The notes under the pieces: model-generated | What the model saw: the letters and a program-made list of their open reading frames with translations, nothing else | Told to the model about the DNA's origin: nothing | The model's database searches: none | Assembly (NCBI RefSeq): GCF_002113885.1 | Contig: NW_018406469.1 | Span: forward strand, 244,105 to 308,104 | Direction: 5' to 3' | Length of the DNA stretch: 64,000 nt | Origin: Mizuhopecten yessoensis | Taxonomy: Eukaryota | Made by a program: the position numbers and the translations under genes | Part shown: one piece after another, positions 1 through 64,000 of the stretch | Layout: each line of letters begins with the position of its first letter | Position numbering within the stretch: position 1 is the first letter of the stretch

Positions 1-3000
1 CTGCATGCGCTGATGACTCAATTCTCTAGTGGCCTGGTCTGACCTAATCGTAAAAGACAATGAATGCTAGATTACCAGTTCTTTGTGCAGTCGGTACCAC
101 ATGCTGACGTCAACATGCACCTTGACAATGCTTCCACTGGGTACTCTGCATCAGTATGGTTCAGGATTCTTAAAAACCCGTTCATTGATCAGGGGGGACT
201 GATGACAGATGGTGAAGCTGTATAGTCGTATAATACCTGGCTGGAGGCACTGCGCAGTATTAATTACTGTCTCAGGTACCAGTACAGCAGTCATCAATAC
301 ACAGACAGGTTTAAATGAATCACATTATAGGAGCTTTAATTCTGAAATGAGGACAAATTTCAGATCAATAGAAAAATCTGTAGGTGCAGTATTTAGCCGA
401 GAATCCATATATATAACGGTCATAAAACAGACATGCATCACAGTAGTGTCAGATATATTTAACACCGGTGCTAACCAGGGAATCCATCACTATACCTGTA
501 CACATGTATAATGAAGACGACCTGACCTGCCCATATCATATTAACGAAAGTAGTGTGAAAGTAGTGTAATGAATTTAAGTCACGTTTAAATAACCACTGT
601 TAAGGTTGCTAAAGGAATGTCAGATGACACAACTAATCTGGAGGTCATCAAATCTCAAGGTTATATACACCAGTTTTATGGGATTTACATTATACATGTA
701 ACAGAGATTTTCATTTTCTGTCACTTCTCCCATACAACTGTCATGACTGAAGTTTTATTTTTTGTATCGTATTGTAGCATAATCTACTGTAAACCATAGT
801 AAACCCTGTTTAACGTCTGTCCATAGATTTTTTTCCACAACCCAACATTTTATATTTAACTTATACCGTAACTATTCTACTGTATGTATCTGAAAGGATT
901 TTGAAATATTCCCCCTTACGACGTAAAAGAAAACAGTGTGACGGTTAAAGTTCATTTGGCAGTTGGGGTTAGGTGTCAGGTAGTCAATAGGTACCAATTT
1001 TGCAGTAAGTGTCCAGTATGTGTCTACAATCTTCCAAATTCAAAAGGAGACATTCATAGGTTGTTATATATTTGCATAATTCTTTAACTGTACCTCGATC
1101 AACAGTCATGTTTCAAAAATCTATGTACATGTAACAGGAATGCATCAAACATTTACGATATAGCCAGGATACAAACATCAAGTGCTAACTTTGAATGACA
1201 TTAATATGACATGTTTAGTGGCGGGTAATGTTAGATAGCATAACCAATAACCTGTCCTGTCCTATAGTTAGTGGTGAAACAATGTGACGGCACTGGGGAG
1301 TTTTGGCAGGCCATGGTTGATATATCACATCCTCAATACTGTTGTCTACATCGCTTAGTGTACCTTACATTGATGGTGCTCCAAGAAAACTTACCCAGAG
1401 CAGTGTTTCCGACACAAAATCAATCATTCTGGAGCTCTGAAGTAGTGTTCTGGGAGTCAGAGAGCACCGTTTCCCTATCCTTTACCCACGGTACATTCAC
1501 AAGTGTATTACACATTACCGAATACAATCTTCCTTACCCCCCATTTGTCTGACAATATACTGTTACAAAACACACAGAACTGTAAAGAATATCTGAAACC
1601 ATACATTGCAACAAAACTAATGAATTATTTGTTTTGAACATATATTACATACACTTTACACTTCAGTTAATGCAAAATATGGCCTTTAGGTGTTTTGAGT
1701 TCACCAACAGAATAAATAGTCACATTTCCTGAAGACTTTTCAATCATATCACATAAATTATGAATTATTTCACAATAGACATGCCAATATTTATGTAGGG
1801 TCATCATAACAAACCCAGCAAGAACCAACTGTCAAAACAACAGCTAAAACTATTAACCATCAGAATAAACAGTCTGTCTATAAGAGGCACGCCCTACCAC
1901 CAATGAAAATCCTTTAAAATAAACATCCCAAGCCGTATTAATGGAAATAAAAAAAAATTAAAATGATGGAAAAATTAAAATGATGGAAATCTTTTCCAAT
2001 TTACGAAATTTCTCTGTCATCACCTATAGGAGTATGAAAACATTCAATATTTTGAAACAATACTATGATATTACATGAACAATTGTGAAATACAATGTCA
2101 CAATCAGCTCTTGGCAGAACAGGTAATGTGAAAATAAGAATAAAAAATACAATTAAACATAGTATTGAAAAGTTGGTCATTCCTTACGGTGAGATATATC
2201 AATATGGGTGAAGTGTCTGTGTCGTAAAATCACGGTGGGGGATGATTCAATTAATCATCAATTAACAGTATTGATGGAAATATCATCAACTTAAGCTGTG
2301 TTGATAGACTTACTAAATATCATCAATACCACATGGTGTGAGATCTACTAGATAATATTTCAATCACGTGCCCGAGCCCACGTTCTTATGTTCCTCTCGT
2401 AATAATAAATTTCATCAGTTTTAAATCACATAAAATGATATCCCCATCATTGCTAGTACTTGAGAGCAATCAGGGTCTATTTCTCAACCGACGTGTCTGT
2501 TGTGAACAGATAAATATTGACATAGGAGGAAAGTTGGCAATGTCCTATACCTGCTTAATAGAAATATTGGAAATGTTTACTAAATGAGAAATTGATAGGG
2601 TGTATAGAAATTCAGCGGGACCTCGTCATAAATGATGTATTGCACATGCTGGTATTCGAATTTGAAAACATTAAACCAACCATAAGTACTTGAGATTTTA
2701 TCACCCGTCAACACTTTTAAAGATATTAAAGCTCATTCAGTACAACTCATTCAATGCCAGTTTCAATAGAGCTATGTTTACAAATTCCGACTGATTAAAA
2801 TCCCCTCAGGATCATCTTTACCTCTAGAAGGAAGAAAACTGGTAATCCAATAGCATTGCCTGTATTTCTGTGGCTGACCTTGTGATCTCCTTGGCTTGAA
2901 CAGTATGTCAGAGTTTAGGGTACAGATGTTGGCTTACTCAATACACTATGGTGTATCACCTGTGTTCTATGAGTTTACGACCTTGACCCCATGACCATGT

Positions 3001-4206
3001 AACACAGGTTTATGCTACTGATGGTGGATTATAGAACTTATAGTACTGATGGTGGGTGGTAGTACTGATGGTGGACCCGGGTTACTGGCATGATCAATTC
3101 ACCATAGTAAATTTATTGTTCTATGAATGGATTACCTTGACCTCATGACCTCATGACCCAGGTTTATGGTATGGTGGACTCCTGATCAATACTCTTTAGT
3201 ACAGTATGTATATATCAGTTCTTTGGCATGATGACCTTGACCCCACAACCACAGTAACATGGGTTTACAGTTACACCTGGGTTACTCAATACACTATCTT
3301 GATATGCATGACCCTATAACATGTTCATGGTACAAATGATAGGTGACCCAAAATATCAAGTATTCAAAGAGAATATAAACTTGACCCCAGGACTTCGTCA
3401 GTGTGACACAGATTTAAGGAACACATGAAGTGTTATTTTGTTCACCACTGTTCTATGCTTGTATAACTAACTATCAGGCCCCTATCATGACATGGCGGTT
3501 GTGCTATAGATAGGAGGTAATGTAATTCCCTAAAGTGGATTGTTTATCAACCAATCTGTGCCCCCTTATCTATAAGTAAGGAGAAGCATTTATTGGACCT
3601 ACATGTCTGCTGATTATTATCCTCATCAGTCTCCGACCCTAGCTACAGTAGTTCTACCACCCAGCATCAACATGTTGACATTTGTCTACATGTTCAAACA
3701 GTACTAAGAAGTGCATAGTTATTACATATATATATCTAAAATCACTGCTTCAAGAAGTACATCAAGTATATATCATAGTGCTCTAAAATGGATATACATG
3801 TATATATCCAAAATTAAATAATAAGATTATCACACCTGAATATTTCCTCTGTATAGATTACAAAACCTACAAATAAAATCAGTCATGAAATGATATGTTT
3901 AGATACCATGCAGATATATATATATCTAATAGTCTTTTAGAACTGAATTCCCTCAGAGGATCTCGGAACGAACAGGTGATGGGAAGTTCTCAGAACCAGC
4001 TGAACCTAAAGTTAACTGTAACAGATGGTTAATTAATTATCTGATGTAAAGCAGAGATTTAAAGTACCATTTTGTATCTGGTAACCTTTGATTCTGTCGT
4101 TTATCATATTCTAAGATGTACCACACAGCTATAAGTGTCTGACAGCCCTGTAGATCAACTTTCCCTGTATCATAGGGCTTTCTGCTGTGAGTATAAAGGC
4201 ATATTT

Positions 4207-4264
4207 AAATCATTCACCCCTCAAGACACATTTGAACTACTCCAATTCAAAGGTGAATGAGTTA
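4207..4264. mobile_element. Truncated short MITE of the family also seen at 24202-24290
   Basis: Inverted ends tcattcacc...ggtgaatga. The internal ttgaactactccaattcaaagg matches the 24.2 kb copy in reverse orientation. Confidence 0.45.
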
Positions 4265-5102
4265 TATCGCTAATTTTTGTCAATTGTTAGCTAACTTTCC
4301 TTAACTACAAAACATATTTTAGTGACTCAGTTTTCAAATGTTTTAGGTGTAATTATATACTTCTGGGTTTTTATTGAGAAAAAAAGATTGGACACTTTAT
4401 TCTTGTGAAATTAACACCTACTGAAGCAATTCTTAAGACCACCAAAGGGTGTTGATCACCATCCAGTATATATATAGCCAAGAATTGATTCTGAACGAGG
4501 GAACTGTCCAGTACAAGTTCATAAAGAAATGTGTCACCACTACTATAAACAGTACCTGTAAGGTTACATGCCTCCCAGCTGTCAGCACCTGACACAGCTG
4601 TAACATATCATTGGTATGTATCAATCTGTTACACCAGCATCAGCTCCCTACATGTTGTAATCACAACTGTACCACATAAACACATACAGTAGTGTTGGAC
4701 AGAGGCCATCTGTACACAACTCATGACAATATATTTAATGAGCAGCATTTCTAATGACATTCATTCAGCATTATTTTCAGCTTAGCGTGTCACAGCTTCA
4801 CCAGTCTGATTACTTTCTAGTACAGCCTCATTATCGTCACACCTGCAATCTCGTTAGTGCAGGTCGAGGTATTCAAAATCTTCACACCTGTAAAAGTTCT
4901 TATTTCAATCACTGTACAAGCTTTGTAATACACAATTCACAATCGTACTGGGAGGGAGGTTATGGGGGTTCCCCTTTTTAAGGATCACTGCAGGCAATCC
5001 ACTGGAGAGTTCACTGTAGGATTTTGTTTTTATAGCTATTACCTCCCCTTTATTTGGTTTTGGATATAACAGTATAATGCGTAATCAAATGGGCCAGGGC
5101 AC

Positions 5103-5402
5103 TTCCGTTGACCAGGTAGCTCAGTTGGTTGGTCTCAGGCCACTGAATTTTTACACTCAGAACATTGTTGTTGATTGCTTTTCATTTATCTAATCCCTAG
5201 AAGACTTTATTTCATAAAAGACCCCCACTCCCCCACCCCCCAAAGATGTATTTTCTTTTTAGAGTTTTTTTACAGGGATCCTAAAACCACCAATTATATG
5301 GTCTCAAAGTACTGTGAGGTATGTAACGGTGTCCCCCTTGGTAATACACCCATCCTCATATGACCCTGCTGTCAAGAGGACATTTAAAACCACAAACAAA
5401 TA
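5103..5402 (+). mobile_element. Degenerate tRNA-derived SINE with a Meta-SINE-like tail
   Basis: 5' A-box-like ggtagctcagttggtt (about 5115-5130). The 3' tail catatgaccctgctgtcaagaggacatttaaaaccacaaacaaataaa resembles mollusc Meta-SINE ends as I recall them. Confidence 0.5.
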
Positions 5403-7184
5403 AAATTATTAATACACTCTGACTGCAGACAAGCACTGACTCTAAGGACCAAAAATTAATGCATAGTGTTCCTCTTTTCCAGGAAATTTGCTGTTCCAGA
5501 CATTTTTTACAGATTACCAACACAATTGCCTTGTATTATTGATGTTTCCATTTTCTCAGGAACTAAAAGTATAACTTCTAAACTGCTCCATCTGAAACAT
5601 TTACAGATTACATACACATCATTTCAGACCAAGCACCAGGGCTTTCTTGGATTTACAGGCCTAACAAAACAACTAAACCTGATAGTTTTTTTTAATCCAA
5701 AACAAACTAAATTCCACCTGAACTAAATGAAATTAAATTTTGGTATCTCCGGTCTTTCCTCATTTTGATTTTTGTCCATTAGCGACTGGGCCTTAGGGCC
5801 ATTACAGTAAAGAACAAATTATTGCCGGCTTTCTAATGGGCATTTTATAATCCATTCAAACCTGCTTTTTTGCCATCTCAAACACTTTTTTTATACTGTC
5901 TGTTTTAAAGTACATCATTGTATTTACAACAATTAATGCAGAATAATCTATTAGGAAACAGTGGTTAATATTATTCGAGAGAAACTGGCGTATCCCTCAC
6001 AGATAGTGTAGTTCTAGAGAGACTGGTATAAAACAGTGTAATTATGGTCAACTCAGAGATTTCAGACCAAAATATTTAAAAGGACATTGTATCACACTTG
6101 GGTCTCAGATTGGAATACATTGTATATAGAACAAAATAGTATGGTACACAACACTAAGGTTACAGATAGGAAAAGAAGAGAAACACAACAGATAGCTATC
6201 AATACCAGTAACCATTGCACGGCGCCAAAACTACCGTTTACTTACATAGCAATAGCTACACCAACGAAACAGGGCAAGCACGGAAATATTACTGCCTTTA
6301 TTGAATTTAGTTCATGGTTACAACAGTTTTTCATTTGTGCTGTGAAATAATCAATAGCGTTCTCTTTCCCAGGACTCCCACATATCTGCTGTGGCAGTCA
6401 CCGCTAACCATCAAACCTTAGTACAGAACACCCTTGTTGGCTAAAAGGAACAGCCTGACCCCTTGCAGAACAAGCAGGCACCTTCATACAACTAACAGAA
6501 CCTGTGAATAGTTTTGTACTAGTCCCTGCAATTTAAACAATACAAGGCAAACAGTTGTATCAAACTCTAGTTACTGCAGTCAGAATTTCCAACATCAACT
6601 TGATAAGACATTAATTTTTGTTTTGTATTCAATGACTGGAACTTTACTGGAACTGTCACGAAAATCAAAGTATATGTATATGACATTTTTCTGAAGAGCA
6701 TTTTTTGTTATGAAGTACAGAATACAATCACTTTTCATTTATACCACTATAACCGGTAATTAGAATTAGGAGAGGTTCAAGACCATGTAAACAGATCACA
6801 AATAGTGATAGCTGGTCCACAGTGATTGCTGGCACAGCACCAGTACCAGTGATAAATTATGACTCATCCCTGTATTAGGGTTAAAATACAATCAATAGTA
6901 CTTGAATTAGTGATTACACATAGATGTCTAATTAAATTCTGTGATATAATATATACATTTTGTAGATATGTATGAACAGAGGACAACACTGGGAAACTGT
7001 AGTAACTCATCTTTGACCAAAAAAAAGGAAATGAAAATTACCTGGTTATGCCATCAGGTCCAACGAGATCACAGGAAAACTTAAATGTTCCCTCAACTGT
7101 TAATGCTAAATTACCGGACATTAAAAACCATAACTTTAATTATTTTACAACAATTATGAAACAAGTTTTTACAACTGATATTAA

Positions 7185-7370
7185 TTATCACTCTTGTTGG
7201 CCCAGATATTAGCGCAGGGTCTTAATGTGGGAAGAAACCAGAGTACCGAAGAAAACCCACATGGTCGGACAGGTGACCCCATACCTGTTCATGTTCGATC
7301 AGGGAATCGAACCCTGGTTGCCTTGATGAAAGGCAAGTGCTCTATCCACTGTGCCACACGACCACCGCAC
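7185..7370 (-). mobile_element. tRNA-derived SINE with V-domain-like core
   Basis: Minus strand has an A box (gtggcacagtgg) and a B box (gggttcgattccc), followed by gtgggttttcttcggtactctggtttcttcccaca, which is close to the V-SINE core GTGGGTTTCCTCCGGGTGCTCCGGTTTCCTCCCACA. Confidence 0.75.
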
Positions 7371-10300
7371 ATAAAGGTCACAGCATTGTAAAATATTATA
7401 AAAACTAAAACAAATTTATTTCTGCTAACAAATTTATTTCTGCTGACAATGTTTAAATTGTGCAAGATGTTTATAACCAGTAACTGATAAATATTTTTTC
7501 CAAGGCTAGATAACAACATTAAAGTTGATATCAGCTAACAGATTTATAATGCCCCACTTCACAAAATCAATAGGTAAATGTCACATTGAAAGTTTCATGC
7601 GACATTTGGGGATACAATGTTATCTGAAGAGAAATTGATGAAAATTACAGACAATGATAACACAGCTAACCAATCACACCACAGGAAATGACAGTACGAC
7701 AACCAATCAGGTGGCTAGAAATGTAATAGGACGACCTCAACATTTGACCTTCGGTGAATCAGGACAATCCCAGTCACTTGTGAAACATCTATTATGCAAA
7801 GTAGATATAGAATTAAAGTTTAGGTGATGCATGCATTGTACAGCTCAGTAAATCACCTCCAGCTCATTAAGTCATTGCCTGTAGGGAAACCACGATGTTC
7901 CCAGAAGTAATGCATCTGTGTACATAGTATAGTTGTATGCAAAGTATTGTTATGTTTCTGTTACATTATCCACTTGCCAGCTAAAAGGATGCACCCGGTC
8001 TCCAACCTCTTCCCTTAAATCACAATGTGTAGACTTGTATACTGTACCATCTCTGGGACCAGCTGCCCAGTTCCTATCAGAAGGTTTGGGGGGCACATGG
8101 CCCTGATGGACTCCCTTATCTACTGTACTGTCTGCGTACTGGGCAGGAAGTTCACCTCTTATACAATTTATTGGAAACAAAAATAAAGTGTACTTATATA
8201 ATCACAGCTTCATCATCTTCAAACAAGGTTCCTGTACTTCTCTTTGACATCATATATATACATATATATGACAAACGTTTTATTGATGGACATGAAGACT
8301 GGATGCAATGCATTCTAGCTTACATGTACAAAGCTTCTAACTATCAATATATTTAGTCAATTAGAAGTATCTGACTTTGACATGATATTCAGTTCACCAT
8401 TGATCTTCTAGTTGAAGATATACTTGAAGGTGGTATATGATGCACCTCTCATCATTTTTCTATCTTTTGATGAAAACCTGTACCTTTTTTCAATGGAAAA
8501 ATGCAGTGGTATTTAAAGAAATAAGGAAAACAAATACACAACAATTTGAATAATATAACACTTTCAAGACATTTACCTTTGGTAGAACTTAAAACCTTGA
8601 AAGTGCTAATTAGTATACTTAAACTTATAAACATGTATAAATACGGAAACAGGAAGGAAATTCAGGACACAATTTCCTCAATTGCAGTAAAAATTACTGA
8701 TCATTTTTTGTTTTAATTGTACCATTAAAAACTCTGATTCACTGCCACATTAACTGTCATTGATCATTTTACTGTGGGTCACAAACATTCTCATTTAATA
8801 GACGTGCAAACAATCAAAAATTCAAATACAGAGACACAAATGGTCAGATTTCATGTCTTTCTGATCACTTTACACACCGGGGAAATTAATTCAGATGAAT
8901 TGATAGAAATTGATCAGTCGACGTCAGTCTTGGTTACAGGAGAGGTGCTTTCTACATCCATATGATGCTGATAATATCTTGCTGATAATATGTCACCATT
9001 CACAAATATAATCTGTTTTGAATGCTAATGTTTAACAGCCCTCACAATGGAGTAGATCTACCCCAGTACTATTTCAGCACCTTGTTGAATGTTTTACTGG
9101 ATAAGTATACATAATAGATTCTGTACTCTTTCACGGCTAGTAATAGATTCTGTATTATACTTTCAGTATAAAATCTTGCTGATAATATTCATCAGGGTCA
9201 GCATGAAGCAAATGACAAAGACTTGTGTTAACAGTGGTGAGTATTAGAGAGCGAACATGTGGATGGGGATGGTGTAGGGCGAAAGACAGATTGAGGCCAG
9301 GATATGGTCGGGTGAGCATGCAGCATTAATGTCTAAGTCGGCTGTTGGAAACAAAGAATGGACAGGATATATATATATGGGGACTTAGTCAAAGCTGACT
9401 TGGGTACACTATGTCTAACTATCCATATACCCACACACTGTACACTGTACCGTACGGCTTTTGGTGGCCATTTACAGGTTAGACACTCTGAAGATGCACG
9501 GAGAAGGTACAATGTACCTATACCCCTAATGGACCTTTGACTCATATTATCACAGGTCACATATATAAATTCATTTATTTCTGTCTTCTACCTTGTTTGG
9601 GTTGGGGTTTAATGTTAATCAGATACAGTGTAACACTTCAGTTGATGTTTAACCTAGGCCTCCTACATCTAAAAAAGTCCACTGTAAAACAAGACCAACC
9701 TCAACTCATTGTTCACTGTATCGGTAACATGATTCATAATTTCCATTCTCTGCTATAGCCTATATATTTGTTACTGCTGTCTGCAGAAGCAATTCTAGCT
9801 TGCCCTGTTGAATCCAATCAATCAAAAGTGCTCGTGTCAGAATACATAGAATTTATTTGATACTTATATATAAGAAATTGAATTATGGAAATGTTTATCA
9901 ATTAGTTGACAGGAATGTCAGAATTACTAAATAGTTGGATAACACCAGTTTTATTGCATTATATATATATATATATATATAGGGTTGTGGGTTAATTTAA
10001 TGTAAATATATATGTGAAACTTGATAATACAGCTTATACATGCATGTATCTATATAAAGTAAAAGATACCAGCAGTCCTTCTTTATCTATTGTGGCCTGG
10101 TCGTTCTTGTTATCAGGAAACATGTCAGCTATATCTGTACACGATGATTAGATCACATTCACTTGTCATAGGAATACAAAACATACATTTATTTCCCCTC
10201 TCACAGCTAGTACAAATTACCCAGCGCATGCCTGTCTCAACGACTCGGGACATAACACATTGTTTCCACAGGTACAGCCTAACTGAGCTTTAGTCATTAT

Positions 10301-12212
10301 GATACCATCAACATGCTTCTGCAATGGGAAGTATGTGTATGATTATCATTGATAAGACTACAATCTACAATGCCATATATATATAACCATATGAAGTTAT
10401 TTTCTCTACCTTGGTGAATATTGAGCTTTAAGTTATTTAATTAGTATCTTAGTTTATGAGTTTTAATGCAACCAAATTATAAATAAATACAGATTATATT
10501 TAACAAGGAATGAAATTAAACACAATTAACACTTCAGTTTTAAAGTAGTTTTGTTACATGTGTCACAAATGTATGAGTATATCCGTATATTATACTTGCA
10601 GTGTGTATTGTATGACAAAGTAATGACAATGAACAATTAATACATGTCTCGCTAATTGTGTGTACAAGATCAAAGGTCACAAAGGCAAGGAATCTGTCAT
10701 GTCTGTCAGGCAACCAATGCCAGGTAAGTAGACCTGTGTACTGATAGACCAATACTGCTCTTCCATACAGCATAATAAACGTTAAAACCCGTTCTAACAT
10801 TCCTTTTCTTTTGTATTCCAAAGCTTGTGGCTACCTCAAACAGTATACACAATTGTACAAAGTTATGTGAAACTGTTGACTCATCAGTGAATTAGGTTAC
10901 CAGGTATGCATGTAAGAAGTCACTGCTATTTAATGATGAAAATCTGGTATTGGTTGTACATTAAGGCATGTAAATACATGCGCCACCTTTAATACTGATT
11001 TGACTTGCTCTCTTAAACAGTAATTTGAACTATATTTGTGAAGGTATTATATCAAGTCATCAATACCAGGCTTAGAATATCACACATGCATGTAGTTTGT
11101 CAATTTTTATCTTCAGAAATACCCATTTAACATTTCTTTGTATTCACACAAAGGACAAGAATGTTTTTGCAGGAAGCCTATTGGGATTCAATGGAAGCAT
11201 ATATGTTTCACTTCGGAGAACATACTTATACATAACATAACAATATACCCAGGTAATCTACTGAGTTACATACAATCATAGCTCAGTGTTACACTCCCGG
11301 TACTTGGTAATGCACATAGACCACAATGTATGTCACCAACGTCCTCGCAATCCAAGTCTATGTTAAATATGTAGGACTTAATACAATATTCTTCACTATT
11401 GTCAGGTAAATCTCTAATAATGAAAACATTTCCTTCAGACAGGGGACTTTCACCCATTGTCCTGACTCCATGTTTAAGTTGTGTGAAAGGTGTCTCACTA
11501 CCCTTTGACATCATATGGGAAACCTAGTTTTATCAAATAACTGATCAGCGTTAAGGTCTAATAATTATCTGCTGTAAGATGTACCTAGCTATCCCCTTTA
11601 TCTATTCAAACTAACTAAACTGCTGATAGATCTAGAGAAACAGGAAGTGTTCAATTGATTCTATGTAAATTATGTTGAATTTATTTACAAACATGCAATA
11701 AACGTATAACAATTCAGTGATCAAGGATTTGTTTTGAGATTCAAGGTCATTTAAAATAGATTAAAAATCTATAAAACACTTCCACACAGACCTACTGTAT
11801 TGTATCACTCATTTGTTGAATCCACTGAGTGAAGGCAACCTTCAAGGCTGACTTTAAAAGGTTGAAGTCAGCTTCCTCATTCCTTAAAGATATCTTTTCA
11901 GCAGCCAAACTTTAACAACATATCATTACCCATTACTAATAGGCATAAAATAAATGTCTTTATTTTAAAAATTATGAGTCATTAAACCTTAAAAAAAAAT
12001 ATTATGCAGCATTATATAAGTTGATTTGGTCCTCGTTTGTAGGTTAATCGTCAAATTGTTTTTGCCGTACCAAACTCCTGTCAACTCTTACAGCGACTCA
12101 GATATTTATGTAGCGAAATGAGGTAACTATAAGTTTAATATTTCTCTGATAACAACACAAGAATGTGTACTGGATTGTCCCAAACGAATAGGACATTGTG
12201 TACTTTGCTTAC

Positions 12213-12387
12213 CACATGGATCGTAAACTGATTTTATAGCAGACGAATTAGTAGCACGAGCGGACACCTTGGGGTCACACGGGGTCACATATGTCAATAA
12301 CGTCACGGTTCGCCGAACAAAAACGGAAGCATTAAGGTGATGATATGATGCCGGTGTTGACAATGACATCCACCCCTCTTTCCGCAT
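12213..12387 (-). CDS. Candidate alternative first coding exon of srGAP (58 codons + 1 nt)
   Basis: ATG-initiated frame MRKEGWMSLSTPASYHHLNAS...VYDPC ends at TGT G|gtaagc. This is a phase-1 donor, the same phase as the canonical srGAP exon 1. No homology recognised. Confidence 0.4.
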
Positions 12388-12551
12388 CGGAAGTAACTGT
12401 AGTTACAAACGAGTAATAAATCCGGGGTCTCCCAGGAAGGAAAGAGACGTGAGCACTGTCTCAGACGACCGAACAAATGACATAACCATCGCATGTGTAG
12501 CGATACTTTATATCAGCAATGTTCACTTAATTGTTCTTTTATTTTACTTAC

Positions 12552-12618
12552 CCCTCGAATGATAATCGAATTCCAGCGCCAGTTCTTTTTCCTTTTTGGC
12601 TTTCCTTTCGGTTGCCAT
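12552..12618 (-). CDS. SRGAP: srGAP (SLIT-ROBO Rho GTPase-activating protein), first coding exon; the rest of the gene lies left of the window
   Basis: Translates MATERKAKKEKELALEFDYHSR + G|gtaagt. This aligns without gaps to human SRGAP2 MTSPAKFKKDKEIIAEYDTQVK (K6, K8, K9, E/D10, K11, E12, E16, F/Y17, D18, R/K22). It has 67 coding nt and a phase-1 donor, matching my recollection of vertebrate SRGAP exon 1, and it is divergent from FAM72. No exon 2 was found in 1-12200. Confidence 0.8.
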
Positions 12619-12674
12619 GTCTTTATTCGGGTAGATCCTTAGCTGTCAGTTGTGCACATAAAACATATCCTTAC

Positions 12675-12681
12675 CGATCAT
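12675..12681 (-). CDS. Candidate upstream alternative first exon of srGAP (ATG ATC G|gtaagg)
   Basis: Consensus donor G|gtaagg at 12674, preceded by an in-phase ATG (phase 1). It could equally be a non-coding exon end. Confidence 0.35.
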
Positions 12682-13005
12682 CACTTCTCGAGCTACCCGA
12701 AAAAGGTCAACTACAGCATTGTGGGTAACATGGAAATCTCGTGATGCAATCCGGGATAACACGAGAGCGCACTTGCTTAGAAACAACATTGCCGATCAGC
12801 CAATCAGAATCCATTTAACAAATTTGACAGCTGACGTAAAACCAATGAGAACCCAGTTTTCAGATGTAAACATACGCCACATGTACGTAGTCAGACGCCG
12901 GTTTTACGCATGAAACAGTGCTGTACCAAATATATAGTTATTACAGCCATTGATCAGAATTCTCTGTAAGCTACGGAAACTTCTTCCAGCTTAAATCATT
13001 ACAAT
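12682..13005. promoter_or_regulatory. Compact bidirectional promoter between srGAP and FAM72
   Basis: Locally CpG-richer. CCAAT boxes at 12800-12804 and 12842-12846, TGACGT CRE half-site at 12832-12837, forkhead GTAAACA at 12866-12872, and RFX X-box-like motifs ggtaacatggaaat (about 12724) and cttgcttagaaac (about 12772). Lies between two divergent ATGs. Confidence 0.7.
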
Positions 13006-16000
13006 ATGAGTGACAACGCACAGAAAGTTGACAACGTTGCCCCATCTTTCAGACGTAAACAAGTGTTCATCCTTGATTGTGCCTACTGTGATTCTACTAT
13101 TTGTAGACGGGCGATGAGGGCAGTGCTTTTGGCAGATTCGCAAACTGAACTTTTCTCAACTGATATTCAAGAAGAAGGGTGAGTAAAAATTAAACAAGCC
13201 AGGGAGATAAAGGTTGCGAGCGTGCACTGGCCTGGCATATGCACGTGCTGAAAAAAAAACAGACCATTGAAAAGCAGACGACATTATAATGAAATTGCAA
13301 ACAATCACAGGTACTCGTTTCTAAGTAGCCAGATTTTCCTCTTGCCCTGACACCAGACTTGGACATTTTGACAGATAGATGTCTGTTGCGGGACATCTAT
13401 CTGTCAAAATGTCTAAGTCCGGTGTCCGGGCTAGAGGAAACCCTGGCTAGTTTCTAAGTGAAACACAATTTCTGCATACATATTTTTCTCTCTCATGCAA
13501 TTTGACACAATTAGAAACGAACCCCTGTGAACATTTGTGTTAATACATTCGTGTAACAAAGGTCATTATCTTTTAATGTCACCATTAGGGATCAAACCTA
13601 GGACCTAGTTTGATCCTAGGCAGAGGCACTGCAAAAATAATGACGACATAAAGACATGAAGAATTTGGAAATACTGACAAAAATACTCAGTGTAATTCTC
13701 ATCAGCACCATCTCAAAGCATTACAAGAGGCCCAGAGGGCCTGTATCGCTCACCTGGATACCTAAGCAATCATGGCAAACTGTTCTCAAAATGAGATCAA
13801 GGGAATATGCCAGACCCCAAGGCCAATCCTTGTAGCATAGCTATATTACATTTTTCATGCCCAGCAATTTTATGTATGGTTATGGGGTGGGGATCTCAAC
13901 TGTTTCCAAGCTTTGACTCAGAAACGAGGTCCCTAGAGTTGTGGCCAGACCCCAGGATCGATTCTAATATTGTGACTGCATTTGTCTCTTTTTGCCAAGC
14001 ATTTGTATATATAGTTTTGGGGTGGGGATCTCAACCGTTTCAAAGTTATGACCCAGGGGCCAAGTCTGCAAGGGTGGGGCAGACCCTGGGATCAATTCTA
14101 ATGTCATGACTGCATTCGTCTCTTTATGCCCAACAATTGTATATATAGTTTTGGGGTGGGGATATTAACCATTTCAAAGTTATGACCCAGGGGTTAAGTC
14201 TCCAAGGGTGGGGCAGTCCCCAAGGCCAACCTGGAAGCATATGTGCAATCATCTCTTTATACTCAGCAATTGTATATATACGGTTATAGGGTGGGGCTCT
14301 CAACTGTTTCCAAGCTGTGACTAAGAAACTAGGTCCCTAGGGGTTCGGTCAGACCCCAGGGTCTATTCTGATATCATGATTGCATTCGTCTCTTTATGCC
14401 CAGCATTTGTATATATAGTTTTGGGGTGGGGATCTCAACCGTTTTAAAGTTATGGCCCAGGGACTATGTCTCCAAGGGTGGGGCCAGACCCTAGGGACAT
14501 CCTGGAAGCAAATGTGCATTCTTCTCTTTATACTCAGCAATTGTATATATGGTTATATGGTGGGGATCTCAACCATTTCCAAGTAATACATTTTATTGGC
14601 CCCACCCCTTAGCCCGGGGGGTCAGCCCCACCATTTGTACAATTTTGAATCCCTGCCTCCCATGAATACTTCCGACCAAATATGATCAATATCCATGGCA
14701 TAGTTCTGCAGAAGAAGTCATTTATAGCAATATAACCAAATTGCCCCCTTTTGGCCCCGCCCCTCAGCCCCCTGGGGGGTCAGCCCAACCGTTTGTACAA
14801 TTTTGAATCTCCACCACCTAGAGATGCTTCCAGTCAAATAAGGTTGATATCCATCACTTAGTTCCAGAGAAGAAGTCACTTAAAGCAGTATAGCCAAATA
14901 CCCTTTTTGGCCCTGCCCCTCAGCCCCCTGGGGGGTCAGCCACACCATTTGTACAATTTTAAATCCCTGCCTCCCAGGAATGCTTTTGATCAAATATGAT
15001 TGATATCCAGTGCACAGTTCTACAGAAGAAGTCGTTTGTAGCAATATAGCCAAATTGCCCCCTTTTGGCCCCGCCCCTTAGCCCCCTGGGGAGTCAGCCC
15101 CACCATTTGTACAATTTTTAATCACCATCACCTAGGGATGCTTCCAGTCAAATATGGTTGATATCCACTTCTTAGTTCCAGAGAAGAAGTCGCTTAAAGC
15201 AGTATAGCCAAATACCCTTTTTGACCCTGCCCCTCAGCCCCCTGGGGGGTCAGCCACACCATTTGTACAATTTTAAATCCCTGCCTCCCAGGAATGCTTT
15301 TGATCAAATATGATTGATATCCAGTGCACAGTTCTACAGAAGAAGTCGTTTGTAGCAATATAGCCAAATTTCCCCCTTTTGGCCCCCGCCCCTAAGCCCC
15401 CTGGGGAGTCAGCCCCACCATTTGTACAGTTTTTAATCACCACCACCTAGGGATGCTTCCAGTCAAATATGGTTGATATCCACTTCTTCGTTTCAGAGAA
15501 GAAGTTGCTTAAAGCAATATGGGCGAATTGACCCCTTTTGGCCCCGCCCCTCAGCCCCCTGGGGGGTTAGCCCCACCATTTGTACAATTTTGAATCCCCA
15601 CCACCTTGGGATGCTTCCAGTCAAATTTAGTTCAATTCCAACCAGTAGTTAAGAAGAAGAAGTCGTTTAAAGAAATTGTTGACGTACGGACGGACGAACG
15701 ACGGATGCCACGGTATGGCATAAGCTCACCTTGGTCCTTCGGACCAGGCGAGCTAATAATGTCACTGGTTAAATACCAGGCACTTCCTGGCTCAAAGAAC
15801 TTCGATTTTTGTTTCGACCAAAGGGGTTCATTACAAACGTCTTATTCTGTCTTTGCATATTTCAGAGTTATCTTCTCAAGAAGTGTGAGCAGGTATTGAT
15901 TGTTACGTCATTGGTCTGTGTGAGAAAACTACGTTGTTTTCTCAAAAATTGATGAAGTTACTCTCACAAACAAATGATGTAACAATCAATACCTGCTCAC

Positions 16001-19000
16001 AAGAGCAGATAACTCAATATGCAAAGATGGAATTCAGGGTCACATCACACCGTGTACATTTAGGTGTGTTGTGACCCATAGCAGATATGTGTATAAGACA
16101 TTTGTAACAATACCCTGTGCTTCGATTTAGCTAGTAAACCAGAGTGGATGTATTGCCTTGTTACAATAATAATAGTAGATTTTTTTCAAAATCTGCTGAG
16201 TTTTATTTATATGAAACTGTGTACCAAGCATGATTTATCTAGATATATTTACCCCCCACCACAACATGGACAGGAATATGGTTAATGCCCTGTCCACTCA
16301 TCTATCGAAAGCATTGTCCACAGCATATCTTCTACGTTGATTCACCAAACTTGGTATTATCGTACATCTTGGAAAGGGGGATTGTACAAGTGTTAGACCA
16401 ATCAAACTTGGACCGTAGATGCATCTTAGGTAGTACTTTTCAACCCATGCATCAAATGATGGATGCAGCCTACCTTTCATGGTCCATTGACTTTGTCAGC
16501 ATCTCCACCAACATAAAGATTTTTGCGCTTAAGTAAAGTTTCTGGGCCCACTTGTATAAAACATCTCAACTCTTGAGATTTCCTCAAGTCTAAGATTTCC
16601 CATAGACAATACATTGCTTGAGATTTTCCTTAACTTTGAGATGTTTTAAACAAGTGGGCCCTGATATGTGCATTGATTGTCAAATGGCTTGAATGGCTTG
16701 TTATTGTTGTAGGGAGTTATCATAACCTGTACATACATAGACTACATATGAATGCTTAGCATAAACTGGTAATGAATTGTCTTTGAAGATAAATGTTGCT
16801 TATTTGAGACAAGTTAAAAAAAACACTTACAACTTCACTCTAAATTGACATTGCCACAAGACGAACATCATGTTCAGCAGGGTAAAGGGAGACAATTCTT
16901 TGAAAAAAAGTTGATTGGTACATGTATAAAAAAAAAAGCTAACTTAGGGTGATATATATAAAATATGAAATAAAAATCCATGTTTTTCAAGCAAAAATGT
17001 TTTAAAAAAAACAAATTGCAAGTTAATGAAATGACAAAAAAATGAATAAACACTCCTTTTAAAGAGTTTGGTATGTGAAGTAGCACGTTTTTCTTAAAAA
17101 GGTTAATTATAAGTTTATAAAATAATCACTGAAAAATTGATCTATTGACTTGCATTAAAACTAAACTACAGGTTGTGCAGTATTTGTATTAATGTTACCA
17201 TATCAAATAGATAAACTGCAGGGGATGCCAAACATATGACAGATATGTCTTGTGTACCTCATTATTATTCAGTGTTGGGTACAACTAGCACTTACTACGT
17301 CCCGAATATTTTTACTGTTTAGGGCATGTATACAACAGGAAATGAGTTTCCACCCATAAAGTTCAGTTCTAAAGTATGGCTAACTATAAGTATACATGTA
17401 TCTATACCAGTGTTGGCACTATCCTTTCTTTAATATAATGTCATACTATCTATAAATCAAGAGATATCTTTAAAGTGTTTCAAATTCTTTTACTCATTGG
17501 TTTAACAATTGGTGGTTTAATTTGCAATTAATATCTAGAGATAGGGACTGGCTATATAGCTACCTGCCCCTAGTTTTTATGAAGAATTTCCCGGCTGCAT
17601 TTTACTACTAGCTTATCTCCCCTTAGTTTGAGAATCGGACATGTATGCAAGTGATCAAAATTATTAGATTTTTTTTAATAATTCAATATTCTAGAGACAG
17701 GGTCGGTCTAACCTTGCCTGCACAGTAAATAAGTAACCTGGTCTGTTTGTTAATAAGTAAATAACATTATAAAGGACATTTATTCAGAAGTTATCTGTGG
17801 AGAAAGGTAGTACTGCTTGTAGTGTTTAACAAATTTGTTCAACACTGTGACAGTTTGAACCAACAAAATAAGATCTGTTTACCATGTTGTTGTTTCAGCG
17901 CTGTGGACATGACAGACGAGAAGTTTTATACAGACAACTGTGACTGTCTCATAGAACATATGGCATGTACAGCATGGTATGTATATATATCAAAACTTTG
18001 TCGGTAACAATTTTTAGAATTTTTTCTTGGCTTTTAAAAACTATGTACTTAAGAGGAGCTTATATACTGTTTTGCACTGATTCATTCATCTCTCCTGATT
18101 AATTTGCTTATTACGCCTAGTTATAGTGCAGCCACCTTTATAAATTTATGTATACTGTCGAAAGTGGCTGGATTAATTGTAAAACAGCTGGATCACTGTG
18201 ACACTTCCAAGCAGAATTAGGCAAATCTGTTCCTCCTAAACACAGACACATGGTGGCTTTATTGACAAGGCTCAACAACATATCTTTTAAGAAAAAAATA
18301 GGAAGTACATCAAGTCACCTGTATCATTTTAGTGATCGACTTGGGGCACATAAATAAAGCCTGTTATCTCCTCCATTTTCATTATTTGGTTTCTTCAACA
18401 CATTCCAACAGTTCCATATTTAGAAATGCAGCTTTCTCCCTCTACTGTTTAGTCTACTGACTTTACCTCTCTGACTTACATGGTGTTTACAATTTTATTA
18501 TTGCATCAGTTTCGTGCGATTCAGTGGTAACAATTTTGTTGAGTAACATACATTTTCTATCCGATTCGGTGGTAATGTTGTTGGGTCACATACATTTTCT
18601 ATCCGATTCAGTGGTAATGTTGTTGGGTAACTTACATTTTCTATCCGATTCATTGGTAATGTTGTTGGGTAACATACATTTTCTATCCGATTCAGTGGTA
18701 ATGTTGTTGGGTAACATACATTCTCTATCCGATTCAGTGGTAATGTTGTTGAGTAACATACATTTTCTATCCAATTCAGTGGTAATGTTGTTGAGTAACA
18801 TACATTTTCTATCCAATTCAGTGGTAATGTTGTTGGGTAACATACATTTTCTATCCTATTCAGTGGTAATGTTGTTGGGTAACATACATTTGCTATCCGA
18901 TTCAGTGGTAATGTTGTTGGGTAACATTCATTTTCTATCCGATTCAGTGGTAATGTTGTTGGGTAACATCCATTTTCTATCCGATTCAGTGGTAATGTTG

Positions 19001-20522
19001 TTGGGTAACATCCATTTTCTATCCGATTCAGTGGTAATGTTGTTGAGTAACATACATTTTCTATCCAATTCAGTGGTAATGTTGTTGAGTAACATACATT
19101 TTCTATCCAATTCAGTGGTAATGTTGTTGAGTAACATACATTTTCTATCCAATTCAGTGGTAATGTTGTTGGGTAACATACATTTTCTATCCTATTCAGT
19201 GGTAATGTTGTTGGGTAACATACATTTGCTATCCGATTCAGTGGTAATGTTGTTGGGTAACATCCATTTTCTATCCGATTCAGTGGTAATGTTGTTGGGT
19301 ACCATACATTTTCTATCCGATTCAGTGGTAATGTTGTTAGGTAACATACATTTTCTTTCCGATTCAGTGGTAATGTTGTTGGGTAACATACATTTGCTAT
19401 CCGATTCAGTGGTAATGTTGTTGGGTAACATACTTTTTCTATCCGATTCAGTGGTAATGTTGTTGGGTACCATACATTTTCTATCCGATTCAGTGGTAAT
19501 GTTGTGTAACATACATTTTCTATCCGATTCAGTGGTAATGTTGTTGGGTACCATATTCGGATGCCCTGTATAAAGTGCATCAAGTCCTGTAACAACGGCC
19601 ACATGTGGATGTTCTACAGACACGCCATCACACCCAAGGACAGACTCAACACACAAGGTCAGTATTGATAAACCAACCATATCAAACAACTTCACCAAAT
19701 CTCTCATACATAACCGTCACTTCACAATGTTTCCTACATGCTACTCTGTATACATGTCTGACCAGATCAATTGTTTGTACATGTATTTGTTAGGATACAG
19801 TCTCAAGATGACGAACTGTAAAGGTGTTTTTTTTTGTGAGGTTCTAATTATTCAAAACTTTTGCGGAAATATTTTTTTCCACAAAAAACTACAATAAATA
19901 GGAAATTACTCCATCTTCATCATAGTTCATTGTGCCATGGCCACTAGACTTGGAGGCTGTTAAATAGGTCATGCGAAATTGATCATTTTTCACAACTCTG
20001 TGAAAATTAAGCACCACTAAAAAAGGACTTTTACAGTGCAGTTGACAACTACATGTGCTTGCGATTGTTGATGAATATATACATATATATAGTCTTGAAA
20101 TTCTCTTTATTTGTATATCAATAATAATGTGTCTCCTTCCATCCCACTTATACTTGATTTTTAAGCATTCAATGAATTTTGAGTAAGTACTGTTTTGCAA
20201 ATGGAATTATGCTAAAACAACAAAGTGAAATAATATTTAAAATATGGTTGTAACTTTGACCTTATCAAACATGTTAATTAGAAAGTGTACTAAGGTACGG
20301 TGAAACACATACAAAAATAAGTAGTACTGCCATATATATATATATGTAGGAAGTTTAGAAAGAACGTGAATGTTCAAAATACTGTCAAAAAGTTTGAGTT
20401 GTGGGGTGACACTTACTCTTTGCTATTCTTATACAGGGGAGAAGGTGATGGTGTGGGGTGACATTCCCACTGAGCACCACGACCATGCTGCTGGGATGCT
20501 GCAGGATGAGTGTTGTCGCTAG
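13006..20522 (+). CDS. FAM72: FAM72 family protein, 153 aa, 4 exons: 13006-13178, 17899-17976, 19533-19657, 20437-20522
   Basis: Spliced translation is MSDNAQKVDNVAPSFRRKQVFILDCAYCDSTICRRAMRAVLLADSQTELFSTDIQEEGAVDMTDEKFYTDNCDCLIEHMACTACGNVVGYHIRMPCIKCIKSCNNGHMWMFYRHAITPKDRLNTQGEKVMVWGDIPTEHHDHAAGMLQDECCR*. It matches FAM72A motifs (RGMKAVLLAD, LFSTD, CGNIVGYH, SCNNGHFWMF, LLWGNLP, ECIR*). All introns are GT-AG and phases are 2, 2, 1. Confidence 0.96.
13326..13449. mobile_element. 124-bp fold-back MITE with 9-bp target-site duplication
   Basis: Near-complete palindrome tagccag...gacattttgacagatagatgtc / gacatctatctgtcaaaatgtc...ctggcta, flanked by gtttctaag at 13317-13325 and 13450-13458. Confidence 0.85.
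13723..15756. mobile_element. Non-autonomous Helentron/Helitron-type element (HINE-like) carrying internal tandem repeats
   Basis: One end is acaagaggcccagagggcctgtatcgctcacctg. The other end is a gacg/gacgg microsatellite followed by the hairpin agctcaccttggtccttcggaccaggcgagct. Internal arrays are about 120-bp-type units (13800-14585) and about 180-bp units (14590-15660). This architecture is typical of bivalve Helentron-associated elements. Confidence 0.8.
15831..16107. mobile_element. MITE with long imperfect inverted repeats
   Basis: Termini ttacaaacgtctta / taagacatttgtaa. Internal inverted match gtgagcaggtattgattgttac / gtaacaatcaatacctgctcac. Confidence 0.75.
16545..16660. mobile_element. 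116-bp MITE flanked by CTG direct repeats (Harbinger-like)
   Basis: TIRs ggcccacttgtataaaacatctcaa / ttgagatgttttaaacaagtgggcc, with ctg on both sides. Confidence 0.75.
18519..19555 (+). repeat. 42-bp tandem array (about 25 copies) made of the FAM72 intron 2 / exon 3 acceptor junction
   Basis: Unit cattttctatccgattcag|tggtaatgttgttgggtaacata. The last copy runs into the real exon 3. Confidence 0.95.
19815..20038. mobile_element. Degenerate actgta...tacagt MITE (Tc1/mariner-like)
   Basis: Termini actgtaaa / tttacagt with degenerate internal inverted tttt/aaaa blocks. Confidence 0.45.
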
Positions 20523-21130
20523 GTTACCACTAGAGGAGTTGTAACTAGGAAACCTCAGGATGAGTGTTGTCGCTAGAGAACTATGGGTCAAATGTTTTCT
20601 TTAAGGAACCACAGGATGGGTGTTGTCACTAGGAAACCTCAGGATGAGTTGTAACTAGAAAACCTCAGGACAAGTTGTAACTAGGAAACCTCAGGATGAG
20701 TGTTGTCGCTAGAGAACTATGGGTCAAGTGTTTTCTTTAAGGAACCACAGGATGGGTGTTGTCACTAGGTTACCACAGGAGGAGTTGTCACAAGGGAACC
20801 TCAGGACAAATTGCAACCTCAGGATGAATGTTGTCGCTAGAGAACTATGGATCAAGTGCTTTCTCTAAGGAACCACATGAGGAGTATTGTCGCTAGGAAA
20901 CCTCAGGACAAGTTGTTACCACAGGACAGAACCTCAGAATTAGTGTTGTAACATGGTAACTACAGGATGAGTGTTGTCGCTAGGTAACCACAGGACAAGT
21001 TGTCATAAGGGAACCTCAGGATGTGTTGTCACCAGGTAACCACTGGATGAGTTATCATTAGGGAACCTCAGGATGACTTTTGTAGCTAGGGAACCTCAGG
21101 ATGACTGTTGTGGCTAGGTAACCAGAAGAT
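20502..21130 (+). repeat. Irregular repeat array derived from the last FAM72 codons and stop, in the 3' UTR
   Basis: caggatgagtgttgtcgctag (QDECCR*) recurs exactly at about 20556, 20692 and 20963, with many diverged copies in between. Confidence 0.85.
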
Positions 21131-22461
21131 AAGGTTCGTCACTTGGAAACCACTGTGTTACCTCCAGACAACTCTGATGAACAGTTCGAGTCTGGACACT
21201 CGAATCAGTAAAGGTGAACTAACTGGATCCCAACTCTAAGTTACAGATGGTGATCACAATTCAGACTGCTGATTGAACGAAAGTGCTTTTAACAAAGGAT
21301 TTTTCCTGTTATATACCGATATCAGCTATTTGTTGGACTGCCTCTAGTTCTATTTAGAACAAACTACAAAATTTTGTGATAAGTTGGAGGCTGGTCTAAT
21401 AACACTTTTATTTTTCACATGTTTTTCCTGCTAGTTCTATTTATTTTGTTGTTTTTCATAATGTGTTACATTAAGTCATCAGGTCAGGCAAAAGAGGCCA
21501 GGCAAAAACTTAATCAGACTATGATGACACGAGGTACTTTTCCGGTGACATTTATTTACAATTCTACATCTTTATTTCATAGTAATGAGCACAGCGAATG
21601 AGCTCCAGAGTCATGTGAAAAATAAACTCACTAATACGTAGTTTTGTCAGATCTTGATGCAGAGGAAACACTTGCATTGTGTAGTGTTAAGGAACTTTTA
21701 ACTTATTACATTGAGAGTAAAATGTATTTTTGTTAAAATTACAGCATTCATAGCTTAAAAATATGTTTGTATACTGAACTACACTTGTACTGGCATAATA
21801 TATATAAACTGAATTTTATTATAGTAAAAGCAAGTCTGTAGGTGTGTGATGATACTTTCCAATGACTTGAGTTACCTCCCCTAATTTGTGTTGTAAATAT
21901 TAGCTCCTAAGGACATTTTTTTGGATAAATTCAGTGTTTGCTTAAAAAAATATTATGCCATAAATATGTAAAATTGCATTTTTACTGACAATAAGTCTGT
22001 ACTATGTATTATGCCAAAGCCCTTTTTACTGTATCAATGTTAACAAAAAGATCCAGATGACCCAAGAATCTGTTGTGTCTATGGGCAAAATGTATTACAA
22101 TGTTTTACGCTCACGTGATAACGTCTGAAAGTGTGATTTCATATTAAGTGTGATTGTAGAAAACATGTTTACAAGGCCTCAACTAGTTCTTTCTAAATCA
22201 TTTTTAAGGACTGATCTTTGTTGTTTGTGTATGAATGGTAGACAGAATACATGTACTACTATTTTCATTTTTTGTTTGTGTGTGCATTGGTGTTTGTTGT
22301 GTCGGGTGTTCATTAATATGAGAATTTTTAGCCTGTTTTGTACCCTTGTAAACAAAAATACTTGATGCTGTAATTGTTGTATAACATTTCTGTGCTACTG
22401 TTAGTTTACAAATACAAGCAAGAGTTGATATAAAGATTTTGGAATGAGTTCCAATATATTG

Positions 22462-22533
22462 TTTATTGAAAATAAATTATTACAAAAAGTATTTTTATTG
22501 GAGTTTTGATGTTACAAAATATTTAAAAATAAA
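22462..22533. terminator. Clustered candidate polyadenylation signals for convergent FAM72 (+) and CFAP54 (-)
   Basis: AATAAA on + at 22471 and 22528; AATAAA on - at 22462-22467 and 22494-22499. Base composition switches from T/G-rich to A/C-rich across this point. Confidence 0.5.
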
Positions 22534-23394
22534 ATAATTCTAAACATTTGATAGTCGATACATTATGAATACTTGACAGTGGTATACAGTATTTAAGTAG
22601 CTCATAAACAAGAGCGTTAACTGTATTCTAGGGTCCTGTTGGTTTGCCTAGCAATGTACCAAAACTGTATCATACATTCAAACTTTAGCGCTAACGGTCC
22701 GGTCCATAAATGCCCAAGCCGTGACAACATGTCTAGCTGGTTGTTAAGGATTAACTCGAGACATGTATACAACATATAGCTTAGAGCACTGGGTATCCTG
22801 CCTTATAAAAGATCATAATATTTATAGCAGCCCCTTTGACGGGTAGTTTAAGTTCTCCAGTACTATTAATCAGCTATCAATGGACGGAATACATTTAACA
22901 AATACATTTACACTTCAATTCAATAATATCTTTTTAACAGCATAAAAACCTACATCATCATAAAATACATATTAATAGGATAATGACCATATATATATAC
23001 AAATCAATGGAATAAAACAATATTCATAACTTAACTTTTTTCTATCACAGATTTCAACATCTTGTATCATCTTTCTTATATAGATATGCAATACTGTAGA
23101 AAAGATGCAAATCACACAAAAGGCAGTAGTATAGTGGATGGATATCAATTAATGGAAGCAAAGCAATCTTTTCATAGTCTTTCTATCACAGTTTTAAATC
23201 ATTAATGTAGTTCAATAATATCACAATTTTGGAAAGTTCTAAGCACAAATGACAGAATTCAATCACAGTAACATGTAGGGAACGACCTTCAGTATTCATT
23301 GAAAAATGTCCCCAGGACTTGATGACACTGAACAGCCACTGGACCACTGAGTCTTGATAATCTTCAGTCATCAATGGAAGGTCACTATAACGTC

Positions 23395-26300
23395 TTAGGA
23401 CTTGATGACCTTGAGAAGCCACTGGACGATGTCAGTGCCTTGAGCCGTGTAGCCAAAGCTCGGGTCAAATAGACTCTCTAAAGCTGCAATGTTCTTTTTC
23501 GTCACCTCAAATGGCAGCTGAGGATAAAATAAGAAATTTTGTGATGGAGTAGGTACATGCATGCTGATTCACCGTATCATTTTTCAGAAAACGTGTTGCC
23601 ACTGATTGTATCCAACTGTTTCTGACCGATACATGCAGCGAAACCATATACAATGGTCAAATTTTCAGGTATATATACATTTTGCTTTTAGGCATAGAGG
23701 AGTTTGTGTATTCAATGAGTCACAATTTCATTTTATGCATCAAAATACATATCATATTTCTCCTAAGGTGTTTATAGCAATGTTTTTAAAATTGGACTAT
23801 TACAAAGTCATTAGAATTTTTAATCGTGTTTTCTGATTCTATACAAAAAATCACTTTACATTTTAATATAAGTAGTCTGCACAAGAAAAGATTAGGAGAA
23901 TGCGAAGCATTAAAACTATAAGTACACTGATCAAACACATTGTTATTATAATTTAAAACAATCTGTCACTTTTGTTTCAGCTATGCCAGCATCTAGTTTT
24001 GCAATCTATTTTTTGGGAAAACATGAGGCTTGCTATTGTGAAATTCATAAGCATTTTTTGTGATGGTAGCATTGAATTGCATTGATTTTTGGCATTACGG
24101 TCTGTAAGAATGACACACTGCTTTGCTGGCAAAAAGAATATAGACTGTAAATGTCATATCAACACAGTTCAATTATTATATTTACCATTTCAAGAGTATT
24201 TCAACTCATTCACCCCTGAAATTCCATAATGAACTATTCCAACCTTTGAATTGGAAGAGTTCAAATATGTCTTCGGGGATGAATGAGTTAATATATCATA
24301 GAAATCAAAATGTGCTTGTTTAAATTCTGCATATAGTTCAAATTAGTGTATCGGGTATGCTTGTTCAATGTATAAAAATAACAGCCAATTTCCATAGAGG
24401 GTCAATGTTATAAATAATGTGACCATTATGACATTATGGCATTTACAGTCTTTATATAAATGTATCGGGAAGATTTGTTCCTGTATAACCAACCAGAACT
24501 TACTGTTAATACACCTACCTCTGTTGAAACCACTGATCCAGTCTCAGATTTGTCTGTTAATACACCTACCTCTGTTGAAACCACTGATCCAGTCTCAGAT
24601 TTGTCTGTTTATACGCCTACCACTGTAGAAAGTACTGATCCAGTCTCAGATTTGTCTGTTAATTCCCCTACCTCTGTAGAAACCACTGATCCAGTCTCAG
24701 ATTTGCCTGTTTATACGCCTACCTCTTTAGAAACCACTGATCCAGTCTCAGATTTGCCTGTTAATATGCCTACCTCAGTAGAAACCACTGATCCAGTCTC
24801 AGATTTGTCTGTTAATACCCCTACCTCTTTAGAAACCACTGATCCAGTCTCAGAGTTGTCTGTTAATACGCCTACCGCTGTAGAAACCACTGATCCAGTA
24901 TAAGATTTGTCTGTTAATACACCTACCTCTGTAGAAACCCCTGATCCAGTCTCAGATTTGTCTGTTAATCCGCCTACCTCTGTAAAAACCACTGATCCAG
25001 TCGCAGATTTGTCTGCTAATACACCTACCTCTGTAGAAACCCCTGATCCAGTCTCAGATTTGTCTGATAATACACCTACCTCTGTAGAAACCCCTGATCC
25101 AGCCTCAGATTTGTCTGTTAATACGCCTACCGCTGTAGAAACCACTGATCCAGTATAAGATTTGTCTGTTAATACACCTCCCTCTGTAGAAACCACAGAT
25201 CTAGTCTCAGATTTGTCTGTTAATTCCCCTACCTCTGTAGAAACCACAGATCCAGTCTCAGATTTGTCTGGTAATACACCTACCTCTGTAGAAACCATTG
25301 ATCCAGTATCAGATTTGTCTGTTAATACACCTACCTCTGTAGAAACCACTGATCCAGTATCAGATTTGTCTGTTAATACACCTACCTCTTTAGAAACCAC
25401 AGATCCAGTCTCAGATTTGTCTGTTAATACACCTACCTCTGTAGAAACCACAGATCCAGTCTCAGATTTGTCTGTTACTACGCCTACCTCTGTAGAAACC
25501 ACTGATCCAGTCTCAGATTTGTCTGCTAATACACCTACCTCTGTAGAAACCACAGATCCAGTCTCAGATCTGTCTGTTAATACGCCTACCTCTGTAGAAA
25601 CCACTGATCCAGTCTCAGATTTGTCTGTTAATACACCTGCCTCTGTAGAAACCACAGATCCAGTCTCAGATTTGTCTTTTAATACACCTCCCTCTGTAGA
25701 AACCACTGATCCAGTCTCAGATGTGTCTGCTAATACACCTACCTCTGTAGAAACCTCTGATCCAGTCTCAGATTTGTCTGTTAATACACCTTCCTCTGTA
25801 GAAACCCCTGATCCAGTCTCAGATTTGTCTGTTAATACACCACCTCTGTAGAAACCACTGATCCAGTCTCAGATGTGTCTGCTAATACACCTACCTCTGT
25901 AGAAACCACAGATCCAGTCTCAGATTTTTCTGTCTTCTCTGCTTTCTCTTTCTCTGCCTTTTCTGATTTCTCCTTCTCGGCTTTCTCCGACAATTCCCCG
26001 ATGGAGTTGGCGTGGGGCAGACCAAGCAGGGTCTTTACATCATCCAAACACTGCTTCAGCAGGTTCTGACAAAATAATCATCACTTCTTTGTCACCACAA
26101 ACACAATTTAAATCACATAAATTATGGTTTTGTCAACCACAAACACTGATGTAAATAGGTTTTGTTATTCATCACACATAACCAAGTTTTGTCTTCACAA
26201 TTGCAGAAATTGTCATCAAAAACAGGTTGTGTGTCACAAACACAGATTCTGTCATCATAAACACAGATACACAGGTTTTTTCATCACAAAGATTCACTCA

Positions 26301-29300
26301 ACACCTGTGCTTTATTAACAAGACATATTTAGGTTTCTTCTTTGAACAGACATCAGAAATTGAATGACATAAATCAAGAGCTGATAAATTTCCTAAATCC
26401 ATGGCGTATTACCCAAGTCTATCACGAAAACATCATGACCTGTGTTTAATAAATCACCCTTGTCCTCGCTGCTACAACCAGCATGCTGATGGCCATGTTA
26501 GCTATACCAAGGATTGTAGAATTTATTGTAGTATCAAAATACATTGGACATGACTGCATTTCAAATTGGATATCACAATTTTTAAGCAAACAACTGGAAA
26601 ACACATGGTTGTCCTGCTCCTTTACCCCATGTTACATAAGCTAACATACCCAACAACTGTCCGTTAATACCGATTCCACAACACATAGGCAACAAATGTC
26701 ATTATACAACATTAGTACGACAGGAAACTTACATAAACTGACATACCCAACAACTGTCCGTTAATACCGATTCCACAACATGTAGGCAACAAATGTCATT
26801 ATACAACATTAGTACGACAGGAAACTTACATAAGCTGACATACCCAACAACTGTCCATTAATAATTAATACCGATTCCACAACACATAGGCAACAAATGA
26901 CAGAATACAACATTAGTACGACAGGAAACTTACAAAAACTGCCATACCCAACAACTGTCCGTTAATACCGATTCCACAACATGTAGGCAACAAATGACAT
27001 TATACAACATTAGTACAACAGGAAACTTACATAAGCTGACATACCCAACAACTGTCTGTTAATACCGATTCCACAACACATAGGCAACAAATGACAGAAT
27101 ACAACATTAGTACGACAGGAAACTTACAAAAACTGCCATACCCAACAACTGTCCGTTAATACCGATTCCACAACACATAGGCAACAAATGACAGAATACA
27201 ACATTAGTACGACAGGAAACTTCCATAAGCTGACATACCCAACAACTGTCCATTAATAATTAATACCGATTCCACAACACATAGGCAACAAATGACATAA
27301 TACAACATTAGTACGACAGAAAACTTACATAAGCTGACATACCCAACAACTGTCTGTTAATACCGATTCCACAACACATAGGCAACAAATGACATTACAC
27401 AACATTAGTACGACAGAAAACAGACATAAGCTGACATACCCAACAACTGTCTGTTAATACCGATTCCACAACACATAGGCAACAAATGACAGAATACAAC
27501 ATTAGTACGACAGGAAACTTACATAAGCTGACATACCCAACAACTGTCCGTAATACCGATTCCACAACACATACCCAACAAATGACATTATACAACATTA
27601 GTACGACAGAAAACCTACATAAGCTGACATACCCAACAACTGTCCATTAATACCGATTCCACAACACATAGGCAACAAATGACATTATACAACATTAGTC
27701 AACAGAAAACAGACATAAGCTGACATACCCAACAACTGTCCGTTAACACCCATTCCACAAAACATAGGCAACAAATGACATTATACAACATTAATACGAC
27801 AGGAAACTTACATAAGCTGACATACCCAACAACCGTCCGTTAATACCGATTCCACAACACATAGTCAACAAATGACATTATACAACATTAGTCAACAGAA
27901 AACAGAAATAAGCTGACATACCCAACAACTGTCCGTAATACCGATTCCATAACACATCCCCAACAAATGACATTATACAACATTAGTACTACAGAAAACA
28001 GACATAAGCTGACATACCCAACAACTGTCCGTTAATACCGATTCCACAACATGTAGGCAACAAATGACATTATACAACATTAGTACGACAGGAAACTTAC
28101 ATAAGCTGACATACCCAACAACTGTCTGTTAATACCGATTCCACAACACATAGGCAACAAATGACAGAATACAACATTAGTACGACAGAAAACAGACATG
28201 TACACTTGATAGTGGGAAAGACATCCTTCCTGGGGTTAACATTACCATATTCCATCACCAAATGACATTTGACTAATTTGCATATGGACTCTTGTTATGA
28301 ACACAATTTATTCCAGGTTCCCAGCATTGACACAATCTTATATATGACACACTGTCTGTACGGCCCGACACCAAACTTACCTCATTCTCAATGAGATCCT
28401 CAGGATCTACGAAATCCTTAGAGAACAAAAATCTACTGTATGACTGCTGTTTCAATGACATGTTGCTAACACATATAACCCCAAACAATCAGAGATTCTG
28501 ATATACCGGTATTGAAATTCTCAACTACCTGGTATTAGCAATAAGCAGTGTTGTAAATATCATTTTTTGACACAATTATCCATAAAGAGTGTGTTTATTG
28601 TAAAAAGTAAATTAATGTATACCCTTACTCTAATACATATCATCGTCATAGAAAGACAAAAACTTGTGAATCCAACACTAGAAAGATCGATTCCTGTAGA
28701 CATTGTGAACATTTCATTCATCATCGAGCTGACTGTGCGGTCCAAATATATTACATTCCGGCCACCTGGTGAAACTACACAATCAATTTGCTTTTACAGA
28801 TGCAATGACAACGCAAACATGAAAATACGATAATGAAAACGTGAAGCATCTACACATGACGTGACACACATAAAAGCCAAATAAAAATTGTAAGCTTGTT
28901 TGTGTTCCCTCCAAGGACTGCACAAACACCCTGATCAATATGTAATTCGTCACTTAAGTGGGGAGGGGGGAGTGTCTTTTGAAATTACAAGAAATGGAGC
29001 AAGAAGGAAACAAATAACGCTGATAAAGGCTGAGGAAGTAACCTTATATTCATAAAAACATCAAACTGATGGATTTAACCCTTTCACCGCTGTATAGACC
29101 ATAATGGACTCATCCATAGTAGAGTCTAGTGAAGTTACATAAGAGTGAAAGGGTTAAACAGGAAGACTTACAAAACTTCTACAGTAATGATGAGAGGATT
29201 TCAATTTCACTCTCACAAGTATGCTAGCCTCAACTCAGATAAAATAAATCAAAATACCAGCACCTGAAGCAAAATAGTGAAAGCGCTACAAAATGTGACT

Positions 29301-32300
29301 CGCCCCAAACCACTGTGCTTACCTCGATGGGAAGAAAGTCCTTTTGAAAAATCAGCATGCAATGTTAAACATTATACAACAAGAAATAACAAAATAACAG
29401 AGTAAAATGTGCTTTTAGAAGTGGCATGTGTTAAATTAACTCAATTTGTGTTAAATTTACTAAAACTGCAAGTGTGAAGTAACCTTCAAACTAGACAGAA
29501 ATTTAATCCAGGCAAGTGTCTAAGATACTTACGAATGACCAATGTTGTCCAAAGGACAAGACTGTAGCTACGGAACTTATGTCCAATAAGTTCACTAAAA
29601 CTACTAGACCTACACTGTATACTAGACTCTTTACACATTGTCCAATGTGGTCACTGACACTAGACTGTTGAGAGCATATCTATTTTGCTGCATTTGAAGA
29701 TTATGAATTTGATGGACACTCGCATATATTTTCAATCATCACACTTCCAGCAGGTGTTTCAGCCTTATGTGTACTTACCTCAAGTCGCTCATCCCGTTCA
29801 ACCTTTGGGGAAAGGGCCTTGATTCTCTGACCCTTTTTGGGTTTGGAGGCAGGGGTTGGAGAAGGTGCCACAAGATCCTTCTTCTTCTTCTCTACCAGGG
29901 AGATTTCTGCCCTCTGAGCCAGCACAGCCAACCTGCAGGGTAGAAAAACGGTATTTCATCACAGTGACTATTAAAGAAATGAAATGTTGTAAGCGAAGAC
30001 AGAAATATAAGTTAATTTTTATCTCTTTACCATAACTCTAGCATCAGCTTAACACAGATGATGATCAGTTTTTATTGTTGAACAGTTTGAGCAAAGGTGA
30101 GATGTGACAGATTTTAACCTGTTGTGAAAACTGTCGACATTTACCTGTCAAGAGAGTAGCTGTGATATATTTACCTGTTGACAAGGTTGCTCTGCTGTGA
30201 TAGATATAAATATATATTGCATTTGGTTGTAAGGCAGTCAAGCTGTGACAGACTTTCTTGTCATGAATACCACTTAACTTTGACAGACTTACTTATATTG
30301 AAGATCACTGAGCTGATGGCTGACTTACCTGTCATGAAGGTCGTTGAGCTGTGACAGGGACACCCACTGCACGCCCGGCTGACAAACAGAGCCCATTTTT
30401 TTATAAATGGCATGCATCAAAAGGATGCGCGATTCTGCCCCTGATGCTTCTGGGCTCTGGGGGTCATTCTCCTCCAGGGATGGCTGGTAGAACTGCAGTG
30501 CCACCTCCATGTCTGCAGGGGAGATAATTGGCTTATCTGAGGGCATGTAAGGCTTGATCACTGTCCCAGGAGGGAGCGGTGCCTCTCCAGGCTCTGCCAC
30601 AGTTGCCATGACAATAGAATTGTCTGTGTCAACTGTGAGATTTGAAGTATAAGACTTGAAGGTCACATCGAGGTCATAATTGGTGTCAGTAGGGGGCAGC
30701 ACCAGCTGTTCTGGGGGATAGATACCACAGCATTCTGACCTGTAGGCCTGGAGGTTGTTGGCTAGATAATCATGGATCTTGGTAAGTCGTCTGGACCACA
30801 TTCCCGAGAACAGCATCGACCGGATCATGTCATGGTTCACAGTGGTGTCCGAGTGGGCATGACTGATGAAACCAAGATCAAACTCAGGAAGCTCCTCTTC
30901 CTCTGGATCTTTTTCCTTTCGGTTAGATTTGTGACTGGAAGCCGAGATCGTGGATGTGTTGCACAATCTCTGGAGTATACTCTGGTAGCCTGTCGATCAC
31001 AAAATGTTATAGGTAACAAACTCATCCATTTGCCAACTAGCTAATCACAAGATGTCAGGTCATCGATTAGAATTCAATCTTTGTGATACATGTATATCAA
31101 TCACAAGATATCAATACATAAATGCAGACAAAAGTCACAAATTTCCCCTTCTAGTAATCTATTTCTTCAATAATACCATAAAACAGTTTATGTAACAGAA
31201 AAGCTAAAATAAACGAGAAACAAATTTAGAAATTACATGATTTTCGTACATTTGTAATTTAAAAGGGTGTAACTCAATGATTGTAGTATGATAGATGAAC
31301 ACCTAGTACTGACCTAGGAAGTGTATCCAGCTGAGTTCCTTGGCTCCCTCCTGAGCCTTCATCACTTGCTCATCATAAGTATCAATATGCTTCACCTCAT
31401 TGGCCTCTATCAGGGGAGCTAACTCTTCCTCTATTTGGCCTGTAAGTCAAGAAAGCGAGATAGTGAGGAAGTTAAACATTGTTACCTCATAATAAACAAC
31501 TAAAATGGAGACATTTCCAAACTCTTTTGAATCTGAACGATTATCACTACATCAACTGTTCGGCTGTAATACACATATACTTATAAAATGATTCAATGGA
31601 TTAGACTGTAAATGAATTATTTCTATGTGAACTGTTCCTTCACTGTTTTGTTTTTTTATCATAAACAAAGCTGTTTTTTTACACTATTATCTATCTCTGA
31701 ATATATTTTGTTATCATTTTTCCATTAATGTCATTTTATTGTTTTATTGTTTTGTAGGTATTAAAATGTACATGGCAGGCAAATGTTTAATAGATAAACC
31801 TTAAGATAAATATAAGTTTGAAAAGGTTGTGATGTGTTTGGATTCAGATATTTTGTAACTCTTTGCCGTAGGTAAAACATGCATGTAAATACTGAAGACC
31901 ATTTTCTTCTGTAATGTAATCAAACATATCATATTTGAATCATCAAACAGGATCGAGGCCTATATTGTTTCTGTCTTTCAAACTGATGAAATTCTTTTTA
32001 GTACTCAGTGTCTCCATATACAAACAACGCTACTTACTTTTATACACTTTCTTCCTTTCCCCGAGGACAAAGTCACTAACAAGATCAAGTGCTATAAACT
32101 CAGGAACCTGCTTCTGAGCATCGTCAGTAAGAGGCTGTGATGTGACGGAGGTGTCCCCGATGAGGAGAATGCGGGAGCGCTGGGCCTGACCCAAGGCCGC
32201 AGCACACCTAATAGCCGTCCAGGCTGCTCGCCTCTCCTTGTCTACATCCGCCATCTCATCTGGCTTATCGCCTTGTGACTTCATTGAGCTCTGTGTGCCT

Positions 32301-35300
32301 GAACGCTCTTTCTTACTCTGCAAGACCAAAACATTATTCAGATTCTGAACATTTTAACAACATTATGTACCCTCACTATTTAATACAAGCCTAGATCCAC
32401 AACCTTAAATTTGACATATATACACTTTTTATATAAATTTTATGTACCGGTATGTTACTTTTTTAAATGTGAAATCTGTTGTGTGATATGAAACAGAGTT
32501 ACCAATCAGAAGTTTTTGATGGAATGTTTTTTTCTGTTACAATTGAAATTAATTTTTAAACAATTCACTACAAATTCAGAATCAATGGATAAAATGATTA
32601 CCACATGATAATCCAGTAAGTAAGTAATTTGTGTACTCATGAGCTATATGTGATAAAAGCATACACACCTGCCCAAGCAATTCAATTGCAAAACACACTG
32701 TGATTCAAGTATACACACTGATTTATAGCCATGTATATGGGATGCATATGAAATTAGAGCCAAATTACCCTGATCAGTGTACAAATGGCATTGTAATGAT
32801 AGTATAGCCACACTTTAATGAATAGTAAATACATATGACATTATAATTTATAGCTATACTTCCATGAACAACATGACATAATATATAGCCATACTTCCAT
32901 GAACAACATGACATTATATATAGCCACACTTCCATGAACAACATGACGTTATATATAGCCACACTTCCATGAACAACATGACATTATATAATAGCCACAT
33001 TTCCACGGACAACATAAATATATGACAGTATAGCCACATTTTCATGAACAACATGACATTATAGCCACACTTTCATGAACAACATGACTTTATAGCACAC
33101 TTTCATGAACAACATGTTATTATATATAGCCACACTTCCATGAACAACATGACATTATATATAGCCACACTTCCATGAACAACATGACATTATATAATAG
33201 CCATATTCCACGAACAACATAAATATATGACAGTATAGCCACACTTTCATGAACAACATGAAATTATAGCCACACTTCCATGAACAACATGACTTTATAG
33301 CCACACTTCCATGAACAACATGACATTATAGCCACACTTCCATGAACAACATGACATTATATAATAGCCATATTCCACGAACAACATAAATATATGACAG
33401 TATAGCCACACTTTCATGAACAACATGACATTATAGCCACATTTCCACGAACAACATATATATATGACATTATAGCCACACTTTATGAACAGTATACATA
33501 TGACATTTAGCCACACTTCCATGAACAACATGACATTATAGCCACACTTCCATGAACCTGACATTATAGCCACACTTCCATGAACAACATGACATTATAT
33601 ATAGCCACACTTCCATGAACAACATGACATTATAGCCACATTTCCACGAACAACATATATATATGACATTATAGCCACACTTCATGAACAGTATACATAT
33701 GACATTATAGCCACACTTTTATGAACAGTATACATATTATATCCAGGCCTATAGGTATGAGTTGTCTCCTGTAATGTAAAGCTTTAACAACAACAACACA
33801 TACTGGACACACATATTAATACTAAATCAAGGACACACCCTGGTCAGACATCTCACATAATTATATCAATTAGTTTTGACCGTTTCATCGACCAAAAATC
33901 CTCAAATTACAGTGACAAATCTTTTCTCTTTAACAACCCTTTGACTACCCTTACATGCCTTTTTTCATACTTTACACAGTTAAAGATCATGAGAAAGATA
34001 TGTGAAAACATTCTCGGGAAGATGCTTCATACACATAAGTGCTGACCAGGGAGCCTCCTTAAAACATGGGTATAAACAATATAACATTAACATGGATGGT
34101 GAAATAGTAAGACATAAACTGAACAATATATCTGGAAAGTGCTCACCGGAGAATTTTCCTGTTTTGCCGATGACTGGAATGGATATACAGACTTGTGGGT
34201 TTTGTGATGGTTAGATCTATACAATGTTATGTAGGTAAATTTGTTTGTTCATGGTAATTCCTAAACATAAACCCTTACACACAATCTCTATCACTGAGGG
34301 AACGCTCAGGGTCATGTAAATTGTTAATGGCCGTGAAATCATGCATTCAACAACACTGTGTTGAGGGTCAAGGTCACATAATGAGTTAAGTGCTTTTTAC
34401 AATAAAGGCACAATTTGTTTGATGAATGTTACACCATAATTGATTGGATGGTTTACAGATGTTAAATGATCAATGATTGGATCATTTTCAGATGGAACAA
34501 CATCAATGATTGGATAGTTTGTAAATGTAACATCATCAAGGATTGGACTTTTTATAGATGTACACCATCAATGATTTTACTATTTATAGATGTAAACACC
34601 ATCAATGATTGGACATTTTATAGATGAAACACCATTAATGATAGGACTATTTATAGATGTAACACCATCAATGATTGGAATGTTTAAAGATGTAACACCA
34701 TCAATGATTGGACTGTTTAAAGATGTAACACAATCAATGATTGGACTGTTTAAAGATGTAACACCATCAATGATTGGACTATTTATAGATGTAACACCAT
34801 CAATGATTGGATTATTTATAGATGTAACACCATCATTGATTGGACTGTTTATAGATGTAACACCATCAATGATTGGACTATTTATAGATGTAACTCCATC
34901 TATGATTGAACCATTTATAGGTATTAATGACACAGTGAAAGTCTAACATAAAACAGGTGATAAAATGAATCCTTCAAAATGCACATTTTAAACATACAGG
35001 GTGGTCACTCGGTCACTCTTCACTGACTGTTACTTACCATCCACCTGAGTACAGATTTCTACCGTAGATAAGGGGTTGACCATTAATGGAATGACTTAAA
35101 CTCCTAACCATGCACAATTACACACAGCAGATGATATCAAGTATTACTGTTAAGTTTGATGAAAATAAAATCACAAAACTCTTAAAATGTCACAATTATT
35201 ACTGAAGGTTGTCAAAAATCAGAAGGAAAAAGAATTGAAACCTATAACCAAAAAAATAAATCCATGATAAATTAGGTTGTAATAGTGTCAAAAATTTGGA

Positions 35301-38300
35301 GTGCAAAATTATTTAAGCAGGTGCATGTACACTAAGTATATTCTTTGTAAAGGAAAAAAACTAACAGTTTATGTAAGTGCTGATAGAATCTAAACGTTTA
35401 ACCACAGGGGAGCCTAGACATTCCAATGATAAGCTTTACCCAGGGAATCTAGGTGAGGAATTCTGGGAGGACTAGTTATCATAGGGTGACTACTGACTGT
35501 ATCATGTCTACATGGATGTTAGTTACTAGCCTACATAGAGCTAGTCTCACCTGTTGTTTGCCTTTAGTCTTAGTCTGACGTAAAACATACAACACAAATC
35601 AATTCATTTTAACAAAATATGTGGATTTTTTTCCTTTATCATCCTTGTTTTATTTCAAAACTTGTAATTTCATATTTCTTCTTTACATTGACTTCTATAA
35701 ATCTTAATATCAAAAATGAGAAAATGAGAAAATTCACTTTATTTTGATTGTAAATCAATTCAAGAAGCGATCTGTTCCTAACTAAACATTGTGCAATGCC
35801 TCCTGGACCCCTAACTAAACATTGTGCAATGCCTCCCGGACCCCTATGTCTGTGTGAGTTATCTACCTTGCTTCTGAGTTTTCTCTTGGCAGCGGCCTGC
35901 TTGGCTGCAGCGTCTTCCCCAGAGTCGGCCACAAACTCCAGTGTACTGTTCTCCTTGATGAGGACCATACCAACGCTGTGGAGGTAGACCTGAGCAAGCT
36001 CCAGGTAGCCCTGTCGCATCAGTCTGACAACACACGTCAACATTATCATTTACAACAACAAAAGTCAACATACTCAGCCATGGCAACAAAGGTCATCATA
36101 CTCAGCCATGGCAACAAAGGTCAACATACTCACCATGGCATCACTCAACAATGACAACACAAGTTAACATAGCTGGACCATGACAACAAAGGTCAACATT
36201 ATCATTTACAACAGCATAAGTCAACATACTCAGCCATGGCAACAAAGGTCAACCTTGACAATACAGGTCAACATAGTCTTACTACACAGCCATGACCACA
36301 TATAGCTCAATATGTCTTTAAAAGGCAAATTTATTTCCAATTCTTTATATCATCATTTTTTTTTTATTCACAACACCTTCTAGTATAGCGATTTATATTC
36401 TAAATTTCTTTTAATTTCTAGCATGATATTTTGTTTTGTCCTAAATCAATGACAATATTTGCTGGTACCTACCCTAAATCATGGTCAGTTGAGAAGCTGA
36501 TTTTGATGGAGTCAATCAATGTCTCAGCTGCTTTTCTGTGGTTAAACTTGCCCATGTATACCAGCATCCTCTGGACTTTACCTAGAGAATTAAAGCAAGA
36601 GAGGTACAGATCGTATAACCATATACATGGCAGTGTTGTCTGTGATTTAGTTATTCAATGAAATCTGATTGATCACAGTGACCAACTACAAACACATTAT
36701 TGGTTCTGCCTACCTAAGTTGAAGAGTATCTCAGTGACCTACTTTAGAAAAACCAATCAATAACACTAATATAACTGGAGCAGAATAACAAAAACCTACA
36801 TTAAAGAGGGCGTAGTCATGAATGCATCACTTAACTAAAATACATTGCTGGTGACACACATACAATTGAAACATGATCACAGTGACCTACATTTGACATG
36901 TTGGTTATGCTTACCTTACTCGACTGGCACAGGGTCTTAGCAACCTACTTTCAACTTATGTGTGTGCCATTTACATAGCTAAAACAGTAATCTTCTTTAG
37001 ACAACGTGGGGGACATAGACACTCTAGAACATATTGATCTTATTTTAGGTACATTTTAGGGTGACACTTACTCGGCTGTAAGAGGATCACTGTGACCTAC
37101 TTTAGTCACCTTTAGGAAGATAACTACCAAGTGGTAATTAACAAGGTCACTGTGACCTACTTTAGACCCCTTTAGGGTAACACCTACCAAGTTGGAGTAA
37201 GATCTCAGCCTCTAGGTTGGCCTCCCTCATCACTGCCACTTGAGACAGCTCCCGAGCAGTGGTCAGTACCCCCAGGGCGTGGGTCCAGGTAACCACAGGG
37301 TCATTGTCAGTTCTGTAACATACATAGTCAGTGTTATCTATAACATACAGCAACACAATGGCCAGGTGGTGCAGTGAATAGCACTCTCACCTTTCACCCG
37401 GACAGCAGGGATTTGATTACCTGATCTGATGTGAAAATGTTTGGGGTCAATGTTATCTATAATGGTCATCTATCTCCGTTAACTACAAAACATTATAAAC
37501 AAACAGATAAAGTAAAATGTTATGTTTGCAAATGATTATTGAAATCAACTTTTATGTAACTTAATAAGGCTGTGATAAGTAAATTCCTGTCACCGTTTTC
37601 TACCTACCCTCCACAGATGTTTACTGTGATCAGAGAATGTTTTCTACCTTCCTTCCACGAATGTTTACTGTGATCAGAGAATGTTTTCTACCTACCCTCT
37701 ATGGATGTTTACTGTGATCAGAGAATGTTTTCTACCTACCCTCTATGGATGTTTACTGTGATCAGAGAACGTTTTCTACCTACCCTCTATGGATGTTTAC
37801 TGTGATCGGAAAATGTTTACTACGTACCCTCCACGGATGTTTACTGTGATCGGAGAACGTTTTCTATCTACCCTCTACGGATGTTTACTGTGATCGGAGA
37901 ATGTTTTCTACGTACCCTCCACGGATGTTTACTGTGATCGAAGAATGTTTTCTACGTACCCTCCACGAATGTACTTGGCAGCATTACGTGCCATAGCGTG
38001 GCCCACTCTCAACTTGATCTGGGCTAGGCGCAGCACATGTGGGAGGTAGATGTTCCGCATGGGACCTACAGGAGCAGAGAAGTGGGACTTCTCTCCCTTA
38101 GGGTAGTAGTGTTCAATCTTCTCCCCAAGGTCCTCCATCTGTAACATGAGTTAGAACCAATCATCTTACATTGTTAGAGAAGTCAAGAAAGGCCTGAATT
38201 AATACAATGATGGTTTAGATATATCTTGCAATGCCTCTAAATAAGAAGTTATTGTATGATGAACACTGATCCTGTCTGGAGTAAGTTCTCATACCTGTTG

Positions 38301-41300
38301 TAATATAATATTCTGTGCTGTCAGGTACTGGTTCAGTGTCTTTTCTGTAAACACAGCACTCTCATCCTCTCTCTCCACGGCATCAATGTCTGTCTTCAGG
38401 ACAATAGCCATGGCATACAGCTGCTCAGAAGGAACTGATCGCTTAGGGATCTTCTCGAGCAGTCCTATCACATCCTGTAATGTAAACAGTTACAGAACCA
38501 TTAAACCTTTGGAGCAGAACCATATAGACTAGTACATGAGTATCATATTGCCAAAATTAGATGAAGTAATGGAGAAATTGACCACTCGGCAAAACCATAA
38601 AATTTGGATCTCCTGATATTTCCATTTTATTTTTATCTAAGACCTTGCACTCACCTTTAATTTGGCCACTGCAAAATCAGTTTCTTATTAAACTTTAACA
38701 ATCCTCCCTATTCACTAGGATTCATCACATCCCAGACCCTATAGATAGACCTACCTTGACCAGAGAGGCAGTGTGCTCCAGACTCTTGCCCTCTATGATG
38801 TTGAGGAAGGCCCCTGACATCAGGAAGTCTGCCTGGGTCTCATTGTCCCCACAAGCTTCAGCCTCACTCAGACCCTCAACACAGTACTGGCGACAATCGG
38901 CAAGCTCCTGGAGGACTTTGATATCTGGATCAACTGAATAAAACATACAACCGATTCTGATCACTGACCTTTGACACGGACCAAACAGAGAATTAGAACT
39001 TGGTATCGCTATAGTTGAAATCACTCTGAATGACACCAAGCATATCAATTCATCCTTTAAGCATAAGTTAAACTAAACAAAGGATATTTTTATATCCTGA
39101 CAGTGGATATCATGGTACCTTTTTTAAAATACTGATATTATCTTATTCAAGATATCTGTTCAAATATGCATATTAAGAAATATAATTGCACCCATGAGTG
39201 TGTACAGTGAAGAGGAAATTCTCCTCAGAATAAAGACTTCTGTCTTTTATTGGGAATGATTGTGTATACATTATCTACGTTAAGACATTAAGCTGGCTAA
39301 TTATATATTATCACAAGAGATTGATAAATAGAAAAAGATAAAAGGTTCATATCTCATATCCACGTCAACAGTGCAGGCTCTCTACCTTTCATTTGTCCGA
39401 GGCCGCCAACCTGCAGCATGAGACACTTCACCAGTGCCTGGCGACAGTCAAGCCAAAGACGGGCATCAAGACGCGACCGACTCTGGAAGTTTTGGAACTG
39501 GAACTGGTTTGTTTCCGGAGACACAATCTTCACATCCTCCGCGTAGTGGATTCTGCGTGAACTGTTCTGACCCTTCAGGGACGAGGGCCTGACAAAAGAG
39601 ATACACCAGTGTAACACAGGGACATATAGGGACAATAAAACATGGCTCACTGATATCACTCAGAACAACTCAAATACTTCTCACTAGTATCAGCATGCAT
39701 CATTTTCACAGTCCTGTCACCTCAGCATAATGTGTAAGTACAATAATAAGAAACAAGAGTAACATAATTTACACTTCGAAATATCTATTTTGAAATAATT
39801 TGAACAATCTACTCCTCAGAACTACTTTATCACAGAATTTTGTATTGTACCATATATTAATGTAACCTTTCCAACAAAATACTTGAACTATACTCTATAC
39901 ATTTCAAGTTTTTAAAACACTCAGAACAAAATTTGCATCCTTAAATATGGACATCTGTTTATTATGTTAACAGCAAACTTACCTTAGACTGTTAATTTTA
40001 ATCAAATAAAAGATTATAATACTTTAGAAAAAACAAAATTTGATATTTCCAACTGTTTATCTACAACTGAATAAGCATGAACAAGGTTTAATTCCACCTT
40101 TGTCCATGGTCTTTTCTGTAAGTAAGAAACAACAGAAGTATATGTGCATGATGAAGACATGAAAAAGGAAGCTTTGAAATCAGCTAATTATATCATTAAT
40201 GAAACGGAGACAAACAGAGAAAGACAGACAAATGTGGAATCGAGGACGCTGACATATATAGGACAGTGCGTCAGGAACACAGACAGAAACAATCAAAGAC
40301 AGATAGAATGGAAGAGAAGGAAAGGCATTGACATCTATTGGACTGTAGAACAGATATATACAGACACATGGATAGAGAGACAGACACAAAGGACATTACT
40401 ACAGAGATAGTCTGAAACAGACACAGGGACAGACAAAGATGGATGCTGATATAGGACATTATTACAGAGATAGTCTGAAACAGACACAGGGACAGACAAA
40501 GATGGATGCTGATATAGGACATTACTACAGAGATAGACAGAAACAGTCACATGGACAGACAAAGATGGATGCTGATATAGGACATTACTACAGAGATAGA
40601 CAGAAACAGTCACATGGACAGACAAAGATAGATGCTGATATAGGACATTATTACAGAGATAGACGGTCGGACAGACAGGTTTAGCCTGCCTTCACCGTAG
40701 CTATCACTCATAATCAACAGCTTTAGCCTGCCTTCACCATAGCTATCACTCATACTCAACAGGTTTAGCCTTCCCTCACCGTAGCTATCACTCATACTCA
40801 ACAGGTTTAGCCAGCCCTCACCATAGCTATCACTCATACTCAACAGGTTTAGCCTGCCCTCACCATAGCTATCACTCATACTCAACAGGTTTAGCCTGCC
40901 TTCACCATAGCCTCCTTCATTCAACACCACACCTTCACCAGAGGCCCAAACATCAAATGTAACAGGTATAGGGAGTTTTAGGATATATACAAGACATATA
41001 ATTCATTGTTGGATTAAATACAGACCTGAGTATTTAGAAAATGTTTGAAGTGAATTTATGGTAATAAAAAGGAAGGTAACAATACATGTATTTGTTACAT
41101 AAATACCAGTCAGGTTTTAAACACAGGGAACAAGTGGAGCTACAATAAACATATATGTAATATACTCGGGTTGGGGGTGAGGGTGGGGTGGTGTAGGTGA
41201 TTAAGGGTAGAGTTAAAATATATGTATATGGTACATACAAGTTACAAATAAATACAAGGAAATGGGTAAACATACAAATATAAGTAACAAAATGGGGTGA

Positions 41301-44300
41301 ATTTAGGGTAGAATTATGTTATACGTACTATGTAATACACAGGGGAATTACAATATATACATATACAATGCATATAATACACTCGGGGAAGGGATAGGGT
41401 ATGGTAATGATAACAGTAAACACTAAACATCTGTCAAACATGCAAGTGAGATCTGTGAAATATGAATTTCTAAATCAGCTTGATTTTAACCAAACTCTTT
41501 CCATTTTTCCATTTTTGTTTTTATTTTTCTACTTGTTGAAAAAAAAAATGAAACAATTTTGCATTTTTGCAAAAGAAAACAATCTTTCGTGTTTCAAGAT
41601 AAAATTATGGAAGTTGACAGTCTATTCACAGCATGGTGACATATTATTTGTTTGTAATTATTAAGTAATAGTTAACCGTAACCATGGCAACAACATGCAG
41701 GGACAAATTTAACTCAAAAACAGTTTCTGGAGTCCATGACTGTCACACGGGGACAAATGTAACTCGGGTAATACAAATTAAGTATACAGTTGGAGTCCAC
41801 AACCTCTGGACACACGTAACTTACTTTTGGCGATCCCGTGTGTGACTAAAACACGAAATGTCGCATAATGAAAGACAGAAGAAATGATGAACAAAGCAGA
41901 AAGAATGGTGATGTAGTCAGTACGAAACAGTGATTCATACAAAGTAACAGACAAAACATATTCAAGGCAACTAAAGGTGGGCCTTTACTGTGACATTCTA
42001 TGATACGAAGTAAAACTAGGGGTGGGCCTTTACTGTGACATTCTAATGATACGAAGTAAAACTAGGGGTGGGCCTTTACTGTGACTTTAGGGGTGGGCCT
42101 TTACTGTGACATTCTATTGATACAAAGTAAAACTAGGGGTGGGCCTTTACTGTGACATTCTAATGATACAAAGTTAAACTAAAGGTGGGCCTTTACTGTG
42201 ACATTCTAATAATACGAAGTAAAACTAGGGGTAGGCCTTTACTGTGACATTCTATTGATACAAAGTAAAACTAGGGGTGGGCGTTTACTGTGACATTCTA
42301 TTGATACAAAGTTAAACTTAAGGTGGGCCTTTACTGTGACATTCTAATGATACAAAGTAAAACTAGGGGTGGGCCTTTACTGTGACATTCTATTGATACA
42401 AAGTTAAACTTAAGGTGGGCCTTTACTGTGACATTCTAATGATACAAAGTTAAACTAAAGGTGGGCCTTTACTGTGACATTCTAATAATACGAAGTAAAA
42501 CTAGGGGTGGGCCTTTACTGTGACATTCTATTGATACAAAGTAAAACTAGGAGTGGGCCTTTACTGTGACATTCTATTGATACAAAGTGAAACTAAAGGT
42601 GGGCCTTTACTGTGACATTCTAATGATACAAAGTTAAACTAAAGGTGGGCCTTTACTGTGACATTCTATTGATATGAAGTAAAACTAGGGGTGGGCCGTT
42701 ACTGTGACATTCTATTGATATGAAGTAAAACTAGGGTTGGGCCGTTACTGTGACATTCTATTGATACAAAAATAAACTAAAGGTGGGCCTTTACTGTGAC
42801 ATTCTATTGATGCGAAGTAAAACTAGGGGTAGGCCGTTACTGTGACTTTCTATTGATGCGAAGTAAAACTAGGGGTGGGCCTTTACTGTGACATTCTATT
42901 GATGCGAAGTAAAACTAGGGGTGGGCCTTTACTGTGACATTCTATTGATGCGAAGTAAAACTAGGGGTGGGCTGTTACTGTGACTTTCTAATGATACAAA
43001 GTTTAACTCAAGGTGGGCCTTTATTGTGACTTTCTAATAATACGAAGTAAAACTAAAAGTGGGCCTTTACTGTGACATTCTAATAATACGAAGTAAAACT
43101 AGGGGTGGGCCTTTACTGTGACTTTCTAATAATACGAAGTAAAACTAAAGGTGGGCCTTTACTGTGACATTCTAATAATACAAAGTAAAACTAGGGGTGG
43201 GCCTTTACTGTGACATTCTATTGATACAAAGTAAAACTAGGGGTGGGCCTTTACTGTGACTTTCTAATAATACGAAGTAAAACTAAAGGTGGGCCTTTAC
43301 TGTGACATTCTAATGATAAGAAGTTAAACTAGGGGTGGGCCTTTACTGTGACATTCTATTGATACAAAGTAAAACTAGGGGTGGGCCTTTACTGTGAGAC
43401 AATACCACTCTTAATCCAATATGAGAGAAACTCATTAAAATATAAAGGAAATCTGGGTTTAATCTACAAAAGTGTATAACTACCAAAGATATATATATCT
43501 ATAATTAATTTTCATTACCGATGTATCTGTTGGTGGCCTAACACTAAGAAAGTACTGATTCATTGCTGTCAGATATAGTTTTACAACTAGATATTGACAG
43601 TCTAAAACAAGCTTATGCAGATGTGTGGGAGACCAGGTTGTAAAGGAGGCTAACTGTGAGCAGTAACACTCCACTAAAGAGTACTGTGGCAATCTCAAAT
43701 GAGCAAATCATGTGATACCAAGGATGATGTATCTCATTATAAAGGCAAATACGTGTTATGTCCGTCTACAAAGTTTAGCATCACATAAGGGTTGATGTCA
43801 AGTTTGGATACACAGGAGGTTTCTCTTAGACAAAGGGTCTATTCAGAAGTGCTATGCAATGTTCTGTATGCATAAAAAAGAAGGATTAAAAAAAAAATGA
43901 ACATAAAAAAGACTGTGCTCTACTCTACATACTGTGAGGTAAGGGGCCGTAACTCTAGTTACCTGTCTTGAGTTGTGTTTCCTCTGTAACAGTAATATAG
44001 CACATTTAACTCTAAAAAACAGTAACACTTTCTGAAAGTCCATTAGATATTTAAGTCAATTCTCCTGGTGTTCAAATACAAACTAGCAGTTAATTCACAC
44101 TACTGTCTAAGAATTTATTGGTCAATTTTGTTTATACATTTACTGAACAGAACATTTCTCTAGCACTGCCACATACATGACAAAAGGTTTACAACAGACA
44201 ATGTGTCACCTACCTCGGAGGATGGGGAACATCCTTTTTGGGTTTGAAGAGGTCAGATGACTTGAGAAGTTTGATGGATGACAGGACGATGCGAGCAGCC

Positions 44301-47300
44301 AGTGGAGCGTGCTGTTTCTGTCGCGCGATGGTGGCCTGTTGTAGCTTACACAACACCACCAGCTCTAGCTCAGCAGCAGGTAACTTCTCCAGCCCTACAC
44401 ATCAAATATACGTAATTATTAATGATAGAAGGAATCTGTTTGGCTTAAAACACCATGATCCAATTAAAGGAATCTGAAAGATTTGGAACTCAAGGAATCT
44501 AGTTGGCTAACAATACCAGGAATCTGATTCACTCAGATAAAAATGAATCTGATTATCTTATAATACAAAAAAGTAATAAGAAATCTGAAAGATGAAAATT
44601 ACAAGATATTTGATTGGTTTACAATAAAAAAAAGACTGGTTTACAATACAACAGATATGATTGGCCTGACAATAAAGTGATAAAAAACAGGATTATTTTA
44701 AGCTAAATAAATTTCATCCAAATAACATTCACAGCATCGATCGTTTCTAAAGTTATAAACTGCAATAAAGTTAAGAATTTGTTATATATACCATTTTCAG
44801 CATGTTCAGCATTTTCTTGGATGACTTCTGCTATAGTGGACACCATCTGGTCAGCCACAGCTAGCAATGTGCCCTTGATGAGCTCCAGTGTCAGTGGTTT
44901 CTTACTGCTGGTAAAGCGTCGCTTGACTTGAGCGCTCTCCAAACTCTCCAGGTCGTCCTCTGTACAGCAGACAACAGACATAGCACAAGCTTTCTTCCAT
45001 TTCTACGAATTGTTTTGTATCAATACATTATCACATTACTGATCACTGACTTTCTCCTAGAAAATCTTTCTTTGTCATGTTTTGTTTTTAAATTCTGGTA
45101 AATATTCTACCAGTATCAAATTTGCCCTTCTAATTTAATTTCTAATGTAAAATCATCAATTTTCGTTGGGACATTAATTTTCGTTTATTTCATGGATAAC
45201 AAAAATCCACGAAATTAAATACGCCCACGAAAACATGAATTTGGTAAGATATAGACAGGGGAAAAATCAGAAATCAGCTAAATATAATGTCCTTGATACA
45301 GGCTAGTATAAATTGAAAACCACGAAATTTTAAACCCACGAAAATAAATGCTTCTCCAGTATTACGTAGGCTGAAAAAGGGGGAAATTAAACTGCAGCCA
45401 AAATTTTCCAGAATACAGTATTAATTTACGATTTGTTTTCTGAGTAATGTTCCAGATATGAATGTGAAGCTTTATTTACCAGCATCCTTGCGACTTTCGG
45501 CGGCTGACTTCGCTTTCTGTTGTTTGGATGTCATACTGTTGGTGCCTTTCAGGTTCTTGTTTTTTGTCATTGTACTCATAGTGTATGGTTTAAGTGACCC
45601 CTGCCCTTCAGGTACCCTACAAGTTAAACAGGTCATATAACTATAAAAACACAGTCTATGGTAGCCAATGGGAGGGAGTCAGAATATCAGTTCAAACTAT
45701 CAAAAACCTGATAAACACTATGTACCAATTAACATGTAAAGTATGAGAAATGTAACACTCCACAAAATCATTTTACTGTCGCATCTTGAGAGATAATAAG
45801 TATGATAAGGCTGATCAAGCTCCTGTATGAAATTCCAAGGCTGGACCATTCTACTTACCAGTCAGCCCCCAGTTTTATGTACATTATTAGTTTTACACAT
45901 AATATACATGGTACGATTCAAACATTCATGGAATCAGTTCCTGTCCTACGTACGATATGATGCTGGAAAAGTGTTACATTTAGGCTTTAACAGTGATAAC
46001 AAACTAGAACACTTCAAATGAATTGAAAATGGCCATTTGTATTCAAAACGACATGTTTTTATTAAAACTTTACCTTTTAAAGTTTTTGTCCAATGTACTT
46101 AAAAGTCTTAGATGGGGTAAAGGTTTAACTTGTATTTACTCTAAGCTTTGCAAGGAACAAAAGATACATGTTTTACTCTGAGCTCCGATTGGCTCCGATT
46201 GATTACCAACAATTCTACCAGATCTCGAATAGCAATATATGGGGACTTTTCCTGTTCTGTGTTCTGGTAAGGATACTGCTAAACATTGCTACTCGATTGA
46301 TTGATGGATTGATTGATAGGTTTTACGTTCGCTTCACTACCGAGTAGTTTGGTTATCCAGCAGACGAATCACATATTGCTACTTTTGGTTCTGACAGGGA
46401 TATGATGGGGTACTTTAATTTTCATGCCTCTGTTTGATGTAAGGGGAATCTTTAATGTTCTAGGATTTAATAGATATGAAGGAACTTTTGATACATTTGG
46501 GTATGACAGGGATAAAATGGAACACTGTTACTGTTGACATGAATGGAAATAAGCGTGAACTTTGATCATCTTGACTCTGATAAGAGAACAGGTGAGTTTG
46601 CTACCACATACAAATCATTACAACAAATGTTACAATAAAATAAAAGTTTTCCCAATACATTATGTTCATCTATGCCTGAAATGTGAAAGTACATCTCTAA
46701 TGTAATGTCAGTGGTTACTTCTCCAGTACACTATTGTGTACAGCTAATTCAAAACTTAAACTAGTACATTCAAAATGACCTGTAACATTTGCAAGTTCAG
46801 TGTAAACATATAAGAACATTTCATTTCTGAAAAAGAATGACTGGCAAAAACAGAGAAGTCAATGTGACAGGTCAGCTAAGTTGTATGTATCCATACTTGT
46901 ACATAAGTATAGGTCAGCGTAGTTGTATGTACCATACCAGTACACAGATATAGGTCAGCTTAGTTGTATGTGCCCATAACAGTACACAGGTATAGGTCAG
47001 CTTAGTTGTATGTACCATACCAGTACACAGGTATCGGTCAGCTTAGTTGTATGTACCATACCAGTACCCGTATAGGTTGGCTTAGTTGTATGTACCATAC
47101 CAGTACACAGATATAGCTCAGCTTAGTTGTATGTGCCCATAACAGTACACAGATATAGGTCAGCTTAGTTGTATGTGCCCATACCAGTACACAGATATAG
47201 GTCAGCTTAGTTGTATGTGCCCATACCAGTACACAGATATAGGTCAGCTTGGTTGTATGTACCCAGAACAGTACACAGGTATAGGTCAGCTTAGTTGTAT

Positions 47301-50300
47301 GTGCCATACCAGTACACAGGTATAGGTCAGCTTAGGTGTATGTACCATACCAGTACACAGGTATAGGTCAGTTTAGTTGTATGTACCATACCAGTACACA
47401 GGTATAGCTCAGCTTAGTTGTATGTACCATACCAGTACACAGATATAGCTCAGCTTAGTTGTATGTGCCCATAACAGTACACAGATATAGGTCAGCTTAG
47501 TTGTATGTGCCCATACCAGTACACAGATATAGGTCAGCTTAGTTGTATGTGCCCATAACAGTACACAGATATAGGTCAGCTTAGTTGTATGTGCCCATAC
47601 CAGTACACAGATATAGGTCAGCTTATATGAGAGATTACAGAAATGATGGGGAAACATAGGAAGAGATCAGTGAATGAAACAGTAGTTGTATGTACCCATA
47701 ACAGTACACAGGTATAGGACAGCTTAGTTGTATGTACCCATAACAGTACACAGGTATAGGCCAGCTTAGTTGTATGTACCCATAACAGTACACAGGTATA
47801 GGTCAGCTTAGTTGTATGTGCCCATAACAGTACACAGATATAGGTCAGCTTGGTTGTATGTACCCATAACAGTACACAGGTATAGGTCAGCTTAGTTGTA
47901 TGTGCCCATAACAGTACACATATAGGTCAGCTTAGTTGTATGTACCATAACAGTAAACAGGTATAGGTCAGCTTAGTTGTATGTAAGTTGTATGTACCAT
48001 ACCAGTACACAGTCATAGGTCAGCTTAGTTGTATGTACCATAACAGTACCCAGGTATAGGTCAGCTTAGTTGTATGTAAGTTGTATGTACCATACCAGTA
48101 CACAGATATAGGTCAGCTTATATGAGAGATTACAGAAATGATGGGGAAACATAGGAAGAGATCAGTGAATGAAACAGTAGTTGTATGTACCCATAACAGT
48201 ACACATATAGGTCGGCTTAGTTGTATGTACCCATAACAGTACATGTATAGGTCAGCTTGGTTGTATGTACCCATAGCAGTACACAGGTATAGGTCAGCTT
48301 AGTAGTATGTACCCATAACAGTACACAGGTATAGATCAGCTTAGTTGTATGTACCATACCAGTACATAGGTATAGGTCAGCTTAGTTGTATGTAAGTTGT
48401 ATGTACCATACCAGTACACAGATATAGGTCAGCTTATATGAGAGATTACAGAAATGATGGGGAAACATAGGAAGAGATCAGTGAATGAAACAGTCATAAC
48501 AGTACACAGGTATAGGTCAGCTTAGTTGTATGTACCCATAACAGTACATGTATAGGTCAGCTTAGTTGTATGTACCCATAACAGTACACATATAGGTCAG
48601 CTTAGTTGTATGTACCCATAACAGTACACAGGTATAGGGCAGCTTAGTAGTATGTACCCATAACAGTACATAGATATAGGTCAGCTTAGTCGTATGTACC
48701 ATACCAGTACACGGGTATAGTTCAGCTTAGTTGTATGTACCCATAACATTACACAGGTATAGGTCAGCTTAGTTGTAAGTACCATACCAGTACACAGGTA
48801 TAGGTCAGTTTAGTTGTATGTACCCATAACAGTACATGTATAGGGCAGCTTAGTTGTATGTACCATACCAGTAAACAGGTATAGGTCAGCTTAGTAGTAT
48901 GTACCCATAACAGTACATAGATATAGGTCAGCTTAGTCGTATGTACCATACCAGTACACGGGTATAGGTCAGCTTAGTAGTATGTACCCTAGGTCAGCTT
49001 AGTTGTATGTACCCATACCAGTACACGAGTACACAGGTATAGGTCAGCTTAGTTGTATGTAACATACCAGTACACAGGTATAGGTCAGCTTAGTTGGATG
49101 TACCCATAACAGTACACAGGTATAGGTCAGTTTAGTTGTATGTACCCATAACAGTACACATATAGGTCGGCTTAGTTGTATGTACCCATAACAGTACACG
49201 GGTATAGGTCAGCTTAGTAGTATGTACACATAATTAGTTGTATGTACCATACCAGTACATAGGTATAGGTCAGCTTAGTTGTATGTAACATACCAGTACA
49301 CAGGTATAGGTCAGCTTAGTAGTATGTACACATAACAGTACACAGGTATAGGTCAGCTTAGTTGTATGTACCCATACCAGTACACGGGTATAGGTCAGCT
49401 TAGTAGTATGTACCCATAACAGTACATAGATATAGGTCAGCTTAGTCGTATGTACCATACCAGTACACGGGTATAGGTCAGCTTAGTTGTATGTACCCAT
49501 AACAGTACACAGATATAGGTCAGCTTAGTTGTATGTACCATACCAGTACACAGGCATAGGTCAGCTTAGTTGTATTTACCATACCAGTACACAGATATAG
49601 GTCAGCTTATATGAGAGATTACAGAAATGATGGGGAAACATAGGAAGAGATCAGTGAATGAAACAGTATACGATTGTTTCATGGCTAGTTGGGGAACAGT
49701 CAAAACTATCATCCCGAGGTAGGGGGAAGCCCTGGGGAAATGTTTGCCCGAGGCCGGTAGGCCAAGGGCAAACAGTTCCATAGGGCTTCCCCCTACCGAG
49801 AGATGGTAGTTTTGACTGTTCCCCAAATAGCATTGAAACAATTGTTTTATTACCAAATAAATATTAGTATCAATGATGCATGCAATGCCATTGCTTCAAC
49901 ACTGAGTCGTGGTCACCGAAACGCTTAAACGGGGCTTTCGAGGGGGGATTTCTGCGCATCTAATTCGAGCCGGGTAACAGTTTACTCTGACCTGGAAAAC
50001 AGTTTTCACTGTTTCACCCCTACAGCCGAAATTGGACAAAAGCCAAGAAACAGTCAAAAATTACTAATTATAATATATATAAACTATTGGGTAACAATAT
50101 AAATTGAAATGGAATTTAAACTGAATAATATAATGTAAGCATTGAAGACATTCCTGGGAATTGATGTGGGAGGTGGGGTATAAATAAGAAGATTTACAAT
50201 AACTTACAGGAACTGATGGGAGAAGAAAGGTACAAATGGGGTATAGTATTTACTGCTGTTCGTAGGAATTGATGTATGTGTATGTAGGGGTATCAATGAT

Positions 50301-53300
50301 AAGATTTACAGCCATTTACAGGAACCGTTGTTGGAGGAGGTGTATAAATGAGGATAGATAATTTCCGACTAAGAACCACAACCTGTCTCCATATACAAGG
50401 CCTAATACTAAACATGCATCCATATCTCATACTACAGGTAAATACAAAGTGTGTATTGATCAGTGGGTTGATTAGTACTGACTCATACTGGCATGCATTA
50501 ACATTTAATGAATTTCAAGATGAGTAACTAATGTTTTCTGTGTAAGATATAGTACAAAGTTCACTTTAAACTGTAATCCTGACTTATTTGGTATAACTTA
50601 GTGACACTGCTATAGTTGTTAATGGTAAGTCTCTGACAAGGTAATTTAGACATTCTGTTACCTTATACATGCTGTCTACCAATAGCCATTCTGATTAGGC
50701 AGTTTACATTAATTCAACTGTAAGTGTTTATTACAGATTTTAAGGTAAATTCAGTAGGTTTTTTTAAATTATATTTGTAAGGTTATATATTGTTAACTGT
50801 TTTACGTTTTCAAGATGTATCTCCTTATATGTCTCTGTCTAAGTAAGCGTTTGCGCTTACTAACAAACAAGGAAAAGTAAACAATCACCATCCAAGATAG
50901 TGTCAAACTTCAATTTAATTATCAATAGAATGTAAAGAAACATAACTTCATACGAAAATAACCACAGATACAATACAATAAGTCAATCCCTGGGAAGTGC
51001 TTCATCATTGGGGAGACAATATTCTTAGATTCATGTTTCTCATATTACAACAGATAATATTTATTCTGTTATTATAATAATAAAATGACTGGAACTGAAC
51101 CCACAGCTTGTGGTTGTCCCTGTGAAAGCCTTTAACAATCATTAATTATCAAAAGGATGAACAATTTGTAGACAAGATACTTTATCTTTAACCCTTCACC
51201 ACTGTGCACCATAATGGACTCATCCAGATCAATGCATGGTAGAGTTTACAAAAGCTACATAGGGGTGAAAGGGTTAAGCAAATTGATTCAGTTTGTACAA
51301 AATTGCTCCTTTAGAAAATGAAGCACTCCGATGATTGGGATTTGGTTGGACGAGGGTTTAATTATATTTGCAAGGTTATATATTGTTAACTGTTTTACCT
51401 TTTCAAGATGTATCTCCTTATATGTCTCTGTCTAAGTAAGCGTTTGCGCTTACTAACAAACAAGGAAAAGTAAACAATCACCATCCAAGATAGTGTCAAA
51501 CTTCAATTTAGTTATCAATAAAATATAAAGAAACATAGCTTCATACGGACACATACAGACAGTGCTACAGGAGAGAGGATGGGGAGGGAATGGGGCCATG
51601 CATGACTGATCCGACTATAAATATATACCAGTAAGCCATGCGTGCAATGTATACCTGACTTGCCTCACGTAGCGAGACACAAGTTTGCGCATAATGGTGG
51701 AAACATGGCAGCTGATGAGTGGGAAAAGAAAATGCAGCAATTTCATATTACACAGCGATCACAATACGTGATATATACATCCATACACGACATGATATAT
51801 GTTATACAATATTGTTACTACCGTGTCGTACAGTACAACATATATTTAACAAACAATTATACTACCTACCATATCCACACAATATAATCTACTAAATGAA
51901 TACTGTGACATACAATATGATCTACTAAGTATCATATCATACAATACAATCTACTAAATTCTGTGTCATTCAAAAAATAAAATACAATCTACTGAATAAA
52001 GTAATGGACAGACGGTGGCAATATTCCAAGACTTTTCTTAGATATACAACTGATTGTCACAATTCTTACCTCATATTTCTGACTCACCAAGCTATTCCAG
52101 GAAAACTTATGCTAATTCCCAAGAATTTAGCATTTTTTCACACATTAGTGATATCAACAATGTGTTCATTTTTTCAAGGGTTGTAGAAGAAATGAGCTTT
52201 TTTTAAATACAATTTTCATTAGTCCTGTGATTTGTTTCCTGGGACAGCTCAGCAAGCTGTGTAAAATGAGGCTAAGATCATGAAAAACGTCAGATATCTT
52301 GATCACAACCTTAAAAACGAAAGAAACAAATTAAGTGAAATTTATATATGTCAGACTGTACAGGTTATAACTAGGAATACTTACAACACATCCTCAATGA
52401 CGGGGATGACAGGAATACTCTCCCCCAGGGACACAAAGAAGTGGGCCTGGACCAGCGCTAGGTGACAGGTCATGTGTGGACCGTACAGCGTGGCCAGACT
52501 AGAGGGAAGTCGTTTGTCTAGGAGGTTCTCCAGCAGCTGTTAAATGGAAGGAATGGTGTTACTTAACGATGGCAAGAATAACATCACAGGTATCTCACAA
52601 GGTTCAATGGTATTTCATGTTTAAAAAGTGTTACCTCATGAGTAAAATGAATACTTCGACATCTCACAAGGTTCAATGGTATTTCATATTGAAAAAGTAT
52701 TACCTCACGAGTAAAATGAATACTTACACATCTCACAAGGTTCAATGGTATTTCATATTGAAAAAGTGTTACCTCACGAGTAAAATGAATACTTAGACAT
52801 CTCACAAGGTTCAATGGTATTTCATATTGAAAAAGTATTACCTCACGAGTAAAATGAATACTTAAGACATCTCACAAGGTTCAATGGTATTTCTCATCAA
52901 AAAAGTGTTACCTCACAATTAATATGAATACATACAGATATCTCACAAGGAAAAGTCTACACAACCACTATCTGTTGTTAATACTGTTGCTTGGTAAATT
53001 ATATCAGAAAGTAAAATCTGAGGCCAAATTGAATACAGAAATGTTAATGTTTGACAAATAAATAATATGCAAAATTGATTGGCTGTATGGTCAAATGTAA
53101 TCAGGAGAATGTCCATTCAAATTGAAAAGTGAGAAAATTTGCTTTCAATTACAACTCAAGACAACTTATATCTTTTTTTTTACTGTGGCCCACAGGGCAT
53201 ACCTTCATGTTTGCTGGCTCTGTAATAGGCTTGGCTGTGTTGAACATCACAGGCTTCATCTTGGACTCCACCTGACGGAAGTTGCTATCGCCTGTATGTG

Positions 53301-56300
53301 GGAGTCGCTCCCCATGCAGAAGTCGCTGAAGTGTGATAATCGCCTCGGTGAACAGCGACATGTCTGTGAGGATCCGCACCTTCAAGATACGGCCATCAAC
53401 ACAACGCTGGAGGTCACGGCAAACAAAGGTCGTGAAGTGTAGGTACAGAGTCAGCAGTGGCAGCACCTGCATGGTAGATAAACAGGAATGAGACAAATGT
53501 GGATATGTTTGTGACAGTCTATATATGTACATCACAAAGGTCAGGCACCAGAAGGGTAAGATTCCTTCAGCAATGTGTACAATCTAAAATTTGTTATTTT
53601 TGTACACTTAAAAATAAAATTTACAACATGTGCTGGTTCTAAAAGCAGAAATTATAAAAAAACATCTTCTAAATGTCTTGTATGACCCTGAATCATTTTC
53701 CTTTTACAGTACTATAATTAACCATGTACTAAATAAGTCCTTACAAAGAGGTTATGTCTGCCTCTCGCCAGTTCTTCTGATGTCCAGCGTAGAGATGACA
53801 CCAGTGTGCGTCCGTCCATCCGAAACTTGTCGGATAAGAGGTCAATGCCTGGGACAAGGTTTGTGACCTCACAACCCTCTCCGACCTCGTACATGGCATA
53901 GTCACGATCTGCAGTAGGGTGGGGTAGGGAGGATCGGAACAGGGCCTGTAGGGAGAATAAAACATCAACAATTGTTTATTTACAGACTATCAACAATGTA
54001 GGGAGAATTAAACTTCAATGACTGTATATTTACAGACTATCAACAATGTAGGGAGAATTAAACTTCAATAACAGTATATTTACAGACTATCAACAATGTA
54101 GGGAGAATTAAATGTCAACAACTGTTTATTTACAAGCTATCAACATACCAATTCCGAGACATAGTCCTTCCTTGTTTTCATACCTTCATATATACCATGA
54201 TTTTAGATCTGTTTAGATGTTTGACATAAGTTACCCCACGCCGGGAGTCAAAAACACACATGCCAGCACACTCAGTTCAAACACTCTACACCTCACGTCC
54301 AAATGATAAAATGTTGAAACATTTCTCTCAACCAACATCACTTTAGTAGCTGTAGTAGTCAGTTTGCTGACTGACTAAGGATTTTGATAGACAATAATAT
54401 TGGATTGTACAAAAAAAGAAATAAAATCTACATCAGTAGAGATATACAGCAGTGATACCTTGAAGAAGTACCCAGACAGGAAGCAGCACTCCATACGCAG
54501 ACCAAGGTCCTGGGTCAGTATATACCTGTGGACAATTAACACAATAAGGTATAAGGTTTGGATATAATGTAGATATGATTACTGTGTACCGGGACATTTT
54601 CGCCCAGTCAAACTTTCGCCCTTCGGCCATCAACTCAGTTTTCGTCCAGTGTAAATTTAGCCCTCCACAAAAAAATTACTATGTATATTATACTGTCTAC
54701 TATATTGGCTGTAATGATAGATTCGCCCTTGTTAAAGGGGGCTAAAAAGTCGAAAATTAAACTGAAGAGAAAATGTCCAGGTATACAGTATGTTTGTTTA
54801 ATATTCATAAGAAACTCATTCTAAATACATGACACCGGCTTAGGGTAACCCAACATAATCTGATAAATGTTTGTATATACTTCCTAATCAATGTTTGAGA
54901 TATATGTCCGAATCTGACAATGTGATCGCTGTGCCAAACTTGCCCCTATCAATCTGGTTCTACTTACTGAGCGATCTTTGAAGCAAGGACACCCCCAAGT
55001 ACACATCCCCACAGACCACAGTGCTGCAGCATGTCCGAGCTGACATCGGTGCTGTTATCAAAGAGTTGGCGCCAGGTGTGGAGAGCATCGGAGGTGTTGA
55101 GGGTGTAGTCAAGGGACTCCGCCCACCACTGGTACGCCGACCTGTAACATATATATCACTACATAATAACTGTCATTAGAAGGAATCTACGTGGAAAATG
55201 GATCTGCTATAGAAACATATTGGTCTAGTATTTGGAAAGGAGCATATCGACTACGTACAACACAGGAATAATGACCTCAAGTCAGCATCTCTATCTCAAT
55301 TAAGTCAGTCGTTGTGGTACCAATAGATTTCTGACTGTACGTACCTGATGTTGGAGGAGTGGTACTGGAGGTTACCCAGTTCATGCATTGCCTGGGCCGC
55401 TAGGCCTCGTTGGTTTTTGGCTATCAACATTTCTGAAAAATAAATAATTACTTGTTGTATATATATCAATTAATTTTTAGAATATTTTAAATTGTAAAAC
55501 TCATAAATATTGAAATCAACATATTTTTCAAACACCCAATATAGCAATACAATTGGACCTATTCATTCATCAGTGTGTTTAAATGCTCTACTTGATTACA
55601 ACAAAGAATTATTTCAGCTTTCATAGTTCAAGTTATAAACAGTTATTTGAAAGATCTTACCTATGGTCTTTTCATACGAGGAGATAACAGTGCCCAGCTG
55701 TGAGCGTGGCATGCATGAAGTCTGAACATCGTCAATATGTAGATATTCCTCACGACTGATGTCGAGGGGCATGGTAGGCTGGGGGCGTGCTGTGTTGGGG
55801 GTGAACTCCACCTTGGACACTTGTCGACTCAGGGGTAAGTCACTTGCTGTAAACAGTATATACAATTTTAAAATTTAAGTAGGACTAAAGGAGTGCCATG
55901 TTGGGGGTAAACTCGTCTTTGGACACTGGGGGCCTGTTCATGTATGCTGAACAACAAGTTTGTCAGTTTTAAAAAGTAACATTTTCAGGTATAAATCCTG
56001 TCAGACCTGTAAATATTTATGCAGGCCTAGCAAGGCTTTGTTAAGGCTCATCTGAAAGCAGCATCAGATTACTAGGTCCAACCACGAACAACTCTGGTCA
56101 AACTGGTTCAATCGTTTAATGCTACCTAGGTATCACCGGGTAATGTCTGCAACTGTTAACAGGAAACCATGAGTCAGGGGTTTATTAAGACAGGTGAGAG
56201 ATTCCTTGGAAAGAGATTTGTGAAATAGGTTATAGATCAGCGAGACAGATAAAGAAGTTCAGAGACAAGTGTTACTTACAGTTCTGCTGTCCAGCCAGAT

Positions 56301-59300
56301 AGAGGACCAGGAGTCGTCGGCTGTGTTGGAGGGCGTGGCATGTGTACTGGGACTTGTCAAACACTGTTCTCAGTACAGACAGACTGTGGGGTACGTCCAG
56401 GGGCACCGATACATTCCTCTTACCATCCTCACCTACAACGCCATATACCATACTTATAGAAACATCAAATAACAGATGCTGTTAAATCGTAACACAAGGC
56501 ACATTTAGAGGACACCAGACAGGTTCTATATGAATACATGTACCATCTTGGAAGAACAAACTGGGTAAACAACATTCCTATCTACTTAACTAATTATACA
56601 GATTAATAAAAAAAACAATCTTAGAACTTTAAGCCTAAAAACAGAAAGCTGAGAACTGGTTCTGTTTAAAACACCTAGATTCCGCAAGATTCACTATTAG
56701 ATTTCAAAGAAGCACTGCCAAGTGGCAGCATCAATGAGGACTCACTCAAGATATTCTACCTTACAGAATTGTGATGAGACATAAAAGTCATTATGAGGAG
56801 AAAATATATATTGAAACAAACGTACCAATTCAGATAGACATGATTTTTAAGAAGAAAGTTTTACTTGTGTAAGCGCCATGGCCGAGGGGGTCAATCTGTG
56901 CTCCGGGCTGTATGTTAGATGAGCGTAGCTTGTCACTGCTGACGACCAACTGGCTGTGTATGTATTTCTTGGCTGTGATAACGCCGTTCACCTGCTGCAT
57001 GAGGAGTTTGATGTGTGACTGAGGTGGTACCTCCCCGCCCAGCTCATAGATCTGATCCTCAAGCTGTCTCTGGGCCTGAACCAATACCGGTATCACCTGC
57101 TCCGCATACCGGTCACTGTAACAGGACACATTTACTGGTTAACAGAATTTTTACAACTACAGGACTCCAAATAAATTCATTTTAGGAAAACTATGGCTAT
57201 TATCCTGATTGTGTTTCCCTTGCTGAAATGTGTTAATTGCTAAACGTATTAAAAGTGAGGCGCTTGAATTAATCATTGGCAGTCCTTGTTAATAATAATA
57301 AGATATGTTCTAGATCTCATAAGCATTAAGTAGTTATCTTATTAAATAATAACATGTAAAGTAATTCTTAATGTGAAGTTAAACAAAAGAAATACTAACT
57401 TGGACAGAGCGCTGAACCTGAGAGCGATGTCTACCAGCTTTTCCCACTTCTGTTCATAGTACAACAGCTCCATGACTCTCATCACCAGTCTCCGTACCCA
57501 GCGCAAGTCACTGATGCTCAGGTTGTCTAGAGGATTCTCAAACTTCAGGTTGGCTCCTCCTTTTTCATCCTTGGCCTCCCCTGTCCATGACTCAAACAGT
57601 TCTCCGAGCTTACGGTTCTTCTTCCTCTCCTAAACATTCATAATGCCAATATTAAGCCAACTGTTCACACAGTATACATTTATCCTTTTATACCAAAAAA
57701 ACATGATTGCAAACATTGACATGATGCATAAAAATCAACAATAAACATATACCAGTACTTATTGACCAATTAATTTCCTACAAAACTGTATAAATCCCTG
57801 ATGCATGTCTATGTTATCTTTAAGTTTTCCACAAACAGTTTGATAGTTATCCTGTATGGCCAGATTAATTCCTACAGACAAACAGAATGCCTAGGCCAGG
57901 TCATGGTTACATCTACCTTATTGGCATGGGCCTCTAGATCCAGCTGGAACTGAGCAAGCATGTCCAGGACACAGTCCGCTGCCATGTAAAATGGCCTCCA
58001 CACTAGACCGCGCAGCTGGTCAATGGACAGCAGACCGTCGTCCGTGTTGGGGTTCGGGGAGAAAGCTCGCAGGAGGGCAGTGTGGGCACAATTCCACAGT
58101 GACCGACATGCATTCTGTAATAATGTCCAGTGCTGACCTCTGTGGGCCAAATTCTGAAACAAAGTAAAAAAAAATACAATCAGTCTTTCATCTAATGTTT
58201 ACTGAAATTGTGTCATTGTCCATCCCCAAGTCCAACTTATCATTTTCTTAGATATAGAAAAAATCTGAAGCACTTTCATTTCATACATCTCTAACTTACT
58301 ATGGCCCTCCTGAAGTAGGTGAAGGTCCTATGGAGGGCCTCCTCTGTATCCTTGGATGATAGCATGATGTTGTCCATAGGTTTGGCTGTAGCCTTGGGCA
58401 TGTTACTGACATCAGACCTGTATGTACGAGGCGTGTCCTCGGGCTCAGGCGGTATAAAGTACAGAGGGGGTGGGGCATTGCCTGAAACAATACAAGAGAT
58501 TGTTAAATTTAGTCACTAAAACTTCCTTCAAAACATCAGCTTACCAAAATGTTTTAAATGAAACTGGTTTCCCTACAGAATTATTTCTAATCTGTTATCA
58601 TTACCTGTTGCCATGGCTGCGGCGATTTCTATGCCGGTGGCAGTAGTGCGAGGACGTGCCTCCTGCTCATACCCAACATCCATGTTGTCCATGTCAGACT
58701 CGTCGAAACCCTGCCCGTTGTACCTCTGGCGTTTATTGTCCCCGCTCTTCCTCGTCGGTCCTCCCTCCCAGCCAACTACTAGAGTCCCTGCAGTTTCATA
58801 CGTGAACCATTCCTGGTCTAGGAAGTTGGTCCTGAGAATGCACGGAAACACATTGATAAGAGATATGTAATTGAGTGGTTCAAATGACAAAACGTTACTA
58901 TTCTCGTCATGAAAATGAAGCAAGCAAATAACGTAGAGCATAGAATGTAGCTAGTTATCAAATTTCACCGTAAGACATTTAGCGATCGTTGAAGGATTGT
59001 AGGTTACTATACCTGTACATGCTACTGCTGGAGGTGCCGAGAACCTTGTCTCGTGTTTCTAACTTGTGTAGGAATGAGGAGAAGTGACTCAATCCCTGGA
59101 TTAACGTCAGCTGTAAACAAAGATTAACATATTAAGTCACACCATCCTGACAACTGATATACTAACACACCGTTCCTACGACTGATATACAAACACACCG
59201 TCCCGAAAACTGATATACAAACATGGATTCATGAGATGTTACACTTTTTCTTACAACCGTTAATAAATCTATCGCATCAAGTTTACTTACCTGACATCTC

Positions 59301-62300
59301 CATGGTAACTCATCAATACAGAGTTTGCGCAGACGCCTTCGTCTTAACCACTGTTTGAACATGTCGGGCAGGTGGGCCGTGAACTTTTCGATCGCCTACA
59401 ACACAGAGAATTGATAAAACAATTAGTAACAACCATCATCATTCAGACCCCAGATAACATGTAACACTGTTTGTTCCTTTTTCCTGGTACTCTCAGTCAT
59501 TTCCCTACCACAAAGGAATAACATGTCCGTAGAAATAATGACAACTTCATCACTAATATATACAACAGTTTACTGGTACATGTATCTGGAAATTTCTGCT
59601 GCAGTTTAATTTTTGCCATTTCCGACCACCGTATAGTAATTAGGGCAAGTTTATCATTACAGAGAACATTAGTAAACAACATCAAATGCATAGTAATTAA
59701 ATGTGAAGGGCAAAATTAATACTGGGCAAAGGGATTATTCTGGCGAAGGGCCAAGTTTTACTTGGCACAAATGTCCAGGCATACAGTGTACTAAGAAAAA
59801 AGTACATCCCAAATATACAACACTGATGTGATTGTATGGCTGGCTGAGAACACACCTTGAGTTCTGCTTCCTCCTGGGCTTGTCTCGCAGCTTCAGTCAT
59901 GTTGGGGTTAACTTGGAGGGGCTGAAAATAATATCACCTTACATTAGTAACAGCAGTAAGACAAAGGACAGGTATACGTAGCCAGCAATAACACTGTTAT
60001 CTTTATCTAGTTTCAAACCAATGATCCATTTACATTTACAAACCCTCCATCACTAATCAACTTTATTCACCAATGTATTTCTCACCTTCTCTGTTTTCAT
60101 CTTCCCCTTATATTACTTGACCCCAGACTTGTCCTCAATATCTAGTTAACCAATGTCCCCTTTATTTACCTGTACCCCTTGTTGCTGGCCTTTGCCCTTT
60201 GTGTTGACATTGAAACCCTGTTCTTAGTCTATGTTACTGATATTGAAATTTACCCCTGTTGTTGACATAAACCACCTGTCACTGACTTTTCCCCTGATAC
60301 AGTTGACCTTTCTCCCATTGTTGATGCATGTCCCCTGATTTGACCTTTGCCCTATGTTGATGACCTTTTTCCCTTTCATTATTTTCTCTGTTCTTGACCC
60401 CTGCCCTTTTTGTGACATTTGCTCCCAATTGTTGACCTATGACCTGTCACTGATCTATGCCTGTATTGCTGGAACCCTGACCTTGTATTGGCGCCGGCGT
60501 TTGGGCCGAGGCGTGGCCTTTGAGGGGGAGGACTTGCTGGGAGAGGCCTTGGACATCTGGCCAGGGATCTTAGGGACTGTCATGTCCTTTTCCTTGTTGT
60601 ACTCCACCACTGCTGCGTGGAAACGCTTTGGATCATCCCCCGTCACCGTGACAACCCCTGCCCCAGGCTGCTTACCTAGGAATGGCTTCATACCAATGAT
60701 CTGCTCATTGCGTCTGTTAAATTAAGGGTCAAATTGTCATCTGGATGAACATACTATCATTTCTTATTTTAAAAACATTTAAAACAAAATGAATTGTCCC
60801 TTTATTTTACTGTTATATGTTTGCTGATTTGATGAGAAGTTTTAAGTAAGAAATACATTATTATAAATTACAGGATGTTATAGGGTAATCACCTGGTAAG
60901 CCAGTTAGCTGTCTCATCACACCAGTCTGCAGCCTGCTGGGACATCCCCTCTGTAAGGGCCTTCTGGGCTACCTGGACGAAGAACTCCAGGTAACGATGG
61001 CGCCGCTTGAACTTGGCCACTAAAACACAGCACATCATATACAGTTATGATACCATGTGGAGAAACCAACATTGTTAGTACATTGCAGTTCTGATTGGCT
61101 TAAATATTTATGAATACACAATGAAATAGAGTTATAGTCTCAACACTTCGGAAATAACTGCCCAGAGTATCAAACAGAAACTTGTCGTTAAAAATAACGC
61201 TGTACCTTCTCGATAGGCCAGTTTACTTGGCAGGTATGCAATGTAGGCGTGGAGGATGCTGGGGTCTTCATAGCCGGTCAGTTCATGGTCATACTGTGCC
61301 TGTTTGGACAGACTCAGCATGTGGGCCTCCAAGGCCTTCAGCTCCTCATTGGTGGGTCCGTCCCCATCCTCCTTGGTCCCTTGACCGCCTGCCCCCATTT
61401 TCTTTGCACGCTTCTTTTTCATCATCTGTAGTGGTGCTGTGTCTGAGTCAGTGTTGTCAATGGATATGTCTACCTGCAGATCACTAGCTGCAGTTGTTGT
61501 CCCATCCCCAGGGGTTTTTTGAGTGTCCTTCCTAGTCGGCTCGTCAAATGTCTCCAGGGCCAAAAGCTTACGACCCGACTCATTGAGTGAGTTAGCCAGT
61601 TGTTTCTGTCCCCATGCTCTCAGAACCTACAGAAAAGAAATGTGCTCTTCATTAATACAGGTAGCCACCAAGAGCTACAGTCTTACAACTGGTTAGTCAA
61701 AGGTGTTGTATCTTTGTAGGCTATCTAACCATCTATGAAAGACCATACGATAGTAAAAGCCCTACCTTTGCCATGTGGTAGGTGATAGAAGCAGTCATGT
61801 GATGTAGACTGTCTGCGATGTTCGGTTGACGTTTCTGTCTCAGTCCAGCAGGAATCTCCTGGAGTACGACGTGACAACGCTGAAGAACCTAGACACACAA
61901 GCAAACATACAATATTAACTAAATACAGTTTAGAGTAGTCACATATATCAGATACAAAGCAACATTTTTTTATAATAAAAAAGAAAGCTTAAGCAAGTAC
62001 ATATATGTACCATGCATTCCAGTTTGAAACACAAAATGTTTTTTTTCTCAAATGCACCCATAATATTTGTGAGAAAAGCTGAGGATTAAGGCAGTACCTG
62101 TATGACAGCTACAGAAGGTATCTTGTAGAAGATGAGGGGAGCCAACAGACCATACACCTGGACTACAGATTGGAGGGCCAAGTTAGCTTCATTCAGCCAG
62201 CCTGCTAACTCTATAGCCACCAACATCCTCTCACACTCCGCAAGACGCTTCATCTGTAGTGGTAAAACATGATGTGTCGGATCATCTATAGATAGGAAAT

Positions 62301-63910
62301 GTAACCTTCAAATAAATACTGGTGATTGTAACTCTACTGATGTAACCTTCAAATTAATATGCGAGATAGAGCCAACGTCAATGTTGAGTAGGTTGGTTGA
62401 GTAGGCGGGGTACTGCGCTATGAGTGTGGATACCGAAAGGTATGCAGGGCGATTGAATAAAAAGTTGCATATAAATCCAGGTAGGTTTCAATCACAACAC
62501 GCTCAAGCGTTACCAATGCGTGGGTTTTTATTACGGTCAGCTAGTTTCGACTCTATGTGCGAGTCTTCATCAGGACATTTTTTCAAGATATTTCAGCCCC
62601 TGAAGTACTAAAAATGGGGTGCACTTTTACATTGTTAGTTATTACATGACGTCATCAATAGATAGATAATACACAATAGTGAAGGGCGGGTAAGCCCTTC
62701 TTAGATGTTCTAACTTTATAGATATGCTGTGATTATTAAAAATGTCTTTCTCTGAAATTCAAACTTATTGTTCACATGTAGTTTTATATATTAACGTGCT
62801 ACGGTATTTCCGTAGATGATTTTATATTATCACTGACGATTGTAACACTTGATGTAACCTTCAAATAAATACTATATGATTGTAGCACTTGATATTACCT
62901 TCAAGTAAATACTGATGATTGTAACACTATTGATGTTACCTTCAGGTAAATAATGATTATTGTAACACTATTGATGTAGCCTTCAAATTATTATTGTAAC
63001 ACTATTGATGTAGCCTTCAAATGATTATTGTAACACTATTGATGTAGCCTTCAAATTATTATTGTAACACTATTGATGTAGCCTTTAAATTATTATTGTA
63101 ACACTATTGATGTTACCTTCAGGTAAATAATGATTATTGTAACACTGTTGATGTAGCCTTCAAATTATTATTGTAACACTATTGATGTAGCCTTCAAATT
63201 ATTATTGTAACACTATTGATGTAGCCTTCAAATTATTATTGTAACACTATTGATGTAGCCTTCAAATTATTATTGTAACACTATTGATGTAGCCTTCAAA
63301 TTATTATTGTAACACTATTGATGTAGCCTTCAAATTATTATTGTAACACTATTGATGTAGCCTTCAAATGATTATTGTAACACTATTGATGTAGCCTTCA
63401 AATTATTATTGTAACACTATTGATGTAGCCTTTAAATTATTATTGTAACACTATTGATGTTACCTTCAGGTAAATAATGATTATTGTAACACTGTTGATG
63501 TAGCCTTCAAATTATTATTGTAACACTATTGATGTAGCCTTCAAATTAATACTGGTGCTTGTAACGTTATTGACGTAACCTTCAAATTAATACTGGTGAT
63601 TGTAGCACTATTGATGCAGCCTTCAAATTAATACTGACAATTGTAATACTGACGTTTGTAACACTACTGATGTAGCCTTCAAGTAATTACTATATGATTG
63701 TAGCGCTATTGATGTAGTCTTCAATTAAGATTTTAATTAGAATGATTGATAGAGTAGTATACCTGTCCCTTGAAGAGAGGACCTTTATCACAGAGAACAT
63801 CACAGAAGAGTTGTCCTTCCCTGACGCTCATGTCCACGCCAATAAATATACTGGTGAGGAATTGGCGAAGTAATACTGGTGACGACAGACAGACGACCTT
63901 CTGGTTCAAC
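23395..63910 (-). CDS. CFAP54: Cilia- and flagella-associated protein 54, 3' portion (gene continues beyond the right edge)
   Basis: Phase-consistent GT-AG exons in transcript order: 63763-63910, 62098-62253, 61766-61888, 61206-61626, 60893-61019, 60482-60713, 59856-59921, 59291-59395, 59013-59110, 58605-58831, 58300-58481, 57917-58153, 57400-57629, 56865-57115, 56280-56432, 55661-55846, 55345-55432, 54968-55141, 54459-54525, 53745-53945, 53203-53466, 52385-52536, 45480-45616, 44792-44959, 44214-44394, 39386-39588, 38755-38933, 38295-38474, 37960-38138, 37188-37312, 36473-36581, 35867-36023, 32038-32317, 31314-31439, 30329-30989, 29779-29932, 25895-26065, 23395-23517. Recognisable CFAP54 segments include RLAECERMLVAIELAGWLNEANLALQSVVQVYGLLAP, LAHRGQHWTLLQNACRSLW, ALFRSSLPHP and the C-terminal LPFEV...LESLFDPSFG...W. 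Confidence 0.92.
24202..24290. mobile_element. Short MITE ending in TTAA (piggyBac-like)
   Basis: aactcattca...tgaatgagttaa inverted termini. Shares ccataatg with the 29.1 kb and 51.2 kb elements. Confidence 0.6.
24492..25927 (-). repeat. 51-bp tandem array (about 28 copies) made of the end of the penultimate CFAP54 exon and its donor site
   Basis: Minus-strand unit aaatctgagactggatcagtggtttctacagag|gtaggtgtattaacagac. The first copy is the real exon end (KSETGSVVSTE). Confidence 0.95.
26634..28197. repeat. Intronic tandem array, about 97-bp unit, about 16 copies
   Basis: Unit acataagctgacatacccaacaactgtccgttaataccgattccacaacacataggcaacaaatgacattatacaacattagtacgacaggaaactt. Confidence 0.95.
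29076..29157. mobile_element. piggyBac-type MITE with TTAA TSD and CCC...GGG termini
   Basis: ttaaccctttcac...gtgaaagggttaa. A second copy is at 51188-51277. Confidence 0.75.
29323..29340 (-). CDS. CFAP54: Candidate 18-nt CFAP54 microexon (DFLPIE)
   Basis: gctgatttttcaaaag|GACTTTCTTCCCATCGAG|gtaagc. Phase 0-0, matching the flanking exons, with no stop. Confidence 0.6.
32845..33735. repeat. Intronic minisatellite, about 31-36-bp unit
   Basis: atagccacacttccatgaacaacatgacatt(at)n, roughly 25 copies. Confidence 0.95.
34430..34920. repeat. Intronic minisatellite, 33-bp unit
   Basis: tttatagatgtaacaccatcaatgattggacta, about 14 copies, more diverged toward the left. Confidence 0.9.
36034..36285. 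repeat. Degenerate array of about 28-bp units next to a CFAP54 acceptor
   Basis: Variants of aaggtcaacatactcagccatggcaaca. Confidence 0.7.
37358..37447 (+). mobile_element. Truncated tRNA-derived SINE head related to the 7.2 kb element
   Basis: A box gtggtgcagtga, degenerate B box gggatttgattacc, and tgtgaaaatgtttggggtca. Flanked by tgttatctataa direct repeats (about 37332 and 37451). Confidence 0.6.
37597..37975 (-). repeat. 44-bp tandem array (about 8.5 copies) made of a CFAP54 exon end and donor site
   Basis: Minus-strand unit acatccgtggagg|gtacgtagaaaacattctccgatcacagtaa. The first copy is the real junction at 37960. Confidence 0.9.
40375..40676. repeat. 63-bp tandem array, about 4.5 copies
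   Basis: gatgctgatataggacattattacagagatag...cagacaaagatg. Confidence 0.9.
40674..40912. repeat. 42-bp tandem array, about 5.5 copies, abutting the 63-bp array
   Basis: acaggtttagcctgccttcaccatagctatcactcatactca. Confidence 0.9.
41825..41845 (-). CDS. CFAP54: Candidate 21-nt CFAP54 microexon (S-HTRDRQ-K)
   Basis: tttcgtgttttag|TCACACACGGGATCGCCAAAA|gtaagt. Phase 2-2, matching the flanking exons, with no stop. Confidence 0.6.
41968..43396. repeat. 46-bp tandem array, about 31 copies
   Basis: gggtgggcctttactgtgacattctaatgatacgaagtaaaactag. Confidence 0.95.
45143..45361. mobile_element. Degenerate Tc1/mariner-like MITE
   Basis: attttcgt blocks at the left mirrored by acgaaaat/acgaaatt blocks at the right; ends in cagta. 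Confidence 0.55.
46868..49667. repeat. 41-42-bp tandem array (about 60 copies) with an interspersed approximately 60-bp segment
   Basis: Unit ataggtcagcttagttgtatgtacccataacagtacacaggt. The segment atgagagattacagaaatgatggggaaacataggaagagatcagtgaatgaaacagt occurs at about 47626, 48122, 48438 and 49611. Confidence 0.95.
49668..50100. mobile_element. Unclassified non-autonomous element beginning with an approximately 180-bp hairpin
   Basis: attgtttca...ggggaacagtcaaaactatcatcccgaggtagggggaagccct pairs with agggcttccccctaccgagagatggtagttttgactgttcccc...tgaaacaat around the loop gaggccggtaggccaag. aacagtcaaaa recurs at about 50050. Confidence 0.6.
50762..51546. repeat. Two approximately 190-bp direct repeats (about 50762-50953 and 51357-51546)
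   Basis: Near-identical aattatatttg...aagtaagcgtttgcgcttact...ttcatacg, about 593 bp apart. Confidence 0.9.
51188..51277. mobile_element. piggyBac-type MITE with TTAA TSD
   Basis: ttaacccttcac...gtgaaagggttaa. Shares accataatggactcatcca with 29076-29157. Confidence 0.75.
51655..51711 (-). CDS. CFAP54: Candidate 57-nt CFAP54 cassette exon (F-CHVSTIMRKLVSRYVRQV-R)
   Basis: Strong acceptor ttttcttttcccactcatcag| and donor CAG|gtatac. Phase 2-2 and open in frame. Confidence 0.6.
52590..52950. repeat. 69-bp tandem array, about 5 copies
   Basis: atctcacaaggttcaatggtatttcatattgaaaaagtattacctcacgagtaaaatgaatactt. Confidence 0.9.
53946..54145 (-). repeat. 50-bp tandem array (4 copies) containing the acceptor tract of a CFAP54 exon
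   Basis: The real copy ends ttctccctacag|; upstream copies end ttctccctacat. Confidence 0.85.
54580..54790. mobile_element. TA-flanked MITE (Tc1/mariner-like)
   Basis: TIRs tactgtgtaccgggacattttc / gaaaatgtccaggtatacagta. A related remnant lies at about 59575-59787. Confidence 0.75.
62830..63725. repeat. About 34-bp tandem array, about 25 copies
   Basis: ttattgtaacactattgatgtagccttcaaatta. Two further units at about 62299-62360 are separated from the array by a 460-bp insert. Confidence 0.95.
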
Positions 63911-64000
63911 CTAGAGACACAATAAACAGGGATGTATCTCTGATACTATAGGACAGACAATTACACAGTACAGAGCAGGTTTATATCTCACTTCAGGATA

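What the first reader, a model, noticed from the sequence alone, without database searches (positions are those of the whole stretch)
12552..13178. SRGAP-FAM72 head-to-head gene pair in an invertebrate, with only 387 nt between start codons
Seen: a 67-nt phase-1 minus-strand exon encoding MATERKAKKEKELALEFDYHSR, absent from the ORF track, lies back-to-back with FAM72 exon 1. Established: in vertebrates FAM72A and SRGAP2 are divergently transcribed from a shared intergenic region and were co-duplicated in the human lineage. As far as I recall, the pair is described as a vertebrate feature with a spacer of several kb. Inference: if this is a mollusc, the linkage goes back at least to the bilaterian ancestor, and this is a minimal version of the shared promoter. 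That would suggest long-standing regulatory coupling between a Robo/cytoskeletal GAP and a cell-cycle/UNG regulator.
Basis: partly seen in the sequence, partly recalled or inferred. Interest (0 to 1): 0.88.

Follow-up and report, generated by a model that had tools for sequence, protein, structure and literature searches.

The report
Ancient srGAP-FAM72 back-to-back gene pair
A gene pair known for being duplicated in humans, and described as found only in vertebrates, also sits back-to-back on a short shared promoter in a scallop, an annelid, a brachiopod and amphioxus, so it dates back to the common ancestor of protostomes and deuterostomes.

Summary
Confirmed and extended. The window is Yesso scallop (Mizuhopecten yessoensis). 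A 67-nt phase-1 minus-strand exon (12618-12552) lies 387 nt from the FAM72 ATG (13006). RNA contigs leave the genome exactly at its donor. A profile built only from invertebrate copies hits only human srGAP2 residues 1-22 in the PDB. Exon 2 lies outside the window, so the scallop domains were not read directly.

A gene with FCH, RhoGAP and SH3 domains sits in the same position in Owenia (460 nt), Lingula (435), amphioxus (553) and elephant shark (9,629). It was not found within 10 kb in Ptychodera, Tachypleus, three cnidarians or a sponge. A review states that non-vertebrates lack the pair; no searchable paper reports it in invertebrates. The supplement of a microsynteny survey could not be read.

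Twin CCAAT boxes are shared. A 16-nt CRE+CHR-like element is shared by annelid, brachiopod and amphioxus but missing in scallops.

Two corrections: 387 nt is normal for invertebrates, and the human pair's start sites are also under 1 kb apart. Functional co-regulation is not shown. Best reading: an ancient bidirectional promoter too compact to break. The scan had not noted this pair elsewhere.

The parts
12552..12618 (-). srGAP first coding exon, 67 nt, phase 1 (22 aa); donor GTAAGT at 12551-12546; intron 1 runs past the left end of the window (>12.5 kb)
12619..12823 (-). srGAP 5' untranslated region as far as RNA contig X1 reaches; holds 7 upstream ATGs; run X6 leaves the genome at 12692 beside a minus-strand AG (possible acceptor for an upstream non-coding exon, unresolved)
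12619..13005 (.). 387-nt spacer between the two start codons; 12601-12920 is 80-98% identical to Pecten maximus per 40-nt bin, the FAM72 5' leader (12921-13000) only 57-62%
12824..12902 (.). stretch not covered by either gene's RNA contigs (about 80 nt; a few raw reads reach into the bin 12854-12914): presumed core of the bidirectional promoter
   Evidence: contigs cannot fix true start sites
12798..12848 (+). two strong CCAAT (NF-Y-type) boxes 42 nt apart (CCAAT at 12800 and 12842), invariant in an alignment with Pecten, Owenia, Lingula, amphioxus and Ptychodera
   Evidence: 3 such pairs in the window against 0.04 expected
12716..12727 (-). ZNF143/Staf-like site, at a matching position in amphioxus and Lingula; NOT significant against controls, a lead only
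13006..13178 (+). FAM72 exon 1 (173 nt, phase 2)
17899..17976 (+). FAM72 exon 2 (78 nt)
19533..19657 (+). FAM72 exon 3 (125 nt), preceded by a 42-nt tandem array that repeats its acceptor
20437..20522 (+). FAM72 exon 4 coding part (86 nt with stop); the protein is 153 aa and ends in Arg
3469..10703 (.). ten non-coding blocks in srGAP intron 1 that align with Pecten (73-85% identity, frame-breaking gaps, no codon periodicity): candidate enhancers

Best explanation
This is the scallop copy of an ancient head-to-head pair: the srGAP gene (F-BAR, RhoGAP, SH3; pro-ortholog of vertebrate SRGAP1/2/3/ARHGAP4) and FAM72 (Yippee-like adaptor). [quoted passage not shown] SHOWN: identity of both first exons, their splicing, and the same arrangement in four phyla plus a vertebrate. 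INFERRED: the two genes are read outward from one open promoter of about 100-250 nt built on two NF-Y boxes. In annelid, brachiopod and amphioxus a CRE + CHR-like unit sits on the srGAP side and a second CHR-like hexamer on the FAM72 side. The 5' ends and binding sites of the two genes interlock, so almost any break between them disables one gene, and that keeps the pair together while outer neighbours change. Gene-specific control is probably added on top (cell-cycle repression for FAM72, intronic enhancers for srGAP), so the two need not be co-expressed. After the vertebrate genome duplications only SRGAP2 kept FAM72, and the distance between start codons grew, probably by a 5' untranslated intron.
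For: Same head-to-head arrangement in Mizuhopecten (387 nt), Pecten (413), Owenia (460), Lingula (435), Branchiostoma (553) and Callorhinchus (9,629). The partner carries FCH+RhoGAP+SH3 in the last four. Exon 1 is phase 1 in all five invertebrates (67 nt in four, 58 nt in amphioxus); the shark exon reads 22 codons plus 1 nt before GTGGGT. The invertebrate-only profile hits only srGAP2 residues 1-22, E 6e-4. The gene on FAM72's other side differs by lineage: CFAP54, zinc finger, kinase, RXYLT1, 7tm receptor. RNA 5' ends come within about 80 nt of each other. TGACGTCA-N-ATTTAAA is identical at 15 of 16 columns in Owenia, Lingula and amphioxus, 79-82 nt upstream of the last CCAAT; the best of 300 shuffles was 11 and of 300 real control windows 12. 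The human FAM72 promoter is reported to be CHR/DREAM-controlled (PMC7957592).
Against: Scallop exon 2 and the scallop domains were not read: the 1130-aa product has no Pfam hit on record, so identity rests on exon-1 homology, position and length. The 16-nt element is absent from both scallops and from the shark spacer, yet the linkage persists there. No srGAP exon 1 lies within 10 kb of FAM72 in Ptychodera or Tachypleus, so the pair can apparently be broken. True start sites were not mapped. Run X6 hints at an upstream srGAP exon that could have its own promoter.
Confidence: 0.65

Rival explanations
1. Passive inheritance: the pair is ancestral but has no regulatory coupling. It survives because a 400-nt spacer is a tiny target for rearrangement and these genomes rearrange slowly. 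The shared motifs are simply FAM72's own cell-cycle promoter.
For: By eye, a TTTAAA 30-45 nt upstream of a CCAAT also appears before FAM72 in Tachypleus, Actinia, Acropora and Xenia, which lack the srGAP neighbour; Ptychodera has twin CCAAT boxes with two TTTAAA (not tested statistically). All spacer CCAAT boxes in the linked invertebrates point toward FAM72. FAM72 exon-1 reads occur without srGAP exon-1 reads in X21. The linkage was not found in two bilaterian lineages.
Against: The CRE+TTTAAA unit occurs only in linked species. The spacer stayed at 387-553 nt in four invertebrate phyla while FAM72's span ranged from about 1.8 to 7.5 kb. The srGAP side of the spacer is 95-98% identical between scallops.
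Confidence: 0.2
2. Functional switch: the shared promoter enforces coordinated or reciprocal output, FAM72 in dividing cells and srGAP in differentiating or migrating cells, and selection keeps that logic.
For: A reciprocal model is proposed for rat and human cells (PMC7957592). The conserved invertebrate element joins a signal-responsive CRE to a CHR-like hexamer. X21 shows FAM72 without srGAP; in X1 and X6 the srGAP contig is deeper (19.7 vs 5.3, 194 vs 22.7).
Against: Four RNA runs are anecdotal and contig depth is not expression. No shared pathway between the two proteins is known to me. Three of four vertebrate SRGAP paralogs work without a FAM72 neighbour (inferred). The element is missing in scallops.
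Confidence: 0.1
3. Genomic regulatory block: enhancers in the long first intron of srGAP, or in FAM72, act across the pair and pin the two genes together.
For: 19% of srGAP intron 1 (3006-12100) aligns with Pecten against 0% of FAM72 introns. Intron 1 exceeds 9 kb in every linked invertebrate (no exon 2 found in the loci).
Against: These blocks lie inside srGAP and need no neighbour. None of them is found in Owenia, Lingula, amphioxus or shark. FAM72 introns, where bystander enhancers would sit, show no conservation.
Confidence: 0.04
4. The scallop exon belongs to some other gene, or the adjacency arose independently in protostomes and chordates.
For: No Pfam domains are on record for the scallop 1130-aa product. 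The exon alone finds nothing in Pfam, the PDB or the ESM Atlas.
Against: Same exon length, phase, position, product size (1130 vs 1052-1166 aa) and peptide similarity (z 6.9) as four domain-confirmed srGAP genes.
Confidence: 0.01

Closest known systems
Vertebrate SRGAP2-FAM72 divergent pair (PMC7957592; PMC12672016)
   Same: Same two gene families, head-to-head; FAM72 has four coding exons; the srGAP first exon matches srGAP2 residues 1-22; start sites are close together.
   Different: Found in a mollusc, annelid, brachiopod and cephalochordate, which the review excludes. Start codons are 387-553 nt apart instead of about 4 kb (human, review) or 9.6 kb (shark). The partner is the unduplicated srGAP.
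Conserved ancestral microsyntenic pairs (CAMPs; Irimia et al. 2012, PMC3514665), e.g. HSPD1-HSPE1
   Same: [quoted passage not shown]
   Different: Neither gene is named in the main text (SRGAP 0 occurrences); the supplementary list could not be read. Unlike HSPD1-HSPE1, the two products share no known complex, and the pair was not found outside Bilateria.
NF-Y/CHR cell-cycle promoters under DREAM/MuvB control (established knowledge; human FAM72 per PMC7957592)
   Same: Paired CCAAT boxes 30-31 nt apart with a CHR-like hexamer downstream in Owenia, Lingula and amphioxus.
   Different: In scallops the boxes are 42 nt apart and no canonical CHR hexamer lies in the spacer. The other three carry an extra CRE fused to a second CHR-like hexamer on the srGAP side.

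Membership tests
FAM72 (PF14976) | Pfam score above the curated cut-off | tested here: met
   173 bits against a cut-off of 27, E 5.4e-51
FAM72 (PF14976) | conserved Cys pattern, NNGH motif, late Trp and C-terminal Arg (binds MKLN1 in human, PMC13676621) | tested here: met
   alignment A1
FAM72 (PF14976) | binds UNG2 and the CTLH ligase | not testable with these tools
   shown for mammals only
srGAP family | N-terminal exon homologous to srGAP residues 1-22 with a phase-1 intron | tested here: met
srGAP family | FCH/F-BAR + RhoGAP + SH3 domains in the scallop product | not testable with these tools
   exons lie outside the window; no Pfam entry on record for the 1130-aa product; met for the positional orthologs in Owenia, Lingula, amphioxus and shark
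srGAP family | ortholog of SRGAP2 specifically | not tested
   no tree possible on 22 aa; the four vertebrate paralogs arose in the whole-genome duplications (PMC8851675), so pro-orthology is inferred
Divergently paired genes / bidirectional promoter | opposite strands, start sites under 1 kb apart | tested here: met
   RNA contigs reach 12823 (minus) and 12903 (plus); exact starts unmapped
Divergently paired genes / bidirectional promoter | the same cis-elements drive both directions; co-expression | tested here: inconclusive
   uneven coverage in four runs; needs reporter or CAGE data
Conserved ancestral microsyntenic pair (CAMP) | [quoted passage not shown] | tested here: met
   Mollusca, Annelida, Brachiopoda, Cephalochordata, Vertebrata
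CHR/DREAM cell-cycle promoter | canonical CHR hexamer near the FAM72 start site in the scallop | tested here: not met
   none of five CHR hexamers in the 387-nt spacer; present in Owenia, Lingula and amphioxus

The most novel reading that the evidence does not exclude
The srGAP-FAM72 pair arose in stem bilaterians together with a CRE-CHR-CCAAT-CCAAT-CHR promoter that survives almost letter for letter in annelids, brachiopods and amphioxus. It acts as a conserved switch between proliferation (FAM72) and cell-shape or neurite control (srGAP). The unit that was duplicated in human evolution would then be a very old regulatory device, testable in a 450-nt reporter.
Probability: 0.15. Interest if true: 0.8.

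Novelty: new member of a known kind. Interest (0 to 1): 0.52.

Why it matters
It contradicts a printed statement that the SRGAP2-FAM72 'master gene' is confined to vertebrates and brain-specific in origin. It moves the origin of the pair back to the protostome-deuterostome ancestor. It explains the vertebrate picture as retention of FAM72 beside one of four SRGAP paralogs. The compact invertebrate spacers, with a 16-nt element shared across a protostome-deuterostome split, show which sites to test for two-way control. The class itself (ancient head-to-head pairs) is well known, with about 600 examples, so this is a notable new example and not a new mechanism.

Tried and rejected
No srGAP exon 2 in window 1-12551, by frame listing and motif search; the conserved intron blocks are non-coding. 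The 22-aa exon alone gave nothing in Pfam, the PDB or the ESM Atlas; it is too short, and the profile search solved this. One search failed on my own off-by-one coordinate (the ATG is at 13006). A 5'-UTR hairpin (inverted repeat at 12626/12693) folds no better than shuffles (z -1.2 and -0.8): rejected as a feature. The ZNF143-like site shared with amphioxus and Lingula scored 8 of 12 columns, which 164 of 500 control triplets matched or beat: not significant. The CRE half-site at 12832 is not kept in Pecten. Paper searches for FAM72+SRGAP with amphioxus, microsynteny, synteny, mollusc or invertebrate found no report of the invertebrate pair. Supplements of three synteny papers and two further look-ups by PubMed id were not held. 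Repeats at 13281-13463 and 13708-13800 swamped the loose-end table, so the 30 spliced letters beyond 12552 were not shown. No human contig was fetched.

Full report
OBSERVATION. On the minus strand, 12618..12552 is a 67-nt exon encoding 22 residues plus one base, followed by GTAAGT. FAM72 starts at 13006, leaving 387 nt between the start codons. The remaining FAM72 coding exons are 17899-17976, 19533-19657 and 20437-20522; with exon 1 they total 462 nt, or 153 codons plus a stop. The full protein was returned by a database search (P0001) and is named 'protein FAM72A-like [Mizuhopecten yessoensis]', a bivalve mollusc. The public locus is identical to the window over 27,517 nt. Its gene track has a minus-strand 1130-aa gene whose 5' end is this exon's ATG.

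TRANSCRIPTION. In one search, a contig of run X1 matches 12823 to 12552 and then continues for 30 letters that are not in the stretch. In X6 the exon contig (depth 194) begins at exactly 12552, while the contig running into the intron has depth 6. FAM72 contigs cover 12903/12908 to 13178 and then leave the genome. Both exons are therefore transcribed and spliced at the predicted donors, and their 5' ends come within about 80 nt. Contigs cannot fix true start sites, and X1 is only guessed to be RNA. Raw reads of X21 cover FAM72 exon 1 (depth about 10) but not srGAP exon 1; X24 covers neither. The main X6 contig leaves the genome at 12692 with 19 unplaced letters, next to a minus-strand AG that Pecten shares. 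This may be an upstream non-coding exon; it is unresolved.

IDENTITY OF THE MINUS-STRAND GENE. Exon 2 is not in the window, and the 1130-aa product has no Pfam entry on record, so the scallop domains were not read. The identification rests on four results. (a) In Owenia, Lingula, Branchiostoma and Callorhinchus the gene in the same position carries FCH, RhoGAP and SH3 and is 1052-1166 aa long. (b) Their first coding exons are phase 1 and 67, 67, 58 and 67 nt long (the shark value is read from the printed sequence). (c) A profile of three of these peptides picks the scallop exon first among 3,048 candidates, z 6.9. (d) An HMM from invertebrate exons only hits human srGAP2 residues 1-22 and nothing else among 177,635 PDB sequences, E 6e-4. 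I put the identity at about 0.97.

DISTRIBUTION. Linked head-to-head, with the gap between start codons: Mizuhopecten 387, Pecten 413, Lingula 435, Owenia 460, Branchiostoma 553, Callorhinchus 9,629 nt. Not linked within 10 kb, by gene track: Ptychodera, Tachypleus, Actinia, Acropora, Xenia, Amphimedon. The exon-1 profile scan was also blank in all of these except Xenia, which was not scanned. The Tachypleus blank is weak, because no gene at all lies within 10 kb and the shark gap is already 9.6 kb. The simplest history is presence in the protostome-deuterostome ancestor, with probable later losses. Origin in stem bilaterians is suggested by four non-bilaterian blanks but not proven. FAM72 itself is older, with copies in sponges, cnidarians and fungi. 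The gene on FAM72's other side differs by lineage, so the srGAP side is selectively stable.

PROMOTER. The scallop spacer has two strong CCAAT boxes 42 nt apart. Such a pair occurs 3 times in the window against 0.04 expected, and both boxes are invariant across six species. The srGAP half of the spacer is 95-98% identical to Pecten, the FAM72 leader about 60%, and FAM72 introns do not align at all. Owenia, Lingula and amphioxus share TGACGTCA-N-ATTTAAA, 79-82 nt upstream of the last CCAAT, once per 22-25 kb locus. That is 15 of 16 invariant columns; shuffles reached at most 11 and real control windows at most 12 (300 each). The controls were not promoters, and both halves are common promoter words, so the significance is somewhat overstated. 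From established knowledge the halves resemble a CRE and a CHR. The element is absent in both scallops, the shark spacer and all unlinked species. The scallop spacer has no canonical CHR, so it is a derived version and not a 'minimal' one. A ZNF143-like site and a UTR hairpin failed their controls.

MECHANISM. Most likely (0.65) the genes share one compact open promoter with interlocked 5' ends, which makes the junction hard to break, while gene-specific inputs let their outputs differ. Passive inheritance of FAM72's own cell-cycle promoter (0.2), a true proliferation/differentiation switch (0.1) and an enhancer block (0.04) are the rivals. The arrangement and its age are shown; shared use of the sites is inferred.

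LITERATURE. [quoted passage not shown] PMC12672016 lists the human pair among divergent pairs with start sites under 1 kb apart and discusses it only in vertebrates, so the 4 kb is most likely a coding-sequence distance. SRGAP1/2/3/ARHGAP4 form a genome-duplication quartet (PMC8851675). No searchable paper reports the invertebrate pair. Irimia et al. 2012 catalogued 595 such ancient pairs, and their supplement could not be read. I estimate a fair chance, perhaps one in three, that the pair sits there unremarked. The scan's own notes held no other srGAP/FAM72 pair finding.

VERDICT. Real, correctly identified and older than the literature says: a new member of a known kind. Interest 0.52, for contradicting a printed claim about a much-studied locus and for a testable conserved promoter element. 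It is held down by the familiarity of the class and the lack of evidence for functional coupling.

Noticed in passing
window 18517-19555: A 42-nt tandem array (24.7 copies, 94% match) repeats the FAM72 exon-3 acceptor and first codons. 22 exact acceptor copies were counted, including the real one; the four upstream copies translated all hit a stop within 5 codons. The exact motif is absent from the Pecten locus.
   Followed up: partly
L007/L008/L009 (amphioxus) and L011 (Ptychodera), downstream of FAM72: RXYLT1 (TMEM5) lies tail-to-tail with FAM72 in both. From memory, human RXYLT1 lies beside SRGAP1, which would fit loss of FAM72 at that paralog; not checked.
   Followed up: no
L005, L012, L016 (Actinia, Acropora, Xenia): Cnidarian FAM72 has its own conserved neighbours: a small bZIP gene tail-to-tail in all three, and an MFS transporter head-to-head in the two hexacorals.
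   Followed up: no
window 12692: The dominant srGAP contig in RNA run X6 leaves the genome here with 19 unplaced letters beside a conserved AG: possible upstream non-coding exon, allele or fold-back artefact.
   Followed up: partly
window 3469-10703: Ten non-coding blocks in srGAP intron 1 are conserved with Pecten (19% of the intron against 0% of FAM72 introns); candidate enhancers.
   Followed up: partly
window 23395 onward, minus strand: A CFAP54 gene (3529 aa) ends tail-to-tail with FAM72 in both scallops.
   Followed up: no
window 13281-13463, 13708-13800, 13857-15626: High-copy repeats in FAM72 intron 1, abundant in RNA runs; 134-nt and 158-nt tandem arrays.
   Followed up: no
L015:14332-15496 (Lingula): A second copy of FAM72 exons 3-4 lies 3.5 kb downstream of the gene.
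   Followed up: no
window 7670-7709 and 44611-44664: Two further twin-CCAAT arrangements, the first inside a conserved block of srGAP intron 1 (7448-7771); possible alternative promoter or enhancer.
   Followed up: no

What the first reader, a model, noticed from the sequence alone, without database searches (positions are those of the whole stretch)
18519..19555. About 24 decoy acceptors upstream of FAM72 exon 3, all leading to a stop
Seen: each unit keeps the pyrimidine tract, cag| and the exon start T GGT AAT GTT GTT GGG, but the Tyr codon TAC is TAA in almost all copies. The two decoy copies with TAC (about 19300 and 19468) hit TAA in the next unit. Only the last acceptor (19532) yields FAM72. 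The same change also creates a weak donor-like GG|gtaaca. Inference: the spliceosome must pick the most distal of about 25 nearly identical 3' splice sites, probably by exon definition from the donor at 19658, so array length could act as a rheostat on FAM72 output.
Basis: partly seen in the sequence, partly recalled or inferred. Interest (0 to 1): 0.7.

Follow-up and report, generated by a model that had tools for sequence, protein, structure and literature searches.

The report
Repeated splice acceptor in scallop FAM72
A 42-base tandem repeat has copied the intron 2/exon 3 boundary of a scallop FAM72 gene about 25 times, yet the assembled RNA seen is spliced only at the last, genuine copy, so it is likely a tolerated repeat of a type ("mirage") already described in lancelets and some human genes rather than an expression dial.

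Summary
The array is real: 42 bp x 24.7 (18517-19555), with 24 decoy acceptor positions ahead of FAM72-like exon 3 (19533). 22 of 24 keep AG; all 24 are in frame and reach a stop. The protein is named Mizuhopecten yessoensis FAM72A-like. In 5 of 5 RNA runs laid (4 studies), contigs join exon 2 to the last acceptor; no decoy junction appeared, but contigs drop rare forms and NMD would hide them. The true acceptor scores no better than the decoys, while the exon 3 donor is strong, so exon definition is the likely chooser (inferred). The TAA sits where a branch point would and may be intron-derived; an in-frame stop arises in 45% of shuffles. This is a new member of the known 'mirage' splice-junction minisatellites (amphioxus; human F7, CBS); the scan met the type before in this and other genomes. 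One addition: in 264 sampled scallop exons, 14-16 donors but only 1-2 acceptors sit in such arrays (Fisher p 0.001-0.004). Acceptor arrays therefore look about tenfold rarer. The rheostat idea is untested; DNA depth only hints at length polymorphism.

The parts
13006..13178 (+). FAM72-like exon 1 (coding part, from ATG)
   Evidence: tblastn of P0001 100%; Pfam PF14976 E 2e-14; RNA loose ends join it to exon 2
17899..17976 (+). FAM72-like exon 2
   Evidence: donor at 32nd percentile
18517..19555 (+). 42-bp minisatellite, 24.7 copies; the unit spans the end of intron 2 and the first 17-23 bases of exon 3
18525..19494 (+). 24 decoy acceptor positions (first exon-like base), 22 with AG, all in frame, all reaching a stop
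19506..19532 (+). true acceptor region: TAAC at -26..-23 (branch-point-like, inferred), pyrimidine run, CAG; same sequence as consensus decoys
   Evidence: branch-point position and consensus recalled
19533..19657 (+). FAM72-like exon 3 (125 nt), the only acceptor seen used; strong donor at 19658
   Evidence: Pfam PF14976 E 2e-16; RNA contigs; donor 71st percentile
20437..20522 (+). FAM72-like exon 4 coding part to stop codon
   Evidence: GT..AG joint skipping 779 bases in run X10

Best explanation
This is an acceptor-side 'mirage' minisatellite: the intron 2/exon 3 boundary of scallop FAM72 is repeated head to tail about 25 times, the RNA seen is spliced at the last copy, and the upstream copies are likely ignored because only the last is paired with the strong exon 3 donor across a normal 125-nt exon. 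Shown: the repeat, the frame and stops, the junction in RNA contigs, the site scores. Inferred: origin by a duplication at the short match between intron (TAACATA) and exon (TACCATA), growth by unequal exchange, exon definition as the chooser, and nonsense-mediated decay of any leak, since the unit's only in-frame stop lies 148 nt or more upstream of the next junction. The array is likely a tolerated by-product of a minisatellite-rich genome.
For: Exon 2 joins the true exon 3 in 4 of 4 runs (one contig each at the donor, 244-706 nt, unbroken) and in X10 (depth 281; array contig 8.4; intron 3 at 3-4). True acceptor 5.0 bits equals consensus decoys; 19368 scores 7.0; exon 3 donor 10.0. Units 6-9 recur as 14-17, and unit 1 is degenerate, as in ordinary repeat turnover. 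Four scallop FAM72 proteins align with no insertion at the junction. Junction-spanning arrays occur at 12-13 of 196 myosin/kinesin donors and 2-3 of 68 kinase donors, and twice in neighbouring CFAP54. Amphioxus mirages are reported not to disturb splicing (PMC3087553, PMC3902484, passages).
Against: Logan contigs drop rare variants and NMD would deplete decoy products, so leakage is unmeasured. Acceptor-spanning arrays are rare here (1-2 of 264), which suggests they usually carry a cost. TAA is the only in-frame stop of the unit and 19 of 24 units carry it, so selection for it is not excluded. In human 6-16 and CBS arrays nearby pseudo-sites are used (PMC1557585, introduction passage). Array-to-flank depth differs 5-8 fold between DNA runs, so alleles of different length may exist on which a dosage effect could act.
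Confidence: 0.78

Rival explanations
1. Rheostat: a share of transcripts uses decoy acceptors, is destroyed by NMD, and that share grows with copy number, so array length tunes FAM72 output.
For: 22 of 24 decoys keep AG and score like the true site; all carry a stop far enough upstream for NMD (the 50-55 nt rule is recalled); the two nearest decoys would give normal-sized exons of 164 and 206 nt; depth hints at length variation; human tandem repeats associate with splicing (PMC10078293, listing and passages).
Against: No decoy junction in 5 of 5 RNA runs. Under exon definition only the nearest decoys compete, so adding distal copies would change little (inference). Such arrays occur in unrelated genes across the genome.
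Confidence: 0.1
2. Slightly harmful but buffered: decoys leak a little regardless of length, and the TAA spread through the array because a stop is less harmful than an in-frame 14-residue insert in the Cys-rich domain.
For: Unit length 42 (and 39, 45) keeps frame; TAA is the only stop in that frame; the region is invariant in four scallops; acceptor arrays look depleted genome-wide.
Against: 45% of shuffles give an in-frame stop; copies are not independent events; TAAC lies at a branch-point-like position and may simply be the original intron sequence.
Confidence: 0.09
3. Source of protein variants: a decoy acceptor plus the weak donor 15 nt on gives an in-frame micro-exon adding five residues.
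For: AG then GT 15 nt later in most units, frame kept.
Against: That donor is at the 5th percentile or lower; 0 of 5 RNA runs show it; no such isoform among 4 cluster members.
Confidence: 0.03

Closest known systems
Amphioxus 'mirage' minisatellites (Adh3, troponin C, PGBD5, globins BflGb6 and BflGb9); PMC3087553 and PMC3902484, passages seen; the original Adh3 paper not seen
   Same: Tandem copies spanning an intron/exon boundary; BflGb6 is also acceptor-side; many but not all copies keep the splice signal; normal splicing persists; end copies escape homogenisation; unit size within the 10-72 bp given for Adh3.
   Different: Bivalve mollusc; about 25 copies against 3-6 for BflGb6; unit in frame with one stop; length polymorphism only hinted here.
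Human F7 intron 7 37-bp VNTR, and the 6-16, CBS, lamin B2 and PDGF arrays; PMC1557585, abstract, outline and passages seen
   Same: A terminal unit spans the splice junction; identical pseudo-sites stay mostly silent; the exon-adjacent copy wins.
   Different: Those are donor-side, so the true site is transcribed first; here it is transcribed last, so a 5'-to-3' first-come scan cannot explain the choice.
Variable internal tandem repeats at exon-intron boundaries of human paralogues; PMC2812944, first part of Results read
   Same: Minisatellites of about 30 bp at exon-intron boundaries.
   Different: Those lie in segmental duplications and some change gene structure; here the gene is single copy and its product looks unchanged.

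Membership tests
Mirage / splice-junction minisatellite | Head-to-tail copies whose unit spans an exon-intron boundary | tested here: met
Mirage / splice-junction minisatellite | Many copies keep the AG or GT signal | tested here: met
   22 of 24 keep AG
Mirage / splice-junction minisatellite | Normal splicing at the authentic, exon-adjacent copy | tested here: met
   5 of 5 RNA runs, contigs only
Mirage / splice-junction minisatellite | Length instability between alleles | tested here: inconclusive
   array/flank depth about 35, 25 and 190 in X1, X6, X11 (by hand table 2); contig depth is not a copy number
Mirage / splice-junction minisatellite | Concerted turnover with diverged end copies | tested here: met
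   units 6-9 recur as 14-17; unit 1 degenerate
Regulated unproductive splicing (AS-NMD switch) | Alternative site yields a premature stop well upstream of a later junction | tested here: met
   24 of 24, 148-1111 nt
Regulated unproductive splicing (AS-NMD switch) | The unproductive form is actually made and is stabilised by NMD block | not testable with these tools
   not seen in contigs of 5 runs; no raw reads or NMD-blocked samples were offered
Regulated unproductive splicing (AS-NMD switch) | Conservation of the element across species | not testable with these tools
   no other bivalve genome is held
FAM72 protein family | PF14976 domain and full-length match | tested here: met

The most novel reading that the evidence does not exclude
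Acceptor-side mirages are purged from the scallop genome about ten times more strongly than donor-side ones because their decoys are transcribed before the true site. The FAM72 array is a rare survivor made tolerable by a weak acceptor, a strong downstream donor and a single in-frame TAA that sends leaks to NMD, and its length alleles tune FAM72 dose, giving a natural allelic series for 3' splice-site choice among identical sites.
Probability: 0.12. Interest if true: 0.65.

Novelty: new member of a known kind. Interest (0 to 1): 0.27.

Why it matters
As a single locus it matters little: the type is described and FAM72 splicing looks normal. It is a clean natural substrate for asking how a spliceosome picks the last of many identical 3' splice sites, the mirror of the F7 donor model. 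The sampled donor/acceptor imbalance (14-16 against 1-2 of 264 exons), if it holds genome-wide, would measure how much transcription order constrains splice-site duplication. Vertebrate FAM72A targets UNG2 for degradation (PMC11364545, search listing only); its role in scallop is untested, so a dosage effect cannot yet be tied to a trait.

Tried and rejected
Coding repeat: long open frames cross the array on both strands, but they are the trivial result of a 42-bp unit; the FAM72 frame is closed and no RNA contig joins the units to exon 2. Assembly artefact: rejected, as 3 of 3 DNA runs join unique flanks to units. Array-free allele: none in 3 DNA runs, a small sample. Recent gene duplicate: exon 3 has one match in G000. 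Local superiority of the true acceptor: rejected. Enrichment of arrays at exon edges in the first 60 loci was borderline (7 of 49, p 0.054), and p 0.06 with 100-nt bins in 196 exons; the p 0.003 for donor overlap uses a 70-nt window chosen after seeing the data. A full-length homologue search returned only P0001. Pfam named 0 of 8 neighbouring frames. Literature searches for a mollusc case found none: 7 papers, no mollusc title; 0; 0; 2, not on this; the library lacks most subscription journals, and no supplements were read.

Full report
Gene and array. The window is G000:C3142:244105-308104. Exon 1 matches P0001 at 100%, a 153-aa protein named FAM72A-like of Mizuhopecten yessoensis. P0001 maps to four exons: 13006-13178, 17899-17976, 19533-19657 and 20437-20522; exons 1 and 3 hit PF14976. 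TRF gives a 42-bp unit, 24.7 copies, 94% matches at 18517-19555. There are 25 acceptor-like positions; 22 of the 24 upstream ones keep AG. All 24 are in frame with the true site and reach a stop 148-1111 nt upstream of the exon 3 donor.

What the TAA is. The unit matches the exon head for 23 bases with one mismatch, TAA against TAC. That may be a substitution that spread. But the same TAAC lies at -26..-23 of the next AG, including the true one, where a branch point is expected (consensus and spacing recalled). It may therefore be original intron sequence, with the duplication arising at the near-match between intron and exon. No outgroup intron was available to decide. TAA is the only stop in the FAM72 frame of the unit, but 45% of shuffles of the 25 non-exon bases also give one, and the copies are not independent.

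What RNA shows. Nineteen runs were listed, all as contigs, and 8 were laid. In 4 of 4 RNA runs laid on exon 2 (X13-X16, three studies) a single unbroken contig leaves the donor at 17976 and continues with the true exon 3, not with repeat sequence. In X10 (a fourth study) the same junction has depth 281, the exon 3-4 joint is GT..AG, the one array-derived contig has depth 8.4 and intron 3 has 3-4. Three of these five runs are RNA by guess only, though their spliced joints show RNA. No decoy junction appeared. Four scallop FAM72 proteins align without insertion at this junction.

How the last site is chosen. With weight matrices trained on 195 acceptors and 196 donors inferred from HMM match edges in this genome, the true acceptor scores 5.0 bits (12th percentile). 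AG-bearing decoys score 3.7-7.0, and 19368 is above the true site. The exon 3 donor scores 10.0 (71st); the donor-like site 15 nt into each unit scores 2.9 (5th) with TAA and 0.7 with TAC. Local acceptor sequence thus cannot pick the site. Pairing with the strong donor and unique exon sequence across a 125-nt exon is the likely cause; this step is inferred. A micro-exon cut at the +15 donor would keep the frame, but was not seen.

DNA variation. All 3 DNA runs laid hold the array joined to both unique flanks. Summed depth over the repeat bins relative to the flank is about 35 (X1), 25 (X6) and 190 (X11), computed by hand from table 2. This hints at length alleles but is not a copy number. Units 6-9 recur as 14-17 and unit 1 is degenerate, as expected of ordinary minisatellite turnover.

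How common it is. TRF lists 62 rows in this window. The CFAP54-like gene on the minus strand has two arrays that span likely donors (37595-37972; 24503-25933) and two that abut acceptors without copying exon sequence (part of the output was cut). For a wider sample I took myosin and kinesin HMM matches (85 + 127), dropped 2 without full flanks and 14 near-duplicates, leaving 196. I added 68 of 135 kinase matches, picked by hand as small internal exons. Arrays of period 15 or more and 2.5 or more copies were judged by eye. Donor-spanning arrays: 12-13 of 196 and 2-3 of 68. Acceptor-spanning: 1-2 of 196 and 0 of 68. Pooled Fisher p is 0.0008-0.004. So junction arrays are ordinary in this genome, about 5-6% of donors, and the acceptor type looks about ten times rarer. 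Caveats: edges come from HMM matches, not annotation; three families only; manual calls; the kinase set alone is too small to test. A mutational bias is not excluded, but selection is the simpler reading, since acceptor decoys are transcribed before the true site and donor decoys after it (inference).

Comparison with what is known. Tandem copies of exon-intron boundaries were named 'mirages' in amphioxus, include an acceptor-side case (BflGb6), show length instability and were reported not to disturb splicing (PMC3087553, passages; PMC3902484, one passage). Human donor-side cases are F7, 6-16, CBS, lamin B2 and PDGF; in two of them nearby pseudo-sites are used (PMC1557585, abstract, outline, passages). 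PMC2812944 (first part of Results) reports such repeats in human paralogues. The term 'mirage' reached me through earlier scan notes, which list the type in annelids, an octopod, urchins and a comb jelly; two donor cases in this genome were noted before. No note held all the words of my asymmetry query, and four paper searches gave no mollusc case.

Verdict. Observation confirmed; interpretation partly supported. It is a new member of a known kind, likely tolerated (0.78). The rheostat stays possible (0.10) because no data here measure leakage under NMD block or expression against length. Interest 0.27, lifted a little by the donor/acceptor imbalance and by the locus's use as a natural test of 3' splice-site choice.

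Noticed in passing
window 20510-21153: A second, degenerate minisatellite (periods 26-28 and 136) starts in the last codons of FAM72 and repeats them with the stop codon into the 3' flank.
   Followed up: no
window about 19545 (exon 3 head): RNA contigs of 3 of 5 runs read a synonymous GTG for GTT in the part of exon 3 that the repeat copies; the 22 inner reference units lack it. Usable as an allele marker.
   Followed up: no
window 37595-37972 (minus): 44-bp x 8.6 array spanning a likely donor of the CFAP54-like gene.
   Followed up: partly
window 24503-25933 (minus): 51-bp x 28 array that starts in a CFAP54-like exon and repeats a likely donor; the frame breaks in the second unit, and a strong donor-like site follows the last unit. 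Whether part of it is coding was not tested with RNA.
   Followed up: partly
window 53947-54145 and 36056-36253 (minus): Arrays ending at or beside CFAP54-like acceptors; in the first, copies end CAT and only the last ends CAG.
   Followed up: partly
L186 (G000:C3644:134163-134348, minus): Kinase exon with a 44-bp x 8.5 donor array in which the first copy reads CT where later copies read GT: a dead first donor, an allele or an assembly error.
   Followed up: no
L060/L043 (G000:C2573:370673-370822, plus): Kinesin exon whose last ~65 bases plus donor are repeated 22 or more times at 98% identity, a very young donor array.
   Followed up: no
window about 4370-12500 (minus): Exon-like frames of an unidentified gene that may lie head to head with FAM72; no Pfam match for three frames tried.
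   Followed up: partly
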